64,000 nucleotides of DNA, taken from Escherichia phage HermannAdler_Bas98. The notes beneath the pieces were generated by a model. That model had not been told where the DNA came from. It made no database searches and saw nothing but the letters and a program-made list of their open reading frames with translations. Below, in pieces: positions 1-64,000 of the stretch. Within the stretch, counting starts at the first letter, position 1. The number at the start of each line of letters is the position of its first letter. The position numbers and the translations under genes were made by a program. The stretch is taken from sequence record PQ850608.1. The stretch is one strand, 5' to 3'.

Positions 1-240
1 TTCATCATTAACCAAAATGATAATTATTCTGGCGAATTTGATGAACACAAGTGTATGCTTGGATTTGATTCAGCAGAAGAAGCGAAAGAAGCTTATCAGG
101 CGTCATTTGGTAACGGTTGGAACGGATTTGACTCAATCCACGAATTGGATGTCAACTCATTCAAGGAGTGGTTGAAGGGTGATTGCTCTCAAGCATATGG
201 AGCACTCAACAATCCTACTAATTCACCGAAGCAAGGTTGA
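1..240 (+). CDS. 3' end of an upstream virion gene, possibly portal protein C-terminus
   Basis: Frame 1 is open from base 1 to TGA at 238-240. It lies directly upstream of a Mu F/SPP1 gp7-like gene, the usual portal position. No diagnostic motif seen. Confidence 0.3.
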   Translation, partial: FIINQNDNYSGEFDEHKCMLGFDSAEEAKEAYQASFGNGWNGFDSIHELDVNSFKEWLKGDCSQAYGALNNPTNSPKQG

Positions 241-241
241 T

Positions 242-1093
242 ATGGCTTTTAAAGCTTCGAAAAAACGTGAACGCCGCTTACCCGATAGAGTCGGGCGCGG
301 CAGTCCGATAATCCCATCCAACGCAATCGCGATGGCCTATCGTCGTGAGATGAAAGGTCTTTGCTATGCGATGATTGACGACTATCAAGAAGGAATTGCT
401 GAGTGGCTTGAAAAGAAGCAGGTAAAAAAATTCTTTGCGCAAGACTCTGCTGATTCAACTTTTCAAACCTTGATGAAGCGCCTTCAACTGAAATGGGCAA
501 AAGCATTCGCCCGTGTCGGGTCAAAGATTGCCGCAGATTTCATCAAGTCAGTTGAAAAGGGCGCGACTTCTGCTACATTTGCAAGTCTTAAATCTGCAGG
601 AATAGAAGCGCCAAAAGCCACATATAATAAATTCGTTGAGAACACTCTTAAAACAAGCGAGACGTTCAACACGACTTTAGTGACTAAGGTTGGCGAGGAT
701 ATTCACAACAGGGTGTACGAAGCGGTGATGCTTTCGCTGACTTCGCCAGACCCAGCGCAACAAGGCACGTCCGGCATTCAGGCGGCATTAAGGCATGTAA
801 AACACTTCTCTGCAAAACGCGTAGACCTTATCGCCAAAGACCAAACGAGCAAACTTTATTGCGTATTAAGTGATGAAAGAATGCGACAGAATGGCGTTGA
901 GGAATTTGAGTGGGCGCATTCAGGAGCAGGAAAAGAGCCGCGAATATCGCATGAGCATGTCGATGGGATGAGATTCAAGCTTGATGACAAACGCTTATGG
1001 GAAGTAGGTGGAGAACTTAAGTTCAAAAAGGGTGACATCGGTCCTCCTGGATGGGCGATACACTGCAAGTGCAGAAAAATACCAATTATCTGA
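242..1093 (+). CDS. head morphogenesis protein (phage Mu F / SPP1 gp7 family)
   Basis: 284 aa. C-terminal RISHEHVDGMRFKLDD ... GWAIHCKCR resembles the Mu F-like minor head protein signature. The ATG at 242 follows the upstream stop; the track ORF start at 179 would overlap it. Confidence 0.75.
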   Translation: MAFKASKKRERRLPDRVGRGSPIIPSNAIAMAYRREMKGLCYAMIDDYQEGIAEWLEKKQVKKFFAQDSADSTFQTLMKRLQLKWAKAFARVGSKIAADFIKSVEKGATSATFASLKSAGIEAPKATYNKFVENTLKTSETFNTTLVTKVGEDIHNRVYEAVMLSLTSPDPAQQGTSGIQAALRHVKHFSAKRVDLIAKDQTSKLYCVLSDERMRQNGVEEFEWAHSGAGKEPRISHEHVDGMRFKLDDKRLWEVGGELKFKKGDIGPPGWAIHCKCRKIPII

Positions 1094-1100
1094 GGTCATT

Positions 1101-2021
1101 ATGACGATACCAATCAACACATTCCCTCTATCTGGACAAACTCCAGTCTTGCCTGCGGTGTATGCTAATGGCTTGGCAATTGTCTCAGAATTCACTTCTG
1201 ATAAAAACTTGATTGTTCCACTGAGCCCGCCGCTTGCATCAGGGTATAACTCAGTAGGTCAATTCTTTATGATTGGAAATGATGGCGATTCGACCAGCAA
1301 GCCTAATCTGACATTGTCTGTACCTAAGATGGACATCACAGACGTTCAAACTGGCTTGACTGCATCAACAATCACCATTGCTTTTGGAGAAGCGGTGATT
1401 ATAGGAATGGAGTCTGGAGGGTCCAAGAATGCTGTCGCCGTTAAGGTAGTCAAATCCATCGACAACCAATACACGTTACCAGCTGCGACGGCTTCCGTTC
1501 TCGGCGGCGTCAAAATAGGAAGCGGAATAAGCGTCGCAGGTGACGGTACAATTAGCGTCACCCAATACTCATTGCCGATTGCGTCAGCATCTACTTTAGG
1601 CGGCGTAAAGGTCGGTACAACTCTATCAATTGATGGTTCCGGTGTGCTTAACGCAGCGGAAAGCACCGTCCAGAATGCCACGAACAGTGTTAGCAATCCT
1701 CCAACCACTTTGGTTAATCTGGCGACCTTAAACCTTCCTGCAGGAAAGTGGCTTGTGACGGCAAGTCAGTTGACTGTCGCGACAGCAGGAATTCAAGCGA
1801 ATACCGGAATTACATCCAAATTGTCAACAAGCGATTCAGATATTACGGATGATGCATTTACGATGTCAGCTGGCATTCGGGCTGCAGGTCGTTTCGGCGG
1901 CAATATTCCAACAAAGATAATTACTCTTGCCGCTCCTGGCGATGTGTATCTAAACTATCAATGCACAGATGCGTTGACATCTACCGTTTACGGACAGATC
2001 ACCGCAATCAAGCTGAACTAA
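1101..2021 (+). CDS. fibre-like virion protein with tandem LGGVK(I/V)G repeats
   Basis: GAGG SD precedes ATG 1101. Two adjacent repeats (YTLPAATASVLGGVKIGSGISVAGDGTISV and YSLPIASASTLGGVKVGTTLSIDGSGVLNA) resemble tail/head-fibre repeats. The rest is Ser/Thr/Ala/Gly-rich. Confidence 0.55.
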   Translation: MTIPINTFPLSGQTPVLPAVYANGLAIVSEFTSDKNLIVPLSPPLASGYNSVGQFFMIGNDGDSTSKPNLTLSVPKMDITDVQTGLTASTITIAFGEAVIIGMESGGSKNAVAVKVVKSIDNQYTLPAATASVLGGVKIGSGISVAGDGTISVTQYSLPIASASTLGGVKVGTTLSIDGSGVLNAAESTVQNATNSVSNPPTTLVNLATLNLPAGKWLVTASQLTVATAGIQANTGITSKLSTSDSDITDDAFTMSAGIRAAGRFGGNIPTKIITLAAPGDVYLNYQCTDALTSTVYGQITAIKLN

Positions 2022-2031
2022 AGAGGAAGTT

Positions 2032-2169
2032 ATGCAAAAGATTATTCAGTCACGTTATGTTAAAGTGCGAAATATTAATTGCAACTCTTTGCTTTCTTGG
2101 AAATGGGCCGTTTACGACTCGATGTTAATTGGCGTTTTAGTTGCAGGAGTGCTATTTAATATTCACTGA
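2032..2169 (+). CDS. small hypothetical membrane protein (45 aa)
   Basis: AGAGGAAG SD 4 nt before the ATG. Hydrophobic C-terminus MLIGVLVAGVLF. Below the ORF-track size cutoff, read by hand. Confidence 0.3.
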   Translation: MQKIIQSRYVKVRNINCNSLLSWKWAVYDSMLIGVLVAGVLFNIH

Positions 2170-2196
2170 ATTCATCGGCAAAGGATTGCCGCGAGT

Positions 2197-2480
2197 TTTA
2201 TACGTATAATGACGTATCATCCGTATCAAGTAAGTTATTGTTTTCAAAAGAATCTTACGGATGATACGGATGATACGCGTTGCCGCCGTACTATATAGGA
2301 ATTCAAATAAATTAATTTAAAATTATATATCTAATTTAATTTTATTTTTTTATAAACTCTTATATATGAAAAGTATCCGTATCATCCGTATCATCCGTAG
2401 CACACCAGTGATAGCGCGGCTTATACACCGATACGGATAAAAATACGCCTCATTTTATCCGTATCATCCGTATCACACTA
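2197..2480. repeat. iteron/AT-rich element, copy 1
   Basis: The 9-bp unit ATCATCCGT (reverse ACGGATGAT) occurs in tandem at 2212-2228, 2255-2279, 2373-2400 and 2455-2476, with a degenerate copy at 2431-2447. These flank an A/T core at 2296-2370. The element is homologous in order and orientation to 54530-54782. Confidence 0.8.
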
Positions 2481-2532
2481 ATAAAGGCGCGGCTATATTG
2501 GTTGTTATACATATTCAAACCATAATTATTGT

Positions 2533-2561
2533 TTGCCTAAGTTTTTTTCATTAGATATAAT
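2533..2561 (+). promoter_or_regulatory. sigma70-type promoter for the scaffold/capsid operon
   Basis: TTGCCT, 17-bp spacer, TATAAT, about 24 nt upstream of the 2585 start. Confidence 0.6.
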
Positions 2562-2584
2562 ACACAATACTTATTTGAGGGTGG

Positions 2585-4006
2585 ATGCGAATGCAAACGG
2601 CACGCGAAATTGACAAAAATGGATTCTTGACGATTATGGGTTGTCCAATTTCGTCATTTGGCATTTTTGATTATTCTGCTGGTCAAGTCGGTCTTGATGG
2701 TGATCCGAATCGCATCGTAAAAGTCTATCGCCCTGAGTCAGCGGTGAAAGACCCCGAAGCGATAGATTCATTCAAAAATATCCCTTTCATCGACAATCAC
2801 GAAATGCTTTCTGGATTTGAAGGTGATGAGGATAACACAGCACCCGAAGAGTATGGAGTTGATGGCGTTCTGACTGGCAATGTTTATTATGACAAGCCAT
2901 GGATGCGCGGCGACCTTAAAGTGTTTAGCCGTCGTCTGAAGAAGGCCATTGATTCTGGAAAGGTTGACTTGTCTTTGGGCTATGACTGTGAATTCATCAT
3001 ACAGTCTGGAGAGTTTGACGGGCAGCCGTATGAAGTGGTGCAGACAACTCTTCGCGGCAACCACATTGCTCTCGTGGACGTTGGTCGAGTACCAGGTGCA
3101 CGGGTGCTGGATGGTCGTTGCTTTGACCATCTTTGTTTGACGACTGTAACACCATCCAACGAGGATTTAGACATGCCAAAACCGTTAAAAGGTAAAGCGC
3201 GTGATAATGCTGTTGAACAGCTGAAATCACTGATCCCTGCGCTCGAACAATTTCTGAACGAAGAGAGTACTGAAGCTGCTCATCAGGACGAAGTTGAAGT
3301 GAAAGCAGAAGAGAAGGACTCAACCGAAAATCGTGAAGAAGTAATGGTTGATCCAGAAGTCAAGGCAGAAGCAGAAGAAACCCCAGAAGGTGAAGAGAAG
3401 TTTGAAGTTGAAACTGAATCTCACGCTGGCGGCGAACTTCCGCAATTGATCAGCCAAATCGAAGCACTTATTGCAAAACTGAAAGGTGGCGCGGTAGGTG
3501 ATGAAGAAGAAGTTGAAGCCGAAGTCAAAGACGAAGAAGAAGTTGAAGTCAAGGCTGAAGATGTATCACCTTGCGACAAAGCTGAAGATGTGGTTAGCGG
3601 CCTGCAAAACAGCAACGTAAAGGGGGCTTCGGTCGAAAAAGATGACAAACCGACAAAAGCGGCGAAAGCGTCGCCAGGTCCAGCAAAAGGGGAACACTCA
3701 ATGGCATCTGATTCAGCAGTTGCTGCTTTCTACGCTGATTCTGCTCGTAAGAATAGCCTCTACCAGCGCCTGTCTAAAGTTGTTGGTGCCTTTGATCATG
3801 CAACTATGGACTCCAAGTCCGTAGCGAAATATGGCGCTAAAAAGTTAGGCTTGAAGTGCGTTGATGGTGCTGAGTTTGACGTGGTGGATAATTATCTGCG
3901 CGGCGTTGAGCACGGTCAAAAACAGCGTGTAGTCGCAAAACAAAAGGCCGCTGCGGATTCTGCAGCAACTGACGAAGCATTTGAAGCTTGGTTGAAAGGG
4001 GAATAA
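2585..4006 (+). CDS. prohead scaffold / maturation protease-like protein
   Basis: 473 aa. The N-terminal half (LRGNHIALVDVGRVPGARV) resembles the DUF2213 phage prohead protein family. The C-terminal half is strongly acidic with EVKAE-type repeats. It lies just before the capsid gene. Confidence 0.55.
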   Translation: MRMQTAREIDKNGFLTIMGCPISSFGIFDYSAGQVGLDGDPNRIVKVYRPESAVKDPEAIDSFKNIPFIDNHEMLSGFEGDEDNTAPEEYGVDGVLTGNVYYDKPWMRGDLKVFSRRLKKAIDSGKVDLSLGYDCEFIIQSGEFDGQPYEVVQTTLRGNHIALVDVGRVPGARVLDGRCFDHLCLTTVTPSNEDLDMPKPLKGKARDNAVEQLKSLIPALEQFLNEESTEAAHQDEVEVKAEEKDSTENREEVMVDPEVKAEAEETPEGEEKFEVETESHAGGELPQLISQIEALIAKLKGGAVGDEEEVEAEVKDEEEVEVKAEDVSPCDKAEDVVSGLQNSNVKGASVEKDDKPTKAAKASPGPAKGEHSMASDSAVAAFYADSARKNSLYQRLSKVVGAFDHATMDSKSVAKYGAKKLGLKCVDGAEFDVVDNYLRGVEHGQKQRVVAKQKAAADSAATDEAFEAWLKGE

Positions 4007-4008
4007 AC

Positions 4009-4626
4009 ATGACTTTCCAAACTAGTGTAGGCCGTCAATATACAACTGGCTTTCCTGGCGACATCGTTCGCGACGGCCCACAGCGTGGGAAGCCAGGTCG
4101 AATCGTTAGCGCCAACGATGGTGCAAACGTAAACGCCATCAGCCGTGTGTTCGGTTTTAAAGATGACGTATCTTTAATGGGTACTGGTCAAACCAAAACC
4201 TTGGGCGCGCAGGACTTTGAAGTTGAACTGGGCGGCACCAATTACTATGGCATCCTTGGCAACAGCAAGCGTTACGCTCTGTATGGCAACTCTACTGGTC
4301 CTTTGGGCGCCAGCATGGTTCTGCCTCAATATAGCGAAGGCGAGTTCTATGATATGTGCACGGGCCTCGTAGTTGAAGTATTCAACCCAAGCACCAGTCC
4401 GCAGACGCTGAACTACGGCGACCTGCTCGCTTATGTACCTAAAGGCATTTCCAGCGGTAACAACCCGAACAACTTGCCTATCGGTGCAATTATCGCCTAC
4501 ACTGGCTCACTGCCAACTGGCATGGTTGCCATTCCAGGCGGTATCGTGATTGACCCGACTGCTATTGCCCTTTCCGGCCCAAGCGTCCAGTCTTCCACTT
4601 ATACCACTGTACAATTGACTCGTTAA
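4009..4626 (+). CDS. putative head decoration/cement protein
   Basis: 205 aa between the scaffold and major capsid genes. ATG 4009 is preferred over the track start 3988. Assigned by position only. Confidence 0.35.
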   Translation: MTFQTSVGRQYTTGFPGDIVRDGPQRGKPGRIVSANDGANVNAISRVFGFKDDVSLMGTGQTKTLGAQDFEVELGGTNYYGILGNSKRYALYGNSTGPLGASMVLPQYSEGEFYDMCTGLVVEVFNPSTSPQTLNYGDLLAYVPKGISSGNNPNNLPIGAIIAYTGSLPTGMVAIPGGIVIDPTAIALSGPSVQSSTYTTVQLTR

Positions 4627-4640
4627 TAGGCAGGTGAATA

Positions 4641-5780
4641 ATGACTCGCATTAGCCAAACACACTCTCGCCTCCCAGCGAGCAAGGTGCGCCCTTTTGAT
4701 ATGCAATCCGTCACCGACGCGGCTGTTTCCCAGCTTGCTCGTATCGGTATTGTGTTTGATTCCGCGATTGTGCGTGATCAGATTGAGCACTTAAACCGTG
4801 CAGGCGCTTTTCGCGTAGGTGACGCCGCGTTTACTGCGCCGCAGACTACTCCGTCAATCCCGACCCCGTTGCAGTTCCTGCAGCAGTGGTTGCCTGGCTT
4901 CGTCAAAATCATGACCGCTGCTCGTAAAATCGACGAGCTGGTTGGTATTGATACTGTTGGTCAGTGGGAAGATGCAGAAATCGTTCAGGGTATCGTTGAA
5001 CCAGCTGGCACCGCAGTTGAATATGGTGATTTCACCTCTATTCCTCTGGCAAGCTGGAACGTAAACTTTGAACGTCGTTCTATCGTTCGTGGCGAAATGG
5101 GCATGGCAGTTGGTATGCTGGAAGAAGGCCGCGCGTCTGCGATGCGTCTGAACTCCGCAGAAACCAAGCGCCAGCAGGCTGCTGTATCTCTGGAAATCAT
5201 GCGTAACGCAATCGGCTTCTATGGTTGGTACAACGGGAATAACCGCACGTTCGGATTCCTGAATGATCCAAACCTGCCAGCGGCGATGACTTCCAACACC
5301 ACTTCCGGCTGGGCTACTGCGACCTTCCAACAGGTTACTGCAGACATCCGTTTGATGGTTCGTCAAATTCGTGTGAACTCTCAGGACCAGATTGATCCAG
5401 AGAAGGTTGACATGACTCTTGCGCTGCCGACTAACTCTATCGATTGGCTGTCCAACACCACTGACTTCGGTATTTCTGTACGTGACTGGATCACCCAGAC
5501 TTATCCGAAGATGAAGATCAAATCTGCACCGGAACTCAACGGCGCACTTGGCAGTGACCCGACTTTCTTGAACGTGGCATACCTGTACGCTGATCACATT
5601 GATTCCTCAATCGATGGCTCAAGCGATGATGGTTCCGTATTCAGTCAGCTGGTTCAGACCAAGTTCATGACTCTGGGCGTTGAAAAGCGTGCTAAGAGCT
5701 ATGTCGAAGACTACGCAAACGCAACAGCAGGCGTTCTGCTCAAGCGTCCTTTCGCAGTCGTCCGTATGACTGGTATTTAA
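4641..5780 (+). CDS. major capsid protein
   Basis: 379 aa following scaffold and decoration genes. Codon choice looks highly biased (ctg, cgt, ggt). A stable hairpin follows at 5806-5835. Size and position fit an HK97-fold major capsid protein. Confidence 0.7.
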
Positions 5781-5805
5781 TTGCTGTGATTACACAGTAA
5801 AACAC

Positions 5806-5835
5806 ATGGGGCGTGGTCGAAAGGCTTCGCCCCAT
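5806..5835 (+). promoter_or_regulatory. stem-loop after the major capsid gene
   Basis: ATGGGGCG ... CGCCCCAT, an 8-bp stem. No U-tract, so it is more likely an mRNA stabiliser or partial terminator. Confidence 0.45.
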
Positions 5836-5895
5836 ATCAATAGACCTCAAGGGCTGTAGGGGCTTATCTGAGGCTTATATAAATAGGACTACAAA

Positions 5896-6360
5896 ATGTC
5901 AAAATACATCGTTTCAACTATGTCTATGTCAGTTAACTACACTTTCTATACGGAAGTGAAAGAAAACCCGAATGCAAAAGCTGGTTCAGGCGCTCTTCCA
6001 AATATTCGCAAACAGATTCTAATCAAGGGCGGCGCTGGTCTTACTTCAGCAACTTCCGGCTTTGGTGAAATGGCAAAAGGCGCTGACGGTGCACCTTTGT
6101 GGACTCCTGAAGGAATCGTCACCGTTGTAAGCGATGCAGATTTTGAGCATCTGAAAGATCATCACGTGTTTAAGCAGCATCTTGAAAAAGGTTTGGTGAA
6201 AGTCGTAAATCACGACATTGTTGGCAATCACAAGGCCGTCGCTAAAGAAGTTCGCGGCATGTCAGACGACCCGTTTGCGCCTATGACGCGCGAAACTGCT
6301 GACAAGCGCATCAAGGTCAAATTGAGCGGCGACCAAGAAGATGATTTATTCCGCGTTTAA
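5896..6360 (+). CDS. hypothetical virion-module protein
   Basis: 154-aa ORF in the head module. No recognisable motif. Confidence 0.45.
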   Translation: MSKYIVSTMSMSVNYTFYTEVKENPNAKAGSGALPNIRKQILIKGGAGLTSATSGFGEMAKGADGAPLWTPEGIVTVVSDADFEHLKDHHVFKQHLEKGLVKVVNHDIVGNHKAVAKEVRGMSDDPFAPMTRETADKRIKVKLSGDQEDDLFRV

Positions 6361-6374
6361 ATAAGGTGAATGCC

Positions 6375-6830
6375 ATGTCATTAGATTACGAAAAGTTCAG
6401 AATTAAATTTCCACAGTTTGCTGATCAGGTCAAATTCCCTGACGCAACACTTCAAGTATTCTATGACATGGCATGTGAATTTATTGAATCACAAGACAGT
6501 CCTTGTCGTGTTTTAAATGGCAGTAAATTGGAGCTGGCATTGGAATATATGACGGCTCATCTTTTATGCATAGCCGCAGACCAACAAGTGTCTGTGTCTT
6601 CTGGTGACGGAGTTGAACAAGGCGGCTTCGTGACTGGCGCAACAATTGGTGACATCACAGTGAACAAAGTCGCGCCGCCTGCGAGTGATGGCTGGGAATA
6701 CTGGCTATCAAGCACTCCATATGGCATGGCGCTGTGGGCGCTTCTTCAAGCACTGGCCGTTGGCGGCTTGTCATTCGGCGGTCTTCCAGAGCGTGAGGGA
6801 TTTCGTAAAATTGGTGGGGTGTTCTGGTGA
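6375..6830 (+). CDS. head-tail connector / head completion protein (DUF4054-like)
   Basis: N-terminus MSLDYEKFRIKFPQFAD resembles gp6-type connector proteins. Start may be ATG 6375 or GTG 6366. Confidence 0.4.
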   Translation: MSLDYEKFRIKFPQFADQVKFPDATLQVFYDMACEFIESQDSPCRVLNGSKLELALEYMTAHLLCIAADQQVSVSSGDGVEQGGFVTGATIGDITVNKVAPPASDGWEYWLSSTPYGMALWALLQALAVGGLSFGGLPEREGFRKIGGVFW

Positions 6831-7213
6831 GGATTCCTGGCGTAAACTTATATCGAGTTGCGACAAAGGTTATCGGTCGCCAACCGATTCAATATTACAT
6901 GTACAAGGGGCGCACCCTTGATAAGATGCGCAACTATGCCACTACATATGAAGAACCAATCACCTTACTTGCTTCGGTGCAGGCTGTACTTCGAAACCAA
7001 TACGTTGAGCTTGGCTTAGAGCTTCAAAAGAACTATGTCAAAATCTGGGTGGACAAAGACGTTGTTGACCTTGACCGCGACGCTTCCGGCGACTATTTTG
7101 TGTTTGGTGGCAAAACGTACAAGATGGAAGATGAAACGACATGGTTTGACCAAGATGGTTGGACGTCTTGCCTTGCCGTGGAAGTAAAACAAAGCTTTCC
7201 AGTGTCTACTTGA
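6827..7213 (+). CDS. hypothetical head-tail joining protein
   Basis: 128 aa. GTGA start/stop overlap with the upstream gene. Assigned by position only. Confidence 0.4.
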   Translation: MRIPGVNLYRVATKVIGRQPIQYYMYKGRTLDKMRNYATTYEEPITLLASVQAVLRNQYVELGLELQKNYVKIWVDKDVVDLDRDASGDYFVFGGKTYKMEDETTWFDQDGWTSCLAVEVKQSFPVST

Positions 7214-7220
7214 GGTGTAT

Positions 7221-7796
7221 ATGACAGATGTCGACCTGATTGACATGCTGGCAACGCGAATTGAAGAAGGTCTGGCGGCGTATAGTCGTGCAGACCTTTC
7301 TGCTGTTCCGGTCCAGAAAAAATACCAACCGACTCAACAGGGCATTCCGACTGGTGATCAGATTTGGTTTAACCTTTTATTCTCAGTCCCATTCGGTTGG
7401 TCAATGAGAAAGAATGAATTTGTCAATGATGAATCTCAATTCGTTAATGGCAAATTTAAAGATATTGAAGATCAGATATATGCAACACGTTTTCAAATTA
7501 GCGGCTTATTTCCAGAAGTTCCTGGCAATCCAGAAAAGCCTACGGCTAATGACGTTTTGACTTATTTAGCAAGATTCATAACCCACAAGGCTAATTTGAG
7601 GGATTGGTTTAAAAGGCATCAAGCTTCAGTATATAGAGTCGACATGAACAACAATGAAAAGTTCTATGACGACATGTCTCAGTTTGAATCGTTTCCTTCT
7701 TTTGATTTGGTAATCCTTCACAGAAACGCAATTTCAATTGACACGCCTGCTGTTGCAAGAGCTGTTAATAACGATTTAGGCGATATTCCGGTGTGA
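7221..7796 (+). CDS. hypothetical head-tail joining protein
   Basis: ATG 7221 lies 5 nt after a TGAGG SD. The track start GTG 7215 is less likely. Confidence 0.4.
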   Translation: MTDVDLIDMLATRIEEGLAAYSRADLSAVPVQKKYQPTQQGIPTGDQIWFNLLFSVPFGWSMRKNEFVNDESQFVNGKFKDIEDQIYATRFQISGLFPEVPGNPEKPTANDVLTYLARFITHKANLRDWFKRHQASVYRVDMNNNEKFYDDMSQFESFPSFDLVILHRNAISIDTPAVARAVNNDLGDIPV

Positions 7797-7797
7797 T

Positions 7798-8283
7798 ATG
7801 ACAAAATCAAAAATGATAGAAAAACAGATAAAGGCGCTTCAATCGATGAAGGGTCTTACTGTTGAAGCAGGATGGTTTGATTCTACCAGATACCCTTCAG
7901 AAACTGGTGGGGAAGGAATGTTGGTGTCAGAAGTCGCGCGGCTTAATGAATTTGGTCACATAGCCGTTTTGAACTTTGGGCAAGGGCCAGTCAGGGTAGA
8001 AGTGCCACCCAGACCATTCATGAGATATGCCTATGAATTATTCGTTAGTGAGCGCAGTGAAATAGAGAATAAAATTGCTAAAAAGATTTTTTCCGGTAAA
8101 ATAGACGCTAGACAGGCATTAGGTCAGATTGGGCTTGCGATGGAAGCAAAGATTGTCGAATCAATTAAAAACGGACCTTGGCAAAGAAACGCCAGATATA
8201 CCGTGCGTGTGAAAGGATTCGACAAACCTTTAATTCACAGCGGCCTTATGTGGCAATCTGTCAACAGCCAAGTCATTAAATAA
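7798..8283 (+). CDS. tail completion / virion morphogenesis protein (HK97 gp10-like)
   Basis: 161 aa. NEFGH ... VPPRPFMR is reminiscent of HK97 gp10 / Mu G-type proteins. It lies immediately before the sheath gene. Confidence 0.4.
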   Translation: MTKSKMIEKQIKALQSMKGLTVEAGWFDSTRYPSETGGEGMLVSEVARLNEFGHIAVLNFGQGPVRVEVPPRPFMRYAYELFVSERSEIENKIAKKIFSGKIDARQALGQIGLAMEAKIVESIKNGPWQRNARYTVRVKGFDKPLIHSGLMWQSVNSQVIK

Positions 8284-8295
8284 GAGGACACCGAC

Positions 8296-9834
8296 GTGAT
8301 CAGTCAATCTCGTTATATTAAAATTGTATCAGGGGTCGGAGCAGGCGCGGCTGTTGCAGTTCGCAAACTGTCGCTTCGCATCATGACTTCCAATACAGTT
8401 CTGCCGCCAGGCATTGTCGCAGAATTTTCAACTGCTGATGCCGTTGGATCATATTTCGGTTTTTCTTCCGAAGAATACAAGCGTGCAGCACTGTATTTCG
8501 GATTCATCAGCAAGCAAATCAACTCGCCTGATTCAATCAGCTTTTCTCGCGTTGTATCCACGGCGATTCCTGCAATGGTTATCGGCGACACTGAGCCTAA
8601 AACGCTTGCTACTTTCCAGGCATTCACTGGCGCTATCTTAAGCATCACTTATGACGGCACAGACTACCTGACTGACGCCATCAACCTTTCAGCGGCAACA
8701 AGTCTTGCCAACGTAGCGGAACTTTTGGAAACGGCAATCAACACTAAGTTTGCAGCAGAAGGTGGCACGTCGGTGCCTGCACTTGCTGATGCAGAAGTGT
8801 ATTGGAATGCCAACACCCAGCAGTTCACTTTGGAAGCCGCTACGTCGACCGCTGGCGCTGGAAACCTTTCGATTAACGTCACAGGTCAACCGACAGACCC
8901 ATCTCAGGCGCTTGGTTGGACGACTACTGGCACCGTTACGGTTGCTGGCCAGGGTGTAGCAAGTCCGGTAGAAGCCATCGCGGCATCTGTGGAGATTTCC
9001 AACAACTTTGGCTCATTCCTTTTCGCTGGAGCAGACCGAACGCTGGAAGAAATCACAGCCGTTGCAGCTTGGACTCACTCGCAGAACAACATGTACATGT
9101 ATCTGTTCTCGACTGCATTCGCCAACATCGGCTCATACTATACCGCGTTGAAAGGTTACTCAGGCGTTGGTATGATGATCCGTGCAACTAACCTCGCGAA
9201 TGATTACATCGACCAGGCACCTGCTGAAATTCTCGCGGCGACAAACTATAACACTGTAAATGCAACTCAAAACTACATGTATTATCAGTTTGAAACGCGA
9301 AATGTAACCGTATCGACTGATTCACGCGCAGATACTGCTGATCAAAACCGTGCAAACTATATCGGTGCGACTCAGCAAGCTGGTCAAACTCTCGCGTTCT
9401 TCCAGCGTGGTGTTCTGATGGGCGGGTCTACCGCAGCAGTTGATATGAACACTTATGCCAACGAGATGTGGCTTAAATCTGCTATCACTTCTCAGCTGTT
9501 CAGCATGTTCTTGAATCTTGGTCGCGTGCCTGCAAACGAAGAAGGCAAAGCAACTGTACAAGCAATGATTCAAGTTGCTGTTGACAATGCGAAGGTTAAC
9601 GGCACCATCTCTGTCGGTAAGGCGCTGACGGAAATCCAGAAACAGTACATCACGCAAACTTCCGGTGATAACACTGCTTGGCGGCAGGTTGAGACTATCG
9701 GTTATTGGTTGACTGTCGATTTTGACACTGAAACCACTTCCGATAACCGCACCGAATACTATGCAACATACACGCTAATCTACTCTAAAGATGATGCTGT
9801 GCGTCGCGTTGAAGGTCGTGACGTTCTTATTTAA
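8296..9834 (+). CDS. tail sheath protein
   Basis: 512 aa, GTG start. N-terminus SRYIKIVSGVGAGAAV resembles DUF3383-type sheath proteins. A tube gene follows. Confidence 0.7.
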   Translation: MISQSRYIKIVSGVGAGAAVAVRKLSLRIMTSNTVLPPGIVAEFSTADAVGSYFGFSSEEYKRAALYFGFISKQINSPDSISFSRVVSTAIPAMVIGDTEPKTLATFQAFTGAILSITYDGTDYLTDAINLSAATSLANVAELLETAINTKFAAEGGTSVPALADAEVYWNANTQQFTLEAATSTAGAGNLSINVTGQPTDPSQALGWTTTGTVTVAGQGVASPVEAIAASVEISNNFGSFLFAGADRTLEEITAVAAWTHSQNNMYMYLFSTAFANIGSYYTALKGYSGVGMMIRATNLANDYIDQAPAEILAATNYNTVNATQNYMYYQFETRNVTVSTDSRADTADQNRANYIGATQQAGQTLAFFQRGVLMGGSTAAVDMNTYANEMWLKSAITSQLFSMFLNLGRVPANEEGKATVQAMIQVAVDNAKVNGTISVGKALTEIQKQYITQTSGDNTAWRQVETIGYWLTVDFDTETTSDNRTEYYATYTLIYSKDDAVRRVEGRDVLI

Positions 9835-9840
9835 ATAATT

Positions 9841-9858
9841 GCCGCCGTAACTGGCGGC
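9841..9858 (+). promoter_or_regulatory. stem-loop between the sheath and tube genes
   Basis: GCCGCC-gtaact-GGCGGC. No U-tract. Confidence 0.35.
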
Positions 9859-9881
9859 CATCTCTCTGAGAGGAATCTGTA

Positions 9882-10349
9882 ATGATTAACGTTTCCGGTT
9901 TTGGCGCTTCGATTCGTTTGGTAGCATCAAACACTTTCCCTAATGGTGTGACCCTTTCTGATTTTGCAGATGATGCTGATCCGATTGACGCGCCGGACCT
10001 GCAAATCTCTGAGGCTGCAATGGGCCTTAACGGTGACTTAGTAGTGTGGAACCGTGCAAACCCGCTTGAAGTAGGTGTGAACATCATCCCTACTTCTGAA
10101 AGTGATGTCAACTTGGACGTTCTTGCAGCCGCAAACCGCGTAGGCAAGCGCAAGAACTCCGCAAAAGACGTGATCACACTTGTGCTGACTTATCCTTCTG
10201 GAATGGTTATCACGCTAAACAAAGGCACCTTGACAACTGGTTCAGTAATTCCTGGCATCCAGTCTCAAGGTCGTGTGAAAACACGTCAATATCGCTTCAA
10301 GTTTGAGAACGTAGTCAAAACTGGCGTGAGCAACCAAGAGATTTTATAA
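9882..10349 (+). CDS. tail tube protein
   Basis: 155 aa directly after the sheath gene. It has a paralog at 11300-11797. Confidence 0.65.
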   Translation: MINVSGFGASIRLVASNTFPNGVTLSDFADDADPIDAPDLQISEAAMGLNGDLVVWNRANPLEVGVNIIPTSESDVNLDVLAAANRVGKRKNSAKDVITLVLTYPSGMVITLNKGTLTTGSVIPGIQSQGRVKTRQYRFKFENVVKTGVSNQEIL

Positions 10350-10678
10350 TGTATCAAATACCACTTGACAGCGTACCTAACCAGAATATCAGCTTTAACG
10401 TTGACGGTGCATATTGGCAGTTGCACATTTTTGCCGCTATCGAGCATATGTGTGCCGACGTATATCGCAATGGTGAACTTTTGATTCAAGGGGTGCGCTG
10501 TTTTGGTGGTATCCCAATGGTGCCTTATAAGTATCTCATGATTGGGTACGGTAATTTCATTTTCGACAGCGTACCTGATTATGAAAGGTTTAACTCTGGC
10601 GGCTGTAATCTATATTACATGTCAGAATCTGAGTTGGCTGAATTCCAGGCCACTGCTGAAGCGGAGTTTGCAATTTGA
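10349..10678 (+). CDS. hypothetical tail protein
   Basis: 109 aa. TAATG overlap with the tube gene stop. Confidence 0.45.
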   Translation: MYQIPLDSVPNQNISFNVDGAYWQLHIFAAIEHMCADVYRNGELLIQGVRCFGGIPMVPYKYLMIGYGNFIFDSVPDYERFNSGGCNLYYMSESELAEFQATAEAEFAI

Positions 10679-11031
10679 CAACTCTAACCATTGAAGTGAA
10701 CGAAAATAATGACCTTTTTCTACCTGATGGAAGAAACTTAAATATTCTTTCAGGAGAAAAAGCGATGGTGCAAGTAATCAAGGCCGCGCATCAGATGCGA
10801 CTTGGTGAAGACTTGTACGATATAGAAAACGGGGTCGATTATTTGGGGACCGTTTTCAAGTCGCCCGTTGACGAAGACGGTGCGCGAAAGTCGATTGCAG
10901 ATGCTATTCTGAAGAAAGCAGACGTTGCCGGAATCGACTCATTGACTGTCACCATCCAAAACGGTATCCTTGGATTCACTGCAGAAGTGGTGACTATTTA
11001 TGGCGAACGTATAAAGGTGAGTAATCAATAA
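10675..11031 (+). CDS. hypothetical tail/baseplate protein
   Basis: 118 aa. TTG start in a TTGA overlap. ILSGEKAMVQVIKAAHQMRLGEDLYDIENG loosely resembles gp25/W-type baseplate proteins. Confidence 0.35.
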   Translation: MTTLTIEVNENNDLFLPDGRNLNILSGEKAMVQVIKAAHQMRLGEDLYDIENGVDYLGTVFKSPVDEDGARKSIADAILKKADVAGIDSLTVTIQNGILGFTAEVVTIYGERIKVSNQ

Positions 11032-11297
11032 TGGCACAAGTAATTCATTTTGCAAATGGCGTCATGAAATTTGGCGAAAAATTTGAAGACGCATCAGAGC
11101 TGTTTAATAAGAAGGTTGAGCCTGTTACAGAAATCAAAGAGCAGGTCGAAGAAAAGTCCGTTGAACAAAAACTCGATTTTGATTCCATGAGCGTTTCAGA
11201 ATTGAAGTCTTATGCCAAAGAAAATGGCATCGACATCAAGGGTCTTTCTTATAAGGATGAAATTCTTGCTGCAGTTAAATCTGCATCTGCGGAGTAA
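11031..11297 (+). CDS. hypothetical acidic protein
   Basis: 88 aa. TAATG coupling to the upstream gene. Confidence 0.45.
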   Translation: MAQVIHFANGVMKFGEKFEDASELFNKKVEPVTEIKEQVEEKSVEQKLDFDSMSVSELKSYAKENGIDIKGLSYKDEILAAVKSASAE

Positions 11298-11299
11298 AC

Positions 11300-11797
11300 A
11301 TGGTCAATATTAGTGGATTTGGCACAAGCATTAGAATTGTCGCTCTTCAATCTTTTCCTGTTGGGCTGAATATCAGTTCTTTGTCTGATGACCAGGATTC
11401 GCTAATTATTGAGGAAGTTGAATCAGTAGGTTATCAACTTACTTACGACGGCGGCATTTGCATATACGACAAAGCCGCCGTCGTTCGCGTATCCATTGCG
11501 GTCATTCCAAACACTGAAGATGACATAAATCTTAAGCTTTTATTATCTGCCCGTAAAGGTGGATTCAAGTGGTTGCCAATTCAGGATGTGACATCGATGC
11601 TCATTACATATCCTGACGGTGGAAGGGTGGCATTCTCTAACGGAACGATAATCAGCGGTCCGCTTGGTGACTCCATAGAGCAATCAGGCCGTCGCAAGAC
11701 AAACCGATACACATTTGTGTTTGCCAGCTACGGTGGCGCACAGAGCACGTCTCAAATTGCCAAGGGCGTGGTGCAAAGCATATTGGGGTCCATTTAA
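11300..11797 (+). CDS. tail tube-like paralog (possible tube initiator / baseplate tube)
   Basis: MVNISGFGTSIRIVALQSFPVGL... aligns by eye with MINVSGFGASIRLVASNTFPNGV... of 9882-10349. The later block IPNTEDDINLKLL matches IPTSESDVNLDVL. Confidence 0.6.
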   Translation: MVNISGFGTSIRIVALQSFPVGLNISSLSDDQDSLIIEEVESVGYQLTYDGGICIYDKAAVVRVSIAVIPNTEDDINLKLLLSARKGGFKWLPIQDVTSMLITYPDGGRVAFSNGTIISGPLGDSIEQSGRRKTNRYTFVFASYGGAQSTSQIAKGVVQSILGSI

Positions 11798-12330
11798 TGG
11801 CTATCGATTTACTGTCATATAGTCTATCAAACAGAAGCTTCACGATAAAGAGCTTCAACCTTGGAGAAGTATCCACGCTTGGATGGGCCATAGTCAACGT
11901 CAAAATAAGACTCCAAGCGAAGATATTCAAAAACCAAAGGGAAGACGGCAGCTATATTGTCGATGGCAGAGTAAAGATGCCGCGAATACTCACTGTCACC
12001 GTGATAGCTCAGACGAAAAGCGCATCAGATGCAATAGCTAAGATGTTGCAAAACAGGTCGACTATATACACAATTAATTCCCGTGGTCTAATATTCGAAC
12101 GTATGGTGCTGCAAAATAACAACTTCAGCCAGGACGCTGACAATATAACGTCTCAGCCCATACAATTGGTCTTCCATGAGATATTAACACAGCAGGATGT
12201 GTCTATTCAAACAGCGCAGGCAGGCGACTCAACAGTAATAGAGCGCGGCATTGCATACATAAAAGAAACTTCTGCCAGCGTCACTGGCGTCGCTACAAAG
12301 GTGATGAATGGTATCAAGGGGATGTTCTGA
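11797..12330 (+). CDS. hypothetical tail protein
   Basis: 177 aa, translationally coupled (TAATG). Weak similarity in pattern to the next gene. Confidence 0.45.
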   Translation: MAIDLLSYSLSNRSFTIKSFNLGEVSTLGWAIVNVKIRLQAKIFKNQREDGSYIVDGRVKMPRILTVTVIAQTKSASDAIAKMLQNRSTIYTINSRGLIFERMVLQNNNFSQDADNITSQPIQLVFHEILTQQDVSIQTAQAGDSTVIERGIAYIKETSASVTGVATKVMNGIKGMF

Positions 12331-12890
12331 TGGACTTCGTTTCGATTCTGCTTTCTGGTCAATCTTTGACCATAACGAATGAGTCAACAGGTCTTCCTGT
12401 CTGGACAAGGCTTTCACCTGTTTCTGCAGAAATAACATCCCCAGCAGAAACAACTCAATTCCCTCTTGCTGGTACAGCCATGCAGGTTGTCGAAGTATCA
12501 AGCACGTCATCAGTAAGCAATTTACAGGCGGCAAAGGTTGTAATGCCAGCCCATATGGCGTTAAACGTAATTTGCAATGACCAGTCTACAATTGAAAATA
12601 TCATAAATTCATTTGATGATGACGAAGTCACATTTTCAATAACTTCACGAAGCATCATTGCCAGTAAAATGTCGATGTCCGACGTTGAAATAACCCAGTC
12701 AGAAGAAAACTTGAATGGAGTCTCAATAGTAATAACTTTCGAGCAAACGTCATTTAGCATTCAAGGAAGCTTCGACCCTAAACAATCTGCAGACGAATCA
12801 TCAAATGGTGTTGCTATTAAAGAACCAGTCAGTTTGACTACAACTGTGAGTTCGTTATATAATAAAATAAAATCAACAGTAGGAATATAA
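12330..12890 (+). CDS. hypothetical tail protein
   Basis: 186 aa. ATGA-type overlap with the upstream gene. Confidence 0.45.
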   Translation: MDFVSILLSGQSLTITNESTGLPVWTRLSPVSAEITSPAETTQFPLAGTAMQVVEVSSTSSVSNLQAAKVVMPAHMALNVICNDQSTIENIINSFDDDEVTFSITSRSIIASKMSMSDVEITQSEENLNGVSIVITFEQTSFSIQGSFDPKQSADESSNGVAIKEPVSLTTTVSSLYNKIKSTVGI

Positions 12891-12891
12891 A

Positions 12892-13308
12892 ATGAAGATC
12901 ACCAACAAACAAACTGGTCGTACAGTAGAAATTAAAATCAGCAAAATGACTGCGATGGAAGGCTGGAATATTCAGCGTCGCTTTGTCGAATTTGCAATGT
13001 CGAAAGACCCTGCGTTTCGTTCAGAGTATACGATGGAAGTGTTGAGCTTCGCAAAAGTCGAGCTTGATGTGGGCCAAGAAATCCCATTAAGCACTGGTGC
13101 ACTAATTGACAACCATCTTGGTGACTGGGAAAACCTTAAAGAAGTCTTCGAAGCAGTCCTCATGGAGAACGGTATAAACCCAGATACTCACGCCGAGCGT
13201 GAAGGCTACTGGGAACAAGCTGGCGGCGAAATGGCTGCAGCATTCATCGGCGAATCGATGCGATTAATCGCGCCATTCCTCAGCGGCGAGACTCCAAACA
13301 AGGGGTAA
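12892..13308 (+). CDS. putative tail assembly chaperone
   Basis: 138 aa immediately upstream of the tape measure gene. Assigned by position only. Confidence 0.4.
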   Translation: MKITNKQTGRTVEIKISKMTAMEGWNIQRRFVEFAMSKDPAFRSEYTMEVLSFAKVELDVGQEIPLSTGALIDNHLGDWENLKEVFEAVLMENGINPDTHAEREGYWEQAGGEMAAAFIGESMRLIAPFLSGETPNKG

Positions 13309-13311
13309 ACT

Positions 13312-15492
13312 GTGTCTGACTCATTAGAAAAATTTGTGCTTCAATATACGGTGGACTTGAAAGAGTCCATCAATCGTCTTGAGCAATTGCAAGATAAGGT
13401 TGATCAGACAAACAAAAAGGCAAAATCCGCTGGCAAAGATTTCTCTGGAGCATTCAAAGATGTTTTTGGCGAGCTAAAGCCGCTTACTGGTGAGCTAGGG
13501 TCAATTGACGGAATACTTGCGCGGCTGACATATCGTTTTGCCGCGCTCGTTCCTGTTGTCGCAGGATTGGCAGTCGTCGTCAAATCCATCGTTGATGTTC
13601 GAAAAGAATACGAAGCGCAAAGAAAGCTTGGTTTTGAAGCCGGACTCTCTCCAATGGGTGTCGAACAACTACAACGACAGTTGAATGAAAGTTCAGGTGG
13701 CATCCTTGGCGCACAGGGGTCGCGAGACTTAATCAGCAAAGCTTCTAATCTGGCATTCAATGCATACACCAACCCCGATGTGATGAACAAGGACAACTTG
13801 TTGTTGAACAAGATGGGGACAAGTCCTTTCAACAGTAACGGCGGCATCAAAGACACGAATCAGCTGCTTGATGAAATTGGAACAAAGCTGAGAAGTGTGA
13901 ATGAGCAAACCGCTCGTGCTATTGGTGCTCTGGCAGGTTTTACCGCCGATGAAGTCCGCGCCCTTCGCGAGCGCAACCAGTCTGTGAAAGAAAGCACACG
14001 CATAAGCGATGAGGAAACGGCAAAGCTGCAGCGCCAACAAGCTGCTCTTGAGACTATACGAAATAGTATGGGGCAAATTCAAGAAGATTGGCGGCGTATT
14101 GAGCTGGTTATCGGTGAAAACGTCATGCCTGCATTCTCGACGCTTGTCAGCAAAACCGCCGATACAGTCGAAGGATTCCAGATGATGTTCCAAAGAATGT
14201 CTGACGGATGGAGCGAATTTGTCGACAATTTCATCGCTGACTTGAAACACCCGTTTGATAAACAGGCGGCTGTTAACGAGCGTCACGAGCGTGCCGTTGA
14301 TAGATGGATCACGCAGATGGCCGAAGGCGATGTGAAACGCCAGAGGAACCAGGAGCAAAACGCAGCTGAACAACGTTCTGCGCAAGCACTTTTCACTCGC
14401 GATATAAACCTGTTTTCAAGCGCCGTTTCAACATTTGCTGGCGTCATTGATGAGCGACAAGCATGGGCTGCATGGGCTGGTGAAATAGGACGAAGCGCAG
14501 GTCAATCTGCTATGCCTGGAACACCAGCACTAAGTACTGGCGCGACCGTAGGTAACAACTTGGGATCAGGCAATCCGACCGCTTACGACTCAATCTATGA
14601 GGAAGCATCCAAGCGTTATGGAATCCCTGTTGCGATGATGAAGGCCGTAACAGAAGTCGAATCTGGATTCAACCCAAATGCCGTAAGCGGAGCAGGTGCG
14701 ACCGGACTGATGCAAATCATGCCTTCCAACTTCAAGGGTCTTGGTATCACAGACGGCAACGACCCTAGACAAAACATTATGGGCGGCGCTCAACTGTTGA
14801 AAGAGTATTTAAACGCTGCCAACGGCGATTGGAATCTTGCGCTGACGATGTATCACGGTGGCTACGACCGCAGCGGCTGGGGCAAGAATACACGCGCTTA
14901 TCCTGGAAAGGTCATGGCCGCTCTCGACCGACAATCCAATGGTGAGTATGCCACGGCAGCGCCGCAAGGTGCACCAGTTACTCCAGTACTTAGCGGTAGC
15001 GGAGCGGAAGCACCAAAGGGAAGCTATGCACCAGTACAAGGCCAATCGCGCCAAACGGTGCAATACAGGCAATTGCAAGAAGCCATTGCAGGATACCTGA
15101 ACGTACCAGTTGAGCAGTTGATGCAGGGACAAGTCAACAAAGGTGATATTGACTTTGCTCAAACTTACCTTAAGCTTGGAACGCAAAGGGATTATATTAA
15201 AAATATGCAGCTGGCTTCAACTCCAGGTGTAAGACCGAACATTCAAGCCGAAGCGATGAAAAACGCTCGTCTTGCTGCATTCCAACTTGAAGCATTCCAG
15301 AAATACGGCGGCGACCTTTCCGCGAATAGTCGACCTGGTGGGCGTGATATTACTATGGGTCAGAAAAACGTTGTCATCAACGTCAACGGCGCTCAAGACC
15401 CACGCAGCACGGCATTCGAAACGAAACGGGTGCTTGAACAAGATGATATCAACGACATAAACAACCTTACTGCTACACCTTTGAAGTGGTGA
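13312..15492 (+). CDS. tail tape measure protein with lytic transglycosylase (SLT) domain
   Basis: 726 aa, GTG start, helical N-terminal part. SLT signature YGIPVAMMKAVTEVESGFNPNAVSGAGATGLMQIMP. Confidence 0.8.
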   Translation: MSDSLEKFVLQYTVDLKESINRLEQLQDKVDQTNKKAKSAGKDFSGAFKDVFGELKPLTGELGSIDGILARLTYRFAALVPVVAGLAVVVKSIVDVRKEYEAQRKLGFEAGLSPMGVEQLQRQLNESSGGILGAQGSRDLISKASNLAFNAYTNPDVMNKDNLLLNKMGTSPFNSNGGIKDTNQLLDEIGTKLRSVNEQTARAIGALAGFTADEVRALRERNQSVKESTRISDEETAKLQRQQAALETIRNSMGQIQEDWRRIELVIGENVMPAFSTLVSKTADTVEGFQMMFQRMSDGWSEFVDNFIADLKHPFDKQAAVNERHERAVDRWITQMAEGDVKRQRNQEQNAAEQRSAQALFTRDINLFSSAVSTFAGVIDERQAWAAWAGEIGRSAGQSAMPGTPALSTGATVGNNLGSGNPTAYDSIYEEASKRYGIPVAMMKAVTEVESGFNPNAVSGAGATGLMQIMPSNFKGLGITDGNDPRQNIMGGAQLLKEYLNAANGDWNLALTMYHGGYDRSGWGKNTRAYPGKVMAALDRQSNGEYATAAPQGAPVTPVLSGSGAEAPKGSYAPVQGQSRQTVQYRQLQEAIAGYLNVPVEQLMQGQVNKGDIDFAQTYLKLGTQRDYIKNMQLASTPGVRPNIQAEAMKNARLAAFQLEAFQKYGGDLSANSRPGGRDITMGQKNVVINVNGAQDPRSTAFETKRVLEQDDINDINNLTATPLKW

Positions 15493-15496
15493 TAAT

Positions 15497-16369
15497 TTGA
15501 AAAAGAGAATCCTTAAAGTCACCTTATCTATGCCGGATGGCACAAGCCAAGTGCTTGATGAAGGATTGATGCTTAGATGCCGAATCAAAAAGGCAGCACT
15601 TTCCGTGCAAAATAAGGCCACAATCGAAGTCGCAGGATTGACAGGGTACTTGAGAGAGTACCTGCTTTCCAACTTCACCGCATTCAACAAACGTCTGCGT
15701 GATCAAGGCCAATTGGCGGCGAATTACGTCAACGTAACAATTGAAGCTGGATATAGAGAAGGCAACGTTGTTAGCAGCAACTTGGTATACAAGGGACAGG
15801 TGACGACTGTCGAGATAACAGCGCCGCCGCCGAACATCGTCATACGCATCACTTGCTACACCAACCAGATAAACAGGACTAAGTTTATCACTCAAGCTGC
15901 ACCGTCAAACCCAACCTTCAAAGAGTTTGTGGAGTGGTCAGCAAAGCAAATGGATATTGATACTGTTATATGCGATACGTCGATTAACAATCAACGTCTT
16001 GTGAACCCAGGCCGAACAACATATGTTGCAGCAGCCTTGCTGCTTGAGATTCAGAACTATCAAAGGAACTCTATTGCGGCATATATCGATGATGATACGC
16101 TCATCGTCAAGGATAAAGACAAAATTCTGAATCCAGAACAGATAACGGTGATTGAGGAATTTGTCGGAATACCGATGTGGAACGAGTGGGGCGCTGACTT
16201 CACTTGCATGTATAACGCGGATTTGAAGCTTGCCCAAGGTGTGAAATTCAAATCAGTCTTAAACCCAAGCTTGAACGACACCACATTCGTCATCATGCAA
16301 CTTGAATATGATTTAGCAAGTCGTGATGACATATTTACGGTGACGGGCGGCGTTGCACCATCGGCCTAA
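15497..16369 (+). CDS. hypothetical baseplate/hub protein
   Basis: 290 aa, TTG start, directly after the tape measure gene. Assigned by position only. Confidence 0.35.
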   Translation: MKKRILKVTLSMPDGTSQVLDEGLMLRCRIKKAALSVQNKATIEVAGLTGYLREYLLSNFTAFNKRLRDQGQLAANYVNVTIEAGYREGNVVSSNLVYKGQVTTVEITAPPPNIVIRITCYTNQINRTKFITQAAPSNPTFKEFVEWSAKQMDIDTVICDTSINNQRLVNPGRTTYVAAALLLEIQNYQRNSIAAYIDDDTLIVKDKDKILNPEQITVIEEFVGIPMWNEWGADFTCMYNADLKLAQGVKFKSVLNPSLNDTTFVIMQLEYDLASRDDIFTVTGGVAPSA

Positions 16370-16371
16370 AT

Positions 16372-16893
16372 ATGAGAAAGAATAAAGTAATTGAGTTGTT
16401 TGGAGTTACTTATGAAATACATCAATTCAGCGCAATAGATGCGTTTGAAATGGTTGATGCGATAAGCATATTAACTCCACTTGAATTATTAAGTGAATGT
16501 CATGTTATTAAATATGACGGAACTAAAGTCAGGTTGAATTCTGAGAAGGCCATCAGTGAAGAAGTGAAAAGTGTGCCAAATCACTTGCCGCCCAACCTTG
16601 TATTGAAAGTTCTAATGGAAGCGGTAAAGAAGCACAATTTTGGATTCCTCAGTGATTGGAAAGGCACTAAGATTCCAAATAGATTCTTGGCTGATGTTCC
16701 GACCGTAGAGCCTAATTATCTTGAGCCGATGGTTGCAAGCCTAATAAACAATGGTCTTGCTTCGTTAAAAGAATTGGAAGAATATTATTCATTGCGTGAT
16801 GCATTCGCTATGTTTGATGGACTAATAGCAAAATCACTTAATGAAGCCTACTCAAACGAAGCTGCCATTAAAGAATCAAAGTCAAATCGCTAA
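16372..16893 (+). CDS. hypothetical baseplate-module protein
   Basis: 173-aa ORF with no motif. Confidence 0.4.
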   Translation: MRKNKVIELFGVTYEIHQFSAIDAFEMVDAISILTPLELLSECHVIKYDGTKVRLNSEKAISEEVKSVPNHLPPNLVLKVLMEAVKKHNFGFLSDWKGTKIPNRFLADVPTVEPNYLEPMVASLINNGLASLKELEEYYSLRDAFAMFDGLIAKSLNEAYSNEAAIKESKSNR

Positions 16894-16903
16894 AATATTG
16901 CTT

Positions 16904-16952
16904 ATAGACTCCTTATAGATTATAATTTGTTGATCAGATATAAGGAGTCTAT
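16904..16952 (+). promoter_or_regulatory. RBS-sequestering hairpin upstream of the spike gene
   Basis: A perfect 13-bp inverted repeat, ATAGACTCCTTAT (16904-16916) and ATAAGGAGTCTAT (16940-16952). The 3' arm contains the AAGGAG SD and the first two bases of ATG 16951. Confidence 0.6.
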
Positions 16953-17679
16953 GATGGCAGAAAAGTTAACCCAACTTACAAGCCCCAACCAAACTGACAA
17001 ATCAAGTATGTTTGCCGCGCTGCAGGGAATGCTGGACCGTGGCAAGTATACCACTGACGGCATGATTCCTGCACAAGTAATATCTTATGACCGCAAACAG
17101 AATTTAGCAGTCATAAAGCCTGTTATTCATTTCGTAAGTCTTGATGATAAACCAGTGGAGCGTCAACCACTGGTGTCAATTCCTGTATTGGCAATCGGCG
17201 GCGGCGGCTTCGTAATCAACTTTCCTCTGAAAGAGGGTGATTTGGGCTGGATATTCGCTGGCGACCGCGAGTTGTCGACATTCCTTGAAGAATTGAAGCC
17301 GACCGCGCCTACCAATGGCCGCGCGAAAACTTTCGCTGATGGACTGTTCATACCGGATGTATTTCGAAAATACACCATAAGCGGAGAGGATGCAGGCTCA
17401 ATGGTGATCCAGTCACTCAGCGGCGCTGTCCGCATTGCATTAAGTGATGACTCGATAAACATAACTGCATCGGCTGGAGTAAATGTGAAAACACCAATAA
17501 CCACTATCGACCAACAATTGATAGTTAATGGAAAGGCAACGTTCAATGGTGGTATAGAAGGGAAAGAAGGAACGACGGCAACGCTTCCGACTGGTACAAC
17601 AATCGGCGGCACAAATGTATCCACTCACGGTCACATAGGTAACGGACCTGGAAACAGAACTGGGGATATGATAGAATGA
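16951..17679 (+). CDS. baseplate central spike protein
   Basis: AAGGAG SD before ATG 16951. The N-terminal domain (IPAQVISYDRKQNLAVIKPV, GDLGWIFAGDRE) resembles gpV/gp138-type spikes. The C-terminus is Gly/Thr-rich and ends in STHGHIGNG. Confidence 0.55.
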   Translation: MMAEKLTQLTSPNQTDKSSMFAALQGMLDRGKYTTDGMIPAQVISYDRKQNLAVIKPVIHFVSLDDKPVERQPLVSIPVLAIGGGGFVINFPLKEGDLGWIFAGDRELSTFLEELKPTAPTNGRAKTFADGLFIPDVFRKYTISGEDAGSMVIQSLSGAVRIALSDDSINITASAGVNVKTPITTIDQQLIVNGKATFNGGIEGKEGTTATLPTGTTIGGTNVSTHGHIGNGPGNRTGDMIE

Positions 17680-18947
17680 GTGCACAATATTCTTACATAG
17701 TAAGCACTGGTGTAATAACCATCGACACAGCCGATTTGCTGGCTGACGTTCAAAGTGAATGGATTGAGTCATTAGGGGTCGGGCTTGACGTTGATGCCTC
17801 GACACCGCAAGGCACCCTAATCGCGACAGAGACTTTGGCAAGAACTTCAGTCATGAAGAACAACGCCGAGCTGGGAAGTCTCATCAACCCTAATTATTCA
17901 TATGGCGTATACCTTGATGCCATCGCGGCATTGCTTGGTATTGAGCGAACGAAAAACATCAGCACGATGTTGAAAGGAATTACCGCAGAAGGAACGCCGC
18001 TGTTGGAAATTCCTGCTGGAAGTTTGCTGACGGATTCAAACGGTACATACTGGTATGTTCTTGAAGACGTTCAAATCACTTCGACTGGCAAGACAAGCAA
18101 TATGACTCTTGCATCAAAAGAGTATGGCTCATTTACTGTTGCACCTGATGAAGAGTTTACCGTGGTGCAAGGATATGACGTCATCGGATGGTCAAGAACG
18201 TATTCAACATCAGCAACGACGACCGTACCAGGTACGCAATACATGGGCGACGGAGCGTTAAAGGCCGCTCGCGTTAAGCGCCTTTACCAGCAGGGAATTG
18301 CATCGCTTGGTGCTATTCGCGCTCGCGCCATGTCGGTCGACGGCGTGGAATCGGTGATGGTCGTAGAGAACGACACGGGATTGCCTGGAACGGTGCGCGG
18401 CATCACCTTTTCAACGCCTAACGGTGTCTGGGTGTGCGCAAGCGGAACGTTCGATAAGCAAGTCTTTGCTGAGACTATTTTCAAGGCAAAGATGGGTGGC
18501 CAGCCGTGGGACTTTGGTGCTACCAACCAGGGTGATCCAGTCAACTCGCCTGATGGAATAGAAGTTGTCGACGAAGAATCGCAACTGTCTTATTTCGTAA
18601 AGTTCAACACTGCTGTCATATATGACTTGTATGTCGATATTACTGTTGTAAGAGGCACCGCAACCGCCGATGCCGAATCTATTATTGCCGCTGTGTTGAA
18701 TTACGGTAATGGAAATTTTAACGGCGAGCAAGGATATGCAGTGGGCCAATCTCAATCTTCTTTTGAGATTGCTTCAGCAGTGTCTTGCGAGTATCCAGGT
18801 CTGTACATCAAAGATTGCAAAATTGCAGCAGTAAAAAGCGGACAGGCAGCGCCAAATTATCCATCCGATTACGGCAGCGAGTGGATTGCCAACCCTTGGG
18901 ATAAGGCGAATACTATGCGCGGCTTCATCAACGTTAAATTTGTGTGA
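17676..18947 (+). CDS. baseplate J-like wedge protein
   Basis: 423 aa. ATGA overlap with the spike gene. Size and position are typical of gpJ/gp47 homologs. Confidence 0.5.
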   Translation: MSAQYSYIVSTGVITIDTADLLADVQSEWIESLGVGLDVDASTPQGTLIATETLARTSVMKNNAELGSLINPNYSYGVYLDAIAALLGIERTKNISTMLKGITAEGTPLLEIPAGSLLTDSNGTYWYVLEDVQITSTGKTSNMTLASKEYGSFTVAPDEEFTVVQGYDVIGWSRTYSTSATTTVPGTQYMGDGALKAARVKRLYQQGIASLGAIRARAMSVDGVESVMVVENDTGLPGTVRGITFSTPNGVWVCASGTFDKQVFAETIFKAKMGGQPWDFGATNQGDPVNSPDGIEVVDEESQLSYFVKFNTAVIYDLYVDITVVRGTATADAESIIAAVLNYGNGNFNGEQGYAVGQSQSSFEIASAVSCEYPGLYIKDCKIAAVKSGQAAPNYPSDYGSEWIANPWDKANTMRGFINVKFV

Positions 18948-18953
18948 GGAACT

Positions 18954-21692
18954 ATGCAAAAGTTTGACACAAACCTGTTGCAAAACCTTAAGTGGATGCA
19001 GAACAATGCACCAAACATTACATCTTTGGTGCAAAAGAAAAGTGACTGGTATGAAAGATACCAAGATCAGTTTTGGACTGACTGGTACAATAACATTTTT
19101 AACATTGACACTTGTGATGCAATGGGCATTTATATTTGGTGCGACATTCTTTGCATACCAAGAGACTTTGTGGACTTAAGCAATTATGAGCACAACTGGG
19201 CGTTTGGACCGACGCGCGACAACTTTGAAGGTGCGGACAACATCGGCGGCAACTTCTTTGGTGCTGGCGGGAAGGTTGTAAAGAATATCGAAGAAGCGCG
19301 CATACTTCTTAAGCTTCGTTATCTGACGCTTACAAGTGATGGTCGCATCGAAAGTATCAACCGCATGCTTAAGTGGATTTTCAACCGTGGAGAGGCTTGG
19401 GATTACTCTTCATCACGCTACGCATACGTGACCGACAACACTCAAGGTGCGGTGTCTTCATCTGAATCAACAAATGGATCATTCCTTCTATACGACTGGC
19501 AGGGGTCGACTGAGATTCAGCACGATTATAAGCAGATACTTTTAAGCCATGGCAACAACGCCGGACTGACTATCAGCGGAGTGTCAGGCACCGTGTCACG
19601 GATGGCGCACCCAGATTGGTACTCATGGGGGAATGGTTCCGGCACAGGTCTTGTCGGCGGCGACACCAGACAGTATGGTGGGCCTGATTACTATGGGCAG
19701 TTGTGTGGTGATTACCCAGGCGAGGCCATAGAGAATTTTGCCAACGCAGTAAGGGTCATCAAGACGGCTTCAAGCGGTGATCCTGTGTATTCTTTGGCCA
19801 ATAATCCAAGTGCCAAATCAATTTCGCTTCCTTCGCAGGCTGGCGTCAACGTTTGCTATAGCTTCTACATAAAGGTGCTTTCTGAAAATGTCGCTTCTGT
19901 TTCTGTTACAGAGAATAGTGATGCATCGAGTAATGGAAAGCTGTTTGACCCCGTCACTGGCCAGTTCAACTTGGACCCGTCATTGAGTTATTTCATCAAA
20001 GGCAAATTCGATGGAGTAAGAAGGGAATCAAACCGTGGTGGCATAAAAGCAATTGGCGGCGATTGGTATCGAATCTGGATTGTAGAGCAGACGGCAACCG
20101 CTGCTTCTGGAGTAAGTACCAGCTTTTCAATAGAGTTGAAGGCGACTGCCGCTGGATCAACTCAAACTCGTGAATTGCCTGAAGGGTCTGATGCTCTTTT
20201 GTTTGGATACTCGATTTGCGTCTGCGACCCTGTTCAGAATCCAAATGGACCTGAGCCTTATTTTTATGGAACGCAAAACCCTCCTTCTGACGGAACAGCA
20301 ATCCTGTCTGTAACGGCGGGAACACTCAATAACATCTCCTGTGCAAACGGACCGCTGACGACAAGAAACGGTGTGGTTGGCGAGTCATTCATGCAACCTG
20401 GCTCATCACTTGCATACTCTGGCTCAATCGGTGGCTACCCGTACCCAGGGAACGCCACGCTGATTGCAGAGACTGATGGAATCAGACGCTCATGGAACGT
20501 TAGCAGGCTGGATGGAGTACCGCCGCCGCCGACCGCCGACTATTACATGGAATACGTCATCGGACCTTATTTCGCCAACAACCTGTCTGACAACTTTAAG
20601 ACGCTAGTTGGCGACAGGAATGAAGGATTCTTGCCAGCAAATGCCGGAATACGTTGGCAGCTTTACCAAGAAGTCGCAGACTTATCTGATATTGATTTGA
20701 CCGTCAGCAACATAACAGACACGCGAGTAGGATTCGAAACGGAAGGTGTCGCATGGATTAACACTGACGGCATCATCAGAGTTGGCGGCATTAACGAGTG
20801 GCCGCTGAACAACTTCAACGGTGTGATACGCCAGCTTGAATCTTTGAAAGGTGTAAACCAGGTCGTCGACGGCGCACTTGTCAACGACTATTCAATCTCA
20901 AAAGCATCAAGAGATGACTTTGGTCGTGAAATACCACGCGCGCCAATCACTAACTATTGGCGCTACACACAGCCAAATGACGGTACATCTTTTGGCAATA
21001 TCATTGAGGATGGCGCAAACACTGTCACAGCGACGCCAATCAGCGGTGCGCCCAACCAGTTCCCATCATTCAAGCTTTCCGCTACAATAGGGACTGTGCC
21101 AGCATCCGGTTATGCACGCGCTGTGCTTGCTACTAAATACACTGGCACCCTGACTGGCCCTTTGTCATTTATCGCAATAGTCAAAAACAACACGGTTAAC
21201 GGTCAAAAACTTTTTGTAACTGTACCGGATGGGATGGGTGGCTATATCCCTAAATTCTACAACATAGGCGCAGGTGATTTGCAACGTATCGAAATTGACC
21301 TTGCCGCTGAGATTGTTGAAGGCGCTACCTGGGATGGATCAACAGGCGGCATCAGCATCGGTTTGATATCAGGGAAAGACTTGCCGACCGAAGTTGGTAC
21401 GACTCTTGAACTTGATATTTTAAGCTTGATGCTTGTGTCTGGTAGTACGATGAATGCGCTTGCAATTTCAACAAGCGAAGATTTTGCAAAGAAAACTGCG
21501 ACTTCTATATACATCAAAAACCCAGGATCACTTGCCACTGGAGTTCAATTGATTGCTTCTAATGGTGATGTTGTAGCAACAGTAAACTTTCCGAGAAGTG
21601 CTGCTGGTGGTTATGTTTCAAGCATGAACATAACTGACTTAACTGGTGATTGGGCATCAACCCTTTTATCAAAAATTAAATACATCGTGTAG
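18954..21692 (+). CDS. baseplate-attached tail fibre/wedge protein (DUF2612-like N-terminus)
   Basis: 912 aa. N-terminus NLKWMQNNAPNITSLVQKKSDWYERYQDQFWTDWYNNIFNIDT resembles DUF2612 tail proteins. It has a long C-terminal extension. Confidence 0.5.
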   Translation: MQKFDTNLLQNLKWMQNNAPNITSLVQKKSDWYERYQDQFWTDWYNNIFNIDTCDAMGIYIWCDILCIPRDFVDLSNYEHNWAFGPTRDNFEGADNIGGNFFGAGGKVVKNIEEARILLKLRYLTLTSDGRIESINRMLKWIFNRGEAWDYSSSRYAYVTDNTQGAVSSSESTNGSFLLYDWQGSTEIQHDYKQILLSHGNNAGLTISGVSGTVSRMAHPDWYSWGNGSGTGLVGGDTRQYGGPDYYGQLCGDYPGEAIENFANAVRVIKTASSGDPVYSLANNPSAKSISLPSQAGVNVCYSFYIKVLSENVASVSVTENSDASSNGKLFDPVTGQFNLDPSLSYFIKGKFDGVRRESNRGGIKAIGGDWYRIWIVEQTATAASGVSTSFSIELKATAAGSTQTRELPEGSDALLFGYSICVCDPVQNPNGPEPYFYGTQNPPSDGTAILSVTAGTLNNISCANGPLTTRNGVVGESFMQPGSSLAYSGSIGGYPYPGNATLIAETDGIRRSWNVSRLDGVPPPPTADYYMEYVIGPYFANNLSDNFKTLVGDRNEGFLPANAGIRWQLYQEVADLSDIDLTVSNITDTRVGFETEGVAWINTDGIIRVGGINEWPLNNFNGVIRQLESLKGVNQVVDGALVNDYSISKASRDDFGREIPRAPITNYWRYTQPNDGTSFGNIIEDGANTVTATPISGAPNQFPSFKLSATIGTVPASGYARAVLATKYTGTLTGPLSFIAIVKNNTVNGQKLFVTVPDGMGGYIPKFYNIGAGDLQRIEIDLAAEIVEGATWDGSTGGISIGLISGKDLPTEVGTTLELDILSLMLVSGSTMNALAISTSEDFAKKTATSIYIKNPGSLATGVQLIASNGDVVATVNFPRSAAGGYVSSMNITDLTGDWASTLLSKIKYIV

Positions 21693-21702
21693 AGGAACGG
21701 CA

Positions 21703-23490
21703 ATGCCAACACTTATTAACAGACCTTTCGCGCAAAGCGGTGATGTATCCGTGGTGCCGGATGCAAGCCCAAGCGGTTATGTGAACTTCCAGCGCGGCTA
21801 CACCCCTGACTATGCACTTGCGCTGGAAGCCGGAAACGTCGCTGCGAAAGCAGTTGAACGTGAGTCGATGAACTGGTTGCTGAATCTGATCACCGACAAC
21901 CTTATGTTCATCCAGGACCACGGCGCTCAACAGTATTTCTCGTCTGACTTGAAGCCAGATGGATACCCGAAAAATGCCATCGTTGTCAGCAACTCTGGCA
22001 CCCCTTCAGCGCCTGAATGGCGCATTTTCCAGAGCGTGGTTGACGGCAACACCAGCGCAGTACCAGCTAACGGCGAAACGGAATCTTGGCAAGAATTGAC
22101 GCTGCCTAGCGAAGCGCGAAAATATATTCCTATGCCTGCTGGCGGCGATGCGCAAAACCCGTATTTTGTTCGCGGACTGATTTCAAACTTTGTGGACTTT
22201 GATAATATCACGACTTCCACAACTATTGTTATTCAATCTGACGCAGTCGCCGCTCTATGCTCTAACATCCCGAACGCGGTTGGTGCGACGAAGGTTGCAG
22301 GTCGTCTACAGGTTTGCGCTTGGCAGGTTGATGCGCAGACTTTCGCCCTGCAACAATACACGTCAATGAACGGATATGTTTTCACCCGCTCTTATACGTC
22401 TGGTGCTTGGAGTGCTTGGATTCAAAATGCAACTGTTCAAGACGTGCAAATCGGCACGCCGAATCTTGCATCAGGTAAAGGCGCACAAGATATAATCCTT
22501 ACCGTTCCGGCAGGTTATGCATGGCCGCCGTCAGCAGGTAGTCGCCTGACAATTGTCAATGATGTAACGACTACCGGACCTGTTACCGTGACCATTGGTG
22601 CAAACAAAGTTGCAGTCCTTGGATTCGACGGCGGCGAGCTGCCAGCAGGGTCCATCGTCGGCCTTCTTCCTTTTACTATTATTTATGACGGCACCGTTTG
22701 GCGTCTTCTTCAAGCATTCGGCGCGGCGCAAATCGGTGTCGATGCTAGTGAGCCGCAACAGTTTGTTACAAAGCGCCAACTCGATGCTCTGGCCGCGAAG
22801 TTGATCACTATGGGTGATGTGTTCGAAGTCGGTGAGACTCGATTCTTGACTAATGGCACCAACCCAAATACTAAACTGGGCGCTTACGGTCAGGTATGGA
22901 CCAGATTGCCTGATAACATGGTCATCAGGACGTCTGGCACGGCAAGAAACGGTCTTGACACTGGAGGTGCAGACTCTGTTACTCTTACTGCCGCCATGCT
23001 TCCTCTGCACAATCACAGCGTGAACATAACTACGCGACAAAGTGGTCCATGGTCCAATACCACTGGAGACGCAGGCAACCATAACCACACAGGCGATACC
23101 AGTCAAAACGGTGCTCACGTGCACGGAATGGATTCAGCAGGTAACCACCACCATGACAGTAGCTGGGGTGAAGCAAATACGAATGATGCGCGGTATGGCG
23201 TGTATGATGGGACGCACAACAACTTCGGAAGTCGAAAGGGCGGCGACTGGGACAACTATAAATACAACACCTCAACTAACGGCAACCACGTTCACAATAT
23301 TCAATCTTCTGGGTCACACACTCATGGGTTGAATATAAATTACGCTGGCAATCACAGCCATGGATATACCCTCCCCGCTCACACTCACGATGTGGTCGGT
23401 AACACTGGCGATGCAGGGCAGTCCGTCCCAACGGCTGTTTCAACTCTGCCGCGATATGTCGTCTTGAACGGCTGGTACAGAAGCGCATAA
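21703..23490 (+). CDS. tail fibre protein with His-x-His repeat tip
   Basis: GAGG SD before ATG 21703. The C-terminal ~130 aa contain at least 7 HxH motifs (HNHS, NHNHT, AHVHG, NHHHD, NHVHN, SHTHG, NHSHG, AHTHD), as in metal-binding fibre tips. Confidence 0.65.
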   Translation: MPTLINRPFAQSGDVSVVPDASPSGYVNFQRGYTPDYALALEAGNVAAKAVERESMNWLLNLITDNLMFIQDHGAQQYFSSDLKPDGYPKNAIVVSNSGTPSAPEWRIFQSVVDGNTSAVPANGETESWQELTLPSEARKYIPMPAGGDAQNPYFVRGLISNFVDFDNITTSTTIVIQSDAVAALCSNIPNAVGATKVAGRLQVCAWQVDAQTFALQQYTSMNGYVFTRSYTSGAWSAWIQNATVQDVQIGTPNLASGKGAQDIILTVPAGYAWPPSAGSRLTIVNDVTTTGPVTVTIGANKVAVLGFDGGELPAGSIVGLLPFTIIYDGTVWRLLQAFGAAQIGVDASEPQQFVTKRQLDALAAKLITMGDVFEVGETRFLTNGTNPNTKLGAYGQVWTRLPDNMVIRTSGTARNGLDTGGADSVTLTAAMLPLHNHSVNITTRQSGPWSNTTGDAGNHNHTGDTSQNGAHVHGMDSAGNHHHDSSWGEANTNDARYGVYDGTHNNFGSRKGGDWDNYKYNTSTNGNHVHNIQSSGSHTHGLNINYAGNHSHGYTLPAHTHDVVGNTGDAGQSVPTAVSTLPRYVVLNGWYRSA

Positions 23491-23498
23491 GGTGATTT

Positions 23499-24143
23499 AT
23501 GATTAATGCAAACGTAATATCTAAAGGGACCGGATGCAGCATGGATGTTGCTGAAAAATGGGTCGACCCCTTCAAGCAGGCTTGTGAGCACTACGGAATC
23601 AAAAGCAAGAATGCCATCGCTGCGCTGCTTGCAAACGTAGGAGTGGAAACAGGCAGTCTGAAGACCTTTGTGGAAAACCTGAATTATTCCGCTCAAGGTC
23701 TTGCTAATACGTGGCCTAGCCGTTACAGCGCCAGCGGTCGTTTCGGTGGCGCACCAAACTCCTTGGCATTGTCGATTGCCCGTAAACCAATGGAAATCGC
23801 CAATAATACATATGCAAACCGAATGGGAAATGGTTCGGTAGCATCTGGCGACGGTTGGAAGTACCGTGGCCGTGGTGCCATTCAGCTGACTGGAAAGGAT
23901 AACTATGCAGAGTATTCAAAGCAATCAGGGTATGACGCATTGAATAACCCTGACATTTTGACTGAGCCGAAATACATTGCTGACAGCGCGGCATGGTTCT
24001 TCAAGAACAGCGGTTGCATTCCACTTGCCGATGCGGGCGCATTTGATTCGACCGTGAAGCGGATTAACGGGGCCGCGCCAAATACGGCTAACCATGGGGA
24101 TTTGCGACGGAAGCGTTACAAGGAAGCACTAGCAGTTATGTAA
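23499..24143 (+). CDS. endolysin, glycoside hydrolase family 19 (chitinase-like)
   Basis: KYRGRGAIQLTGKDNY matches the GH19 signature. Last gene of the rightward late cluster, followed by a terminator. Confidence 0.85.
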   Translation: MINANVISKGTGCSMDVAEKWVDPFKQACEHYGIKSKNAIAALLANVGVETGSLKTFVENLNYSAQGLANTWPSRYSASGRFGGAPNSLALSIARKPMEIANNTYANRMGNGSVASGDGWKYRGRGAIQLTGKDNYAEYSKQSGYDALNNPDILTEPKYIADSAAWFFKNSGCIPLADAGAFDSTVKRINGAAPNTANHGDLRRKRYKEALAVM

Positions 24144-24144
24144 G

Positions 24145-24174
24145 AAAAGGCCCATATGGGCCTTTGTTTATTTT
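24145..24174. terminator. bidirectional intrinsic terminator
   Basis: AAAAGGCCCATATGGGCCTTTGTTTATTTT lies between the converging endolysin gene and the minus-strand cassette. Confidence 0.75.
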
Positions 24175-24398
24175 ACGGCTTCAACCTGGACGGGCGGCGC
24201 GGAACTTGTATCGATGTCTGGCAAGTCGAAGTAATACCCCGCCATGCCAATCACGCCAACAATCGCGGCCCGTGCCACCTTGTTGCTAATTGACTCCCCA
24301 ATAAGCTTTACCAACAGGGACAAGATTTGAGACGTCAAAGCCTTTTTCAGCCTTTTGTTTTCTTCCAAATCTTTCTGCATAACTACCACCCATGTCAA
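24168..24398 (-). CDS. small membrane protein (76 aa), function unknown
   Basis: One hydrophobic segment, AAIVGVIGMAGYYF. ATGA overlap with the upstream gene. Part of a self-contained cassette. Confidence 0.5.
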   Translation of the reverse strand: MTWVVVMQKDLEENKRLKKALTSQILSLLVKLIGESISNKVARAAIVGVIGMAGYYFDLPDIDTSSAPPVQVEAVK

Positions 24399-24937
24399 CG
24401 CACATCCTGTGTCTTAACATTACCTGAAGCATCTCTTAATGGCAGTGGATAGTAGGCCATTTGGTAGTCTGATACGCCTTCAACATGATAAAACACGATT
24501 ACGTCTTTGCTGTTGATGAGCATGTTAACGACATCTGATTTATCTTCTGGAGTGAGTATGAGTGCGCCGCCTGTCCTGCTGTCTACTGCAACAGGGTATG
24601 TCTTATCGACAAGGCCGCTGTCCAATGTATTATACCTGACAACGATTTCAGGGGCATCAACTTTTGCAATTGACATTCCGAACACAAACGACACGACTTG
24701 GCGACCGCGATCATTCATTACGCACATCTTTTCCTTGTCAAACCTTTCCTTTATCACATCGTATTTATTCCAGCAAAATTCGAACGATTGGCCGTTGTTA
24801 AAATATCTCGTTAACACTTTGGCATTACTATTTGGCGGCGTAAACATACTTTCAGCCGCTGCACTTTTGGTGAAGAACAAAACTGTCAGCATAGCCATGA
24901 TGATGATCAAAACAATCTTTAAGTTTTTCGATTTCAT
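24395..24937 (-). CDS. secreted or membrane-anchored protein (180 aa), function unknown
   Basis: N-terminal signal/anchor MKSKNLKIVLIIIMAMLTVLFFTKSAAAES. Own promoter upstream at 24969-24996. Confidence 0.55.
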   Translation of the reverse strand: MKSKNLKIVLIIIMAMLTVLFFTKSAAAESMFTPPNSNAKVLTRYFNNGQSFEFCWNKYDVIKERFDKEKMCVMNDRGRQVVSFVFGMSIAKVDAPEIVVRYNTLDSGLVDKTYPVAVDSRTGGALILTPEDKSDVVNMLINSKDVIVFYHVEGVSDYQMAYYPLPLRDASGNVKTQDVR

Positions 24938-24968
24938 TATAATTCACCTTTTGATTACGAATATTAAT

Positions 24969-24996
24969 AGTATAGGCCGAAGGTTTTGAAAGTAAA
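24969..24996 (-). promoter_or_regulatory. sigma70-type promoter for the 24937-24168 cassette
   Basis: Minus strand: TTTACT, 16-bp spacer, TATACT. Confidence 0.5.
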
Positions 24997-25007
24997 TAAG
25001 GCGAAAG

Positions 25008-25040
25008 GTAAATAAAAGAAAAGCCGGAGATTTCCGGCTT
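25008..25040 (-). terminator. intrinsic terminator after the ligase gene
   Basis: Minus strand: AGCCGGA-aatc-TCCGGCT followed by TTTTCTTTTATTT. Confidence 0.7.
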
Positions 25041-25113
25041 TATGTATACACTGTATATTAAATTCTATAAAACGACGCGATAGATTATCCGCACCAATTA
25101 CTTATCTAGTGTC

Positions 25114-26091
25114 TTAAAAATACTCCATATCGGTAATATCACGGAAGCATTTATACAAAGCAGAGCGCGGCACGTCGACGATGCCAAAGTTAAAGAATTT
25201 ATACGTTAGGTATTTATCGCGATAGTTCTCGCGATTCTCCCAAAGCATTTTACGCTCTGCCATAGGCATTGAACCAGCGGAGACGCGGAAAGGAATCATT
25301 TCACCTTTCTCATCCACATATTTTGGATTGACGACTACGAATGAGCCAAGGTATCCTTTCGCAACTAAACCTTCAGCCTCTTTTGAACGCTTGGTGCGAC
25401 CCAATTCGTCAATGAATGCTTCGTTGTTGTTCTCCATCATCTCAACGAAGTCTATGATCAACCCTTCTTCATCGGTCCACGGCTTGTCCTTCCACACATC
25501 ACGTGACTTCGGCGTCGCGCGGCCATGCTTATATTTGCCCGTCCAAGACTTGCCATACAAGCCTTCATAGCCAAGCTGGTCTGCTTCGATTTGCATTGCC
25601 GCGTACTGGTCCATATTTTCGATGTTGCGATATTCGAGAGCGCGAAGGAATGGACGTCGGCCATGGTCAATGAGATGTTGATTGACCTCAGCAACACGTC
25701 GATTGTACTTCTCATAACGGGCCGAGAATGGCAAATCAGGTTCGCTAAAGTCATCAAACACCCACCATGTAAAGTTAGTGATTGCATCAGTGTTCATGCA
25801 TGCAGTATAGGCCTGTTGCATGACGTTCTTGTCATTTGGATTGCCGTCGATTAGCTCTCCATCAAGTCCGTGAATTAATTCACCCAAGAAGAGGAACTCT
25901 TTTTTGATTTGAATGTTGCGCAGCGCCATGCCGGACGTGCCCATTGGCAAGTTGTCATACGCCATTGCGCGTATGCCATCGACCTTGAATGACAATCCGC
26001 AAGGCAGCGGCACGTCTTCGCCGCGCTCGATTATTTGCTTACGCTGGCAACCCTTCATTGGTTTTAATGCTTTGATTTCTCCTGCCATCAC
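25114..26091 (-). CDS. ATP-dependent DNA ligase
   Basis: Motif I SFKVDGIRA (KxDG), plus LDGELI, EGLYGK and DVWKDKPW motifs in the canonical order. Confidence 0.85.
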   Translation of the reverse strand: MMAGEIKALKPMKGCQRKQIIERGEDVPLPCGLSFKVDGIRAMAYDNLPMGTSGMALRNIQIKKEFLFLGELIHGLDGELIDGNPNDKNVMQQAYTACMNTDAITNFTWWVFDDFSEPDLPFSARYEKYNRRVAEVNQHLIDHGRRPFLRALEYRNIENMDQYAAMQIEADQLGYEGLYGKSWTGKYKHGRATPKSRDVWKDKPWTDEEGLIIDFVEMMENNNEAFIDELGRTKRSKEAEGLVAKGYLGSFVVVNPKYVDEKGEMIPFRVSAGSMPMAERKMLWENRENYRDKYLTYKFFNFGIVDVPRSALYKCFRDITDMEYF

Positions 26092-26681
26092 TCAAACTCC
26101 TTATTCATCACTTGTTCCAGCGCATAGGCGTAATCCTGATCAGTCGATTTGATAAACGTGCCGTTGTACATGACGCCTTTGCGGTCTTTGATGTCTTCGT
26201 AGGCAGCTTGCGCACAGTCGGATAAGCGAAGGCCATAATCATGAGCTACGCCGGAAAGGTAATCGACTGCGGCCATGATGGTGACGTCAATATCCATGGT
26301 TTGATTCTTGGCAATAGCATCACCAAGTCGTCCAAGGGTCTTTGCCAGGCGAAGGATAAATGAATGAGGGTGAGCGCCTTTATCAGCGCAACCGCCGCCA
26401 TTAATGTTTTCGATTTCAGCACCGTTTTGCGCTGCCAGGATGGTCAACACAACAAGGCAATCGCCAATGTCGTCCTTAATTGCAGCTTGCAAGTCACAGA
26501 TGGCCTGCTCTGTATATCCAATTTCAGGGTCGAAGAACACAAGGTCATGGAGTTGATCAACGTGGTCGGTTAACTCCCCAAACTCGCTGATAAGCTTCGG
26601 GTATTGGTCCTTAAGGTCGCAACCTTGGATGATGTTACGGTCAGAAGCCCACTGGCGAATGTTTGCATAAATCTGTTTCAT
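26088..26681 (-). CDS. MazG-like nucleotide pyrophosphohydrolase
   Basis: All-alpha pattern with LISEFGELTDHV and DDIGDCLVVLTILA, typical of MazG/HisE-type NTP-PPases. Confidence 0.6.
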   Translation of the reverse strand: MKQIYANIRQWASDRNIIQGCDLKDQYPKLISEFGELTDHVDQLHDLVFFDPEIGYTEQAICDLQAAIKDDIGDCLVVLTILAAQNGAEIENINGGGCADKGAHPHSFILRLAKTLGRLGDAIAKNQTMDIDVTIMAAVDYLSGVAHDYGLRLSDCAQAAYEDIKDRKGVMYNGTFIKSTDQDYAYALEQVMNKEFE

Positions 26682-27196
26682 TTATTTTCCTTTGATGCAT
26701 TGAATTGATCGATTTTTATTTTAGCCTGATTATAAGTATCAATCAAGCCATTAACTTTCTCTTTTAATCGATTTGTTTCTGCGGCGAACTGAACAAGAAA
26801 TCTGACATCTTCTTCTGATAGTCCACAGTTTCCTTCTGGGATAGAGAGGCGTCCAGTGGTCGCAGAGTCGGGCACACTCCTGAGTAACTCACGGGAGCAG
26901 CTGAGTTGCTCGCGCAGCTTGATATTCCCAGACTTGTAACGAGCAATAGTGTCATCAGCAACCAGTTGCGCTTCCTGGCGACCTTTCTCATATGCCGATG
27001 CCGATTCAACCTGTAAAGATGCAATTTGCTCTTCGAGTGCATTTATCTTGTCCTTACGCTCATTAAGCGATGTCAGATATTGATTATCCTTGGCCAGTGA
27101 TGCGTTGGTTTGCTGCAGGTCTTCAACGTATGATCCAGCGGCAAACGCGCCAACAAGGGCCAGAATCTTCAGGAGCGGTACAATTCTTTCTATCAT
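26678..27196 (-). CDS. i-spanin (Rz-like)
   Basis: N-terminal TMD IVPLLKILALVGAFAAGSY followed by long coiled-coil-like sequence. A lipoprotein ORF is embedded in the +1 frame. Confidence 0.6.
   Translation of the reverse strand: MIERIVPLLKILALVGAFAAGSYVEDLQQTNASLAKDNQYLTSLNERKDKINALEEQIASLQVESASAYEKGRQEAQLVADDTIARYKSGNIKLREQLSCSRELLRSVPDSATTGRLSIPEGNCGLSEEDVRFLVQFAAETNRLKEKVNGLIDTYNQAKIKIDQFNASKENK
26764..26955 (-). CDS. o-spanin (Rz1-like lipoprotein) embedded in the i-spanin gene
   Basis: MTLLLVTSLGISSC gives a lipobox-like ISSC. 63 aa, lying entirely inside 26678-27196 in another frame. Confidence 0.5.
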   Translation of the reverse strand: MTLLLVTSLGISSCASNSAAPVSYSGVCPTLRPLDASLSQKETVDYQKKMSDFLFSSPQKQID

Positions 27197-27205
27197 GATG
27201 CACCA

Positions 27206-27236
27206 GATAAATAAAAGGCCGCCAATCGGCAGCCTT
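27206..27236 (-). terminator. intrinsic terminator after the SSB-like gene
   Basis: Minus-strand 9-bp stem with one G-U pair (AAGGCUGCC/GGCGGCCUU), then UUUAUUUAU. Confidence 0.6.
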
Positions 27237-27253
27237 GTTGATTTGATTGTCGA

Positions 27254-28114
27254 TTAAAACTCTTCTGCGTCGGTCGGAGTTTCATTGACAGGACCAGCGG
27301 CACCGCTTGCTTCTTCCTGCTTGCTGCGGTCGATGTTGACGTTGCCGCCCACTACGTCATTGTGGAATGCCTTGGCGACTTCGTACAGACCTTTGTCCTG
27401 CACCAGACCTTCCAACTCAAACTTCAGAACGGACCAGGTGTTGCCGTCTTTGGACTGAGATGCAGTGCCCATGCGAACAATGTTCATAAAGGTCGGCGGC
27501 GTTTTCAGGCCCTGCGGAGTCTGAACTTTCTTCTGCTGCAGAGCGGTCATCAGCATGCGAGACGGCTTGATCATGGAAGAAGTCAGGGACAGCATTGCGC
27601 TACCAAATTCACCCGTTTCTTCGTTCAACAGAATCACGAAGTGGTTACGTGTATCTGCATAGTAAGGAGATTTCTTCTCGTGCACTTTGCCGTTTTCGTC
27701 CGGCACAAATACCTTACCGTTGATCTCAACAGCGCGGCCTGCCGCGACTTCTGCATCAACGTGCTCTTTGGTGAATTCACCTTTAAAGCCTTTATCGTCG
27801 GACTCGCGACCGCCCCAAAGGATGAAGGTGCGTTTGAATGCGCAAGGGATGATCTGCACGCCTTTCTTGCCGTCATACAACTCACCAGTGACGGTGTTGT
27901 ACAGCATGCCAGCTTTTGCGCCAGGAACGTGTTTAGGATCATCTTCGTCGACCATAGGTGACATCTTCTGCAGGACGACGATAAAAGGAATGGCATACGC
28001 ATCGGCATCGGCACCTTCAAAACCAGCGCCAAAATCGGTCATGTCGACAAAATCAGCCATAGCGGACATCTGGGTGTTTTTCACTGCAACTTCGGTGGTT
28101 TCTTTCTTAGACAT
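27254..28114 (-). CDS. putative ssDNA-binding/annealing protein with acidic C-terminal tail
   Basis: 286 aa ending ...ETPTDAEEF. An acidic tail with a terminal Phe occurs in T7 gp2.5-type SSBs. The gene sits in the replication module. No fold-level evidence. Confidence 0.3.
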   Translation of the reverse strand: MSKKETTEVAVKNTQMSAMADFVDMTDFGAGFEGADADAYAIPFIVVLQKMSPMVDEDDPKHVPGAKAGMLYNTVTGELYDGKKGVQIIPCAFKRTFILWGGRESDDKGFKGEFTKEHVDAEVAAGRAVEINGKVFVPDENGKVHEKKSPYYADTRNHFVILLNEETGEFGSAMLSLTSSMIKPSRMLMTALQQKKVQTPQGLKTPPTFMNIVRMGTASQSKDGNTWSVLKFELEGLVQDKGLYEVAKAFHNDVVGGNVNIDRSKQEEASGAAGPVNETPTDAEEF

Positions 28115-28173
28115 TTGATATTTTCCTATAGTATCAAGTTTCGTGGCAACCTGATTTCAAGATAAAGGTTAAA

Positions 28174-28731
28174 TTACTTTTTGCTTTTAGGCAAGGTTAT
28201 TTTAGCTTCTTTGTATTCAAAAACGCTAATATCTTCACTAACTGGATTGCCTGCTTCCAGCTGTTCTTTTACAAACGACTTCAGTGTAGCAGAATGAACG
28301 CCTTGTTTCAATGTGGCTTCAACACCATCTTCACGCAGCGCGGCAACAATCTCTTGCGCCTGTTCGATTTCTTCGCGACCGAACTCAGCCGTGACGCTGG
28401 ACTTGATCAGGCCGCCGTAACCGTTGTTGACAAGCCAATCGAAAACTTTTAATTCGTTTTCTTTCTTGATCGAAGCATTCACCTTGGACTCGACCTTGAT
28501 TTTGGTCTTGTCCTCAAGCTTGATCTCAGACACGCCAAGCTCCTCCATAACGCCAGGAAGCAGAACAGTTTTGATTTCACTGATGCGCTGCTTTTGCATA
28601 TCAGCTTCATCTTCAAGCTCTGTCAAAGCCTCTTGGCGTTCTGCCAGTTCAGATACTAAGCGCGCAAGGCGCTCTTGAATGCTCTCAGGAGCGACCTGCG
28701 GCAAATCATCTTCCCAATTAATATTGCTCAT
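28174..28731 (-). CDS. hypothetical coiled-coil protein
   Basis: 185 aa. N-terminus is heptad-like (ERLARLVSELAERQEALTELEDEADMQKQRISEIK). Confidence 0.45.
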   Translation of the reverse strand: MSNINWEDDLPQVAPESIQERLARLVSELAERQEALTELEDEADMQKQRISEIKTVLLPGVMEELGVSEIKLEDKTKIKVESKVNASIKKENELKVFDWLVNNGYGGLIKSSVTAEFGREEIEQAQEIVAALREDGVEATLKQGVHSATLKSFVKEQLEAGNPVSEDISVFEYKEAKITLPKSKK

Positions 28732-28991
28732 ATTTTACCTTCTTGCATTAACCCTTCAACACGGGTCATTTGATAACGTTCAGGTTTCCAAGCAGCCAAA
28801 GCCTTCTCAGCGCCTTTTAAGGTTTTATACGCCTTGATGCCAGGCATAATAACGGTATTCACCCCAGCACCGTTGCCATGATCAAACTCTTTAACAACGC
28901 GAAACATTCCGTCAATTTCTTTGACCAAAAGACGTTTGAAAGCGATTGCGCCAGTAGCTTCATTTTTGTAACGTTCAAGGATGCGTACCAT
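28728..28991 (-). CDS. hypothetical protein
   Basis: 87 aa. ATGA overlap with the downstream gene. First gene after promoter 29024-29052. Confidence 0.5.
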   Translation of the reverse strand: MVRILERYKNEATGAIAFKRLLVKEIDGMFRVVKEFDHGNGAGVNTVIMPGIKAYKTLKGAEKALAAWKPERYQMTRVEGLMQEGKI

Positions 28992-29023
28992 TTTGTATTC
29001 CTCTGTTTCGTTTCGATGAAGTA

Positions 29024-29052
29024 ATTATGACTCATCTTCCGTGACAAGTCAA
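29024..29052 (-). promoter_or_regulatory. sigma70-type promoter
   Basis: Minus strand: TTGACT, 17-bp spacer, CATAAT. The downstream box TTCATCGAAACGAA is shared with the promoter at 36170-36198. Confidence 0.55.
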
Positions 29053-29065
29053 ATTATTTTTGATA

Positions 29066-30589
29066 TTAATTCATCTTTTTGCCGTCGAGGATGTGATCAG
29101 CAAGCATAGATTTCATGCTCAGTGAACGCTGAATTTCTTCGTCGATGGTATCAACACCAATAAAATCAACATACAACACGCTTGATTTGGTGCCGATGCG
29201 GTGATTTCGGTCTTCGGATTGCTTGCGCAACTCGTTGTCATAGTTGCAAGAATAATAGATTGCCAAGTCAGCGGCGGTAAGCGTGATTCCGATGCCTGCC
29301 GCAGCTGCGTGACACACCAACACTTGCGTTCCACCGTTCTCGACTGTGTTTTTCTGGAAGTCATCAATCAAGAACTCGCGCTGCTCTTTTGATGTTTCAC
29401 CGTTGTACGCACCAGTGACCACGCCTTCAGACTCAAGCCAATCCTTAATCTGGTTCATCTCTTCCTTAAAGATGGCCCACACGATGAATTTGCGCTCTGG
29501 GTCGTCTTCCAGCACCCCTTCCACATAGTCCTTAAAGGCCGTGAATCGTGGGTTGTCTTCCATGTAGACCATCTCATCATACACCTTAACAAAGCCTGAT
29601 GTCACCTGCTTCATCTTGGTGCGAGATGCGATCATCTCAAACTTAACGTTTTCTTCTTCGCCTTTGTACTCCATCAAATAGTTGTACTCATTCTTGAGTT
29701 CATCGTAGACATCGCGCTGCTTAGGCGACAACTCGAAGTCGATAAACTTGTACACCTTCTCTGGAAGGTCCGGCAAGTATTCCGCTTTTGTCGCGCGGAA
29801 ATAGTGCGGCTCCATCAGCCGGATAAGCTTGTCAAGGTTTTTGTACATCGGTCGACCAAACTGGTCTTTGCGCGGCACTTGCGGAATGCCATAACCGTTG
29901 CCGCCGATTTTCTTGAGAATGGCCTGCATCTCTGGGTCGTGCGCTTCAAGTAGAACTGTGAATTCAGAGTTGAATGCACGGAACGATTTGGTGCCAAGCA
30001 AGCCAGCTTCAAGGAAGTGATATTGCATGTAAATATCAGCAGGCGAGCGTGGCAGCGGCGTACCAGAAAGGATTCGACGGGCCTTTGCCAGCCGTCCCAA
30101 TTCCACAACCTTGATGGAGCGTTTGGCTGTGTTATTTTTGATACGCGTCGATTCATCAATGATCATCAAACAGCGGTATTTCTTCAAGACCGACTCAATG
30201 TGTTGATAACCGACTGGTGTGTTGACGGTGTCAATGTTGAATGAGAAGATGCGCGCAGGCACTTCGCCTTCAGGGTAGTGATCAGCAAACATCTTCTCCC
30301 AAAGCGCCTTGCCCTTTTTAGTCTTCATCTTGTCATTGCCGCGCCAGTAATGCCCAATCCACTTGATGGAAAGGTGCTCTGGCGCTTCACGACGAATCCA
30401 GTTTGAGTGGACACCGTTTGGAGCAATAACAACCATGGCATCAAACGCGCCAGCAGTGAAGTGCTTTTCAAACTCTGCCAAAGCAGTCCAGGTTTTGCCA
30501 AGACCCTGCTCCATAAAATAAGCAAAGTATTTTCTGCGGCCTGCTTTATCAAGCGCCAATAATTGGTGGCGCATTCCTTGTGTTTTCAT
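29066..30589 (-). CDS. SNF2-family helicase / DNA translocase
   Basis: Motif I EQGLGKTWTA, motif II IIDESTRIKN, motif VI QSEDRNHRIG. Confidence 0.85.
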   Translation of the reverse strand: MKTQGMRHQLLALDKAGRRKYFAYFMEQGLGKTWTALAEFEKHFTAGAFDAMVVIAPNGVHSNWIRREAPEHLSIKWIGHYWRGNDKMKTKKGKALWEKMFADHYPEGEVPARIFSFNIDTVNTPVGYQHIESVLKKYRCLMIIDESTRIKNNTAKRSIKVVELGRLAKARRILSGTPLPRSPADIYMQYHFLEAGLLGTKSFRAFNSEFTVLLEAHDPEMQAILKKIGGNGYGIPQVPRKDQFGRPMYKNLDKLIRLMEPHYFRATKAEYLPDLPEKVYKFIDFELSPKQRDVYDELKNEYNYLMEYKGEEENVKFEMIASRTKMKQVTSGFVKVYDEMVYMEDNPRFTAFKDYVEGVLEDDPERKFIVWAIFKEEMNQIKDWLESEGVVTGAYNGETSKEQREFLIDDFQKNTVENGGTQVLVCHAAAAGIGITLTAADLAIYYSCNYDNELRKQSEDRNHRIGTKSSVLYVDFIGVDTIDEEIQRSLSMKSMLADHILDGKKMN

Positions 30590-31008
30590 GACAATTCCTC
30601 TAAATACTTGATGATGTGATGAATAGTTCCCTTCACGATTATCTCACGTTGAACGTCTGCAGTATTATAACGCTTTAATTCAATAGAAGGGTGGACTAAA
30701 TAAAACATCTTCTCAGAATCAACCTTAAGCAAAACGAATGATGGGTATCGCCAATCATTCCACGAAGAAAGGAAGCTGCACTGTCCTTTCTCAAATGCAT
30801 TTCTGAAAGGTGCAGTGGTGGCCCTTGCAGGCCACGATTCAAAGAACTTCATTTCAAGCCAAAAGCCGCGCCCTTTCCGGTTGGTGCCGATTACGTCCGG
30901 CACGCCATCACCAGTCATTGACTCGATTCGTTGAAGCTTCAATACTGATTCTGAATGCTTCTTCAAAGGTACGAATATGTATTTCTGCTCACGGTTATTT
31001 GTTGCCAT
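30586..31008 (-). CDS. VRR-NUC domain nuclease
   Basis: PD-(D/E)xK core GVPDVIG ... GFWLEMKF. ATGA overlap with the SNF2 gene, a common pairing. Confidence 0.7.
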   Translation of the reverse strand: MATNNREQKYIFVPLKKHSESVLKLQRIESMTGDGVPDVIGTNRKGRGFWLEMKFFESWPARATTAPFRNAFEKGQCSFLSSWNDWRYPSFVLLKVDSEKMFYLVHPSIELKRYNTADVQREIIVKGTIHHIIKYLEELS

Positions 31009-33892
31009 CTGGATACACCTGTTTGATCACGTCAACGATGAACATGTCAATGCCTTCAAGCTTACGACCTTTCATCAGGAAGAATGCGCCGTTCCCGACG
31101 TTTTCAGCAATGTACTTCCCGTACTTCTGGAACTTCTCTGGACGAATCCTGAAGCGCATTGGCGAGTCGGTCGAGTCGTCTTTGCACATAAGGTCAATGA
31201 ACTGAGTCTCAAGCTTGTTTCCATACTGGTCAAACTCTGCGTAGCGGCCATCAGCTTGAAGACCCTTTTTAAGTTTGCCGTGCTTTGTATAAATGCCGCG
31301 CTCAAGACGTTTACGGATGCGTGTTGCTTCGTTCTCGTCCGCAAGCACTTTCTTTGTCAACTTGCCGATTACTATTGCGCGCTCGTCATCACCGACTTCC
31401 TTCATCTGGCGTATTGAAGCGCCGGACGTCACACCAATCAGATACGGGTCATTATACGCCCAGCCAAACTTTGTGTGCATCTCTGTAAGGTCGCCGTATT
31501 TGACTTCAGCATTGGCCAATGCGTCCTTTTGCTTCTGCGTTAAGGTTCCGGCTTCACGCGCTTCGATGTACTTCATCGCCTTCACCATTCCGTACCCTTT
31601 CGCGTTCATAATGCCGCCGATTAGCTTTCCGTTCGCGATTGTCCAGTTCATTGAAGAGTGATCAGGGTCGATTGGAACGTAATCCACGCCTTCCTTCGCA
31701 AGTTCACGTAATATCGCAATCGTCTGGTCTTCGTCCTTAGCAGCGCGTAAGCAGGCTGCGGCAAATTCCAACGGGTAGTGTCGCTTAAGCCACAATGTCC
31801 AGTAGGTCACGACCGCGTATGACACGGAGTGTGACTTGTTAAAGCCCCATGACCCGAACGTAGCCATCGCTTGCCAAAGCTTTCTTGCATCCGCTTCCGG
31901 TACTCCGTTATTGATTGCGCCTGCAACAAAGTCCTCGCCAAGCTTGTTAAAGTATTCTTCACCCTTACGGCCTGACATCGCCTTACGCACAGCTGACGTT
32001 TTCGCCCAGTCAAATGAACCAATCTCTTTAACCACGGCCATGATTTGCTCTTGGTAAAGAAACACGCCGTAAGTCTCTTTCAAGTACGGCTCAAGCTGCG
32101 GCACGTCGTACTCAATCGGCGCACGTCCTGCCGCGCGTTCAATGTATTTCTGGGCCATACCGGATGACAACGGGCCAGGTCGACCCAAAGCTGTCAGGTT
32201 GTCGATTTTGTTAAAGTTGTCGACGTGCACAAAGTTTGTTACTGAGCGTACAGCGTCACCTTCAAACTGGAAGATGCCTGACATCTTGTTTTCGTTAAGA
32301 ATGTCAAGTACGCTTTGATCATCAAGCTTGATTCCGTAGAGCGTTTCAGCATCAATAACGCCTGTATCAGAAATAATGCCGAGAGTACGAAGGCCCAGCG
32401 CATCAAGCTTCAAAAGGTTAAGGTATTCGCTGTCAGGCTTATCGATTTGTGCAATCCCTTCCGCAGTTACAGTACAGTAATCAGAGATTGGGTCATTACA
32501 CACAATGATTCCCGCTGCGTGAACACCTGTGTGAGACGGGTGAATCTCAAGGTCACCCATGCAACGCGCGGCGTCAGGATATTTCGCCACGAACTCTTGG
32601 CCCGTGGTCGTTGTTGCAAAGGTATCCTCCAGGCCGTGGCCATAACGGGCGTCACCTGACGAGTATTCAAGCAGTGCGTTTTTAATGTTGGCCGTTTCGT
32701 GGTATCCAATGTTGAACTTCTTACCAACCTGCGCCATTACTGAGTTGGCCTTAAGCGTGTTGATGTTGCCAAGCTTTGCAACATTCATTTCGCCGTATTT
32801 CTCTTTAAGATAATCAAACACCATATAGCGTTTGGTATCTTCAAAGTCGATGTCGATGTCAGGGAGGTCGGCGCGGCTTACGTCGATGAATCGGGCAAAC
32901 AGCAGCTTATACGGGATTGGGTCCACTTCCGTGATGCCGAGGCAATAGCAAACAAGTGAACCAGCCGATGAGCCGCGAGCAGGACCGACGAGCATTTTTG
33001 TTTTTGCGAATCGTACAAGGTCCGCTACTACCAGAAAGTATGAGTCGAAATCTTTCAGCTGAATCTGGTGAATTTCTTCGTTGAAGCGGTCCTCATATTC
33101 CTGAGTCCATTCTTTGATGTGACCTGCTTTGAGACGGTACTCCATCCCCTCACGCGCAAGCTTTACCATATCACCAGCAAGGTGGATAATCGGTGCCTTG
33201 CGTAATTTCAGGTCAAGTCCGACTATGCCGTTTGCTATGTCAACAGCATTGGCCGTTGCCTGATTCAGCTCATCTTCCGTCAAGATGCCTTTAAGCTGTT
33301 TGCGCAAGTCTTCCGCGTCAACGATGCAGTGCGGCTTGACCGTGTCGCGCACTTCCCAAGCATAAGCAAAGTCAACGTGCTCAGGTGAAGGCATGTGGTT
33401 GTATCCGGTTAAAACCAGCGGCCTTCCACCGCTACGATGAGCCAATGCCTGGCGCTTTGCCAAAAGGAACGATGATGGGTTGACGTCTATATAGTCGTAG
33501 TCCTCTGGCCGCAGCAACTCCACGGCACCGCCACAGAATTTAACGACGCCATCGAGCGCCCCGAACTCTGCACGGGTAAGTCCACCGCGCTGCGTTGCAA
33601 GTGTTGTAGCGTTGTAAAAAGATTTTAAGTCAAGGGCCAATATCCAAGCCTTCGGTTTGAATCCCTTTTTCGGGTCCGCATCAGGGTCGATGATTGGAAT
33701 CTCCATTCCAAACATAGGCTTAATATCATTTTTCTGGCATTCCTTTTCCCAGCGAACGTGACCCCATGTATTGTTATCAACTAATGCCGCGACTTCGCAG
33801 CCCAACTCTTTGAGCCGTGCTATAATTTCAGGATGCCGTCCATATACTTCTTTGAACGTGTAACCGCTGCGAACTCTCAATTGTGGAAACAT
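30995..33892 (-). CDS. dnaE: DNA polymerase III alpha subunit (DnaE-type)
   Basis: 965 aa. N-terminal PHP-like region. Signature GPARGSSAGSLVCYCLGITEVDP and DIDIDFE. Confidence 0.9.
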   Translation of the reverse strand: MFPQLRVRSGYTFKEVYGRHPEIIARLKELGCEVAALVDNNTWGHVRWEKECQKNDIKPMFGMEIPIIDPDADPKKGFKPKAWILALDLKSFYNATTLATQRGGLTRAEFGALDGVVKFCGGAVELLRPEDYDYIDVNPSSFLLAKRQALAHRSGGRPLVLTGYNHMPSPEHVDFAYAWEVRDTVKPHCIVDAEDLRKQLKGILTEDELNQATANAVDIANGIVGLDLKLRKAPIIHLAGDMVKLAREGMEYRLKAGHIKEWTQEYEDRFNEEIHQIQLKDFDSYFLVVADLVRFAKTKMLVGPARGSSAGSLVCYCLGITEVDPIPYKLLFARFIDVSRADLPDIDIDFEDTKRYMVFDYLKEKYGEMNVAKLGNINTLKANSVMAQVGKKFNIGYHETANIKNALLEYSSGDARYGHGLEDTFATTTTGQEFVAKYPDAARCMGDLEIHPSHTGVHAAGIIVCNDPISDYCTVTAEGIAQIDKPDSEYLNLLKLDALGLRTLGIISDTGVIDAETLYGIKLDDQSVLDILNENKMSGIFQFEGDAVRSVTNFVHVDNFNKIDNLTALGRPGPLSSGMAQKYIERAAGRAPIEYDVPQLEPYLKETYGVFLYQEQIMAVVKEIGSFDWAKTSAVRKAMSGRKGEEYFNKLGEDFVAGAINNGVPEADARKLWQAMATFGSWGFNKSHSVSYAVVTYWTLWLKRHYPLEFAAACLRAAKDEDQTIAILRELAKEGVDYVPIDPDHSSMNWTIANGKLIGGIMNAKGYGMVKAMKYIEAREAGTLTQKQKDALANAEVKYGDLTEMHTKFGWAYNDPYLIGVTSGASIRQMKEVGDDERAIVIGKLTKKVLADENEATRIRKRLERGIYTKHGKLKKGLQADGRYAEFDQYGNKLETQFIDLMCKDDSTDSPMRFRIRPEKFQKYGKYIAENVGNGAFFLMKGRKLEGIDMFIVDVIKQVYPDGNK

Positions 33893-34434
33893 TATTTACT
33901 CCAGATGTCATATACGCCAATTTGTTGGCAGACTTTGTGCAGTAATATTACGTCGTCTAATGCACGGTGCTTCTGTTCATATTTTCCGAAATATAATTCA
34001 TACAGCTCTTGAAGCTTAACTCTTCGGCCAAAAATAGGCAAGGTTTGCTCGACCGTACAAACGTTTATTTCTGGGAAATTAACATCATCAAGTGTAAGTC
34101 CTTCGCGCTGTAATGCATAATCAAGAATGTTTTTATCGAACGCATGGTTGTGCGCGATAGTGGCATCAGTTTTCTTGAAGATTTCTTTTAGCTGTGGAAC
34201 GAAGTTGATGAATGGTGGATTGCACTCAAGGTCTTCATTGGTTAATCCGGTAATCTTTGTAATGATTTCTTCAATCACAATTTCAGGATTAATTATGAAT
34301 TCAAACGTTTCAAGAATCTCTTTGCCGTCCGTCAACAGGCCTGCAAATTCAATAGGGCGCGGCTGCATTCCAAGCGGCGCTTTCGGGTGCACGGTCAGTC
34401 CGGTTGTTTCGAAGTCATAAGGGAGAAATAACAC
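33892..34434 (-). CDS. DnaQ-like 3'-5' exonuclease (proofreading subunit)
   Basis: Exo I YDFETTGL, Exo II AHNHAFDKNIL, Exo III HRALDDV. Overlaps the polymerase start by 1 nt. Confidence 0.85.
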   Translation of the reverse strand: MLFLPYDFETTGLTVHPKAPLGMQPRPIEFAGLLTDGKEILETFEFIINPEIVIEEIITKITGLTNEDLECNPPFINFVPQLKEIFKKTDATIAHNHAFDKNILDYALQREGLTLDDVNFPEINVCTVEQTLPIFGRRVKLQELYELYFGKYEQKHRALDDVILLHKVCQQIGVYDIWSK

Positions 34435-34445
34435 ATTAGCCTCCT

Positions 34446-34472
34446 ACAAAAAGGCCGCCCATTAGGACGGCC
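34446..34472 (-). terminator. intrinsic terminator after the VOC gene
   Basis: Minus strand: GGCCGUCC-UAAU-GGGCGGCC followed by UUUUUG. Confidence 0.65.
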
Positions 34473-34488
34473 ACAGATTCACGATTCG

Positions 34489-35040
34489 TTATACAGTGTA
34501 CGGAGTACCTTCTTGATTCAAGCGCACGATAAACTTCAAATCAACGCCGATGATTTCACGCGTATCAAAGATCACATAGTTGTAACGACGTTGGCCAGCG
34601 ATGTTTGGGTTGGTGTGAGAATCAGTTACGACTTCCTGTGCAACCTGAATGCCTTCTTCGCTAAAGAACTTACGCCATTCAGCAAGTTCAGCAGCAGTCA
34701 CGTGCATACCAAGGTGGCTGACCTGATTATCGTGCGCATCGAGCATGTCGATGTTTTCATTAATCCAGTTGCAACCTTTTGTGTAGTCAAGGATTTCAAG
34801 CTCAAGAGGCTTACCAGCGCCGCCATCAGTACCGTTGCCAGCCTGATAGTTGAAGCGCAAGTCAGCTTCATTGGTGCAATCGCCGCGCTGACCTTTAAAG
34901 TCATCAGCTTCAAATACGCGACCAGTAGCAACAACGTGATCATGGAACCACTCTGTCAGGCCGATTTTAGCCAGGAAGTCCTGAGCGCGTTGAGCATCTG
35001 GAATGGACAGGGCGATTTGTTCAATTTTAAAATGTGGCAT
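34489..35040 (-). CDS. VOC/glyoxalase-fold protein
   Basis: Two beta-alpha-beta-like halves (IEQIALSIPDAQRAQDFLAKIGL and VSHLGMHVTAAELAEWRKFF) with ELEIL and DLKFIV, as in the glyoxalase/bleomycin-resistance/dioxygenase superfamily. Confidence 0.5.
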   Translation of the reverse strand: MPHFKIEQIALSIPDAQRAQDFLAKIGLTEWFHDHVVATGRVFEADDFKGQRGDCTNEADLRFNYQAGNGTDGGAGKPLELEILDYTKGCNWINENIDMLDAHDNQVSHLGMHVTAAELAEWRKFFSEEGIQVAQEVVTDSHTNPNIAGQRRYNYVIFDTREIIGVDLKFIVRLNQEGTPYTV

Positions 35041-35060
35041 TTTGTTTCCTTAATTAAATA

Positions 35061-35276
35061 TTATTGATTAATTACTGTGTTGTCTTCGTCCTGTTTCTTT
35101 TCAGGAGCGGGTGTGACAACTTCAAATTTAGGTTTGGGTAATTCACCTTTAGCGCCTGGGACTTCAACGACAATCTTTTTGTCAGGCTCAACAGGATTTG
35201 GAACTTCAAATTTGATTGTGTATCCTAATACAACAAGAAGCACTAAACCGATTACCGCTACCCAGGCTTTGTTCAT
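35061..35276 (-). CDS. small membrane-anchored protein (71 aa)
   Basis: N-terminal TMD WVAVIGLVLLVVLGY followed by a Pro/Lys/Glu-rich tail. Confidence 0.5.
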   Translation of the reverse strand: MNKAWVAVIGLVLLVVLGYTIKFEVPNPVEPDKKIVVEVPGAKGELPKPKFEVVTPAPEKKQDEDNTVINQ

Positions 35277-35278
35277 GG

Positions 35279-35446
35279 TTATTCGCCCTTATCTTTGCCT
35301 TCTATGGAATAAGTCTCAATGGAACCGACGCGCTCGTGGTTAACCTTTGCGTTTTCGATTCTTATTACTTCAAATCCAACGCCTTCTTGATCAATCTTCA
35401 CTTCTGCCACGTCGCCAATCACTTCTACAACAACTTTGATAGTCAT
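35279..35446 (-). CDS. small hypothetical protein (55 aa)
   Basis: Read by hand: MTIKVVVEVIGDVAEVKIDQEG.... It exactly fills the gap between the SDR stop and the next start (TAACCATG junction). Confidence 0.35.
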   Translation of the reverse strand: MTIKVVVEVIGDVAEVKIDQEGVGFEVIRIENAKVNHERVGSIETYSIEGKDKGE

Positions 35447-35449
35447 GAT

Positions 35450-36133
35450 TTATTTCCCAAATGGAATATCAGTACCAGACATAAAGCGCCATGCGCCCGT
35501 AATTAAGATATGGCGAATGAAGTCAGCAATTACTTGCGGCTCAGTCTCCAATCCATTCATCAATGCCTTTTTCTGGTATTCAGCGGCGTATTCAGGAGTC
35601 CATCCGCGAGTCGCGCAAACAGCATCTTCAATCTGTTTAGACATACCAGTGCCGCGCAACTTGTTAGGACTAATAGAGAATACCGTGATGCCGTATTTAG
35701 GCGTAAGCTCGTGAGCCATCTGCTTGCTAATCATAAGCGCAGCAGCCTTGGATGCATTATAACACAAGCTGGACGTCATAGGAATATGCGCAGCGTTAGA
35801 AACGATATTGATCACAAAACCTTTGTTGTCGATAAGACTTTTCAGCGCGGCCTGAGTCGTGTTGACGAAAGAGAAGGCGTTGGTGTGCATAACGCGATTG
35901 AACTCTTCGTAGTTAACATCTTCGAACCAGTTGTTGGAGTTGACGCCAGCGCAGTTGATCAAGCCTTCTACATCATATGGGCTTAAAATTTCTTTCATCT
36001 GTTTAGCGTCGCGGACGTCATATCCGTATGCTGAATCGATTCCAAGCACGTTATGACCGTAAGCGCCAAGGGTGTCAAAAATAGATTTACCAAGACCGGA
36101 ATTGGAACCTGTTACAACAATTACTTTTTTCAT
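35450..36133 (-). CDS. short-chain dehydrogenase/reductase (SDR)
   Basis: Cofactor motif VTGSNSGLGKS (TGxxxGxG) and catalytic YNASKAA (YxxxK). Confidence 0.85.
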   Translation of the reverse strand: MKKVIVVTGSNSGLGKSIFDTLGAYGHNVLGIDSAYGYDVRDAKQMKEILSPYDVEGLINCAGVNSNNWFEDVNYEEFNRVMHTNAFSFVNTTQAALKSLIDNKGFVINIVSNAAHIPMTSSLCYNASKAAALMISKQMAHELTPKYGITVFSISPNKLRGTGMSKQIEDAVCATRGWTPEYAAEYQKKALMNGLETEPQVIADFIRHILITGAWRFMSGTDIPFGK

Positions 36134-36154
36134 TTATTTATCCTTTTTGGACTT

Positions 36155-36198
36155 CGTTTCGATGAGGTAAATATAACTCATCGAAACGCACAAGTAAA
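36155..36198 (-). promoter_or_regulatory. sigma70-type promoter with its -10 nested in a perfect 12-bp inverted repeat
   Basis: Minus strand: TTTACT (36198-36193), 17-bp spacer, TATATT (36175-36170). The inverted repeat CGTTTCGATGAG (36155-36166) and CTCATCGAAACG (36177-36188) brackets the -10. Confidence 0.55.
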
Positions 36199-37074
36199 CT
36201 ATTTATTGAAATTAATATTATGGGTGTTAACAAGACGTTCACACATGGCGCTATAAACACCATCGTCGTGTATTGAGTCTTCGTGCTTCAGGCCGCTGAT
36301 TGCGAAGCGTGTAAGCTTGACAATCTTAAGCTCGAACAGATGCCACATGTGGTAGTCTTCCGGTGTCTTCAAAGTTACGCCATTAGGGAACAACACCTGC
36401 ATAACCTGACCTACCATCACAGCGTTATCGCCATAAACGGCATTGCGCTCACGGAAGGTCGCGGCCATCGCATCAAGAATATCAGCAGCGGTTGCTGGGG
36501 CTTGTTGTTCAACTTCAACAAGTTTAGTCTCTTCTTTCCCTGTTGCACTTGGATCAACTGCTAATTGTTGCACCACTTCACCTGCCTTGCAAAGATTAAA
36601 TGTAAAGGCGATTTTATTTTGCGCCATGGAATTATAGTGCAAAGCTTCTTCTTGCATCCGCGCGAGTACGTCTTGTCGGTCGTCGAATACATTGATGATT
36701 CGATAATCGCCGTGCCGCAAAGCGTGCGATAGCCATGCAGATTTCATAATAGTTGATGGACGTTTGTCGCCATAGTCTCTCATCTTGATTGTAAATTCAT
36801 CAAAAGGGAAAACATTGTCCAGACGTTCAAAAGTCACTTGTCTGTATTTTTCTGGCCTTGCAGTCCAATATTCAACCGCCTCACCGCGAAGAGATGCCGA
36901 CTCTACTGCTGATGCAATGTGAGGATAGAACTGATCATAACCAATACCGCTGTGATAGTCATCATAGTCTGACAACGGACCTGCCACCTTGATGCGGTCT
37001 AAGCGCCAACGGTCATCAAACAGCGTTCCGTCAAGGTCGAATACGTTTAAGATTTCGCTGTTTTTAATGCTCAT
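36199..37074 (-). CDS. HAD-family phosphatase fused to an all-alpha NTP-pyrophosphohydrolase-like domain
   Basis: N-terminal half has HAD motif I VFDLDGTLF and motif IV NVFDDRQDV. C-terminal half (FRERNAVYGDN ... KIVKLTRF ... HEDSIHDDGVYSAM) has the pattern of phage MazG-like/DUF1599-type domains. Confidence 0.55.
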   Translation of the reverse strand: MSIKNSEILNVFDLDGTLFDDRWRLDRIKVAGPLSDYDDYHSGIGYDQFYPHIASAVESASLRGEAVEYWTARPEKYRQVTFERLDNVFPFDEFTIKMRDYGDKRPSTIMKSAWLSHALRHGDYRIINVFDDRQDVLARMQEEALHYNSMAQNKIAFTFNLCKAGEVVQQLAVDPSATGKEETKLVEVEQQAPATAADILDAMAATFRERNAVYGDNAVMVGQVMQVLFPNGVTLKTPEDYHMWHLFELKIVKLTRFAISGLKHEDSIHDDGVYSAMCERLVNTHNINFNK

Positions 37075-37880
37075 CCTTTTGATACTCCATCTTTAGCAAC
37101 TGGATTGTTGGTGATTGGCATTGCACTCCAAAACTGGATGCGCAACTCTTCTTGCTGTGCCGTGGTATCCATCCAATCACGATACCAAGGGCAATGGGCT
37201 TTGCCATGACGAGGAAACGCGCATTTACCCATACCGATGCATTGCGGCTGTAATAGTGGATTTGCCCACGGGTGCACCTTGAGGACTTCCGCAACCATTG
37301 CGCGGAATACTTCTTGATACTCGCCTTGGGTGCGCGTGCACAAGCGGTTTGACGCCATCTGCTGCAGCGTGCGCAAGTTGAACTTTGCCATGATATGCGT
37401 TTGCATATTAGAAGGCAACACGGCACGTGCATCTTGAATCTCTGCGCCAGCCGCGCGAAGCTCTTGGTATAGAGCGTCAATCGTGGCCATCGCATCATCC
37501 CACTTCTCTGCCAATGAGTGATTTCTTATGTGCACATCATCAAATGCATTTTCATCATTGCAGTCAAAAGGGTGCTCGAATGCCTTCGGACGAATCGCAT
37601 CAAATGCAGACGACTCCTGAGCGCGGCTGGTGCGTTCTTGATATGCGCCTGTGCGTGTGCGTACCATCTGATGGGTCATGTTCTTTGATACAGCTGTGAT
37701 ATCAAAGATATAGTCCACAAAGTCAAAAGGAGACCTGATTGTATCAAGCATGTAGCGCCAGTGCTCTTGCTTCTCTGATTCTGTCATCTCAGAGACTGGC
37801 TTACCAGTCATGCGCGTGTTCTTTGTTTCCAGCAAAAGGTCAAGTGCATCTTGGGTGTATCGAATTAATTCAACTTTCAT
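37071..37880 (-). CDS. thyX: flavin-dependent thymidylate synthase-like protein (divergent ThyX)
   Basis: Alignable by eye to ThyX: QMVRTRTGAYQERTSRA against the canonical QWFRHRIASYNELSGRY, and ARAVLPSNMQTHIMAKFNLRTLQQMASNRL against [29 protein letters not shown]. Extra Cys/His-rich C-terminus. Confidence 0.7.
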   Translation of the reverse strand: MKVELIRYTQDALDLLLETKNTRMTGKPVSEMTESEKQEHWRYMLDTIRSPFDFVDYIFDITAVSKNMTHQMVRTRTGAYQERTSRAQESSAFDAIRPKAFEHPFDCNDENAFDDVHIRNHSLAEKWDDAMATIDALYQELRAAGAEIQDARAVLPSNMQTHIMAKFNLRTLQQMASNRLCTRTQGEYQEVFRAMVAEVLKVHPWANPLLQPQCIGMGKCAFPRHGKAHCPWYRDWMDTTAQQEELRIQFWSAMPITNNPVAKDGVSKG

Positions 37881-37893
37881 TTTAATTATCCTA

Positions 37894-38340
37894 TTAACGG
37901 TAATTCACTAGTTGCTGATCACCAGAGAAGGTGCAATGATAAACGAATTGTGCGTTATAAAGCAACTGAAAACTTTTCTTTGGTTCATTATTAGAACTCA
38001 TTGATGTAAAGATTTCTGCACCAGAACGGTTTTCACCAATCAGGTTAATAAAGTCGCCAGTTGAACGAGGCTGAACGAAAGTGAAACGCTGCATCCACGG
38101 AGTCCGGTTGGCACCTTTTCCGGTGAATCCCTGAATCTGAATATTCAGACCTTCTTGCTCGTTCACACCGATGTAAGTGGTAATTGTTGCGCCAGTCGTC
38201 GCTGCAGTCTTGCCGTCCATCGCTTCGCAATCGTAAACAGCGATTGAATCGGAAGTACGGACAGCGGCTTCAGTCGCTTCCATATACATGGTTCCGAGAA
38301 TAGCAGTTGCGGCAAGCGCGATTCCAGTGATGCGTTTCAT
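37894..38340 (-). CDS. secreted protein, function unknown
   Basis: Signal-peptide-like N-terminus MKRITGIALAATAILGTMYMEATEA. 148 aa. Confidence 0.5.
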   Translation of the reverse strand: MKRITGIALAATAILGTMYMEATEAAVRTSDSIAVYDCEAMDGKTAATTGATITTYIGVNEQEGLNIQIQGFTGKGANRTPWMQRFTFVQPRSTGDFINLIGENRSGAEIFTSMSSNNEPKKSFQLLYNAQFVYHCTFSGDQQLVNYR

Positions 38341-38358
38341 TTTCGTTTCCTCTATGAG

Positions 38359-38404
38359 TTCTGCTTCAATGATTAAAGTATACGCCCATTGAAGCAGAAA
38401 GCAA
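38359..38404 (-). promoter_or_regulatory. sigma70-type promoter with its -10 nested in a perfect 13-bp inverted repeat
   Basis: Minus strand: TTGCTT (38404-38399), 16-bp spacer, TATACT (38382-38377). The inverted repeat TTCTGCTTCAATG (38359-38371) and CATTGAAGCAGAA (38387-38399) brackets the -10. Confidence 0.55.
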
Positions 38405-38405
38405 A

Positions 38406-39401
38406 TTATTTATTAGCAATATAAGCAAATTTTTGATAGTTATTTGCTTTGATGAGTTTTTCAACTTCAGCAAGGTCATGAGCGACGTCATCAAGCAAAA
38501 TGTTTCGCCAAGTAGCGAATCGACCGACACTAAATACGTTCAAATCCATGGTCAGTTGCAGGAGTAGAGCGTGTCGCAAGTCTTTCGGAATGTCGACAAT
38601 CTTGCCATACTTCTGGTCGACCTTTTCAACTTCTTCGAGAGCGATGTCACTCCATGATAGGCCAAAGGCTGTCAATACTTCGTCAACTTCTGCACGCAAC
38701 TTAATGTCACGGTAACGAGTAATGCCGCCAGCGGCTTCAACTGCGGCTTCACTTACGCTAACCAAAGGAATTGTTTCGATGATCAGCGTGTCACCAGTGA
38801 TTGATGCGCGGTAAGTTCTGACGGAGTAGTCAGGGAAGTAAATTGTCTGATACAACTCACACTTACGTTTAATCTTAAAGCGGTAAACACGAATGTTTGC
38901 TTTATCAAATGAAAAATCAAGCTTTTGATCAATCCCAGCCAGCTTCATCATAACTGGCAGCGGCGACGTGTTGATGATTGGCGTCTCGCTATAGCCGCAA
39001 AGAGTATCAACAGGAGTATTAAAGAATATGCGGTCGCCCAGTTTGTCGACAAGCTGATCATAAAAGTCATCAGGCGCAATATAACGCGTTGCAGTTTTAA
39101 GCTTCATGATTGAACGGCTGCCAAACTGATTGGTGACCTTCATGGAATACATATTGGCAAGGTTGATTGGACAATGGTCGTGGTAGTAGTTGCCGCGAAA
39201 ATACACAGCCTTGTCAACTGTCACGGCCTTAAAAGGGATTCCGGTAATACGGCTTACTTCTTCGCCGCGAAAGCGTAGCAGTGCCTTGTGCTGTGGCGCT
39301 CGCTCCCCTGCTTCGTACACAATAGAGTTCGGGAAGTGACACGCGGTGATAAGTCCTGCCAAACCGCCGCCGATAATCATTACAGGTTGTTTCATGTTCA
39401 T
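38406..39401 (-). CDS. FAD/NAD(P)-binding oxidoreductase
   Basis: N-terminal Rossmann motif VMIIGGGLAGLITA. C-terminal VGRFATWRNILLDDV resembles the tail of UDP-galactopyranose mutase/amine-oxidase-type flavoproteins. Confidence 0.55.
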   Translation of the reverse strand: MNMKQPVMIIGGGLAGLITACHFPNSIVYEAGERAPQHKALLRFRGEEVSRITGIPFKAVTVDKAVYFRGNYYHDHCPINLANMYSMKVTNQFGSRSIMKLKTATRYIAPDDFYDQLVDKLGDRIFFNTPVDTLCGYSETPIINTSPLPVMMKLAGIDQKLDFSFDKANIRVYRFKIKRKCELYQTIYFPDYSVRTYRASITGDTLIIETIPLVSVSEAAVEAAGGITRYRDIKLRAEVDEVLTAFGLSWSDIALEEVEKVDQKYGKIVDIPKDLRHALLLQLTMDLNVFSVGRFATWRNILLDDVAHDLAEVEKLIKANNYQKFAYIANK

Positions 39402-39425
39402 TTGTCCTTTGTGGGTGATATGAGA

Positions 39426-39454
39426 AGTATAATAGCTAAATTATTTTACAGCAA
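39426..39454 (-). promoter_or_regulatory. sigma70-type promoter for the oxidoreductase operon
   Basis: Minus strand: TTGCTG, 17-bp spacer, TATACT. Confidence 0.55.
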
Positions 39455-39480
39455 CAAGTCATTTCTATTTAGTACAGACG

Positions 39481-39507
39481 AAAAAAGACCCACAACAAGT
39501 GTGGGTC
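39481..39507 (-). terminator. intrinsic terminator after the K/A/E-rich protein gene
   Basis: Minus strand: GACCCACA-cttgt-TGTGGGTC followed by TTTTTT. Confidence 0.75.
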
Positions 39508-39535
39508 AATTACCGCTATATAACCGTCCTACAGG

Positions 39536-40381
39536 TTATTCCGCTTGATCACCGTCTTCGGCATCGTCGTTGGATTCAACATCGACAAACTCGATGTGGC
39601 CCATCTCTTCCAGCTTGCTCAGGTAGGAGCGAACGGAAGCGCCAAACAGCTGATCTTTAACTTTCTCGCCCAGCTCATCGATAGACTGCGCCACGCCAAC
39701 TTCGCCTTCTTTGATCGCCGCCAGAACGCGCCCACGGGTGGAGTGCTCCTGCGGCTGGCTCAGGCCGTTGCCAGTGTAGATGAAGTGAGTAGCTTTTGCA
39801 CGGCGCTGACCGTTTGCCTTTTTGGCAGCCTTGCGCTCTGCGATGGCTTTGCGACGTTCTTCAGCTTCTTTCTTACGCTGTTCTTTTTGCTGTTCTGCAG
39901 CTTCTTTCGCCGCGATCTTAGCAGCTTCACGCTCTGCCTTGCGTTTCGCTTTCGCTTCTTCTTTAGCCTTCTCTTTTTCGGCCTTTGCTGCAGCACGGGC
40001 TTGATCACGCTCTGCTTTCTTAGCAGCAGCTTGTTCAGCTTTCAGGCGCTTGGCTTCTTCTTTGGCCTTTGCCTTTTCGATTTCTTTTGCTGCTTTAGCG
40101 GCTTCACGCTCTGCTTTCTTAGCAGCAGCCTTTTCTGCACGCTCTTTAGCTTTCTTAGCTGCTTCTTCAGCACGCTTCTGAGCCTTCTCATCAGCAGCCT
40201 GTTTGCGCTTCAGCGCGGCTTCTTCACGCTTGGCTTGTTTTTCCTGCTCACGCTTCTGGCGTTTTTCTTCGGCTTCTTTCTTTTTAGCCAGGCGTTTTTC
40301 TTCAGCCACGCGACGACGTTCTGCTGCGGCTGCTTGTTTTTCTTCTTTAGATAATACTTTGATTGCTTCGGCCATATTCAC
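39536..40381 (-). CDS. K/A/E/R-rich charged-helix protein with globular C-terminal domain and acidic tail
   Basis: About 190 aa of near-continuous KAAEK/EEAKR low-complexity sequence, then about 80 aa of ordinary sequence ending DDAEDGDQAE. Own promoter and terminator. Confidence 0.6.
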   Translation of the reverse strand: MNMAEAIKVLSKEEKQAAAAERRRVAEEKRLAKKKEAEEKRQKREQEKQAKREEAALKRKQAADEKAQKRAEEAAKKAKERAEKAAAKKAEREAAKAAKEIEKAKAKEEAKRLKAEQAAAKKAERDQARAAAKAEKEKAKEEAKAKRKAEREAAKIAAKEAAEQQKEQRKKEAEERRKAIAERKAAKKANGQRRAKATHFIYTGNGLSQPQEHSTRGRVLAAIKEGEVGVAQSIDELGEKVKDQLFGASVRSYLSKLEEMGHIEFVDVESNDDAEDGDQAE

Positions 40382-40534
40382 AGTCCTTAAATAAATTAGT
40401 TTATTTTATATTCCCCGTTTGGGATAACTTAATTATGCCTTCAGTCGCCGCCAGTAGCAACTAAAAACTATGGCGGCAATGCCACTTTAATTAAACTGAT
40501 TTTCAGTTTTATTTTTCGTAAATTTACGTCAACA

Positions 40535-41719
40535 TTAACGCGCTTTCAAATCACGGTACACGGTCAGATTCTTCTTAGCACGGGTGATAGCGGTGTACAT
40601 CATCTTGGAGTACGGAACGCCGCGCAGGATTTCTTCCAGCACGCACACATTGTCCCACTCGCTGCCTTGCGATTTGTGCACCGTGATGACATAGCCATAG
40701 TCCATGCCTCCAACAGCGCGTTGCGCTTCTTTGCGCACTTCCTGATCAGTAGAGAAGGAAAGAGGATTGATCTTCACCTTTATATCTTTACCATCAGTTA
40801 ATGAACGTAAGTTGACATACATTATTTCATTCGACTCATCTTCATCCCTTTCGAAGTCCGGCACTGGCTCATAGCTAATAACAATCCCTTGCTCGCCATT
40901 ACAGAATCCTGGCCCGTGTTGGTTGAAGGTGCAAATAACCTTCTCACCGATTCCTGGCATTGGCGTTATACGTCCGCTCACTTGCCGTAATAATGAATTC
41001 CATTTATCTTTTGTGCTATTATAGGAGCAAATAATTTGATCATCTTCGCCCATGAATTTCTTCAATGCAGTAACGCGCGGCGATTCTGCCAATACTTTGA
41101 CGTCATCGTATTCACGCGGAGGAAGGCGGTTGCCTTGGCGCACGAAGAAGGAGGCGCGGATTATATTGGACTCTTTCCCTTGCCGCATGATTTCTGTTAA
41201 CAGTACGTCAACGGCATCTTCAGTAAAGTAGGCGGCGGCTTTTACCGGAGGGACTTGTCCAATGTCGCCTAATGCCAGGACAGGGATGCGGTGATCAAGA
41301 AGGCGCTCTGTGTCCCACTCGCCAACCATCGACGCTTCATCGAGTACAACAAGATGCGGCCTTTCATCCAGCTTTGACTTTCTCGAAAAGATTGGCTCAT
41401 TGTCGTCATTTACGCCGCGCACGTTATAGATGAACTGGTGAAGGGTCTTAGCGCCACGACAGCCTTTTTGCTTTAATCGGCTTGCAGCCTTTCCGGTCGG
41501 CGCAATATAGATAGCTCCATACTCACCGACACAACGGCGCACAATCTCGCGAGCAATAGAGGTTTTACCAGTCCCTGCATAGCCAGCAATGAAAAACACG
41601 CGCTTCGTCGTTTTACCGTCCTGCAATCGCTTGTACCATGCAACGGCTTTCTCGATGGCGTCGATTTGTTGCGCGTTAAACTGAATCACTGGCTCATCAT
41701 TAAATTCTGGAATGTTCAT
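40535..41719 (-). CDS. RecD-like / SF1 DNA helicase
   Basis: Walker A GYAGTGKTS, Walker B VVLDEASMV, C-terminal ITVHKSQGSEWDNV. Confidence 0.8.
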   Translation of the reverse strand: MNIPEFNDEPVIQFNAQQIDAIEKAVAWYKRLQDGKTTKRVFFIAGYAGTGKTSIAREIVRRCVGEYGAIYIAPTGKAASRLKQKGCRGAKTLHQFIYNVRGVNDDNEPIFSRKSKLDERPHLVVLDEASMVGEWDTERLLDHRIPVLALGDIGQVPPVKAAAYFTEDAVDVLLTEIMRQGKESNIIRASFFVRQGNRLPPREYDDVKVLAESPRVTALKKFMGEDDQIICSYNSTKDKWNSLLRQVSGRITPMPGIGEKVICTFNQHGPGFCNGEQGIVISYEPVPDFERDEDESNEIMYVNLRSLTDGKDIKVKINPLSFSTDQEVRKEAQRAVGGMDYGYVITVHKSQGSEWDNVCVLEEILRGVPYSKMMYTAITRAKKNLTVYRDLKAR

Positions 41720-42045
41720 TATAACTCCACTACGCTGTCAAGGTCCAGATATACTGGAATAAAATGGCAATCTTCTTTTCGTTCAAACATCTCACCATCA
41801 ACATGGCTGAAGAAAACAGTTGTGTTTGGTATCTTCCATCCTTTCTCGTCGCGCACTAAGTACGCCATGGATTCAACAGGGATGTACAGCGATACCGGAT
41901 TTGCGGCAAAAATAAATTTGATTCTGTCTGGTTGACCCAGAAATCGCATGATTGTTAGGCTTGAATTCAATCTTGTATTAAGGAAGGACTCAACGATTCC
42001 GACGTGTGTTGCACGTTCGCGTTGCTTCGTCTCTTTTTCGTTCAT
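41719..42045 (-). CDS. hypothetical protein
   Basis: 108 aa. First gene of the leftward operon from promoter 42084-42112. 1-nt overlap with the helicase start. Confidence 0.5.
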   Translation of the reverse strand: MNEKETKQRERATHVGIVESFLNTRLNSSLTIMRFLGQPDRIKFIFAANPVSLYIPVESMAYLVRDEKGWKIPNTTVFFSHVDGEMFERKEDCHFIPVYLDLDSVVEL

Positions 42046-42083
42046 TTCAGGCGACCTTTGTTAGTGCGGAAATATTTTCTGAT

Positions 42084-42112
42084 AGTATAATTGCAGATAT
42101 AGTATAAAGCAA
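42084..42112 (-). promoter_or_regulatory. leftward promoter of a divergent pair
   Basis: Minus strand: TTGCTT, 17-bp spacer, TATACT. Confidence 0.55.
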
Positions 42113-42148
42113 AGTAAATCGAAATTGTGAACTAAATGGTAAATATTG

Positions 42149-42176
42149 TTGACTTTGTATCACTCAATATTATACT
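42149..42176 (+). promoter_or_regulatory. rightward promoter of a divergent pair
   Basis: TTGACT, 16-bp spacer, TATACT, about 30 nt before the primase start. Confidence 0.6.
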
Positions 42177-42205
42177 GCAGGTATTGATCACCGAAGGAAA
42201 GAAAG

Positions 42206-43288
42206 ATGGCTAGTTTAAGAGAAGAAGCAAAAATAATCGAAGAGTTTTTGACGGAACTCCAAAGAGGCATTCCAGAAGACGAACGCGTCATGACCGTGTT
42301 TGCGCCTGAAGCGACAGTGCAGACTGACGAGCGCGGCAAGAAGATCAACAGCAGCTTCTGGCCTAAGCCTTGGAAGTTGGGCAAGTCGCTCATGCAGCAC
42401 CAAAACGGCTATGCGTGCATCAGTTCAATGCGTAAGTCTCCCAACCCAAAGACGGGTGAGATGCGATACTGGCGTACAGAGTCGGCCTTTGGTCACGGCA
42501 TGGCGATGATGGTCGACGACATCGGTCACGGTAAAGGGTCCAAAGGCGATTTAGATTTGGAATTCTTTTTTGAGCGACTGAAGCCGACTGTCATCGTCGA
42601 GACTTCACCGAACAACCACCAGCTTTGGTACTTCTTTAAAGAACCGATTGACCATCTTATTCAGTTCAAAGCGTTCCTTGGGTCTTTCGTTAACATGGTA
42701 CTCAAGAAGGGCGGCGACAACACGATTAAAGACGTAACGCGCGTGGGCCGTGTTCCTGGGTGCATCAACAACAAGCGTGTGACTCACGACGGCCCCTATA
42801 AATATGTCGATGAGAACGGCGACCCGTTCCGCTGCCGACTTGTCCATGCAGACTACTCATTGCGCTACACCATCGAAGACATTTGTCAGGCATTTGGCTT
42901 TCACGTCGTCATGCCGCAAAAGCGTGAGATTCAAATTGACGTCGATGAATACAAGTATGATGCTGTTTGGTATAAAATAGCCCAGCAGATTCTATCGCGC
43001 AACAAAATGGGTGAAGGGTCTGATGGCGACGTCATCGAGAACATGTCAGGCAAGTGCCGCATAATCTGTCCTTGGGGTGAAGAACACACCAACGGCGACC
43101 CGTATGGCGCTTACTTTCGCGGCCCTATTCCTGGTGCAGAACATGAGTTTGTGTTCGGTTGCGCCCACGACTGTCACCGGAAAGGGGAAGGCAAGAAAGG
43201 TTGGACTGCTTTTGTTGAAGCAATCGTCATGCCTTATATTGAGAATCAACTTGACATGATAAATCGTCGTGCAGGTGGCATAAAATAG
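42206..43288 (+). CDS. RepB'-like / archaeo-eukaryotic-type primase with C-terminal Cys/His cluster
   Basis: MMVDDIGHG and IVETSPNNHQLWYFF resemble the catalytic DxD and ETSPGN motifs of RSF1010 RepB'-type primases. C-terminus has CPWGEEH ... CAHDCH. Confidence 0.5.
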   Translation: MASLREEAKIIEEFLTELQRGIPEDERVMTVFAPEATVQTDERGKKINSSFWPKPWKLGKSLMQHQNGYACISSMRKSPNPKTGEMRYWRTESAFGHGMAMMVDDIGHGKGSKGDLDLEFFFERLKPTVIVETSPNNHQLWYFFKEPIDHLIQFKAFLGSFVNMVLKKGGDNTIKDVTRVGRVPGCINNKRVTHDGPYKYVDENGDPFRCRLVHADYSLRYTIEDICQAFGFHVVMPQKREIQIDVDEYKYDAVWYKIAQQILSRNKMGEGSDGDVIENMSGKCRIICPWGEEHTNGDPYGAYFRGPIPGAEHEFVFGCAHDCHRKGEGKKGWTAFVEAIVMPYIENQLDMINRRAGGIK

Positions 43289-43289
43289 T

Positions 43290-43317
43290 TTGCTTTTATT
43301 TTCATAGCAACTATAAT
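43290..43317 (+). promoter_or_regulatory. sigma70-type promoter
   Basis: TTGCTT, 16-bp spacer, TATAAT. Confidence 0.5.
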
Positions 43318-43346
43318 CATTTTATGAACTGAAGCAGAGGTGATTC

Positions 43347-43493
43347 ATGCAAAGCGAAGAATTGAACATCGAGGTTGAATGTCTGTTAAAGTCGTTAGAA
43401 CCTAAACCAGCAGAGCTTCCGACCCTTCAAGGAGTCATGGCTCACCATCAAGCGGCTGCGGCCCAACACTACTCTGAATTTGTTAAGGAATAA
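43347..43493 (+). CDS. small hypothetical protein (48 aa)
   Basis: Read by hand. AGAGGTG SD 5 nt upstream. Downstream of promoter 43290-43317. Confidence 0.35.
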   Translation: MQSEELNIEVECLLKSLEPKPAELPTLQGVMAHHQAAAAQHYSEFVKE

Positions 43494-43495
43494 AA

Positions 43496-43786
43496 ATGAA
43501 CGAACCAAAAATGATGACCGTTGAAGAAGCACAAAATCTTCGTGTTGAAAACGAGCTTAAGCTTGTCAACCAGATTCTTCCCTTGTTTGCAGGCTACGCA
43601 GTGGAGGAAGTTGTTGGTGCAATCCTTAACGTATCCACGCATGTCGCTATGAATCTTCAGGCCGAACGATTCAACACGCTGCTGACTATTAAAAACCTTA
43701 CGGTCAGTGCAACGTTCACCGTTGAGCCAGTCAATTTTGACGAAGCTTCAGCCGCGATTCAACAGCAAAGAGATCAAGAGGTGTAG
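43496..43786 (+). CDS. hypothetical protein
   Basis: 96-aa ORF, tightly packed with its neighbours. Confidence 0.5.
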   Translation: MNEPKMMTVEEAQNLRVENELKLVNQILPLFAGYAVEEVVGAILNVSTHVAMNLQAERFNTLLTIKNLTVSATFTVEPVNFDEASAAIQQQRDQEV

Positions 43787-43787
43787 C

Positions 43788-44051
43788 ATGGGCGCTTTCC
43801 GTAACGAGTTCATCTGGAACGTTACCAGCAATCTCTCGACCTGCCCTAACTGTGCAAGCGATGTTATCAAGGTGCGGCAACATCGCAACGCGGAGGAAGG
43901 TGCCTGGGAAGATGGCGACCTTGTAGAGTGCCAGTGCTGCTCTCATGAAGGAGTTGTTGAGCTTCAAGCTGGTGAAGGTTGCCCACCAGCAGAGCGCACA
44001 GCACGCGTTGAATGGGATGCGACAGACTCCATTGGTGATCCTCAACAGTAA
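43788..44051 (+). CDS. hypothetical zinc-ribbon protein
   Basis: CPNC ... CQCC pairs. ATG 43788 is preferred over the overlapping track start 43707. Confidence 0.45.
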   Translation: MGAFRNEFIWNVTSNLSTCPNCASDVIKVRQHRNAEEGAWEDGDLVECQCCSHEGVVELQAGEGCPPAERTARVEWDATDSIGDPQQ

Positions 44052-44069
44052 ATTTAGGTATAGATACTT

Positions 44070-44174
44070 ATGAAAGCCGTAAAGAAATACACATTAATCA
44101 TTTCCCTTGTTATCATCCTGGGGCTATTATATGTATTGGATATGGCATATTATTTGGCAGGGGTGAGTAAATGA
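44070..44174 (+). CDS. small hypothetical membrane peptide (34 aa)
   Basis: Read by hand. Hydrophobic core LIISLVIILGLLYVL. ATGA overlap with the next gene. Confidence 0.3.
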   Translation: MKAVKKYTLIISLVIILGLLYVLDMAYYLAGVSK

Positions 44175-44461
44175 ATATTGTAATTCTTTATGGTGAAAAT
44201 ATCAGCGATGACGACATCGAAGTTGCCGTTGATGTTTACGGTATCGATGAGGTGAAACGTGTTGAAGAAATTAGTGGCGCAAATCTCAATGAGATTGTCA
44301 AAGAAGCTGGCTGTCCTTCGGAAGAGATTCTGGTGGTTACTAACGATGACCTGTCTTCTATGGATCATTTGCGCCGCATCTTCACCGATTGCCAATACCT
44401 TCATGCTGTTCAATCAGTAAACAAATTGAGAAAGGCATACGCTGACCAATTTCCTTGCTGA
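44171..44461 (+). CDS. hypothetical protein
   Basis: 96 aa. Followed by terminator 44513-44537. Confidence 0.5.
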   Translation: MNIVILYGENISDDDIEVAVDVYGIDEVKRVEEISGANLNEIVKEAGCPSEEILVVTNDDLSSMDHLRRIFTDCQYLHAVQSVNKLRKAYADQFPC

Positions 44462-44512
44462 TAGTTCACCAGTTATATTGCTTTAAATTGAGTTTTACTA
44501 TATTAATATACA

Positions 44513-44537
44513 ACGCCAGATTTCTGGCGTTTATTTA
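44513..44537 (+). terminator. intrinsic terminator
   Basis: ACGCCAG-attt-CTGGCGT followed by TTATTT. Confidence 0.65.
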
Positions 44538-44597
44538 CCGCACCCTGAAAGGATATATCCATGCAACAATATAACAAAGCCGTATCAGGAGGATTAA

Positions 44598-46268
44598 ATG
44601 TCAATTAATAATGACAATCTTCCAGAGGATACAGGTGATGAATTTGGTGCAATCTTTGACGAAATTCAAGATGCAGGCGTTTCGGAAGAAATGCAGGCAG
44701 CAGAGCAGCAAGGCACCAGAGCTAAAATCAGCCTTCAACACAAAGCCGTTGAAAAAGATTCAGAGCGCATGGAATGCTACGGTGAAGAAGACTTGGTTGA
44801 AAGAGCACGCTTGCTCGCCTCACTTCAGGTAATCAAGTTCCCTCACTACAAGCCTACCAAAGATGACTTCGTTCTACAGGCAGACCGGACGAGTGACATG
44901 AACCGTTATGCGGTTTTCGACGCGTTGTTTGATAAGGGAAGTGGCGTTGTTCCATTCCCTCACAAAGATACTTTTCGTGGGCGCTTAGTCGACCATCGCG
45001 GCGAAACTTTCACCGACCGGACGTTGGAAGTCACAGAGATAGTTGCCGCTGTCGACGCAGCAGGTCTGTCCAACCCAAACTCACGTCAGGTAGCTCAATC
45101 CTATAAGGAATGGGCTATGCGTTATCAGCGTGACGACCTGATGGACTTCTTCTACAAGAAGCTGCCTGAATGGGACGGTACTGCGCGCATTGAGAAATAC
45201 CTTATCGAGCTATTCCGACCGTTCGATACAGAGTTAAACCGACAAATCGGTGTGTATTTTTGGCTATCGCTCTACAACCGACTGACCAACCCTGGCTGTC
45301 AAGCGCCAATCTCCATCGCGCTCATCGGCGGCCAGAACGCAGGGAAGAGTTATTTTAGCAAGCTACTTTGCGAAGCTATTATGAACGACCGCCACGCAAC
45401 ACCGATTCCGTTGAACTTAGCCGCGCAGAACTTCAACCCGTTCTTGCGAGCTATTACGGGTCGCTCAATTATCGCGAACGTCGGCGAGATGACAGGCTTT
45501 AAAAAGGCCGACATCGAAAACATGAAAGCATTCCTGACTAAGACGGAAGATGACCTGGACTTCAAATTTGAAGATACTCAGGTTAAACCACGCCAGTGGA
45601 TTGCTATCATGGACGGCAACGAATACGCAGGCATGCAGCGTGATGACACGGGCAACCGTCGTGTGTATCCTATCTTTGTTGGCCAACTCGCTGACAAGGA
45701 CGGGCAACCGAACTGGTCGAAAGATTTCCAAGCTGACCTTTCCACTTTGAAAGAAGACGTTTGGCAGTTGATGGCTGAGTGCGCTGCATGGATGGAGAAG
45801 CACGGCGAAGCAGGCTATAACGCGTTTGTTGGTGAAACATCTCGCATGCTTACTGAGTTCAGTAAAAACGAAATGGAACGTGCACGCGGCGTTATTCGTG
45901 ATGAGATGGTTGACAACGACCTTGTTGAAGTCGTCATCACCGCGCCTTATGACCGACATCACAGCGGACGCTGGCACATCACCAGTGGTGCTATTGCTAT
46001 GGGATTCAGAGCGAAGTGCGGCAAGTCGCCTTTCTCTCGTACCCTTGCGCCGCACATGTCGAAGCTTGGTTTTGAGCCTGCGACCTATCGCAACCAGCGC
46101 GGTTACTTTACGCCGCTGATTAAGAATGAAGCAGGGGAATACATTTCCGACTTGATGACCATCTTAGCGTATCTTATCCGTGATGAGTCTGACCCTGAAG
46201 ATATTGAATTCTTGAAGAAGGTTATCGAGCGTAAACGTTCTTTGGGAAGAGATAAGGATGAATTCTGA
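44598..46268 (+). CDS. VirE-like P-loop NTPase (primase-associated helicase candidate)
   Basis: AGGAGG SD. Walker A GGQNAGKSYF and DDTGNRRVYPIFV resemble the virulence-associated protein E / D5-type family. Confidence 0.65.
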   Translation: MSINNDNLPEDTGDEFGAIFDEIQDAGVSEEMQAAEQQGTRAKISLQHKAVEKDSERMECYGEEDLVERARLLASLQVIKFPHYKPTKDDFVLQADRTSDMNRYAVFDALFDKGSGVVPFPHKDTFRGRLVDHRGETFTDRTLEVTEIVAAVDAAGLSNPNSRQVAQSYKEWAMRYQRDDLMDFFYKKLPEWDGTARIEKYLIELFRPFDTELNRQIGVYFWLSLYNRLTNPGCQAPISIALIGGQNAGKSYFSKLLCEAIMNDRHATPIPLNLAAQNFNPFLRAITGRSIIANVGEMTGFKKADIENMKAFLTKTEDDLDFKFEDTQVKPRQWIAIMDGNEYAGMQRDDTGNRRVYPIFVGQLADKDGQPNWSKDFQADLSTLKEDVWQLMAECAAWMEKHGEAGYNAFVGETSRMLTEFSKNEMERARGVIRDEMVDNDLVEVVITAPYDRHHSGRWHITSGAIAMGFRAKCGKSPFSRTLAPHMSKLGFEPATYRNQRGYFTPLIKNEAGEYISDLMTILAYLIRDESDPEDIEFLKKVIERKRSLGRDKDEF

Positions 46269-46915
46269 TGAATAAAGCAATCAACATCGCTAAATTCTTT
46301 CAACATCTTGGTGAACTGAACAAAGAAAGTGACGTTCACGGCGAAGAAATGAACCGGATGATCTCAACCGTGTTGCGTGGCTTTGGTTATGATAAGGACT
46401 CAATCACTTGCAAGCGTACAAAGCTTGTTGATGAGTCTTATCTTTACTACGTAGAGCTGCGCATCGGGAAAGATGTGATGATCATTGACCCTAAACTGGA
46501 AGGGGCGCACTGTTTTGGCGCTCACCCTCGTGCGAGTGAATTCAAGGGGCGCGGTCGCAACCGAATCCAGAAGCTTGATGACGCAGGCGACTTGAACATT
46601 GCAATGTTCCTTAAAGAGTTCCTTGCGCTACCGAAGGTTGCATCATCCACTGGCCGTGATGACCCTTGCAAGATTGGATTCAGAACTAAAGATTTGCGCA
46701 ATGCGCTACGCAAGAAGGGATTTGTGCCTTCTTATGACAACGTCGCCGCGCTGATGGCTTCAATGGAGGAAGCTGAAGCAATGGATAAAGTGCGCGGCTA
46801 TTTCCTGAATACAGGCTTCACCATGTATGAATGGCACACGAAGGGATTGACTGTCGCCGACTTCATCTATTCATTAGAGCAGAAGTATGTACGCAATATG
46901 CAGGCCACAGGATAA
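46268..46915 (+). CDS. hypothetical protein
   Basis: 215 aa. TGATG overlap with the upstream gene. Confidence 0.5.
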   Translation: MNKAINIAKFFQHLGELNKESDVHGEEMNRMISTVLRGFGYDKDSITCKRTKLVDESYLYYVELRIGKDVMIIDPKLEGAHCFGAHPRASEFKGRGRNRIQKLDDAGDLNIAMFLKEFLALPKVASSTGRDDPCKIGFRTKDLRNALRKKGFVPSYDNVAALMASMEEAEAMDKVRGYFLNTGFTMYEWHTKGLTVADFIYSLEQKYVRNMQATG

Positions 46916-46954
46916 TTATCATCAAAATATTTGCTTTTCTGACGAGGTGATATT

Positions 46955-47179
46955 ATGATTAATTTAGACAGGATTGAGTTAGCACTTAGTACCTTAATCA
47001 AATATTACCAGTTTGCTTTTAAGGCTAGTTTGTTTGGCTTGTTCAATCCTCATCAAGCAGCAAAGGCGCGAAGCAATGCCAACCGCCTGCGCTGCACTGG
47101 TATAGTTATCCACGACCGGATATTGACAGAGGGTAGATTCAGCCATGAATACACAAGGGAGAATAACAAAGCAACGTAG
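46955..47179 (+). CDS. hypothetical protein
   Basis: 74 aa. GAGGTG SD. Confidence 0.4.
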   Translation: MINLDRIELALSTLIKYYQFAFKASLFGLFNPHQAAKARSNANRLRCTGIVIHDRILTEGRFSHEYTRENNKAT

Positions 47180-47354
47180 GGCTTTACAAGTCCTCATCCA
47201 CTACCTGTCACGCCTTTATCCAACGGCGCACGAGCAGAATCCAGCAACTGGTCATCTGTTTAAGCGCCGTAACCTTTCGCTAAAAACATTCGCTTTAATC
47301 CAACATGACCGCTACCTGGACGGGCGCTATTGCGGCCCGAAGGATTCTCTATGA
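47145..47354 (+). CDS. hypothetical basic protein
   Basis: 69 aa. Overlaps both neighbours. Confidence 0.35.
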   Translation: MNTQGRITKQRRALQVLIHYLSRLYPTAHEQNPATGHLFKRRNLSLKTFALIQHDRYLDGRYCGPKDSL

Positions 47355-47629
47355 TTACTACATACAAAGTATTCTTCGTCAAGTGCACATCATCTATTGA
47401 TGACCAATTTACTGCTGGCAAGAATTATCCCGTGATTTCTGAGTCAAAGCTAGATATAATCTTGAACGATCATGAAATCTATGAGCCGATGCCAGCGACT
47501 GCGTTTGATGTTATCGGTCACGTTCGGATTAAGACGAATGTTGAAACGATGCATGATCCGTTGTTCAAGAAGCAAATTAAGAATGCCATGCAAGACTTTT
47601 GCGCGGCTATGTTTAAATATTATAAGTGA
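47351..47629 (+). CDS. hypothetical protein
   Basis: ATGA overlap start at 47351, preferred over the track start 47330. Confidence 0.45.
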   Translation: MITTYKVFFVKCTSSIDDQFTAGKNYPVISESKLDIILNDHEIYEPMPATAFDVIGHVRIKTNVETMHDPLFKKQIKNAMQDFCAAMFKYYK

Positions 47630-47636
47630 GTTGAAG

Positions 47637-47858
47637 ATGAGCAAGAAAACCCTTAAGGCTGGCGACCGTATCCGTTGGGTATCAGGACAGCACATGCGTG
47701 CAGGCACCATCCTTGAGCTGGACGAATACCTTACCGATTCGCGCGGTCGTAATCACTACCGTGTAAGAATCGATACAGTAAAAGAAGATGACAAGTCGCT
47801 GGTTGGTGAAGTCGTCATTGTAACTCCACGTCAAATAAAGGCGGCTTGTGAAGCATGA
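47637..47858 (+). CDS. hypothetical protein
   Basis: 73 aa starting MSKKTLKAGDRIRW. The track ORF's upstream extension overlaps the previous gene. Confidence 0.45.
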   Translation: MSKKTLKAGDRIRWVSGQHMRAGTILELDEYLTDSRGRNHYRVRIDTVKEDDKSLVGEVVIVTPRQIKAACEA

Positions 47859-48010
47859 ATAAATATCAATTTAACGATAATAAAATCAGTAAGGCAGACG
47901 CAATCAAGCAGCTTCGCCGCGTACTTGAAGCCAGCGGCCATACGAAAGAGCGCGCACGCGTCCTAGCCAAAGAACATTATAAACGTTTTGTGTCACAAAT
48001 CAGAGGTTAA
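47855..48010 (+). CDS. small hypothetical protein (51 aa)
   Basis: Read by hand. ATGA overlap. Fills the gap before 48013. Confidence 0.35.
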   Translation: MNKYQFNDNKISKADAIKQLRRVLEASGHTKERARVLAKEHYKRFVSQIRG

Positions 48011-48012
48011 TT

Positions 48013-48507
48013 ATGATCATCCATCGCCCTTTAATGTTAAACAAAGAAGAGTGTGAAGAAATTTTACACGCATTGAGACGTGCAGAAGCAGATGTTAACC
48101 TTCGTGTAAGGGTAAGAGACTTCATCATGAAGGAGTTTGAAAGTGATGATGTTGACTATGCCATTGATGAATTGCTGAAGCGCAACGTCAAGGGTGCAAC
48201 AAGACCTATTCACCATCAATCACGTTGCGTACAAGTTCCTATTCAAACTTATGTTGATAAAAAGCCGCGCCTTAAGCCTGTTCCGGCTGATAAGATAGAA
48301 GTTGGTGACGTTATTGTTTGCGTATATTACGGCAGTCAGATTTTCAATGCTGTTGTGGTAAGGCGATACAGCATAAACGGTTGCCAATACATGGAAGTGA
48401 CAAACACAAAGAAAGAACCTGGCAGCTTGAACGTGGCTTACGCATTAAGTGAATGCAGCAGTCCTTCTTGCACTCTTTATAAGGTACTCGACCATGGCTC
48501 ATGTTAA
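48013..48507 (+). CDS. hypothetical protein
   Basis: 164-aa ORF. Confidence 0.5.
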   Translation: MIIHRPLMLNKEECEEILHALRRAEADVNLRVRVRDFIMKEFESDDVDYAIDELLKRNVKGATRPIHHQSRCVQVPIQTYVDKKPRLKPVPADKIEVGDVIVCVYYGSQIFNAVVVRRYSINGCQYMEVTNTKKEPGSLNVAYALSECSSPSCTLYKVLDHGSC

Positions 48508-48841
48508 AGACGAAGTGCTTTTTGGCGCAGAGATTAAGAAACGTGTCAGAGAAATGGCAGGAGAAGAAAGAATGAAGCCGTTGCGAAAAGGTTTTGATCA
48601 CATCAATGGCGTATCCGGCACGAAGGAGATGGGCGTGTTGGTAAAAGACATTCGCATTGGCGATGTCATGGTCATCGACCGACAAGCGCGCGTCGTTATC
48701 CAGGTGCAACCGAACGATGATGAAGGTTGTGTTCTATTGAAGCTGAAGAAGCTTTCATCCAGCCCAGCGAAGGCCGTCATCAAGAAGGTATGGCCCGAAG
48801 GATTACGCAAACTCATTCGTCGACCCGTGGAGAATGTTTAA
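48494..48841 (+). CDS. hypothetical protein
   Basis: ATG 48494 (MAHVKDEV...) is preferred over the track start 48449. Confidence 0.45.
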   Translation: MAHVKDEVLFGAEIKKRVREMAGEERMKPLRKGFDHINGVSGTKEMGVLVKDIRIGDVMVIDRQARVVIQVQPNDDEGCVLLKLKKLSSSPAKAVIKKVWPEGLRKLIRRPVENV

Positions 48842-49077
48842 TGGAAGATTATATTAACGCGATGTATATGGCATTCTATGTCGTGCAAATTCCCAATGGC
48901 GCGGTATTCTATGGCGAGTATACCTTTGACGTTCAATATGACGTTTCAGAGCGTACAGTGTTAACAAGGGAGCTAATCGCGGACCTTAAGGACGACATCA
49001 AGCGCGTCGCGCGGCAGCAGTTCAATTTAGATGACACCGTAATCGTTCGCATTACCGGAATAACAGAGGTGCAGTGA
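48841..49077 (+). CDS. hypothetical protein
   Basis: TAATG junction at 48841. 78 aa. Confidence 0.45.
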   Translation: MEDYINAMYMAFYVVQIPNGAVFYGEYTFDVQYDVSERTVLTRELIADLKDDIKRVARQQFNLDDTVIVRITGITEVQ

Positions 49078-49406
49078 TGACCCGTGATCAGATACTCGCC
49101 GCGCATGAGCGTGGGTTGATAAAGGAAGTGTGGAAGAAGGCCAATGCCTTTGCTGATTCTTATTACTTCTTAAAGAAGTGCATAAAAGAAAATGCAAGAA
49201 TGGGCAATACAGTATTGACTTTTAATCTTCTTTCTTATGGCGAAAAGCTTAATGCAATATATGCTTGTCGACTAGCCAGCATGAAGTTCGATAGAGGAAA
49301 TGACGGAGAGTTGACCATCTATCGATTCTCCCACAGGACGGGAGATACAAAGATAACAAGGACGCGTGACCAGATAGAGATTGACTTACTCCACTATGCA
49401 AAATGA
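49074..49406 (+). CDS. hypothetical protein
   Basis: 110 aa. ATGA overlap. Followed by the terminator-promoter cassette. Confidence 0.5.
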   Translation: MMTRDQILAAHERGLIKEVWKKANAFADSYYFLKKCIKENARMGNTVLTFNLLSYGEKLNAIYACRLASMKFDRGNDGELTIYRFSHRTGDTKITRTRDQIEIDLLHYAK

Positions 49407-49413
49407 ATATCAA

Positions 49414-49459
49414 AAAGGTGAGCTAAATGCTTGCCTTTTCTTTTATCAATACTTATACT
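49414..49459 (+). promoter_or_regulatory. terminator-promoter cassette, copy 1
   Basis: Hairpin AAAGGUGAGC-UAAAU-GCUUGCCUUU (two G-U pairs) plus a U-run. Its 3' arm supplies the -35 TTGCCT (49431-49436), then a 17-bp spacer and TATACT (49454-49459). Confidence 0.6.
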
Positions 49460-49491
49460 CTTTTCATCAAGACGAACAAGTGAGGTGAATT

Positions 49492-49809
49492 ATGATTTAC
49501 TTAGGAATGGACGAAGATGCGCACAAAGACCTTTCAAGGGTGCCAAACGTTAAGTTAGACACAGCCGTACACATCAAGCCTTGGCCAATCGTCCACCCAA
49601 ACGTAGTTGTACCAGTCGCGCCTGGCACGCGTTACGTGGCCATTGATGACGACGGAGTCATTCACTGTTATTCGGAAAAACCAAAGTACATAGAGCAATA
49701 TCACGGTTGGTTCTTGGATGAGCGTGCAATGGCGCGTTACTGCGGCGAAGTCGGTCTGGAAGGCTGGGGATTCAAGGCTAGTGAATCGTGTGTCGAGGTG
49801 CAATTATGA
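49492..49809 (+). CDS. hypothetical protein
   Basis: 105 aa. GAGGTG SD. First gene after promoter 49431-49459. Confidence 0.5.
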   Translation: MIYLGMDEDAHKDLSRVPNVKLDTAVHIKPWPIVHPNVVVPVAPGTRYVAIDDDGVIHCYSEKPKYIEQYHGWFLDERAMARYCGEVGLEGWGFKASESCVEVQL

Positions 49810-50024
49810 ATGCCGCGCTGGGTAAGCTGTCTTTCAACAAGCGTAATGAGCTGAGAATGGTGTCGCGCTTTCAACAAACATATTCATCACTAATAAAGAT
49901 TACAAATAAGGCCGACTCTCGTGTTTGCTCTAAAGAAGAATGGGAAGAATTGAACGAGCGTCGTAAACAATTACAACATGCCGCATTCAAGCTGCAGCAA
50001 TATGCTATGGAGTATGCAAAATGA
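49806..50024 (+). CDS. hypothetical protein
   Basis: 72 aa. ATGA overlap. Confidence 0.45.
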   Translation: MNAALGKLSFNKRNELRMVSRFQQTYSSLIKITNKADSRVCSKEEWEELNERRKQLQHAAFKLQQYAMEYAK

Positions 50025-50305
50025 AGATGCAAAGATGTCCCCATTGCTTGTCCACGATGCAGCTTACTGCTGAAGAATATTTACATCACGTTAACGTTTG
50101 TGAGGCTAATCCTGAAAACTCGACGCGTTACTATTATCATTATCACGCAGAAGCGGAAGATGGATCAGGCGCAACAGGCATCGTCACCACTAAAGAAATG
50201 GTGATAACTAAAAAGGCATATGAAAGCTTGCTGGAGACGATTAAAGAAGTTTCTGGCAAAGAAATCACCTGTATTAAATCTTTATCTTTCTTGCACGAGG
50301 TATAA
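50021..50305 (+). CDS. CCHC zinc-finger protein, paralog A
   Basis: MKMQRCPHCLSTMQLTAEEYLHHVNVCEANPENS parallels the N-terminus of the next gene. Confidence 0.5.
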   Translation: MKMQRCPHCLSTMQLTAEEYLHHVNVCEANPENSTRYYYHYHAEAEDGSGATGIVTTKEMVITKKAYESLLETIKEVSGKEITCIKSLSFLHEV

Positions 50306-50306
50306 A

Positions 50307-50690
50307 ATGAGAATGAAGCGTTGCCCTTACTGCCACGATGTGATGCATCTTCCACACGAAGAGTTTGTGCAGCACATGACTAACTGTGATAAGAATCCTA
50401 ATAGCGAAAGCCAACTTGAAGAAAGAATGTTTCTTGTGTCATTCAAAGCTTCTGCTTATGAAGTGCAACGGGCTTACGGCGCACCAAGTACGATTTACTG
50501 TCCAACAACATTGAGAAGCGACATCGACTCAATTCAGCTTGCGGCCTGGATTAACGTTAAGGAAGGCATCACGCCGCACTTTATTGCGCGCATCCAATCT
50601 CAGATTCTACAAATGAAGCGCGAATACAACCGTGACATCACTGAAGTGAAGGTGCTGTCTATCACGCCGATGAATAAGGAGTTGCCGTGA
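50307..50690 (+). CDS. CCHC zinc-finger protein, paralog B
   Basis: MRMKRCPYCHDVMHLPHEEFVQHMTNCDKNPNSE. ATG 50307 is preferred over the track start 50220. Confidence 0.5.
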   Translation: MRMKRCPYCHDVMHLPHEEFVQHMTNCDKNPNSESQLEERMFLVSFKASAYEVQRAYGAPSTIYCPTTLRSDIDSIQLAAWINVKEGITPHFIARIQSQILQMKREYNRDITEVKVLSITPMNKELP

Positions 50691-50947
50691 ACAAGGGTCC
50701 GATGACTAAGTTAGCCGTTGCCGCGCGGAAGCTTCGACAAGCCGTTAATGGGTCGCGGCCCGTGGCGTTAACACTCGACGATGCAAAGGCACTGGTAGAG
50801 CTACTCGACGAGCACAACCGACGCAAGAATCTGGAGAACACATTACGCTGGCGCGTTACTCCGAAAGGGCGGGAGAGCGAAAAGAAAGCTTACTTGCGGC
50901 GCAAACTAAGGTCGGTCGGCCTTCACGAAGAGGCGAAGAATATTTAA
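50687..50947 (+). CDS. hypothetical basic protein
   Basis: 86 aa. GTG start in a GTGA overlap, with an alternative ATG at 50702. Confidence 0.4.
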   Translation: MNKGPMTKLAVAARKLRQAVNGSRPVALTLDDAKALVELLDEHNRRKNLENTLRWRVTPKGRESEKKAYLRRKLRSVGLHEEAKNI

Positions 50948-50952
50948 TTCAA

Positions 50953-50997
50953 AAAGGTGAGCTAAATGCTTGCCTTTTTATTTGCCTGTATTATACT
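50953..50997 (+). promoter_or_regulatory. terminator-promoter cassette, copy 2
   Basis: The 29-nt block TCAAAAAGGTGAGCTAAATGCTTGCCTTT is the same as at 49410. -35 TTGCCT at 50970-50975, 16-bp spacer, TATACT at 50992-50997. Confidence 0.6.
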
Positions 50998-51025
50998 TAG
51001 TTCATCAAGCAAAGGAGAAATGATT

Positions 51026-51328
51026 ATGAGTTACGACGAAAGGTTTGGCAGAAGCGGATTATTTCATGACGCTGTACACAAAGACAGCAAAGATGTTGTC
51101 TGCGCATTCAAGGTTGATTCTTACGGTACGCTGAAACCATTTAAGGTCGGCGAAACATACAAGCTGTTTCACGGATGGTTGACGCGTCGCAACAACTTGC
51201 CTGACATGGAAGTCTGGTGGATAGAATACAAGGGTCAGGCTCATCGTTGCAAGGTTGTAGAGGTGCGCGGCGTGGAATACTATCAATCTGTTATCAGCGG
51301 CTTTGTTTTTAAAGAGGGTGAGCTATGA
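51026..51328 (+). CDS. hypothetical protein
   Basis: AAAGGAG SD at 51011-51017. ATG 51026 has better spacing than ATG 51020. The track start 50966 lies inside a terminator hairpin. Confidence 0.45.
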   Translation: MSYDERFGRSGLFHDAVHKDSKDVVCAFKVDSYGTLKPFKVGETYKLFHGWLTRRNNLPDMEVWWIEYKGQAHRCKVVEVRGVEYYQSVISGFVFKEGEL

Positions 51329-51510
51329 GTACCGAAGTCCACAACGCATCAGCCTTGGTCAGCTTTTACCGTAACAAAGGCGTGTCACTCGTTAAAACGC
51401 CGCAAGGCATGCTGTTCTTTGGCACGCGCTTCCTTAAGGCTTCGGAGCGTGAAACGCTGTCCAAGTTCGACCAGAAAACATTACACGCAGTTTGGAGAAG
51501 ACAACCATGA
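51325..51510 (+). CDS. hypothetical protein
   Basis: 61 aa. ATGA overlap. Confidence 0.4.
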   Translation: MSTEVHNASALVSFYRNKGVSLVKTPQGMLFFGTRFLKASERETLSKFDQKTLHAVWRRQP

Positions 51511-51743
51511 CATCCAACCTTAAGGCCCGTTTATTATTCATCAAGCCGCATGTGCCGTATAAGATTAGTAAGCGCACCTGGCTTAACATTTACAACCGCA
51601 GCGGCGACCGTTGTTTGTACAAGGCGAAGCGGCGCAAGAAGGTATATTTAAAGGCTGTGATGTCGCAGCCAGTCGATGCATTCATCGTCGGCGAAAATGA
51701 ATTATCAATCGGCTATCAAATTGAACTCGGAGTAAAGAAATGA
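51507..51743 (+). CDS. hypothetical basic protein
   Basis: ATGA overlap start at 51507. Confidence 0.4.
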   Translation: MTSNLKARLLFIKPHVPYKISKRTWLNIYNRSGDRCLYKAKRRKKVYLKAVMSQPVDAFIVGENELSIGYQIELGVKK

Positions 51744-52243
51744 AAATCGAACAACTCGAAGCAGTATTGGAAATGGCTGTTAAAGCAGGCGCAATCAAAA
51801 GCTGGCATCGCGAGAAGTCGGATGACGCCGCGCACTTTTGTCGCAACTTCTATATCGTTGGCAACCTTAATGACCACTACACCATCGAGTGGTATACTAA
51901 TATGATGACGCTTAAGTCGCGCACCATGGAGCTTTGGTGCAATGACATTTGCTTATCCAACACTCATCCATCCTACGACGTGGCATTGGCATTCTATTAC
52001 GGAAGTCATCAACCAGTAGCCCACATTGGTGAGAAGCACGAACACCTGAAGGCGGGACCAGAAGATTCAATGGAAGGTTGGATTGAATGGTCTGGCGGCA
52101 AGAATCCGGTGCCTGGTAAAAAGGTCATGTTGATGTGGAGGAATGGCGCAAAGTCATCATACGCTTTCAATTCAAAAGGATACATATGGACTCACGACGG
52201 AAGCACCCATGACATCATTGCTTATCGCGTCGTGGAGGAATAA
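51740..52243 (+). CDS. hypothetical protein with C-terminal GGxNPVPGK...AYRVV domain
   Basis: C-terminus WIEWSGGKNPVPGKKVMLMW ... DIIAYRVVEE is paralogous to the C-terminus of 53125-53550. Confidence 0.5.
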   Translation: MKIEQLEAVLEMAVKAGAIKSWHREKSDDAAHFCRNFYIVGNLNDHYTIEWYTNMMTLKSRTMELWCNDICLSNTHPSYDVALAFYYGSHQPVAHIGEKHEHLKAGPEDSMEGWIEWSGGKNPVPGKKVMLMWRNGAKSSYAFNSKGYIWTHDGSTHDIIAYRVVEE

Positions 52244-52584
52244 TGGAAGAGCAAGAAGGCCGTGAGCTAACGTTCGATGAACAGATGGCCGAACTTCAGC
52301 GCACATCGCCGCTGCGCGGTAAGGTTGTTGACATCGAGGCAAGCGAATCCAACCTCACCCAGTGGCGGCTCATGTGCACCAGCGCAGGCAAAGAGTTGTC
52401 AAGCTTCAAAGTCGGTCAGTCTTATTTGCTTTATGAGGCAAAAGGACTTATTATTGATGGAAGGCAAATCGTCTTCACTGTAGTCAGCGGAATGCGTTGG
52501 TTCGTGAAGCGTGATGTCGAGGGTCGTGACATGTTTGTCGCAGGCTTTCCAGAAACAAGATTCCAATTGGAGAAGGTTAAATGA
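52243..52584 (+). CDS. hypothetical protein
   Basis: 113 aa. TAATG junction. Confidence 0.45.
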   Translation: MEEQEGRELTFDEQMAELQRTSPLRGKVVDIEASESNLTQWRLMCTSAGKELSSFKVGQSYLLYEAKGLIIDGRQIVFTVVSGMRWFVKRDVEGRDMFVAGFPETRFQLEKVK

Positions 52585-52913
52585 AATTGAAATGGTATGT
52601 GGACCCTGAGCCGACAGGCTCATACAGGTCATTCCAACGTCGCGGCTGGCCGATTTGTTACAGCGGCAATCCCGATAAAGAAGACTGCGAGGTGCTTGCC
52701 GCGATAGTAAGTCTTAATCATGACGGCTATGAAGGCCACTACGCGAGAGCAACCAACCTTCGTCTCAAGGTGCGCATCCATTTCAAGGTCGCAGGCGAGG
52801 ACCGCACCGGACTCTCCAAGGAAGAGTTCAGCAGCATTGCCGAAGCAAAGGCATGGCTCAAGGCGTTCTACAAGAACAATCCTAAATTTTATCCAACTAA
52901 GGGTGCATTATGA
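52581..52913 (+). CDS. hypothetical protein
   Basis: 110 aa. ATGA overlap. Confidence 0.45.
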   Translation: MKLKWYVDPEPTGSYRSFQRRGWPICYSGNPDKEDCEVLAAIVSLNHDGYEGHYARATNLRLKVRIHFKVAGEDRTGLSKEEFSSIAEAKAWLKAFYKNNPKFYPTKGAL

Positions 52914-53128
52914 CCGATAATCAATACGCAGTCGGGCAACGTGACATCGAGCAACTCGACGAGGGCGGCTATTATACGCGCCACATCTATGCCATGACTC
53001 ATGAAGGACTTTACAGCAAGTCGGACATCGCCGCTGAACTGGCCCATCGTGACTTGCAAATTGACCTTCTCAAGATAGAAATTCAAAACTTACGCAACAC
53101 CCTGTTAAACACCTGGAGCTTAAAATGA
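52910..53128 (+). CDS. hypothetical protein
   Basis: 72 aa. ATGA overlap. Confidence 0.4.
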   Translation: MTDNQYAVGQRDIEQLDEGGYYTRHIYAMTHEGLYSKSDIAAELAHRDLQIDLLKIEIQNLRNTLLNTWSLK

Positions 53129-53550
53129 TACAGCGTTACGACCTGACATATGACGTGGCATCAGACGATTTCGCCGTCACTCCCGTTCCAGAAAGTCATG
53201 AAGGACGTTTTGTTGCATATGAGGACTATGAATCACTACTCAAGCTTAATGAGTCGCTAACAAAAGAGATTGAGCAATACCGCGAGCGCATCAAAGCCGC
53301 TGAAGATGTTATCAAGCTTTTTAGCGAGGCTGTTGAGAAATACAAGGAGCGCAACGTGCCGATTAAGGAGGAAGCGTGGACCGTGTGGTTTGGTGGCGTG
53401 AATCCGGTGCCTGGGAAGATGGTTGAGTTTGAATTACTCAACGGTTATAAATCAAAAGGTGCTGTTCCTTCGGATAGTTTGACATGGGATAAAGTCACAA
53501 GCCCGACTGGTGCAAAGATTGTTGCTTATCGGGTCGTTAAGGAGGGGTGA
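53125..53550 (+). CDS. hypothetical protein with C-terminal GGxNPVPGK...AYRVV domain
   Basis: C-terminus WTVWFGGVNPVPGKMVEFEL ... KIVAYRVVKEG. Shares the DNA block gaatccggtgcctgg with 51740-52243. Confidence 0.5.
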   Translation: MIQRYDLTYDVASDDFAVTPVPESHEGRFVAYEDYESLLKLNESLTKEIEQYRERIKAAEDVIKLFSEAVEKYKERNVPIKEEAWTVWFGGVNPVPGKMVEFELLNGYKSKGAVPSDSLTWDKVTSPTGAKIVAYRVVKEG

Positions 53551-53999
53551 TGGGTAACAAGCTTATCGCCGCTGGTTGGGCCATACCGAAGTGGGCTCAT
53601 CGTGCGCACTACTTTGATGAAGGAGAAGTGCAAAGCCTTTGCGGTCGCGCAACATACTTTGGTGATGAGCGCGTCAGCGGCGATTACATCGACTCGCTTT
53701 TAGGCAAAGGTGATTGCAAGAAATGTCAGGATATATTAAGAGATATTCTAACGCAAAAAGGACTGCTTGAGCTTGATGAGTCGGAGGAAGTAATAGAGCT
53801 TAAGCTTGAAGCCAATCACCTTATTAATATGTTCAAGAATTATTACTCAACGAATATGCGCTCAAAGATGCGTGAGGAAGTAATAAAAGAGGTGCTCACT
53901 TACAATCCGTTAAGGATGAATAAAACTAAACTGAAGAAGTTTAATGCAATAGTAAGAAAGGAATTTAGACGGCTTGGAGTGAAGAATTTTATATTTTAA
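53547..53999 (+). CDS. hypothetical protein (possible zinc ribbon)
   Basis: 150 aa. SLCGR ... CKKC. Last gene before terminator 54016-54040. Confidence 0.45.
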   Translation: MMGNKLIAAGWAIPKWAHRAHYFDEGEVQSLCGRATYFGDERVSGDYIDSLLGKGDCKKCQDILRDILTQKGLLELDESEEVIELKLEANHLINMFKNYYSTNMRSKMREEVIKEVLTYNPLRMNKTKLKKFNAIVRKEFRRLGVKNFIF

Positions 54000-54015
54000 T
54001 TATGATTAATGTTAA

Positions 54016-54040
54016 GAGGGCCGATTGGCCCTTTTTATTT
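54016..54040 (+). terminator. intrinsic terminator ending the small-gene array
   Basis: GGGCC-gatt-GGCCC followed by TTTTTATTT. Confidence 0.7.
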
Positions 54041-54151
54041 GCCTGTGTAATGGGAGGCTTTTGTGGTTATTTACGATTCAAGGCTGTAATTTAAGAGAGC
54101 GAAAATATTATAATAATTTATCAAGATTATTGCATATTGTGGCAATCAACG

Positions 54152-54782
54152 TTTATACGTATTTATGACAGTTTAATCCACTAAATAATACGGATAGAAC
54201 AGTGAGGAAAATACAGCGGTGTATTTTAGTGTAAATATTGAATCAAAAATAAATAATTATGGTGCTATTATATACGCAGATTGTTTGTAATTTATAGGAT
54301 ATTTTATCGTGGAGTATTGGCTAACGGTGCGTTAGCCGTGGGTCTTGGTGCTTGTGGTGTTGATGCTCAGAATTTTAATAATGTTTTTAGTTTTAGTAAT
54401 CGTAGTCAATGATGATACGTATAAGAAAATGAGAGTCACCCCTTCACAGGATATTGTACCGTGGCCCTGTGGTGCGCCGCGCCTGGGATTGCTGGTATAC
54501 ACTGGTGCTATTTTGCCGCGAAGGCAGTCATTCATACGTATCATGACGTATCATTGGGCTATTGATTTATAAGGAAAAATACGCTGATACGGATGATACG
54601 GGTGCAAACATAATATATATAGAATTCCAGAAAATTAATTAACTCCATTTTGAATTAATTTAAATTAATTTTTTTCTACATCCTCATACTTATACTAAAC
54701 TTATATTCATACGTATCATCCGTAAGATATAAGTAAAAACAAGGACTTGCGGCAATACGGATGATACGTCATGATACGCTTC
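54152..54782. repeat. iteron/AT-rich element, copy 2, with outlying half-sites
   Basis: ATACGTATCATGACGTATCAT at 54533-54554, GATACGGATGATACGG at 54586-54602, an A/T core at 54605-54677, CATACGTATCATCCGT at 54708-54724, ATACGGATGATACGTCATGATACG at 54755-54778. Outliers are TTTATACGTATTTATGAC at 54152-54169 and AATACGGATA at 54187-54196. Confidence 0.8.
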
Positions 54783-54943
54783 GACCAGCCAGCAGCGGCT
54801 AAGTCATTGATTTGCATAGCAAGCGGCGAAAGGGATGGATTTCTTTTATACGTATCAAACAGTACACCACGCACCACGGTCCGCAATCCTATTTGCAATA
54901 TGATTTGTGTACGTTTATAGCCATAATGAACATCAATCTGCAC

Positions 54944-54972
54944 TTGAATATAATGTCCATCCATTGTATAAT
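54944..54972 (+). promoter_or_regulatory. sigma70-type promoter upstream of the TerS-like gene
   Basis: TTGAAT, 17-bp spacer, TATAAT. The predicted start site lies just before the first ATTTGCACTAT pair. Confidence 0.5.
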
Positions 54973-54992
54973 TCACACTATTAATTTGCACT

Positions 54993-55481
54993 ATGGGATT
55001 TTGCACTATGAGTCAAGATTATGTAGCGATGCCTGAAGACTTTGAAGACCCGCGATTCGCAGAGCACAATCAGGCTTTATTCGATGAGTTCATTGACCTT
55101 GTTATTCAGGGTCATGACATGCGCGCAGCTTTTGCACTAGTATTTGGAATGGAAGTTGCAACGGATAACTACACTGGCCAGCGAATCCTTTGCACGCAAC
55201 GCAATCCATACTACAAGATGCGCTTCAAAAAGCGTATGGAAGAGATGCCACTCAAGGATTTGTGGAGCGTAAAAGGTGCAATTCACAATTTGGTCAAGCT
55301 TGTGCGTGATCCAGAAGTCGCGGCGTCAGCCAAGCTTAATGCTATTCGTGAACTGAATATCATCTACGGCATCACGATGATTGATGAAAACGGCAATAGT
55401 AAAATGGGCCGTTCTATGGACGATTTCTACAAGGATTTTGGAGAGGCTGCCAAAGAAGGAGAGCAATTCTCCCGCCACTAG
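54993..55481 (+). CDS. small-terminase-like protein (tentative)
   Basis: HDMRAAFALVFGM ... QRNPYYKMRFKKRMEE ... DLWSVKGAIHNLVKLVRD ... AKLNAIRELNIIYGI has the HTH plus oligomerisation-helix pattern of TerS proteins. The start may instead be ATG 55008. No adjacent large terminase. Confidence 0.4.
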   Translation: MGFCTMSQDYVAMPEDFEDPRFAEHNQALFDEFIDLVIQGHDMRAAFALVFGMEVATDNYTGQRILCTQRNPYYKMRFKKRMEEMPLKDLWSVKGAIHNLVKLVRDPEVAASAKLNAIRELNIIYGITMIDENGNSKMGRSMDDFYKDFGEAAKEGEQFSRH

Positions 55482-55500
55482 CCAATTTGCACTATAAAAC

Positions 55501-55534
55501 GGCCCTAGAACACATGTTCTCCACTTCTAGGGCC
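55501..55534. terminator. 10-bp-stem hairpin (minus-strand terminator, possibly bidirectional)
   Basis: GGCCCTAGAA, 14-nt loop, TTCTAGGGCC. On the minus strand it is followed by GUUUUAUAG. Confidence 0.5.
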
Positions 55535-55595
55535 ATCGGTAATACGACGGGGAAGGTCGCACCCATAAACGCGTTAGAAAGTGTATTATTATAAG

Positions 55596-55859
55596 TCATC
55601 TTTTAGTCGCTTTACGTAACAATTTACGACCTTCAACCGTCCAATCGAACGACTCCACCAGCAGATTCGCACTATAACCTAAGACGATGCGCCCTTTCTC
55701 GTTATCGACCCGCCAACAAGTCTCGAATAGCATTCGATTTGCACTATTAACTATTGCCGCAACGCGCGTAGGGTAAGCGCAATTTGCACTATGGTCGTAA
55801 AGGGATAAGGTGCGACCACTTCCGATGGACAATGTAGCGATGAGAATAAGCGTATTCAT
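55596..55859 (-). CDS. hypothetical protein with hydrophobic N-terminus
   Basis: 87 aa starting MNTLILIATLSIGSG. Carries three copies of the ATTTGCACTAT motif on the opposite strand, each read as SAN. Confidence 0.4.
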   Translation of the reverse strand: MNTLILIATLSIGSGRTLSLYDHSANCAYPTRVAAIVNSANRMLFETCWRVDNEKGRIVLGYSANLLVESFDWTVEGRKLLRKATKR

Positions 55860-55880
55860 AAGCCACCAATTTGCACTATG

Positions 55881-55902
55881 AAAAGCGACCCCGAAGGGCC
55901 GC
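55881..55902 (-). terminator. intrinsic terminator after 55910-56536
   Basis: Minus strand: GCGGCCC-UUCG-GGGUCGC (one G-U pair) followed by UUUUCAU. Confidence 0.6.
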
Positions 55903-55909
55903 CATTCGA

Positions 55910-56536
55910 TTAGATAATCTGGAAGGTGTAGGACTTGTTGCCGAACTCGAAGTTCAAGCGTCCAGCTTCTTTAAGCTTCATGCGGAAGCGAATGTGCTTG
56001 CTATCCGGTAATCCCAGCGCGGCGAAGGCTACGCGGACCGATTTGAACTCGCCTACACCCTCGACCATAACGCCGTTACGGGTGAGACGCTTTTGCGCCA
56101 CTTCCTTATTATCCCAACTTTTTGCAATACCTTCGCTATTCGAACGGCGATGGGAAGGAGTTCCATTTTGCACTACGCAATTTGCACTATCGTTTAAGCC
56201 GCTCTTAACGAAGGCTTCATACTCTTCATCGCTCATCGCGTCGAGTTCTTCCTGGGTCGGCTCAGCCTTTTTAACGACCGCACGCGCCTTATGCGTTTTT
56301 ACATCACTGGACACTTCCTCACGCGGCTTCGCGTCGGGAATGGGCGATTCGTTGGACGGCTCATCGAGCGCGTTTAAGGACTCGATTAACGCGATTACGC
56401 GAGTCTCGGCGGTCCGGCGGTCCGCAAATTTCTTAATCGGCTTCGAACCGGAATTTGCATTATAAAATGCAACGAGGTCGGCGGTCTTAGTTGCGATAAC
56501 GTCGCCGCTAGTAGAAAAGCGATTTAAGCTAACCAT
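55910..56536 (-). CDS. hypothetical protein
   Basis: 208 aa. RBS context TAGGAGTTTATTATGG is shared with 56617-56931. CpG-rich codon usage. Confidence 0.5.
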   Translation of the reverse strand: MVSLNRFSTSGDVIATKTADLVAFYNANSGSKPIKKFADRRTAETRVIALIESLNALDEPSNESPIPDAKPREEVSSDVKTHKARAVVKKAEPTQEELDAMSDEEYEAFVKSGLNDSANCVVQNGTPSHRRSNSEGIAKSWDNKEVAQKRLTRNGVMVEGVGEFKSVRVAFAALGLPDSKHIRFRMKLKEAGRLNFEFGNKSYTFQII

Positions 56537-56616
56537 AATAAACTCCTATTTGTTAGGGCGCTAGGCGCGAAAGAATTTTATTAAAGCGCCGCGCACGACG
56601 CTCTAAAAATCCTCTC

Positions 56617-56931
56617 TTACTCTTCGTCGTCTTCGATTAATTCGAGGGCGAAGGCGTAAGCTTTGCTATCGTAATTAACTAAAACGGCGAGTTCGAACTC
56701 GTTAATAAACGCCGTTTTACCGCATAAATTTAATTCCGCATCGACTTCGAAGAATCCGTTTTCGTCGCGCTCTAAGCGAGAAGCAGCGAGTTGCTCGATT
56801 ACCGTCGCGTCGTTAATTTCTTCGCCTAAGCGAACGCCGGAGAATTTCGCGAGAATTTCGCCGTAAGTAAGCGTAACGCCCTGGACTTCGGCGGCGGCGT
56901 TTTCGAGGGTAAAGCGGGTAACGATAGCCAT
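56617..56931 (-). CDS. small acidic protein (104 aa)
   Basis: Ends LIEDDEE. Driven by the minus-strand copy of the promoter-leader cassette. SD is AGGAG. Confidence 0.55.
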   Translation of the reverse strand: MAIVTRFTLENAAAEVQGVTLTYGEILAKFSGVRLGEEINDATVIEQLAASRLERDENGFFEVDAELNLCGKTAFINEFELAVLVNYDSKAYAFALELIEDDEE

Positions 56932-56955
56932 AATAAACTCCTAGTTGGGAGAGGC

Positions 56956-57038
56956 GTTAACGACCTATTCGTTAACTCATCCCGTCCCGATATGAGTACA
57001 TTATAATATAGTGTAGAAAAAAGTAAAGCACTTTTTCG
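56956..57038 (-). promoter_or_regulatory. promoter-leader cassette P3 (minus strand)
   Basis: Minus strand: AAAAAGTGCTTTACT, 16-bp spacer, TATAAT, then CATATCGGGACGGGATGAG, then hairpin GTTAACG-AATAGGT-CGTTAAC (56976-56956), then AACTAGGAG SD. Confidence 0.65.
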
Positions 57039-57071
57039 ATAAAAATGCGATAAATTATTTTATCTTTTTTC

Positions 57072-57117
57072 TTTACTTCTTCGTACACTCGCGTATACTT
57101 GTTTATATCGAGACGGG
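57072..57117 (+). promoter_or_regulatory. promoter-leader cassette P1
   Basis: TTTACT (57072-57077), 16-bp spacer, TATACT (57094-57099), then TATATCGAGACGGG (57104-57117). Confidence 0.65.
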
Positions 57118-57155
57118 CGATGGCCCTTTCTTCTACTAGCATCGGGAGCTTTATT

Positions 57156-57458
57156 ATGACTACTTTAATCTCTTCCATCCTTACTTACGACGAAGACCGC
57201 TTAACCGTTCGCTCTCTTATCGCCGCCGTTAACGCGGAACTAGAATCTAGCGCCATTAAGGTCCGCGCGGTCGCCTTCATCGGCCTTTCCTTCGACGATA
57301 TGAAGTATGCCGAACGTAGCGCCATCCGCTTCGCGAAGACCGACGACGAAGCCGTTACCCTTATCGAGACGGTTACGCCGCGCGGCGAAGCGTTAATTAT
57401 CGTCGAGTATATCGACGTAGAAGGCGATAAATCTTATAAACATTTTATCGCAGAATAA
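57156..57458 (+). CDS. small acidic protein (100 aa)
   Basis: GGGAG SD before ATG 57156. Downstream of cassette copy P1. The track start 57099 lies inside the promoter. Confidence 0.55.
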   Translation: MTTLISSILTYDEDRLTVRSLIAAVNAELESSAIKVRAVAFIGLSFDDMKYAERSAIRFAKTDDEAVTLIETVTPRGEALIIVEYIDVEGDKSYKHFIAE

Positions 57459-57459
57459 C

Positions 57460-57542
57460 GAAAAAAGTGCTTTACTTCTTCGTACACTAAGACTATAATG
57501 TTTTATATCGAGAGGGGATGAGGTAGCGAATAGGTCACTACC
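57460..57542 (+). promoter_or_regulatory. promoter-leader cassette P2
   Basis: AAAAAAGTGCTTTACT, 17-bp spacer, TATAAT (57494-57499), then TATATCGAGAGGGGATGAG, then hairpin GGTAGCG-AATAGGT-CACTACC (57522-57542), then AACTAGGAG SD. Confidence 0.65.
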
Positions 57543-57566
57543 CTCCCGACTAACTAGGAGAATATT

Positions 57567-57857
57567 ATGATTACTTTAGCCGCTATCCGTTCCGCTCGCG
57601 TCGAAACTTCCGAAAACTCTAACGTATTTGGCGAAAAACTTAAAAACGTTTATCTCTTTAACGTAGATGCGACTATCGAGGAGCTTCACAGTCCTATCGA
57701 TTTTAGCGAATTTACGGAACTCGAAGAGGAAGATATTTCTACCTTCCGCGTTACTATCGAAGGCAAGGTTTATTTTGCTACGGAGTTCGGCGGCGAATAT
57801 CTCGCGGTATCCGAAGGCGAAGGCCGTTACTCTTTCTTTAAAATCGTTTCCTTATAA
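57567..57857 (+). CDS. small acidic protein (96 aa)
   Basis: TAGGAG SD. Downstream of cassette copy P2. Followed by terminator 57877-57902. Confidence 0.55.
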   Translation: MITLAAIRSARVETSENSNVFGEKLKNVYLFNVDATIEELHSPIDFSEFTELEEEDISTFRVTIEGKVYFATEFGGEYLAVSEGEGRYSFFKIVSL

Positions 57858-57876
57858 TACCCTTCCGTTACTAATA

Positions 57877-57902
57877 GGCCGCGCTTAGTCGCGGCTTTTC
57901 TT
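57877..57902 (+). terminator. intrinsic terminator
   Basis: GCCGCG-cttagt-CGCGGC followed by TTTTCTT. Confidence 0.65.
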
Positions 57903-58021
57903 CGTCCCTATCTCGATGCGCTCCTACGCGAAAACTCCTTTATCCTTCCCTTCGTCGTCGCATAATCTTCTTCGAGATGCGTCTTAGTTCGCATAACAGG
58001 TATTACGTTAAATGGAGAACA

Positions 58022-58102
58022 TCGCGTAAGTCCTTGTTTTATATAGACACCTATATCGGACCGTTAGGGCGGGTCGCGTAAGTCGTTGTTTTATAAAGGC
58101 AC
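58022..58102 (+). repeat. 29-bp direct repeat pair
   Basis: TCGCGTAAGTCCTTGTTTTATATAGACAC (58022-58050) against TCGCGTAAGTCGTTGTTTTATAAAGGCAC (58074-58102). Confidence 0.8.
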
Positions 58103-58220
58103 AAAACTTTCCCTTCGTTCCGAACTAAAACGAGAAATATGCCGACCCTTCGCCCGAAAATAGTACGTATGCGAAATTACATTCATCTCGAATAATCCCT
58201 CCCGATATTATCCTACACGC

Positions 58221-58283
58221 AATCATTCGCTTTCGAATCATTATGCTTCATATTATTATGCGTCGAATCATTCGCTTTCGAAT
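58221..58283 (+). repeat. 18-bp direct repeat pair, internally palindromic
   Basis: AATCATTCGCTTTCGAAT at 58221-58238 and 58266-58283. Each contains ATTCG-CTTT-CGAAT. Confidence 0.8.
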
Positions 58284-58498
58284 TGTAACGCTGGAAACTG
58301 TAACGTCGATTGATTATTGCGTTCGTGTGGTTTTTATGGCATGGGTCTTTTGGTGCGTTTTGCTACTTGATGGAATTTGCGGTACACTAATCAAAATACG
58401 ACACATTTGGTCCACTAACTTTTCAAAGAAAAAGTCCTAGACAGTACCGTACTATTTTGTACCCACAGGAAATTTGCAGTACACTCCTGAGCGGCAGG

Positions 58499-58526
58499 CA
58501 AAATAAAGGGCCGCACTAAGCGACCC
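58499..58526 (-). terminator. intrinsic terminator after 58556-58936
   Basis: Minus strand: GGGUCGC-UUAGU-GCGGCCC (one U-G pair) followed by UUUAUUUU. Confidence 0.6.
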
Positions 58527-58555
58527 ACGATTCACGGTTAAATCAGCAACACCCA

Positions 58556-58936
58556 CTATTCGCTCTTATGGGCATCACCAAAGCCATCCGCAATCTGGCT
58601 GATCAATGATTCAATGGACACAGTTTTACCAATTGATCGAGCGGTAATAGCAAGCATATTATCAATCAAACCATGATTGGATGCATATGGTCCAGGTTTT
58701 GAATCATCTTCAGGACAACCAAAAAGCTGGTCGCGCAAACTTTCGAGAGAACGCTCAATATTTTCCAGCTTCTCTTCTAAATCAGATTGGCGACGTAAAA
58801 CCCATGTTAAGTCTCGGTTGCCGACTTCCAATCCATCGAAATCGCAAGCTGGAACGTCAATTTTAATACTTGGATTAAAAGCAGTACCGCTGCCTTTAGT
58901 ATATTTGTGGTGATTGCGATCAATAGTTTGTGACAT
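58556..58936 (-). CDS. hypothetical protein
   Basis: ATG 58936 (MSQTIDRN...) is preferred over the track start 59002. Followed by terminator 58499-58526. Confidence 0.5.
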   Translation of the reverse strand: MSQTIDRNHHKYTKGSGTAFNPSIKIDVPACDFDGLEVGNRDLTWVLRRQSDLEEKLENIERSLESLRDQLFGCPEDDSKPGPYASNHGLIDNMLAITARSIGKTVSIESLISQIADGFGDAHKSE

Positions 58937-59030
58937 ATCATTACCTTTAATATTTGGGTGATTAACAATAACTATAATAAAGCCGCATAGCGCGGCATTC
59001 AAATCGGTTTGTTAATTGTAACGATTGAAT

Positions 59031-59126
59031 TTACTTATCCAACCAATCAATAAGCGCAATCATAGCAACAACAAATACTGCGCTGATTGCTAATATGATC
59101 AAGAACATCACAAAATCAACATTCAT
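59031..59126 (-). CDS. small hydrophobic peptide (31 aa)
   Basis: MNVDFVMFLIILAISAVFVVAMIALIDWLDK, the distal part of track ORF 59031-59309. Overlaps the end of the upstream gene by 11 nt. Confidence 0.3.
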   Translation of the reverse strand: MNVDFVMFLIILAISAVFVVAMIALIDWLDK

Positions 59127-59352
59127 CAATCGATACCAATTGTGCAGGGTCGCCGGATACAGTTGCGCCGATGATACCCATATGAGAGAAAAATTCTGAA
59201 TAAACTTCTTTCCAGTACTTGCGCGCAGCTTTCTGGGCTTGCCCTTTGCGCTTGTAGCTTTTACCTTGGAAGATGAAGCGGTCGTTTGCTGCGTTATATT
59301 CCACCACACCTTCCAGCCATTGTAAGAAAGCTACTGATTCATTTTGATTCAT
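59116..59352 (-). CDS. hypothetical protein
   Basis: 78 aa. Preferred over the overlapping frame 59031-59309 on amino-acid composition. Confidence 0.45.
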   Translation of the reverse strand: MNQNESVAFLQWLEGVVEYNAANDRFIFQGKSYKRKGQAQKAARKYWKEVYSEFFSHMGIIGATVSGDPAQLVSIDEC

Positions 59353-59359
59353 GTTAACC

Positions 59360-59755
59360 TCAACAATCTAATAAGAAAATTTTTAACCAGCTTTCTGCAA
59401 CCTCGCGGCCCGTAGCCAATCGGTCGGTATTTTCCATTGGTCTGGATTTACCGCATGGCAATCCTTTCTGTAGTTGTGTCCCACTGCCAATTCTTATCCA
59501 AATTTCCCCATCCTTGTCGACGTAGGCTTGGCAACCCATAATATCAAGTCTACTCATTAGGGTGTTAAAAACCTTGAGCCTTTCTTTGGCGATGTTGGCT
59601 GTTCCTCCATTTCTTGGACCACGGCGATTAACAGTCCGCTTCACAACCGGAATATCATTGGTGCGTCGCGGCTTGGGGCGGTAGTAGGCTTCTTCACCAG
59701 GAGTGACACCTGGCGTCAGTTCGCGCTTAAGCGCCTTTTCAATATCAATGATCAT
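59360..59755 (-). CDS. hypothetical basic protein
   Basis: 131-aa ORF. Confidence 0.45.
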   Translation of the reverse strand: MIIDIEKALKRELTPGVTPGEEAYYRPKPRRTNDIPVVKRTVNRRGPRNGGTANIAKERLKVFNTLMSRLDIMGCQAYVDKDGEIWIRIGSGTQLQKGLPCGKSRPMENTDRLATGREVAESWLKIFLLDC

Positions 59756-59758
59756 GAT

Positions 59759-59857
59759 TTATGCCGCAGCAGCGTGGATGATTGCGTAAACTATGCCAAA
59801 CAGGGCAACAACACAAACTGTGCCCCAAAATGCAAAGCGTCGTGCCTCTTTATCCAT
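59759..59857 (-). CDS. small hydrophobic peptide (32 aa)
   Basis: Read by hand: MDKEARRFAFWGTVCVVALFGIVYAIIHAAAA. Fills the gap between flanking genes. Confidence 0.3.
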   Translation of the reverse strand: MDKEARRFAFWGTVCVVALFGIVYAIIHAAAA

Positions 59858-60146
59858 TAGAGCCTTCTCCGCTGTTAATGTTGTCCAGAATCAAGGTTGG
59901 AATTTCATCTTGAGTCCTGACTTTGTAATGCGAAGGCATTTTGCTTTCTAACAATGCTTGTTCAGCTTCTCCCTTTGTCTCAAAGAGCGGGATGCACCAA
60001 TCAACTGCATTGCCGTGTTCATCACCCTTGACGGCTTTCAAAAAGACAAGGCGCTTGTCTTCAGGGTCGATGCCGCAAATTAAGTATTTTGGAAGAGCTT
60101 TTGCTTTTTGAGCTTTATCAATATCTTCAAATTTCATTTCATTCAC
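59850..60146 (-). CDS. hypothetical protein
   Basis: 98 aa. First gene after promoter 60168-60195. Confidence 0.5.
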   Translation of the reverse strand: MNEMKFEDIDKAQKAKALPKYLICGIDPEDKRLVFLKAVKGDEHGNAVDWCIPLFETKGEAEQALLESKMPSHYKVRTQDEIPTLILDNINSGEGSNG

Positions 60147-60167
60147 CTCACTTGTTAACGTATAATG

Positions 60168-60213
60168 AGTATAACTTAATAGTGAATAAAGTAAAGGCGC
60201 TTTTCAGCGCCTT
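60168..60213 (-). promoter_or_regulatory. terminator-promoter junction after the fibre gene
   Basis: Minus-strand hairpin AAGGCGC-tgaaaa-GCGCCTT. Its T-tract runs into -35 TTTACT (60195-60190), then a 16-bp spacer and TATACT (60173-60168). Confidence 0.55.
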
Positions 60214-60220
60214 GAGTGAA

Positions 60221-62554
60221 TTATTTCGCTGCTTTCAGCGCGGCTATCTCTGCCTCTAGTGACTCGACCTTTTTCATCAACTCCTGCACCACGTGCATCG
60301 TATCCAAAAGCATAGGTGTGGTGTCAAGTTGCTTTTGCTCGACCTCTACACCTTCACTCGGATAAAACTTCACCGTTTTTACATACAACGGGTCGATTAT
60401 CTCTGCTTTTTGAGCGATGATGCCCCTTCTTACCCTTTCCTTTTCATCATTGTTGTAGATGAACGTTACATACTCCAGCGATGAAAGGTTGCTCCATGCT
60501 TTTTCAACCGTTCCTGGTTGTATGTCATGCTTCAAATTCTCATCAGAGATGGCATTCTTCTGAAGAGTGTAAAAGCTATCTGATCCAAGAATTGACACAG
60601 AGAAAAATACATCATGAGAGTTAGGCTGTATGTTCATCCTTGTCTGGTACTGAGCGTTGTCATCACCAACAACAAGCCAAGTCCCCTGCGCAAAACTTCC
60701 GTTATTATTATGGATCAAACCGTGATGAAGAGTGGTTGCATAGCCTGTATCTACTTGTTGACCGCCGCTGAAAAGGCTGTTGAATGCATAGTTTTGACCT
60801 ATTGACTGTCTCACCGTTGCATAAGTGCCGATTCTTGTGCCAGTCTCGCTCCAAGACATGAGACTTCCATATCTCGCAGCAAATCTGTCACTGCTAAGGG
60901 TGCCCGCATCGTCAAATGCAAGGTCTTTAGTCACCCCTTTTGTTTTATTGTACACAGACAGGATTGCATAATAAAACCCATCCATGTATGCATCACACCG
61001 CAATCCAGCATCCGCTTCAACAACAGCACCAATTTTGTATTGTGCTCTTACCTGCCCTGAAGATGCCTTGACTCCTGAACCTGGGCGAACAGCATCAGCA
61101 TTGATTACTTGCCATTGCGTATTCGCGGCAACAAATCCACCCGATGCACGAATCACCCAAACGCCGACAAAGTTGCGCGGAACGATTTCCGCTGCTGAAC
61201 GACCATAAACAGGACTGCAGCGAGAAGCGTCAAAGTTTGTTTGTATGAATCTTGACCCAGAGCCTGCTGCCGCAGGAGAGTCACCCGAAGTTATTGACTG
61301 AAAAGCACCATTAGTTGCCACCTGGCTTGGTGCAGAAGCCAGCGTCACCATTGTGTGCGGCGCTGCGTAAGTTATATTTGGCGCGCCTGATTCAGACACG
61401 ATACCGTTGGCTGATGAATTACCGCCATCACCTCTTCCAAACAAGGCCTGTATGGAACCAGTTTGAACACCGTTCCTGTCAGGCACTCGAAACGTCGTCG
61501 TTCCGTTACCCAGAGAATACTTGCCGCGTTTCGCTGGGTCCGCTAACCAATCTGCATCTGCAATAGGTGAAAGCATTTGCGCATACGCCCAAAGCTCAGG
61601 CCAATCCGCTCGATTCAGCAATTGCCCATCAGCAACGACTTCATACGGTTGAATATATGCACGACTGTCGCGTAAGTGGAAGTCGCCGACGCCATAGTTC
61701 ATAACACCGTTCATGCTTGGGCCAACGGTGCCTGTGTTTACTAAGTTCTCAACCCAACGCTTGGTCGCGGCATCATAATCGTTAACTGGGTCACCAGCCA
61801 GTGGCGTTGAACCTTGTGGGCGAATATTTAACCATGCTTGCGCATTATCTGCTGAGCCTGTGCCGCCCATGGAAGTTGGAACGATGTCTTGATCAGCAAC
61901 AGTCCCGAATCCAAAAGCAGACTTCATCCCTTGGATTGTCGTTTGGCCTGTGCCGCCATTAGCTACTGGGATTATGCTTGACTCGGAATAAATCATGACC
62001 CAAGGAGACCATGATTGAGTTTCCATGGTGAATCTTCTTTGATATGTATTGTTGGAATCGAATGTCGTATATCGCTGAATGCAACTTTCTGATATAACGC
62101 CTGTCTGCAATACTTCTAATACTCCTGCTTGCTGCGCAGGGTAATTCAAAGCTGAAGATGCACCACCGTTTGAATTTTGGAAGTACTGCCCAAACCAAGT
62201 CCCTGTAAGCGCATTAAGATTCATGCCGGATGGAACAATCCCAAAGTTTCGGACAGTACCCGTCAAAGTCGCGGCAGTTGTTCGAATGGAAAGCATATCG
62301 CCAGCCTCCCATGCACGCGCTGCAGTTCCTTCCTGTGCACGCTGTACTGTCAGCACGTTTCCAACCACGGCTGTTACTGTGACGATTTCGAATTGGAGGC
62401 CTGTTGCAGCGTCGACGATTGTCGCCACTACACGCTCATTTGCACTCAAGGTCGGAAAGCCCGACCCTGAGCGAATTGTGATTGTGGTGTCTGAAGTCGT
62501 CATTGGTTGGGCAAGCGCGACCTCAAAGTTGTTTTTGAATATTAGCCTTGGCAT
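60221..62554 (-). CDS. tail fibre/spike protein with C-terminal intramolecular chaperone (peptidase S74-type) domain
   Basis: 777 aa. N-terminus TTITIRSGSGFPTL ... VQRAQEGTAARAW is typical of fibre anchor domains. Also PVANGGTGQTT and MGGTGSA. The C-terminus has SDENLKHDI (Ser-Lys dyad context) and a terminal coiled coil. Confidence 0.7.
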   Translation of the reverse strand: MPRLIFKNNFEVALAQPMTTSDTTITIRSGSGFPTLSANERVVATIVDAATGLQFEIVTVTAVVGNVLTVQRAQEGTAARAWEAGDMLSIRTTAATLTGTVRNFGIVPSGMNLNALTGTWFGQYFQNSNGGASSALNYPAQQAGVLEVLQTGVISESCIQRYTTFDSNNTYQRRFTMETQSWSPWVMIYSESSIIPVANGGTGQTTIQGMKSAFGFGTVADQDIVPTSMGGTGSADNAQAWLNIRPQGSTPLAGDPVNDYDAATKRWVENLVNTGTVGPSMNGVMNYGVGDFHLRDSRAYIQPYEVVADGQLLNRADWPELWAYAQMLSPIADADWLADPAKRGKYSLGNGTTTFRVPDRNGVQTGSIQALFGRGDGGNSSANGIVSESGAPNITYAAPHTMVTLASAPSQVATNGAFQSITSGDSPAAAGSGSRFIQTNFDASRCSPVYGRSAAEIVPRNFVGVWVIRASGGFVAANTQWQVINADAVRPGSGVKASSGQVRAQYKIGAVVEADAGLRCDAYMDGFYYAILSVYNKTKGVTKDLAFDDAGTLSSDRFAARYGSLMSWSETGTRIGTYATVRQSIGQNYAFNSLFSGGQQVDTGYATTLHHGLIHNNNGSFAQGTWLVVGDDNAQYQTRMNIQPNSHDVFFSVSILGSDSFYTLQKNAISDENLKHDIQPGTVEKAWSNLSSLEYVTFIYNNDEKERVRRGIIAQKAEIIDPLYVKTVKFYPSEGVEVEQKQLDTTPMLLDTMHVVQELMKKVESLEAEIAALKAAK

Positions 62555-62592
62555 TTTACGGTCCTCGTTTTGTCGACAACCGTATTATAACC

Positions 62593-62934
62593 TTAATTTC
62601 TTTTGAGAGGAATATGACGGTGGCCGCCATTATTTGGTTTAATAATGAGCATAAAAACGATTAGAAAGATGATGGCTGATATACTTAATTCAATCAGCGC
62701 GGCTTGAGATATAGATTGATCTTCATGATACTGCTTTTGCATTTCCGCTTTCTTCTGAGCGCAAACTTCAGGTGATATGTAATCTCCTTTTGAGTTGCCA
62801 TAATAAATTTCGCCGTTTTCAGAAATCAGTCTGCCGCAAATATCCGTTTCAGCCTTTGCACTTGACATCATAATAACGGTGCCGATAATAGCGGCGATGG
62901 TCCAAATTAACAGTTGTGATAAAGTGTTGTTCAT
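62593..62934 (-). CDS. membrane protein with signal peptide and C-terminal TMD
   Basis: AGAGG SD before ATG 62934. N-terminus LLIWTIAAIIGTVIMMSSAKAE. C-terminal TMD LSISAIIFLIVFMLII. Confidence 0.5.
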   Translation of the reverse strand: MNNTLSQLLIWTIAAIIGTVIMMSSAKAETDICGRLISENGEIYYGNSKGDYISPEVCAQKKAEMQKQYHEDQSISQAALIELSISAIIFLIVFMLIIKPNNGGHRHIPLKRN

Positions 62935-63130
62935 GATAACCTCTTTAAATTCCCTTCCCATTTCGGGAAGGGTGATAATCATTTTACGCGAAAGAATAGG
63001 CGCGTGCCACACAGCGAGTCCCAACGGCCCTCACCATCCCATATCGACCCAACACCAGCAGTGATTGGGCCAGCAGAATTGGCGGCATTGGCCCAGGCGA
63101 GACGTTTCAACTTCCAACTGCACCAACGAT

Positions 63131-63364
63131 TCACAGTTCGCCTCCAGACTGCAAAATCAGACCCGCATAGAGGATTGCCAGAGCTAAAGGCGCACCGCTT
63201 CCAGCCTCTCTATTCTCTTTAATTTGAAGCGTGTCCTTAAGGAATTGCAATTGAACGTTGAATTCATTTTCAATCCCAAGCACCACGGCCAATTCTTTTA
63301 CAGAATCTGCATATGCCTTATCTAGCACTTCTTTTGGTACTTTTAAAGTTAATTCACTTGCCAT
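63131..63364 (-). CDS. hypothetical protein
   Basis: ATG 63364 (MASELTLKV...) is preferred over the track start 63382. Confidence 0.4.
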   Translation of the reverse strand: MASELTLKVPKEVLDKAYADSVKELAVVLGIENEFNVQLQFLKDTLQIKENREAGSGAPLALAILYAGLILQSGGEL

Positions 63365-63575
63365 TTTCTTTCCACTCCACAAATGTGCTGCCGCTTGTTT
63401 CTCTGTTTAGCAGGTATCTGCCGCGCATCCCATGAAGGCTGAACTCAACCGTCGATGGATTAGATTTTGAAAGCCATATAGGTTGCCCGTCGAATGGACC
63501 GCCTACGCATGTATATTTCGCTTTTGGCTCACTCCTTTTGGGACGTTTTGCCCGCTCTTTGATTGATAGTCTCAT
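63354..63575 (-). CDS. hypothetical basic protein
   Basis: 73 aa. 1-nt overlap with the upstream gene. Confidence 0.45.
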   Translation of the reverse strand: MRLSIKERAKRPKRSEPKAKYTCVGGPFDGQPIWLSKSNPSTVEFSLHGMRGRYLLNRETSGSTFVEWKENGK

Positions 63576-63790
63576 CAGTCTTCACCTTGAGATTCCAGAC
63601 AAGTAAGGACAAGCCACGTCATCGGAAGAATCAAAACCAGAGAAATGAGGGACCAGATAGACCAGCACAAGATGACAGACTTAAATGTGTGAACGTCGCC
63701 AAACGCAGCAGTAAAACAGAATCCCATTACGAATGCAATAGCTGTGGAATGGTTATCTATGGCTTTGATGGCACGGTCGATGAGTTTCAT
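63575..63790 (-). CDS. two-TMD small membrane protein (holin-like topology)
   Basis: 71 aa with hydrophobic stretches AIAFVMGFCFTAAFG and VILCWSIWSLISLVLILPMTWLVL and a charged C-terminus. First gene after promoter 63817-63844. Confidence 0.4.
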   Translation of the reverse strand: MKLIDRAIKAIDNHSTAIAFVMGFCFTAAFGDVHTFKSVILCWSIWSLISLVLILPMTWLVLTCLESQGED

Positions 63791-63816
63791 ATTACCTCCG
63801 GTTTTGAGTTAATATG

Positions 63817-63844
63817 ATTATAACGCAGACTTTCAGAAAGGCAA
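63817..63844 (-). promoter_or_regulatory. sigma70-type promoter for the leftward operon 63790-58556
   Basis: Minus strand: TTGCCT, 16-bp spacer, TATAAT. Confidence 0.55.
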
Positions 63845-63863
63845 ACTTTTTGTGAATTTTAAT

Positions 63864-63892
63864 CAAAAAAATGGCCAGAAAAAATCTGGCCG
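63864..63892 (-). terminator. intrinsic terminator for a gene beyond the window end
   Basis: Minus strand: GGCCAG-atttttt-CTGGCC followed by ATTTTTTTGA. Confidence 0.6.
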
Positions 63893-64000
63893 AAAGATCA
63901 CCCTTTATCCACTACTAAGCTGGAATCATAATTTTACTTGATATAGCTTGTACAAGCAAACTATAATATGAATAAAATATTAACACATAATTGGAAATTC

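Follow-up and report, generated by a model that had tools for sequence, protein, structure and literature searches.

A two-copy iteron and AT-core module in a PB1-like Wifcevirus phage: a selected element built like a replication origin, with the probable genome end in one copy

We found that a noncoding element of about 300 bp among the head genes of Escherichia phage HermannAdler_Bas98 (positions 2176-2493; here, copy 1) appears to be a selected cis-acting module, a putative protein-assembly site built like a replication origin. Positions are those of the window, the 64,000-nucleotide stretch of sequence record PQ850608.1 that was analyzed. A paralogue of the element, copy 2, lies 52 kb away, beside the small terminase gene, terS. 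The sequences themselves show how copy 1 is built, that it is under purifying selection, that it is conserved as one of two copies that evolve in concert, where in copy 2 the genome end lies, and that a phage helicase has a known homologue; from these observations we infer the identity of a binding protein and a start of replication at copy 1. The proposition that copy 1 is a second, uncut origin of the SaPI type, bound by the VapE-like SF3 helicase of the phage, is in our judgment evenly balanced.

The window is 94 to 98% identical to the Wifcevirus Escherichia phages WFC, WFH, ECML-117, vB_Eco4M-7, and Bas99-101. Wifcevirus phages are 68-kb myoviruses that their describers termed PB1-like, and by its sequence the phage studied here is one of them. 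The preliminary description of this DNA had placed the element in a 415-bp ORF-free gap, and we confirmed the gap at 2170-2584. Its left neighbor is a 45-amino-acid ORF (2032-2169), and its right neighbor is the gene for a head-maturation protease (2585-4006; DUF2213, E = 5e-35). On the physical map (WFC coordinates), copy 1 does not adjoin terS but follows it at a distance of about 16 kb.

Copy 1 opens with a terminator-like hairpin on the plus strand (2176-2200; CGGCAAaggaTTGCCG and then a T run), which forms its left boundary directly after the 45-amino-acid ORF. Within the hairpin is TGCCGCGA (2187-2194), which is kept at the left edge of the module in several genera; TGCCGCGA and TTGCGGCA are the module motifs that we singled out beside the iterons. 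Two iteron blocks follow. The outer-left block (2199-2228, plus strand) consists of a degenerate ACGTATAA, ACGTATCA, and CCGTATCA at a spacing of 9 to 10 bp, with the main repeats at 2212-2228. The inner-left block (2256-2277, minus strand) holds 2.4 copies of TACGGATGA and is followed by GCCGC at 2282-2286. Next comes an AT-rich core of 81 bp (2292-2372) with TATAGGAATTC at 2294-2304, which is the proposed unwinding region. Beyond the core are the inner-right block (2375-2399, plus strand; 2.8 copies of ATCCGTATC), GCGGC at 2416-2420, a degenerate reverse block (2430-2447; GATACGGATAAAAATACG), and a forward block (2453-2476; TTTTATCCGTATCATCCGTATCAC, with core units at 2457-2475). The last two blocks pair as a 13-bp inverted repeat, and GCGGC recurs after them at 2489-2493. 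The order of blocks (forward, reverse, forward, degenerate reverse, forward) is the one in which the 9-bp unit was originally placed, in tandem and in both orientations. The stem formed by the inverted blocks had been put at about 13 bp, but the arms that flank the AT core make a perfect inverted repeat of 22 bp (2256-2277 with 2378-2399); these arms are the inner-left and inner-right blocks. As a single strand, copy 1 folds far better than shuffled sequences (z = -7.7). The core had been called nearly pure A/T, and rightly: it holds the most AT-rich 60-mer of the window (3 G+C of 60, from 2305). The second most AT-rich 60-mer of the 64 kb is in the core of copy 2 (8 G+C of 60).

To the right of copy 1 is a sigma70-like promoter (2533-2561, plus strand; TTGCCT, a 17-nt spacer, and TATAAT, with 10 of 12 consensus positions). 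It faces away from copy 1, toward the genes for the protease, scaffold, and capsid, a set that starts at 2585. A search of copy 1 for DnaA boxes and for IHF and Dam sites was negative. A search of Rfam returned no RNA family; the sole match was a chance microRNA (E = 0.66, 22.8 bits against a gathering score of 140), and copy 1 thus does not match a structured RNA gene of a known family.

The 9-mer, which the preliminary description had left to be counted, is strongly clustered. There are 10 exact matches to ATCATCCGT in the 64 kb compared with 0.44 expected, an enrichment of about 20-fold, and this count was reached in none of 100 shuffles. Six matches are at 2216-2471, three are at 54589-54765, and one stray is at 1845; 9 of the 10 are thus within two loci, so the unit is not equally frequent elsewhere. 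Its core, CGTATCA, occurs 23 times in the 64 kb where 6.7 matches are expected, and the two loci account for 17 of these (8 at 2213-2475 and 9 at 54413-54857). We took CCGTATCAT as the iteron repeat sequence that is the candidate protein target.

Copy 1 is better conserved than its neighboring genes. Across seven Wifcevirus genomes, 6.4% of its columns vary compared with 14 to 16% in the flanking coding sequence; the core is 1.2% variable (1 of 82 alignment columns), and the right arm is 1.9% variable. This pattern is that of purifying selection. In copy 2, the part to the left of the cut described below is mosaic (83% of columns vary), and the inner reverse block and the cut context are invariant.

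Copy 2 (54516-54780) is a collinear paralogue that has TGCCGCGA, a forward block, a reverse block, the AT core, a forward block, and a reverse block, in that order, with outlying units at 54413-54424 and 54846-54857. That the same arrangement recurs 52 kb away had been noticed from the start, and alignment bears it out: the copies are collinear over about 300 bp and identical in 74% of columns, and their local alignment has a z of 29 relative to shuffled sequences. A sensitive blastn search with both loci found no third copy in the window, and the two are the only noncoding iteron clusters in the 64 kb.

The equivalent of the left genome end falls inside the AT core of copy 2, between 54646 and 54647 (after AATTAACTCC and before ATTTT). 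The records of WFC, WFH, Ro157lw, and Mansfield, four records from three laboratories, share a first nucleotide that corresponds to window position 54647; the Mansfield ends were called with PhageTerm. By equivalence to these relatives, which sets the position in the window, the core of copy 2 is the packaging start and left genome end. From this nucleotide, a direct terminal repeat region (54647-58350, plus strand; present once in the window) extends rightward for 3.5 to 3.8 kb. Its right boundary, GGGTCTTT/TGGTGCG (here and below, a slash marks the break), was placed by comparison with WFH, Ro157lw, and Mansfield; in WFC, the record runs on for about 81 bp more. The cut is 361 nt upstream of terS (55008-55481, plus strand; 157 amino acids), whose product matches PDB entry 7uxe, "Small terminase," with an E value of 7e-34 and is annotated TerS in Mansfield. 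A sigma70-like promoter for terS is at 54944-54972 (plus strand; TTGAAT, a 17-nt spacer, and TATAAT); it too has 10 of 12 consensus positions, and both promoters are where the preliminary description had put them. That description had also offered packaging-related sites as a fallback. Because copy 2 spans the left genome end, the fallback is right for copy 2, which has the end in its core and terS beside it; copy 1 has neither adjacency to terS nor the cut context. Since the cut context AACTCC/ATTTTG is missing from copy 1, this copy is probably not cut by the terminase. As weak negative evidence in the same direction, no public record begins at copy 1, and the long reads of Pseudomonas phage JG024 have one start hot spot only.

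The same placement of the end recurs in relatives. The record of the Pantoea phage Kyle (Kylevirus) begins within the AT core of the module upstream of terS. In the Serratia phage MyoSmar, the PhageTerm repeat boundary (between 3559 and 3560) lies between repeat blocks, 387 nt upstream of terS. In a published study of JG024, 36 of 161 long reads begin at 59,376 ± 5, and a matching pac fragment was seen; by our mapping, this start is 600 nt upstream of terS, in the core, with reverse-type repeats on one side and forward-type repeats on the other. The PS44 record begins at the same nucleotide as the JG024 read-start site. Wifcevirus, Kylevirus, Myosmarvirus, and Pbunavirus thus all have the virion end or pac start in the copy 2 core, and in all four genera the cut is 360 to 600 nt upstream of terS. 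Published statements on the termini of Pbunavirus conflict, headful packaging versus defined ends, and none of them mentions the repeats. The Carpasinavirus records carry no terminus information.

Conservation in relatives, which the preliminary description had named as a check, extends to both positions. Five genera have paralogous modules at the same two places, upstream of the head protease gene and upstream of terS. The ORF-free gap upstream of the protease gene is 422 bp in WFC, 516 bp in Kyle, 514 bp in PS44, about 470 bp in MyoSmar, and about 410 bp in BcepF1. The repeat unit is CGTATCA in Wifcevirus, GGTTATT together with ATATCCGAA in Kylevirus, GTAATTTGG in Pbunavirus, TACTTTTC in Myosmarvirus, and the 8-mer CTTAGTTA in Bcepfunavirus. 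Six of the seven occurrences of the unit in the MyoSmar genome, and all 11 matches in the BcepF1 genome, are in the two loci. When copy 1 was compared with copy 2 of the same genome, z was 19 to 48; when it was compared with copy 1 of another genus, z was below 2.5. The units are specific to the genus and the similarity is high within genomes and low between genera, which indicates concerted evolution; the alignments place the whole module in this pattern, spacers and core included.

A polar motif is shared across these modules. GCCGC to the left of the core and GCGGC to the right of it account for 58 of 60 occurrences in 11 modules from six genera; the binomial value of 3e-15 overstates the significance because the modules are not independent. 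Metagenomic contigs linked through the protease gene have a copy-1 module upstream of that gene, and two contigs found through the VapE-like protein have a module in the gap upstream of a gene of terS size. The pattern is absent from more distant 40-kb relatives. In IMG/VR, the exact iteron 16-mer was found at 58 loci, with several matches per locus only in Wifcevirus contigs; the matches elsewhere, one per locus, look like chance. The Xanthomonas phage XcP1 (Carpasinavirus) has a single module and no copy 1, so the second module is dispensable in at least one genus. That one module has kept its place by the helicase gene and is 3.1 kb away from terS.

The candidate initiator is a VapE-like protein of 556 amino acids (44598-46268, plus strand; PF05272, E = 2e-28), a predicted self-loading SF3 helicase that may bind the iterons. 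Upstream of it is the gene for a RepB'-type primase of 360 amino acids (42206-43288, plus strand; PF16793, E = 2e-36), and both domain matches agree with the replication proteins that the preliminary description had proposed. In a sequence search of the PDB, the VapE-like protein matched one entry only, 7pds (E = 4e-11), which is the complex of SaPI1 Rep1 with DNA. An AlphaFold (AF2) model built with 41 homologues has a pLDDT of 86 and a pTM of 0.79, and at its C-terminal end, residues 436 to 504 are modeled with a winged-helix topology (helix-strand-helix-helix-strand-strand). The top six Foldseek matches of the model are the six chains of 7pds (E = 1.5e-17, about 480 aligned columns, TM 0.62), followed by the NrS-1, poxvirus D5/E5, and SaPI5 PriRep5 helicases. 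By sequence and by predicted fold, SaPI1 Rep1 is therefore the closest solved structure to the VapE-like protein. This match is one of helicase homology and is not evidence of common DNA-binding behavior. Variation in the protein is greatest over the 100 residues at the C terminus, with 15 to 32% identity compared with 50 to 80% in the ATPase among the 41 homologues, as would be expected if this domain tracks the genus-specific iterons.

Gene order gives a further hint. Copy 2 comes directly after the helicase gene in Pbunavirus (JG024), Myosmarvirus (MyoSmar), Bcepfunavirus (BcepF1), and Carpasinavirus (XcP1). In the window, 8.2 kb separate the helicase gene from copy 2 downstream of it, and copy 1 is between head genes. 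The arrangement in JG024, MyoSmar, and BcepF1 suggests that the ancestral order was VapE-like helicase, module, terS. Insertions of small genes have since separated the helicase gene from the module in Wifcevirus and Kyle and the module from terS in XcP1. Because insertions are found on either side of copy 2, synteny does not decide between the helicase and the terminase as the partner of the module; the homology to Rep1 is the stronger evidence. Full-length VapE-like homologues occur only in the PB1-like group, so there is no independent lineage for a synteny test.

The type of origin that copy 1 resembles is a known one, in which a self-loading SF3 helicase acts on iterons and an AT core. 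SaPI Rep proteins are helicases of this kind, with a C-terminal winged helix that reads short iterons just downstream of rep (PMC9371898). In the SaPI origin, the iterons surround an AT-rich center in opposite directions with at least two per side, and one hexamer is probably loaded on each side (PMC9371898). Copy 1 is like the SaPI origins for Rep1 and PriRep5 in having iteron clusters that flank an AT-rich center in opposite directions, at least two per side. Further, the SaPI initiator is an SF3 helicase with a C-terminal winged helix, and the VapE-like protein is, by homology and its model, a homologue of Rep1. The SaPI origin is immediately 3' of the helicase gene, as is copy 2 in four related genera, whereas copy 1 is not. 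There are other differences. SaPI iterons are 5 to 6 nt long, whereas the phage units are tandem and 8 to 9 bp long; the phage has two paralogous modules, one of them with the packaging cut; and the replicon is a 68-kb virulent myovirus with a separate RepB' primase, not a satellite.

In the mechanism that we propose, the VapE-like protein would read the iterons through the winged-helix domain at its variable C-terminal end. Each side of the core of about 80 bp has two or three 9-bp iterons in tandem, in opposite directions, with more blocks outside. One hexamer would load on each side of the core, and the core would then melt. The RepB'-type primase and the phage Pol III would go on to bidirectional synthesis. 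The terminator-like hairpin on the left and the outward-facing promoter on the right would insulate copy 1 from transcription. Copy 2, the twin module beside terS, also has the packaging or terminal cut by the terminase in its AT core.

The origin architecture first proposed from iterons and an AT-rich core remains, on the strength of the layout and the Rep1-like helicase, the best-supported mechanism for copy 1. It gained nothing from GC skew: the cumulative skew tracks gene orientation and has no origin signal at 2.3 kb, and we dropped skew as an indicator because it follows the gene strand only. Several other points argue against an origin. First, the only hard functional datum for this module family concerns packaging, namely, the virion end that four genera have in the copy 2 core, and copy 2 is tightly linked to terS. 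Second, the core is kept in sequence and not just in AT content, which a plain unwinding element would not need. Third, copy 1 is remote from the helicase gene, XcP1 lacks it, and the units are tandem and 8 to 9 bp long where SaPI has 5 to 6 nt. A classical iteron-plasmid or lambda-type origin was rejected, as the 9-bp units are in both orientations and on both sides of the core and there is no DnaA-box or IHF consensus. In the replication module, the divergent region at 41720-42205 was rejected as an alternative origin because it has promoters and small ORFs but no repeats, and the repeat-rich stretch at 39.8 to 40.3 kb is low-complexity coiled-coil coding sequence and irrelevant.

Two distant clusters of initiator repeats, one of them outside the replication module, are known from other viral genomes: oriL and oriR of SPP1, ori and crr of P4, and oriL and oriS of HSV. 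In P4, the alpha protein, a primase-helicase of the SF3 type, binds iterons at both sites, and HSV oriS has inverted initiator sites around an AT-rich center. The phage sites differ from these two-site origins in being paralogues as whole modules, in concerted evolution, with one doubling as the genome terminus. T7 has its primary origin at 15% of the genome and secondary origins beside the terminal repeats, made of a promoter and an AT-rich stretch, and an origin-like element at its terminal-repeat junction has been implicated in concatemer processing. The likeness to T7 is in position, with origin-like elements near the terminal-repeat junction and at 15 to 22% of the genome; T7 differs in having promoters for the phage RNA polymerase, not iteron arrays, and other replication proteins.

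The chief alternative, which we think unlikely, is that the iterons are sites for rings of the small terminase, with copy 2 as the true packaging site and copy 1 as an auxiliary pac paralogue that is not cleaved. Copy 1 might then take part in a two-ring synapsis that gauges the maturity of the concatemer, or it might recruit or titrate terminase near the head genes. The terminus data speak for this explanation: in four genera, inverted iteron blocks of copy 2 enclose a core that holds the virion left end or pac start, always at the distance from a genuine terS given above. The phage TerL is of the SPP1/PBSX type, and copy 2 is like SPP1 pacL-pacC-pacR and P1 pac in having the end between repeat blocks, close upstream of terS. 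P1 pac has hexamer repeats on both sides of its cleavage site. SPP1 pac likewise has repeats on both sides of the site (PMC9611059). These pac sites differ from the phage module in that they have no 80-bp AT core and no second distant copy, and copy 1 is not near terS. There is also a precedent for two sites in the "twin ring pac synapsis" of T4, which involves genes 16 and 19 and, as in this phage, two homologous sites a few to tens of kilobases apart with one at terS (PMC9611059). The T4 sites are 24 bp long, lie in coding sequence, and are without iterons or an AT core, and T4 has no unique packaging start. In Kyle, the core of copy 1 closely resembles the cut site (ATAAATTGACTACAAAAAAATA versus ATAAATTC/ACTTAAAAAAAATA). 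However, the small terminase of E217, the protein that TerS of the window matches with an E value of 7e-34, reportedly lacks appreciable DNA binding in vitro (PMC9611059). A near-pure AT core of about 80 bp plays no part in known pac sites, the module of XcP1 keeps to the helicase gene and not to terS, and a special hypothesis is needed to account for copy 1. In Wifcevirus, copy 1 lacks the AACTCC/ATTTTG context, and the starts of the public records and the single hot spot of the JG024 reads, noted above, count weakly against this explanation.

The origin and packaging functions could also coincide. We consider it a doubtful but attractive possibility that packaging in PB1-like phages is embedded in the origin, with the terminase cutting an AT core that the Rep-like helicase has loaded onto or melted, and with no conventional pac sequence. 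If so, this would account for a small terminase of the E217 type that does not bind DNA alone and for the genome end inside the core in four genera. In genera with a terminal repeat of 3.5 to 3.8 kb, origin firing at its left boundary would duplicate the repeat before cutting, and copy 1 would be the same origin minus the cut signal. Of the leads from this analysis, the position of the terminase cut within an origin-like core, seen in four genera, is the most interesting.

Less probable still is a role in transcription, in which the arrays would bind a regulator that times or activates the downstream sigma70-like promoters or would just separate transcription units. Both copies are 100 to 250 bp upstream of outward-facing, near-consensus sigma70 promoters in Wifcevirus, Kyle, PS44, and MyoSmar, and a terminator-like hairpin opens copy 1. 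We noticed no RNA polymerase of their own in these phages, and strong host-type late promoters need timing. However, the arrays and the promoters do not overlap, and the iteron motif is at no other promoter in the genome, so it does not mark late genes in general. The levels of expression required of terS and of the capsid genes are far apart, an 80-bp AT core and a perfect 22-bp inverted repeat would be superfluous for a regulator site, and we found no candidate regulator.

A nonfunctional repeat (left over from a duplication or a recombination event, or a miniature mobile element bounded by terminal inverted repeats) would fit the dyad symmetry with its perfect 22-bp inverted repeat and the hot spot of mosaic variation left of copy 2, but it is the least probable explanation by a wide measure and is effectively refuted by the conservation data: copy 1 is conserved two to three times better than the flanking genes, orthologous modules without detectable sequence similarity hold the same two positions in five genera (a fixity that rejects a mobile element), each genome has two copies and none elsewhere, and the stray IMG/VR matches to the 16-mer outside Wifcevirus are chance-like, one per locus.

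In the literature that we searched, we found no description of the repeats or of the element and no paper that defines a replication origin or packaging site for a PB1-like phage. Duplication at fixed positions, concerted evolution of a whole module, and a cut embedded in one copy are likewise undescribed in that literature.

Few phages are used more in therapy trials and synthetic rebooting than PB1-like myoviruses (Pbunavirus, Wifcevirus, and their relatives). The present analysis locates both copies of a conserved cis element in these phages to the base, ties one copy to the packaging start, and names a candidate initiator. The start of replication, the physical coupling of replication to packaging, and, in view of the lack of DNA binding by the E217 small terminase on its own, the target that the terminase recognizes can now be tested. 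For the engineering and assembly of these genomes, the modules are two noncoding stretches to keep intact. For the phages themselves, the pair may link replication and packaging.

The direct terminal repeat occurs once, complete, in the window at 54647-58350, although its right boundary is possibly 58431. In the related Wifcevirus phages WFH, Ro157lw, and Mansfield, this boundary falls at the identical sequence GGGTCTTT|TGGTGCG, and the lengths of their terminal repeats are unequal (3533-3701 bp). The WFC record ends ~81 bp beyond the same boundary. That the boundary sequence is identical despite the unequal repeat lengths argues, from sequence comparison, that the right end of Wifcevirus genomes is sequence-specific. 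Headful packaging has been reported for Pbunavirus, a relative of Wifcevirus. Tandem Repeats Finder detected a repeat with a 15-nt period and 4.2 copies at 58220-58284 (GAATCATTCGCTTTCGAAT, present twice), lying 70-130 nt inward of the right boundary. These repeats are unrelated to the iterons of the module, the iteron blocks flanking an AT core, and could be a candidate recognition signal for the right end.

Immediately left of the genome end (54646|54647, inside the AT core of copy 2) and outside the terminal repeat, the sequence at 54008-54600 is a mosaic hot spot. In an alignment of seven genomes that are otherwise 94-98% identical, ~83% of columns left of the genome end were variable. The inner-left part of copy 2, upstream of terS, is nearly identical to copy 1, upstream of the head protease gene, in WFH, Mansfield, FEC19, and ECML-117. 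This near-identity suggests that gene conversion has occurred between the two copies.

The gene for a 281-aa protein of unassigned function (phrog_4765; 39536-40381, minus strand) is highly repetitive in DNA and ranked second in the window for repeat richness. Its product is rich in Lys, Glu, and Ala and is probably a coiled coil. A lone exact ATCATCCGT lies on the minus strand at 1845-1853, within the upstream head-fibre-like ORF and ~330 bp left of the module, and is probably a chance occurrence.

Carpasinavirus XcP1 (MH191395) has a single module (within 54412-55349), which directly follows the primase/helicase gene, with terS 3.1 kb away; there is none upstream of its protease gene. The gap housing this module contains a tandem CCCCAGAACAAC array of about four copies near 54985-55020. 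The 68.9-kb record of Pbunavirus PS44 (NC_028939) begins exactly at the JG024 pac position, and tblastn found two terS places in it. We found no genus repeat motif in its right end (62000-68871), and thus the left arm that copy 2 should have is missing there. A Pbunavirus genome of 68.8 kb was put aside in another paper as a possible duplication or misassembly.

Most records of Wifcevirus and Pbunavirus phages label terS as "hypothetical protein." The small-terminase homologue of BcepF1 (NC_009015) was located by tblastn at 20082-20486 on the minus strand (E = 5e-25), where the record annotates only small ORFs on the opposite, plus strand. JG024 gp77 (59205-59786), which extends across the pac/core region, is probably not a real gene.

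Across the modules of six genera, GCCGC is nearly confined to the left side of the AT core and GCGGC to the right side (58/60 occurrences). The motif, often within TGCCGCGA or TYGCGGCA, occurs in the window at 2188, 2282, 2416, 2489, and 54476-54827. This polar motif is kept across genera with differing iterons and could represent candidate primase start sites or the binding sites of a second protein.

Follow-up and report, generated by a model that had tools for sequence, protein, structure and literature searches.

Thymidine modification in Pbunavirus and other phages

LC-MS of DNA from F8 and 14-1, phages of the genus Pbunavirus, has revealed modified thymidine nucleosides with masses of 362 and 390 Da (Yee et al., bioRxiv 10.1101/2025.03.31.646159). 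The authors attribute these to a sugar alcohol (a tetrose) and a cyclic aldopentose. The modified thymidine replaces about a quarter of T and lies in a TG motif, the authors recognized no known modification genes in either phage, and DNA of F8 is sensitive to EcoRI (bioRxiv 10.1101/2025.03.31.646159). DNA of the Bacillus phage SP-15 contains 5-(4',5'-dihydroxypentyl)uracil (DHPU); in the genome of this phage, gp130, a divergent member of the Thy1 family, lies immediately next to gp129, which encodes an SDR (Kropinski et al. 2018, PMC5977210). The thymidine pathways of phages M6, ViI, PaMx11, SP10, and phiW-14 begin with a dUMP hydroxymethylase of the ThyA family (Lee et al. 2021).

The window analyzed here, a 64,000-nucleotide stretch of Escherichia phage HermannAdler_Bas98 (PQ850608.1), belongs to the genus Wifcevirus and is 95% identical to Escherichia phage ManiWeber (Bas99). 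Pbunavirus, a genus of Pseudomonas therapy phages, is its sister genus. The two have in common the exonuclease, the DnaE polymerase, and most replication genes, as well as a core consisting of a flavoprotein, a ThyX homolog, and a HAD phosphatase with a four-helix domain; between F8 and 14-1 the set of genes in this block does not differ. They differ in that Pbunavirus lacks the SDR and VOC genes of Wifcevirus, and in that Pbunavirus DNA is modified at TG and cut by EcoRI, whereas Wifcevirus is EcoRI-resistant in vivo.

Wifceviruses are refractory to several restriction systems. The EOP of Bas99 is 0.33-0.42 on EcoRI and ~1 on both EcoRV and EcoCFT_II, compared with 1e-5 to 1e-7 for a control phage with similar site counts. 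The tabulated counts for Bas99 are 38 (EcoRI), 8 (EcoRV), and 92 (EcoCFT_II), with the palindromic EcoRI and EcoRV sites counted in both orientations, so that 38 corresponds to 19 EcoRI sites; the window contains 18.

Layout of the operon

All eight leftward ORFs of the original prediction were found on the minus strand. They are listed here in the direction of transcription with their boundaries, their downstream neighbors, and a MazG-like gene located elsewhere in the window:

39487..39507, minus strand: intrinsic terminator at the 5' operon boundary (8-bp stem with 5 GC pairs, then TTTTTT)
39440..39467, minus strand: weak sigma-70-like promoter candidate before the first gene (TAGAAA-16-AATAAT, 9/12 matches)
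38406-39401, minus strand: flavoprotein gene, 331 aa
37894-38340, minus strand: 148-aa ORF
37071-37880, minus strand: ThyX homolog gene, 269 aa
36199-37074, minus strand: HAD and four-helix fusion gene, 291 aa
36550..37074, minus strand: HAD phosphatase domain of the polynucleotide-kinase-phosphatase (Pnkp) type (DLDGT, T71, K111, and DDRxD motifs)
36202..36498, minus strand: all-alpha C-terminal domain of the same protein, modeled as four helices
35450-36133, minus strand: SDR gene, 227 aa
35279-35446, minus strand: 55-aa ORF
35061-35276, minus strand: 71-aa ORF
34489-35040, minus strand: VOC candidate gene, 183 aa
34453..34472, minus strand: intrinsic terminator at the 3' operon boundary, just ahead of the exonuclease gene (8-bp stem with 7 GC pairs, then TTTTT)
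33892-34434, minus strand: epsilon-like 3'-5' exonuclease, downstream neighbor
30995-33892, minus strand: DnaE-type polymerase, downstream neighbor
26088-26681, minus strand: MazG-like pyrophosphatase gene

The eight ORFs form one discrete unit between two strong intrinsic terminators. The first of these ends the upstream gene (39536-40381), and both coincide with terminators annotated in phage Mansfield. The promoter is a candidate only, because the region has no more such matches than shuffles do. Relative to the polymerase and exonuclease genes, the operon is transcriptionally upstream, not downstream as had been stated.

The 148-aa ORF has an N-terminal signal-peptide-like segment and no match in Pfam or PHROG; with homologs in 4 of 87 related loci it is Wifcevirus-specific, and its product is probably outside the conserved module. 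Homologs of the 71-aa ORF, which has an N-terminal hydrophobic helix, and of the 55-aa ORF, which is variable among Wifceviruses, are each found in 2 of the 87 loci. The secreted protein and the two tiny proteins proposed earlier exist as ORFs, but they are lineage-specific.

A conserved core block

The flavoprotein, the atypical ThyX, and the Pnkp-type HAD with its four-helix domain, often followed by the SDR and VOC genes, form a fixed syntenic block that adjoins the exonuclease and DnaE-type polymerase in ~160 phage loci. The core genes are found in all relatives, the exonuclease and polymerase are invariant downstream neighbors, and the order of the core is kept at 29-41% identity in six MAG contigs. 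Start and stop codons of core genes frequently overlap, and the block is co-translated. Co-occurrence in related phages, suggested as a check in the original prediction, links the flavoprotein and ThyX in both directions: the ThyX clade is beside the flavoprotein in 83 of 87 flavoprotein loci (the 4 exceptions are contigs cut within 1.9 kb), and the flavoprotein is found in 69 of 73 ThyX-clade loci (the 4 exceptions have <=1.5 kb of upstream sequence).

The flavoprotein

The flavoprotein is of the FAD type, with an N-terminal GxGxxG, and belongs to family phrog_4828 (1146 representative clusters). It has no match in Pfam, GLF included. An AF2 model (pLDDT 88) gave UDP-galactopyranose mutases (UGMs) as the top Foldseek matches, along with monoamine oxidases and renalase (TM 0.55-0.65, identity 10-13%), in line with the earlier description of a UDP-galactopyranose-mutase/amine-oxidase-like tail. 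Common to all of these proteins are a two-domain FAD fold with an N-terminal GxGxxG and a C-terminal GR-x-x-x-W/Y...DD FAD motif, which in the phage proteins takes the invariant form S-[ILV]-G-R-F-A-[TC]-W...L-L-D-D. Apart from its low identity to them and the lack of a Pfam match, the phage flavoprotein differs from these enzymes in its context, which is always ThyX and replication genes, and it is shorter than the UGMs. The family is discrete and essentially phage-only, with 6 matches among 185,579 species genomes; its members are found in phages of Pseudomonas, Xanthomonas, Rhizobium, Ralstonia, and many uncultured hosts.

A noncanonical ThyX

The ThyX homolog matches Pfam Thy1 (E=1.7e-29), and its TIGR02170 score of 78.1 falls below the equivalog cutoff of 87.9 (NCBIfam). 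The altered signature noticed earlier is borne out: the protein has RTR...T.R.A where canonical enzymes have RHR...S.RY. We counted the signature over 83 sequences of the clade, in T. maritima numbering. R78, R80, R90, R147, R174, and Q75 are invariant or absent, through a gap, in at most one sequence; judged from these aligned positions, the clade keeps every dUMP-binding arginine, and it resembles the canonical ThyX of T. maritima, M. tuberculosis, and PBCV-1 in its Thy1 domain, substrate-binding arginines, and Q75. In contrast to the canonical enzymes, the equivalents of His53, His59, His79, Tyr91, and His178 are lost in 82-83 of the 83 sequences, with H53 replaced by Ile, H59 by Phe, H79 by T/S/N, H178 by Arg, and Y91 by V/A (I or T in two sequences). 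The lost histidines are presumably flavin, folate, or NADPH contacts. A further difference is a C-terminal extension with four conserved cysteines (C181, C214, C220, and C230), an extra segment in the myovirus subclade. The "ThyX-like" proteins of actinobacteriophages likewise have the RxR motif, the Tyr loss, and the Cys motif, and those phages showed no flavoprotein homolog; the module is therefore not alone in having the altered signature.

The HAD phosphatase and accessory enzymes

The HAD gene start and the ThyX stop codon share 4 nt, and the HAD domain is nearer to polynucleotide 3'-phosphatases than to known dNMP nucleotidases. The four-helix domain is very strongly conserved (mean column identity 66%, versus 38% for the whole HAD protein) and is a separate ORF in several related loci. 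The proposed fusion of a HAD phosphatase to an all-alpha domain is correct, but no similarity of that domain was found to Pfam families, PDB sequences, the phage's own MazG, or any NTPase. Exclusion of a canonical nucleotide by an NTP pyrophosphatase and an NMP phosphatase, as originally envisaged, is not supported, given a C-terminal domain that is not detectably an NTPase and a HAD domain of polynucleotide-phosphatase type; since only about a quarter of the thymidines are replaced in Pbunavirus, thymidine is not excluded there.

The SDR matches Pfam adh_short (E=2.6e-31) and its tetrad, N85-S112-Y125-K129, is conserved among 47 homologs, confirming the call; it is a generic FabG-like classical SDR, found in ~60% of related loci. 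The VOC gene nearly always occurs with it. The VOC candidate (glyoxalase/dioxygenase fold) matches Glyoxalase_4 weakly (E=0.0066, short of the cutoff), and there was no PDB sequence match; Q8, E80, E82, H109, H113, and H142 are conserved in 44 homologs. The second MazG-like gene is real (phrog_1992, E=1.2e-62; in Pfam only a weak MazG match, E=0.019), is unlinked to the operon, and is common to Pbunavirus.

Proposed function and alternatives

We suggest, as a tentative reading whose probability we put a little short of even, that the operon is a thymidine-hypermodification module, which would attach to the C5-methyl of thymidine a substituent derived from a sugar or polyol and so protect the DNA from restriction, by a chemistry that we infer. 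The operon enzymes are predicted to be catalytically intact. The ThyX homolog would still bind dUMP and carry out one-carbon chemistry at C5 with the help of flavin; as the conserved Tyr and His are gone, its product may be 5-hydroxymethyl-dUMP or a C5 adduct, not plain dTMP. The flavoprotein, with its UGM/amine-oxidase fold, could process or couple the sugar, which the SDR and VOC proteins may tailor in lineages having both; the Pnkp-like HAD would strip phosphate remaining on the sugar moiety or the DNA, and the adjoining polymerase and exonuclease would replicate the modified DNA.

Support for the original proposal of a candidate DNA-modification module is strong but indirect, coming from the fixed core block, the modified thymidine of Pbunavirus, and the Bas99 EOPs. 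Among the nonstructural ORFs scanned in the window, no other small-molecule enzyme was found except the MazG-like gene, and no glycosyltransferase, kinase, or dioxygenase was detected. For the genes behind the sugar-bearing thymidine of Pbunavirus, no better candidate emerges than the core of flavoprotein, atypical ThyX, and phosphatase. Several observations fit poorly. The TG specificity implies an enzyme that reads sequence on DNA, and none was recognized, whereas the conserved ThyX arginines indicate a mononucleotide substrate. The modifications of F8 and 14-1 differ although their blocks are identical in gene content, Pbunavirus is modified without the SDR and VOC, and the actinobacteriophage proteins share the altered ThyX signature without the flavoprotein. 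Wifcevirus resists EcoRI and EcoRV, yet TG is absent from the sites of both enzymes, and EcoRI does cut F8 DNA; therefore, any modification in Wifcevirus would have to be of different specificity, or restriction is countered in some other way.

The main alternative, which we regard as unlikely but serious, is a housekeeping supply of dTMP. Here ThyX would be a divergent ordinary enzyme, the flavoprotein its dedicated flavin/NAD(P)H redox partner, and the HAD, SDR, and VOC proteins accessory enzymes of nucleotide or cofactor metabolism. That two flavoproteins are strictly paired and that the ThyX histidines are lost would suit such a two-component enzyme, the NAD(P)H-binding eukaryotic UGM and renalase are among the closest structural matches of the flavoprotein, the block is always within the replication module, and the actinophage proteins are similarly substituted without a flavoprotein. 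Modification or anti-restriction would then be encoded elsewhere in the genome, perhaps by conserved proteins of unknown function common to Pbunavirus (27254-28114, 28174-28731, 54993-55481, and 55910-56536). However, ThyX enzymes normally use NAD(P)H to reduce their own FAD, the SDR, VOC, and Pnkp-type phosphatase, whose order is fixed across very distant phages, are given no role, and the sugar-derived thymidine of Pbunavirus is left without a recognizable enzyme.

Modification at the level of DNA is, in our view, improbable. The flavoprotein would act on DNA, oxidizing thymine within a short motif to an exocyclic-methylene intermediate, which would be trapped by a sugar phosphate of the pentose phosphate pathway (erythrose-4-P or pentose-5-P); the Pnkp-like HAD would dephosphorylate the DNA-bound sugar, and ThyX would only supply dTMP. 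This scheme suits the partial, TG-specific modification of Pbunavirus (~25% of T, matching the 26% of T in the window that is followed by G), the affinity of the HAD domain to polynucleotide-acting phosphatases, and the masses of 362 and 390 Da, which by our arithmetic equal 5-hmdU plus a tetritol or pentose minus water. It does not account for why translation of the flavoprotein is so tightly coupled to that of a ThyX that binds mononucleotides, no DNA-binding domain was recognized in the flavoprotein, and flavin-dependent thymine oxidation in DNA has no precedent known to us. Finally, a true UGM acting with sugar enzymes on host surface glycans or the nucleotide-sugar pool, unrelated to DNA, is very improbable: the annotators of phage Mansfield chose the name UDP-galactopyranose mutase via HHpred, and Wifceviruses depend on the O16 O-antigen, which contains galactofuranose, but the protein has no GLF match and is 10-13% identical to UGMs, and its family is always between replication genes, beside ThyX, with no recognized glycan-synthesis gene ever adjoining.

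Comparison with known systems

Under hypermodification, the operon would resemble the pathways of M6, ViI, PaMx11, SP10, and phiW-14 in targeting the C5-methyl carbon of thymidine, passing through a C5 exocyclic-methylene or hydroxymethyl stage, replacing T in part, and protecting against restriction. Those pathways reportedly continue with a 5-HMU DNA kinase and aGPT-Pplase-type transferases. Neither these nor a ThyA-family dUMP hydroxymethylase was detected in the window; the one-carbon enzyme here belongs to ThyX, an unrelated family, and is coupled to a flavoprotein with the UGM fold.

The Z-genome cluster of aminoadenine phages (PurZ, DatZ, MazZ, and DpoZ) likewise keeps a biosynthetic enzyme, nucleotide hydrolases, and a dedicated polymerase together. 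It differs in that its enzymes are unrelated and act on another base; in the studied relatives of Bas98, moreover, the canonical base is not fully replaced.

No sequence similarity was detected between gp129, gp130, or gp131 of SP-15 and the operon proteins, which counts against the hypermodification reading. The proposed product and that of SP-15 are alike in having a polyol chain on uracil C5 with T partly replaced, and adding two oxygens to the DHPU deoxynucleoside gives, by our arithmetic, the 362 Da of the F8 nucleoside. The adjoining Thy1 and SDR genes of SP-15 may serve, by analogy only, as a precedent for thymidine hypermodification by the Bas98 operon.

Anatomy of the operon

All eight leftward ORFs predicted between 34489 and 39401 were found at their coordinates; they encode, in order of transcription, a flavoprotein, a 148-aa protein, a ThyX homolog, a HAD protein, an SDR, proteins of 55 and 71 aa and a candidate VOC protein, and we refer to the flavoprotein, the ThyX homolog and the HAD protein as the core. 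The original prediction had placed the operon downstream of the polymerase and exonuclease genes, but by direction of transcription it comes before both. Two strong intrinsic terminators, also annotated in the Wifcevirus Mansfield, bracket the eight genes exactly:

39507-39487, minus strand, intrinsic terminator past the preceding gene
34472-34453, minus strand, intrinsic terminator between the VOC and exonuclease genes

The start of the HAD gene overlaps the stop of the ThyX gene by 4 nt, and a scan of the operon region returned no promoter above chance.

Twenty-eight Wifcevirus genomes align to 34489-39401 with 92-95% identity across 80% or more of that region, the closest being Escherichia phage ManiWeber (Bas99; 95.3%); the window therefore covers the greater part of a Wifcevirus genome. 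Wifceviruses, ~68 kb myoviruses that infect E. coli and Shigella, are distant relatives of the Pseudomonas phages in the genus Pbunavirus. The 148-aa, 71-aa and 55-aa ORFs are lineage-specific. The interval between the VOC and SDR genes (35040-35450) varies among Wifceviruses, which accounts for a gap in the megablast alignment: the window has the 71-aa and 55-aa ORFs, Mansfield the 71-aa ORF only and Bas99 a single 56-aa ORF. Upstream of the operon lies a neighbor conserved in the myovirus clade (39536-40381, minus strand; phrog_4765), a 281-aa protein made up mainly of low-complexity repeats rich in Lys, Ala and Glu and ending in a short globular segment; its counterpart in Pbunavirus LBL3 bears the annotation "putative structural protein".

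The second MazG-like gene, at 26088-26681, was likewise recovered (phrog_1992 in PHROGs, E=1.2e-62). It flanks one side of a spanin pair, an i-spanin gene (26678-27196, minus strand) with an embedded o-spanin gene (26764-27042, minus strand), both so annotated in Mansfield and Bas99; a Pam3 gp34-like gene lies on the other side. The pair is located within the replication gene cluster and away from the endolysin.

The flavoprotein

The 331-aa GxGxxG flavoprotein is a member of phrog_4828 and matches no Pfam family at E<=0.1 (GLF, PF03275, included), no NCBIfam model and no PDB sequence. A homolog search returned 1911 proteins, which all lack a Pfam domain and nearly all come from contigs of phage size, and an exhaustive profile search yielded 1146 representative clusters, 1001 of them at <1e-10; this last result marks the flavoprotein family, with its 290-340 residues, as sharply delimited. 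The family turned up six times in 185,579 species-representative genomes, always on MAG contigs: four (42-59 kb) carry a complete phage gene order, and two fragments (3 and 9 kb) encode the flavoprotein, then ThyX, and end. Apart from these six phage-like contigs, no cellular relatives were found.

A confident AlphaFold model (pLDDT 88, pTM 0.84) was compared with the PDB using Foldseek. Eukaryotic UDP-galactopyranose mutases (UGMs) ranked first (E=1.5e-10, TMq up to 0.65), followed by monoamine oxidases, protoporphyrinogen oxidase and renalase, all at 10-13% identity. The model has a UGM-type fold and FAD site, and the similar scores of monoamine oxidases and renalase make this match not specific to UGM; the predicted fold is thus the UGM/amine-oxidase FAD fold, from which membership in the UGM family does not follow. 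It is very improbable that the protein is a true UGM working on surface glycans, despite its best structural matches, as glycan and nucleotide-sugar genes are absent from the context and its neighbors are always ThyX, HAD, exonuclease and polymerase. Invariant residues of the family include H38, R43, R45, R96, R106, Y188, R198, K267, R276 and R294; because so many are Arg, Lys or Tyr, the substrate is probably anionic.

The ThyX homolog

The 269-aa ThyX homolog contains a Thy1 domain (PF02511; E=1.7e-29, 103.4 bits against a Pfam gathering cutoff of 24.8) and can be aligned to the ThyX proteins of T. maritima and M. tuberculosis. Its score against TIGR02170 (78.1 bits) is under the NCBIfam equivalog, or same-function, cutoff of 87.9, and the ThyX motif RHR-x7-S followed by R-Y is absent; the homolog has R-T-R-x7-T-S-R-A. 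In ThyX, the arginines bind dUMP, and His53 and Tyr91 touch the folate/flavin stack and the substrate. We inspected the signature in 83 homologs that adjoin a flavoprotein gene, using T. maritima (Tm) numbering. R78, R80, R90, R147, R174 and Q75 are invariant in 82-83 of the 83, suggesting that the dUMP-binding set is retained, and five other positions are replaced as follows.

Residues of the ThyX clade at signature positions (Tm numbering; 83 homologs adjoining a flavoprotein gene)
His53: Ile in 83/83
His59: Phe in 83/83
His79: Thr, Ser or Asn; His in 0/83
Tyr91: Val or Ala in 81/83, Ile or Thr in the other two; Tyr in 0/83
His178: Arg in 82/83

Forty of these sequences, forming a myovirus subclade that includes the window, keep four cysteines (C181, C214, C220 and C230) in the pattern RLC...C-x5-C-x9-C, located in and past the Thy1 domain in a C-terminal extension. 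The pattern suggests a metal or iron-sulfur site; we know of no such site described for ThyX. "ThyX-like" proteins of Gordonia and Mycobacterium phages likewise have the RxR motif, lack the Tyr and show a similar arrangement of cysteines, and no flavoprotein homolog was found in these phage groups.

The HAD, SDR and VOC proteins

The 291-aa HAD protein (phrog_4889) matches the HAD_PNKP domain (PF25109; E=5.9e-8) and has the DxDGT nucleophile motif, motifs II-IV and the fold of a Pnkp-type HAD enzyme. It had been predicted to be fused to an all-alpha NTPase-like domain; the HAD assignment and the helical C-terminal domain (36202-36498) stand, and the link to NTPases was not found. This four-helix domain, which follows a variable linker, has no match in Pfam at E<=10 (MazG included) or in the PDB, and hhalign gives a probability of 1% for its alignment to the window's own MazG. 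Its mean column identity is 66%, versus 38% for the remainder of the protein, and several phages (contigs of ~43-58 kb; loci L034-L043, L035 and L038) encode it as a separate ORF of ~100 aa; it is an independent module.

The SDR (adh_short, E=2.6e-31; phrog_3142, "FabG-like") is a classical short-chain dehydrogenase, with T8-G9...G13-L14-G15, N60-C-A-G63 and the tetrad N85/S112/Y125/K129 in place. The candidate VOC protein matches Glyoxalase_4 below threshold (E=0.0066; 17.2 bits versus a cutoff of 27) and conserves a set of Gln, Glu and His residues that would fit a metal site. Both are generic, and our searches assigned neither to a specific subfamily.

Conservation of the gene block

Annotated phages share the order flavoprotein, ThyX, HAD, SDR and VOC if present, exonuclease and DnaE-type polymerase. 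It is kept in Pbunavirus (which does not have the SDR and VOC genes), Myosmarvirus, Carpasinavirus, one Cronobacter podovirus, one Ralstonia phage and, with looser spacing, Rhizobium jumbo phages. Among 87 loci retrieved via the flavoprotein, the ThyX clade is present in 83, the HAD protein in 79, the four-helix domain in 74, the SDR in 53 and the VOC protein in 51, in one constant order and frequently with overlapping start and stop codons; in the four loci without ThyX, the sequence stops within 1.9 kb downstream. Conversely, retrieval via the ThyX clade gave 73 further loci, 69 with the flavoprotein and four without it, which have at most 1.5 kb of upstream sequence. In GenBank phages, flavoprotein and ThyX counts are equal for each host genus (Pseudomonas 292, Escherichia 26, Serratia 9, Xanthomonas 6).

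Besides replication proteins, the non-structural genes common to the window and Pbunavirus 14-1 are the MazG-like gene, the flavoprotein/ThyX/HAD core and a few of unknown function, namely the Lys/Ala/Glu-rich protein upstream of the operon and four conserved proteins:

27254-28114, Pam3 gp34-like protein (PF23977)
28174-28731, DUF7307 protein (PF23984)
54993-55481, phrog_4783 protein
55910-56536, phrog_4730 protein

If a DNA-modifying or anti-restriction function escaped detection, these four are the candidates left. No glycosyltransferase, kinase, dioxygenase, methyltransferase or ThyA homolog was recognized in the window, where small ORFs and structural genes were scanned in part.

Modified thymidine and restriction resistance

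Others have established that core-carrying relatives contain modified thymidine. Virion DNA of the Pbunaviruses F8 and 14-1 resists enzymes with TG in their site and has about one quarter of its thymidines replaced by new nucleosides (362 and 390 Da), read as thymidine derivatives with a tetrose sugar alcohol and a cyclic aldopentose, respectively; the authors stress that these phages are without known modification genes (Yee et al., 2025 preprint, PMC12191111). We found no later paper assigning genes to the Pbunavirus modification. By mass arithmetic, 362 equals 5-hmdU (258) plus tetritol (122) minus water, and also dT (242) plus tetrose (120); 390 equals 5-hmdU (258) plus pentose (150) minus water. 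Differences between the F8 and 14-1 blocks were considered as the cause of their differing modifications and proved uninformative: gene content is equal, and the blocks show sequence divergence only (HAD 79% identity, small ORFs ~78%). No homolog of the 14-1 anti-END inhibitor, which we take to be ORF88, is present in the window.

Restriction resistance has likewise been established by others in near-identical Wifceviruses, EcoP1_I being the exception; a control phage with similar site numbers drops to an EOP of 1e-5 to 1e-7.

Plating of Bas99 against restriction systems (site counts as tabulated, palindromic sites counted in both orientations)
EcoRI: EOP 0.33-0.42; 38 sites
EcoRV: EOP ~1; 8 sites
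EcoCFT_II: EOP ~1; 92 sites
EcoP1_I: no plaques; 89 sites

We rejected site avoidance as the cause of resistance, the window having 18 EcoRI sites versus ~16 expected (64,000/4^6). Type III EcoP1_I (AGACC; 74 sites in the window) blocks Wifceviruses completely (BASEL raw data, Bas98-Bas100), whereas type III EcoCFT_II, with a similar number of sites, has no effect; this contrast might reveal in which sequence context a modification occurs. With respect to dinucleotides, TA is depleted in the window (observed/expected 0.69) and TG, CA and TT show mild enrichment (1.14-1.18); G follows 26% of thymines when both strands are counted.

Proposed function

This analysis directly shows how the operon is built and conserved, that its catalytic motifs are intact and that its ThyX signature is atypical. 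Together with the published modification and resistance data, these results are best accounted for, in our tentative view, by a thymidine-hypermodification module of this phage lineage; we infer both the link from operon to modified thymidine and resistance and any division of labor among the enzymes. Several findings count against such a module: the F8 and 14-1 modifications differ and the gene content of their blocks does not, Pbunaviruses do without the SDR and VOC genes, Wifceviruses resist EcoRI and EcoRV, neither of which has TG in its site, and the ThyX signature recurs in actinophages without the flavoprotein. The main rival is that the block only supplies dTMP, with the flavoprotein as redox partner for a ThyX that no longer has several conserved His residues, and that the modification genes lie among the unknown proteins; we regard this as possible, if somewhat unlikely.

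Alternatively, chemistry could take place on DNA, the flavoprotein oxidizing thymine and the Pnkp-like HAD protein stripping the phosphate from a DNA-bound sugar phosphate. Such a scheme agrees with the TG specificity and with a polynucleotide-phosphatase fold, but we know of no precedent, and we judge it improbable.

Within the hypermodification module, one specific mechanism can be envisaged, although as something of a long shot: ThyX and the UGM-fold flavoprotein may form a new flavin-N5-iminium system that couples a sugar of the pentose phosphate pathway to C5 of dUMP. The sugar would go onto C5 in place of the folate methylene, and the products would be C5-polyol or C5-glycosyl deoxyuridine nucleotides, that is, the 362 and 390 Da bases of Pbunavirus, related to the dihydroxypentyl-uracil of phage SP-15; the adjacent DnaE-type polymerase would put them into DNA. 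If so, this would be a second, ThyA-independent route to hypermodified thymidine, widespread in uncultured phages.

Few Pseudomonas therapy phages are used as much as Pbunaviruses, whose sugar-derived modified thymidine was found only recently. The operon offers a short candidate list of three core genes, to which Wifcevirus, Myosmarvirus and Carpasinavirus add two; in metagenomes, the list extends to over 1000 clusters of related sequences. Were the module confirmed, it would explain the restriction resistance of Wifceviruses, supply genomic markers predicting modified DNA and sensitivity to modification-dependent nucleases (e.g., END) from sequence alone, and provide new enzymes for modified-DNA production.

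Comparison with known hypermodification systems

Thymidine hypermodification by phages is a known phenomenon, and the modification in Pbunavirus is already published; to our knowledge, the gene set of a ThyX-family enzyme, a UGM-fold flavoprotein and a Pnkp-type phosphatase has no previous link to DNA modification. SP-15, whose DNA contains 5-(4',5'-dihydroxypentyl)uracil, has a gene for a divergent Thy1-family protein (gp130) immediately following that for an SDR (gp129). No sequence similarity was detectable between gp129, gp130 or gp131 and the operon proteins, and only the unrelated HAD-like gp135 matched, weakly; we therefore retain SP-15 as an analogy only. A ThyA-family dUMP hydroxymethylase, DNA 5-hmU kinase, aGPT-Pplase and PLP or radical-SAM tailoring enzymes were not detected among the scanned non-structural ORFs or in the Bas99 annotation, although very divergent members could escape Pfam. 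Known thymidine-hypermodification systems combine a ThyA-type hydroxymethylase, 5-HMUDK and aGPT-Pplase, whereas the operon is without these hallmark enzymes; a module of the kind proposed here would be a ThyX- and flavoprotein-based route of DNA hypermodification, unrelated to the ThyA/kinase/transferase pathways.

Follow-up and report, generated by a model that had tools for sequence, protein, structure and literature searches.

The window, a 64,000-nucleotide stretch of DNA from the Wifcevirus coliphage HermannAdler_Bas98 (PQ850608.1), carries on its minus strand a block of six genes (Table 1) bracketed by two terminator-like hairpins, both recognized by consensus scan only. The ThyX-like gene of this block begins with an ATG codon, has an AGGA Shine-Dalgarno sequence 8 nt 5' of its start, and overlaps the start of the HAD phosphatase gene by 4 nt at its stop codon. 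It lies within the replication module of the phage, adjoining exonuclease and polymerase genes, and the block includes every recognizable small-molecule enzyme of the window except a MazG-like protein. A search of the window for a ThyA-like gene found none. The number of EcoRI sites was considered as a cause of the restriction phenotype reported for Wifcevirus and was set aside, the 18 sites in the window being the chance expectation.

Table 1. Genes, residues and candidate signals of the six-gene block, in window coordinates
Feature	Position	Strand	Basis or remark
Terminator-like hairpin, 8-bp stem and T-run, just upstream of the block	39487..39507	minus	consensus scan only
Promoter-like site, after the upstream hairpin	39440-39467		consensus scan only
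UGM/PPO/amine-oxidase-fold flavoprotein, 331 aa	38406..39401	minus	upstream partner of the ThyX-like gene; GxGxxG at residues 11-16
148-aa protein, signal-peptide-like N-terminus	37894..38340	minus	between the partner and ThyX-like genes
ThyX-like gene, I53-type phage subfamily, 269 aa	37071..37880	minus	Pfam Thy1, AF2 model, Foldseek
Ile48 codon, at the T. maritima His53 position	37737..37739	minus	invariant in 121 homologs
Altered ThyX signature RTRTGAYQERTSRA, residues 74-87	37620..37661	minus	alignments to T. maritima ThyX
C181 codon, fourth member of the Cys set	37338-37340	minus
C-terminal extension beyond the Thy1 domain, residues 206-269	37074..37265	minus	carries C214, C220 and C230
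HAD phosphatase, PNKP-type, DLDGT motif, all-alpha C-terminal domain of ~100 aa	36199..37074	minus	HAD_PNKP 5.9e-8; phrog_4889
Short-chain dehydrogenase/reductase (SDR), TGxxxGxG and YxxxK	35450..36133	minus	adh_short 2.6e-31; phrog_3142
VOC/glyoxalase-like protein, 183 aa	34489..35040	minus	Glyoxalase_4 E = 0.0066, weak, below the Pfam cut-off
Terminator-like hairpin, 8-bp stem with 7 GC pairs and T-run, 3' of the VOC-like gene	34453..34472	minus	consensus scan only

The partner flavoprotein is shorter than UDP-galactopyranose mutases (UGM), protoporphyrinogen oxidases (PPO) and amine oxidases (~365-510 aa), is 10-17% identical to them, and has no match to Pfam GLF or Amino_oxidase. The 148-aa protein has no family match in Pfam, PHROG or NCBIfam and no counterpart in 160 related loci, and is specific to Wifcevirus. 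The C-terminal domain of the HAD phosphatase has a weak match to DUF6378 and nothing stronger; gp205 of Rhizobium phage TM30 has the same architecture of HAD and C-terminal domains.

The product of the ThyX-like gene contains a Thy1 domain (PF02511, residues 5-205, E = 1.7e-29, 103.4 bits against a cut-off of 24.8) and matches PHROG_85 'thymidylate synthase' at 1.5e-37. Its AF2 model (pLDDT 81) has as its top Foldseek matches the T. maritima ThyX structures 1o26 and 1o27 (E ~4e-10, TM 0.6-0.75). Its Thy1 score exceeds the Pfam gathering threshold and its fold is that of ThyX, which places the protein in the Thy1/ThyX superfamily together with the canonical ThyX/FDTS enzymes (T. maritima TM0449, M. 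tuberculosis ThyX, PBCV-1 A674R), whose genes likewise occur in viral and cellular genomes. It scores below the cut-off of the NCBIfam thyX equivalog TIGR02170 (78.1 versus 87.9 bits), and its best match among solved ThyX sequences has an E-value of ~4e-4, compared with 1e-32 reached by canonical viral ThyX. It is a ThyX-fold protein of a distinct phage-borne subfamily. An earlier note made from the sequence had called it a ThyX homolog, which the Thy1 domain and the Foldseek matches bear out, and the strings that it cited, among them RTRTGAYQERTSRA and CIGMGKCAFPRHGKAHC (37191-37241), are all present in the translation.

Residues were mapped to T. maritima (Tm) ThyX by HMMER pairwise alignment, by MAFFT alignment with 120 homologs, and by alignment with outgroups, all three of which agree. 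In the signature, R74-T75-R76 corresponds to Tm R78-H79-R80, and A79, T84, R86 and A87 correspond to S83, S88, R90 and Y91, respectively; Tm R78, R80, E86 and R90 are unchanged. The replacements of His79 by Thr, Ser83 by Ala and Tyr91 by Ala had been pointed out in the earlier note and are placed identically by the three alignments. Two further changes, absent from that note, are His53 to Ile (I48) and Ser88 to Thr, the latter position being Thr or Ser among relatives; in addition, Tm His178 is replaced by Arg (R183). The ThyX motif RHRx7S is therefore not matched, since its His and its Ser are both Thr here (R74-T75-R76 ... T84), and Ile48 and Ala87 replace His53 and Tyr91, reportedly described by Ulmer in 2008 as residues of an extended ThyX motif. 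All 121 close homologs share I48, T75 and A87, which indicates a protein under selection rather than in decay. Loss of His53 and Tyr91 is coupled: 11 aligned relatives have both residues, 123 have neither, and only two are mixed.

The dUMP-binding and polarizing residues Tm Q75, R78, R90, R147 and R174, in contrast, are kept as invariant Q71, R74, R86, R152 and R179. Each of Tm Q75, R78, R80, R90, R147, R165 and R174 is kept in at least 133 of 140 aligned relatives and in all 121 close homologs; N163 is kept in 108/140 and 111/121, respectively. To judge from these alignments, the arginines that bind dUMP and the FAD phosphate are all retained in the I53-type subfamily, and binding of FAD and dUMP is predicted as in canonical ThyX, which has the same residues at these eight positions. 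In the T. maritima structures, His53, His79, Ser83 and Tyr91 belong to the side of the active site that faces the flavin, the folate/NADPH and the lid, with Tyr91 near the 3'-OH and the lid region. Because the residues that hold and polarize dUMP are retained and the changes lie on the flavin, folate and lid side, a pyrimidine other than dUMP is an unlikely substrate, but the fate of the one-carbon unit, or the reduction or loading of the flavin, may be altered. Thus, of the suggestion that substrate or chemistry had changed, the second half holds up better than the first. Throughout a large phage clade these substitutions are the norm, which goes halfway towards refuting the suggestion, but a search of the available literature found no activity assay for any I53-type member.

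The C-terminus is ~44 residues longer than that of T. maritima ThyX, close to the ~45 residues first estimated for a Cys/His-rich, possibly metal-binding tail. All 121 close homologs keep C181, C214, C220 and C230, but the tail histidines are variable (H225 in 78/121 and H229 in 74/121), so that "Cys-rich" is the better description and metal binding can be proposed for the four cysteines but not for the histidines. Among relatives, the four-Cys set is all or none (all in 72, none in 60, partial in four). It lies outside solved structures, and a structure search with the tail found no solved ThyX that covers the segment, only chance matches to triosephosphate isomerase. The set is also present in fully canonical H53/RHR/Y91 viral ThyX and is therefore independent of the active-site changes and not tied to a change of chemistry; this occurrence and the all-or-none inheritance indicate that the four cysteines probably form a structural metal site.

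The subfamily that lacks His53 and Tyr91 is large and occurs in more than 1000 viral contigs. Of 147 informative viral loci with an I53-type ThyX, 146 have a UGM/PPO-like gene upstream of it, versus 0 of 80 loci of canonical viral ThyX, and this synteny is the new result of the analysis. Ralstonia PY059YO380 and Cronobacter Ss1 are further phages that bear the module. The HAD phosphatase is downstream in 115/143 I53-type loci and the SDR is present in 39/112; SDR and VOC-like genes are accessory members that co-occur, both being present in 45 loci, whereas 15 loci have the SDR without the VOC-like gene and one has the reverse. The ThyX-like, partner and HAD genes are also found together in a jumbo Rhizobium phage despite its different replication apparatus, and in Rhizobium phage TM30 the ThyX-like gene is 3 kb from genes of dUTPase and ribonucleotide reductase, that is, from a source of dUMP. 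Several I53-type members are interrupted by inteins, which are usual in essential replication or nucleotide enzymes. A fusion of the ThyX-like domain to its partner was sought as a Rosetta stone and rejected, the long homologs being explained by inteins, a GIY-YIG-like endonuclease and unrelated N-termini. One long homolog, P0209, is apparently a mis-called chimera.

With confidence somewhat short of even, the ThyX-like protein is predicted to be a dUMP C5 one-carbon transferase, probably making dTMP. A homotetramer would bind FAD and dUMP, pass a one-carbon unit from methylene-tetrahydrofolate via flavin N5 to C5 of dUMP, and reduce the exocyclic methylene with the flavin to yield dTMP for phage DNA synthesis. 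The loss of His53, His79 and Tyr91 would reflect changed reduction or loading of the flavin, a role that the co-encoded flavoprotein may take over or share. The four cysteines would coordinate a structural metal, either Zn or Fe-S, and this metal would pin the C-terminal tail to the helix with R179 and R183 (Tm R174 and H178). The Thy1 fold, the retained binding residues, the evidence of selection, the inteins, the location in the replication module, the dUMP-source neighbors in TM30 and the lack of a ThyA-like gene are all consistent with synthesis of dTMP. Against it stand the TIGR02170 score, the weak match to solved ThyX, the modified thymidine of Pbunavirus, the phosphatase, and the fixed flavoprotein partner, for which a plain thymidylate synthase has no need.

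It is possible, though doubtful, that the ThyX-like enzyme instead initiates a pathway of thymidine hypermodification for which the block carries the genes. The flavin-borne methylene would be built on C5 of dUMP as in ThyX, and the exocyclic-methylene intermediate would react with water or with the hydroxyl of a sugar instead of being reduced, giving 5-hydroxymethyl-dUMP or a 5-(sugar-oxymethyl) nucleotide and ultimately the sugar-type thymidine of Pbunavirus. According to a 2025 preprint, virion DNA of the Pbunavirus phages F8 and 14-1 has modified thymidine at about one quarter of T, in nucleosides of masses 362 and 390, the adducts being described as a tetrose sugar alcohol and a cyclised aldopentose derivative; these phages have no known modification genes (PMC12191111). 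By our own arithmetic, the two masses equal 5-hmdU plus a tetritol or a pentose, minus water. Such a thymidine in related phages favors this pathway, as do the concentration of small-molecule enzymes in a block with hairpins on both sides, the coupled loss of His53 and Tyr91, the specificity of the partner to the subfamily, and the joint occurrence of the three genes in the jumbo phage. Also in its favor, genes around thyX are 77-89% identical between F8 and 14-1, compared with 94-99% in the flanks; ThyX itself is 94% and the partner 97% identical despite the different adducts, which counts against it. A comparison of the two phages to locate the determinant of the adduct drew attention to ORF70, only 57% identical, but this protein looks coiled-coil/Zn-ribbon-like and is absent from Wifcevirus, and the result is uninformative on ThyX. 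Precedents for the chemistry are found in other folds. MnmEG and TrmFO, which modify C5 of uracil in RNA and thus act on polynucleotides, use the same flavin N5-iminium methylene relay as ThyX, and for MnmEG a nucleophile is proposed to capture the methylene without reduction (PMC8989533), the very chemistry required. Phage dUMP and dCMP hydroxymethylases of the ThyA family are thymidylate synthase homologs of replication modules with products that seed sugar-type hypermodification, a possible role alike, but their fold is unrelated to that of ThyX and their classical mechanism is flavin-independent. New products have evolved in this family, as in the 5-hydroxy-dCMP synthase of RB69 and DLP3, of which the RB69 enzyme binds flavin (PMC13326640). 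Several observations oppose the pathway. The reported modification occurs exclusively at TG sites, leaving ~75% of T ordinary (PMC12191111), which calls for a sequence-specific step at the DNA level and is hard to reconcile with an origin in the nucleotide pool unless T is completely replaced by hmU, part of which is later reduced. Searches of the block and 20 other ORFs with Pfam, PHROG and NCBIfam detected no glycosyltransferase, 5-hmU DNA kinase or aGPT-Pplase. These searches and the one for a ThyA-like gene thus detected neither the ThyA-type dUMP hydroxymethylase nor the kinase, aGPT-Pplase or other transferases of the 5-hmdU-derived systems reportedly described by Lee et al. in 2018 and 2021, and no ThyX-fold enzyme is known to seed DNA hypermodification. 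The modified thymidine, moreover, was reported for Pbunavirus DNA, and its presence in Wifcevirus or in the more than 1000 viral contigs of the subfamily would be an extrapolation. It is rather unlikely that I53-type ThyX, the UGM/PPO-like protein and the HAD phosphatase, joined in some phages by SDR and VOC-like proteins, constitute the missing Pbunavirus module in which the flavin-borne methylene, or the exocyclic-methylene intermediate, is diverted to an O or C nucleophile. Nevertheless, the obligatory flavoprotein, the phosphatase and the hypermodified thymidine of Pbunavirus make non-standard chemistry likelier than the motif alone would justify.

Action of the ThyX-like protein or its partner on thymine already in DNA, by reversal of the last ThyX step with flavin-mediated hydride abstraction from the methyl group and trapping of the methylene by a sugar at TG, would account for the TG specificity and is the microscopic reverse of a known step (PMC12191111; PMC8989533), and without the Tyr91 lid the site could admit a polynucleotide. 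It is nonetheless improbable, given that no DNA-binding domain was found and the arginines for the dUMP 5'-phosphate are fully retained. Moreover, the active sites of ThyX are buried at tetramer interfaces. Equally poor prospects attach to methylation of another nucleotide, such as dCMP or, as by PolB, the UMP C5-methylase of polyoxin biosynthesis, UMP. PolB demonstrates that the Thy1 fold can be repurposed and can switch sugar specificity, and the lost Tyr91 is a residue near the 3'-OH and lid; however, invariance of the uracil-polarizing arginines Tm R90 and R174 argues against a cytosine substrate, and PolB (4p5a), which retains the RHR motif, is the weakest match among solved ThyX (E = 0.86) and belongs to a nucleoside-antibiotic cluster rather than a DNA replication module. 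Least credible, to the point of being highly improbable, is a catalytically dead relic with a structural or regulatory role: the RHR His is missing and the TIGR02170 score is low, but the residues that bind substrate and cofactor are strongly conserved across more than 600 homologs and 1582 representative clusters.

Pbunavirus and related phages rank among those most often used therapeutically. For Pbunavirus hypermodification, the candidates are now the genes of the ThyX-like protein, of the flavoprotein that constantly accompanies it and of the phosphatase, and Ile53, absence of Tyr91 and the upstream partner gene provide an annotation signature that separates the subfamily from ordinary ThyX. 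If the protein is a plain thymidylate synthase, then His53, His79 and Tyr91 would be dispensable despite their long-standing place in the ThyX motif, and much of the family would combine a putative metal site of four cysteines with dependence on a second flavoprotein. If it does initiate hypermodification, the ThyX family would gain its first enzyme devoted to DNA hypermodification, and modified DNA would be predicted in Wifcevirus and in more than 1000 uncultured phages that bear the module.

The ThyX-like gene lies in a co-directional block that encodes, in order, a 331-aa flavoprotein (the partner), a 148-aa protein, the ThyX-like protein, a HAD phosphatase, an SDR and a weakly VOC-like protein, and is followed by exonuclease and DNA polymerase genes. 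Two terminator-like hairpins, located by consensus scan only, flank exactly these six genes, which suggests a separate transcription unit within the replication region. The partner matched no Pfam or NCBIfam family; its own family has about 1900 members, which GenBank names UDP-galactopyranose mutase in some records and polysaccharide deacetylase in one. No homolog of the 148-aa protein was found among 160 related loci. The C-terminal domain of the HAD phosphatase (residues ~190-291; also found at 7225-7455 of locus L003 and 5747-5959 of locus L002) is a conserved all-alpha domain of ~100 aa with only a weak match to DUF6378, always fused to or beside a HAD phosphatase, and 48% identical between the coliphage and a Rhizobium jumbo phage. 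The TolA-like protein is kept in Pbunavirus as ORF66. The MazG-like protein could influence which dNTPs make up the pool, for instance by keeping dUTP or dTTP out.

Coordinates of the ThyX-like gene, its neighbours and other features of the window
Feature	Coordinates	Strand	Description
Partner flavoprotein	38406-39401	-	331 aa; predicted UDP-galactopyranose mutase/protoporphyrinogen oxidase/amine oxidase FAD fold
148-aa protein	37894-38340	-	signal-peptide-like N-terminus; between partner and ThyX-like gene in Wifcevirus only
ThyX-like gene	37071-37880	-	269 aa; Pfam Thy1 1.7e-29; PHROG_85 1.5e-37
HAD phosphatase with extra C-terminal domain	36199-37074	-	start overlaps ThyX-like stop codon by 4 nt
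Terminator-like hairpins	39487-39507 and 34453-34472	-	strong; consensus scan only
Lys/Glu/Ala-rich protein	39536-40381	-	281 aa; extremely high Lys, Glu and Ala content; annotated TolA-like; conserved C-terminal domain phrog_4765
MazG-like pyrophosphatase	26088-26681	-	C-terminal part matches PHROGs annotated DNA-binding protein

Wifcevirus myophages, including Escherichia phage ManiWeber_Bas99, are 96-98% identical to the window, and the ManiWeber_Bas99 counterpart of the gene is annotated as thymidylate synthase. The homology to ThyX proposed in the earlier note is borne out by the Thy1 and PHROG_85 matches and by Foldseek, in which an AlphaFold model (25 homologs in the alignment, pLDDT 81) matched T. 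maritima ThyX structures best (E ~4e-10, TM 0.6-0.75). All solved ThyX proteins are distant in sequence (best PDB E = 4e-4), and the score against the NCBI thyX equivalog model is 78.1 bits, below the 87.9-bit cut-off.

Three independent alignments to T. maritima ThyX, all in agreement, confirm the altered signature: R74-T75-R76 corresponds to R78-H79-R80, A79 to S83, T84 to S88, R86 to R90 and A87 to Y91. (The central 150 residues and the numbering of the reference sequence were confirmed by HMMER alignments to H53A and other mutant chains and by PDB mutant names.) The earlier note, whose quoted peptides are exact translations of 37620-37661 and 37191-37241, was right about three substitutions (His to Thr, Ser to Ala and Tyr to Ala) and overlooked Ile48, where T. 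maritima has His53, and Arg183, where it has His178. T. maritima ThyX uses R90 and R174 to polarise the uracil and binds the phosphate and sugar through R78, R147 and Q75; the ring of folate or NADPH that lies over the flavin stacks against His53, His79 touches the FAD phosphate, and Tyr91 lies in the lid.

A search of 5.8 billion proteins gave 613 homologs, of which the best 120 (to ~53% identity) were aligned; these are mostly on ~66-74 kb contigs and include the named Pbunavirus-like phages Wifcevirus, Serratia Myosmarvirus, Pantoea Kyle and Burkholderia WTB. I48, R74, T75, R76, R86, A87, R152, R179, R183 and four cysteines are invariant in 121 of 121 sequences (query and best 120). A HMMER scan of all 1.84 billion cluster representatives yielded 1582 matches at E<1e-3, and a broad alignment of 140 sequences comprised 129 full-length representatives, phage outgroups and T. 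maritima ThyX. Its His53 column contains I in 94, L in 19, V in 8 and H in 11; its His79 column, T in 77, H in 28, Q in 13, S in 8 and N in 6; and its Tyr91 column, V in 44, A in 20, T in 18, F in 17, I in 13 and Y in 13. His53 and Tyr91 are both present in 11 sequences and both missing in 123, with only 2 mixed (Fisher p = 3e-14, for sequences that are phylogenetically non-independent), whereas T. maritima Q75, R78, R80, R90, R147, R165 and R174 are each retained in 133-138 of 140. With R90, R174, R78, R147 and Q75 conserved and His53, His79 and Tyr91 varying, the active site has kept its nucleotide side and changed on its cofactor side. The substitutions mark a clade in which the motif change by itself is ordinary. 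Inteins interrupt the genes of homologs P0166, P0158 and P0253, and homolog P0165 has a GIY-YIG-like N-terminal extension.

The C-terminus is ~44 residues longer than that of T. maritima ThyX, close to the ~45 estimated previously. Of the Cys/His-rich character ascribed to this tail, the cysteines are conserved (four in 121 of 121), but H225 and H229 are not conserved among these 121 sequences. C181 is located two residues past R179, and the tail contributes C214, C220 and C230, spaced as C-x5-C-x9-C; in the 140-sequence alignment the four-Cys set is complete in 72 representatives, absent in 60 and partial in only 4. For a cytoplasmic protein, cysteines inherited all together or not at all suggest that they bind a metal jointly, Zn or Fe-S being alike compatible with the sequence. 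No solved ThyX structure covers this segment. Mycobacteriophages Troll4 and Aikoy have the four-Cys set too, as do 77 of 80 control loci encoding viral ThyX with fully canonical His53, RHR and Tyr91 (L176-L255 from IMG/VR, mostly 80-270 kb contigs); C187, C220, C226 and C234 are invariant in canonical viral ThyX (alignment A5). Because canonical viral ThyX share the set, the Cys site is older than the active-site changes and separate from them. This predicted metal site is unstudied and widespread in the ThyX family.

Two alignments, covering distant Cys-less and distant four-Cys members of the subfamily respectively, served to retrieve 160 IMG/VR loci. The partner has a homolog (25-46% identity) upstream of the ThyX-like gene in 156 of them, in the same orientation and at a median gap of 65 bp; in the other four the upstream stretch is too short (three with 66-169 nt, one with ~1.6 kb). 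Where 1.2 kb or more of upstream sequence exists, the partner is present in 146 of 147 loci. Downstream are genes for the HAD phosphatase (115/143 loci), SDR (39/112) and VOC-like protein (31/112), the latter two mostly co-occurring. De novo ORF clustering of the neighbourhoods agreed with this; recurrent neighbours across the 160 loci included no dUTPase, dCMP deaminase or reductase, and a SAM methyltransferase is present in 25 loci. A partner-family HMM that recovers 155 of the 160 positive loci detected the partner in 0 of the 80 canonical control loci. The polymerase is the same in all 89 loci long enough to reveal one, so the metagenomic loci belong to a single broad lineage, and common descent instead of selection may account for some of the synteny. 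Inheritance alone is argued against by variable genes farther upstream, by spread among cultured phages (partner in 361 records, long-form ThyX-like gene in 356), with a Cronobacter podophage, a 40-kb Ralstonia phage and members of the 207-kb Rhizobium TM30 group among the carriers but no actinophages with L53/Q79/F91 variants, and by TM30 itself, which has a different replication apparatus and yet encodes the partner ('polysaccharide deacetylase'), the ThyX-like protein and a HAD phosphatase with the same C-terminal domain ('phosphoheptose isomerase') within 7.5 kb, next to dUTPase and ribonucleotide reductase genes. The observation in the earlier note is confirmed and its interpretation partly supported. 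The substitutions are the norm in the phage clade, but that clade represents an uncharacterised variant of ThyX to which a flavoprotein gene is a constant companion.

DNA of the Pbunavirus phages F8 and 14-1 resists enzymes with TG in their sites, and nucleosides of mass 362 and 390 take the place of about one quarter of T; these are interpreted as a tetrose sugar-alcohol derivative and a cyclised aldopentose derivative, and the authors stress the absence from such phages of genes earlier tied to modification (2025 preprint, PMC12191111). Arithmetically, both masses correspond to 5-hydroxymethyl-dU joined to tetritol or pentose with loss of water; C-linked isomers fit just as well. The ORF70 proteins of F8 and 14-1 share only 57% identity (neighbours 91-99.6%), and small genes around thyX and HAD in ORF57-63 are 77-89% identical (flanks 94-99%); ORF70 and ORF57-63 are possible determinants of the two adducts. 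The window has 0 XbaI sites (TCTAGA), 3 EcoRV, 55 HindIII and 18 EcoRI sites, with 18 expected for each; TA is under-represented (0.69), and G follows T in 26% of cases.

The ThyX-like protein is tentatively viewed as a dUMP C5 one-carbon transferase yielding dTMP, a reading given slightly less than an even chance and favoured because of the retained nucleotide-binding residues, the replication-module position, the dUTPase/reductase neighbourhood in TM30, the inteins and parsimony; the partner would make up for the changed cofactor side. The main rival, a role in thymidine hypermodification, is somewhat less likely. It is favoured by the phosphatase and the obligatory partner, by tailoring enzymes of sugar type that are optional, by the loss of His53 and Tyr91 in step, by the modified thymidine experimentally shown in relatives and by the lack of other candidate enzymes in these small genomes. 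Against it, TG specificity with 75% of T ordinary requires a step at the level of DNA, no kinase or transferase could be recognised, and ThyX and partner are near-identical in F8 and 14-1, yet the adducts differ. A literature search found no paper tying a ThyX-fold enzyme to DNA hypermodification; a pathway paper from the Weigele group describes the ThyX exocyclic-methylene intermediate and nucleophile capture in related chemistry (PMC8989533), and phage ThyA homologs produce 5-hydroxy-dCMP for arabinosylation (2026 paper, PMC13326640). The remaining probability is divided among a different nucleotide substrate, activity on DNA and an inactive protein. The I53-type ThyX clade, the phage subfamily that has lost His53 and Tyr91, is the best available gene-level lead to the newly reported phage DNA modification.
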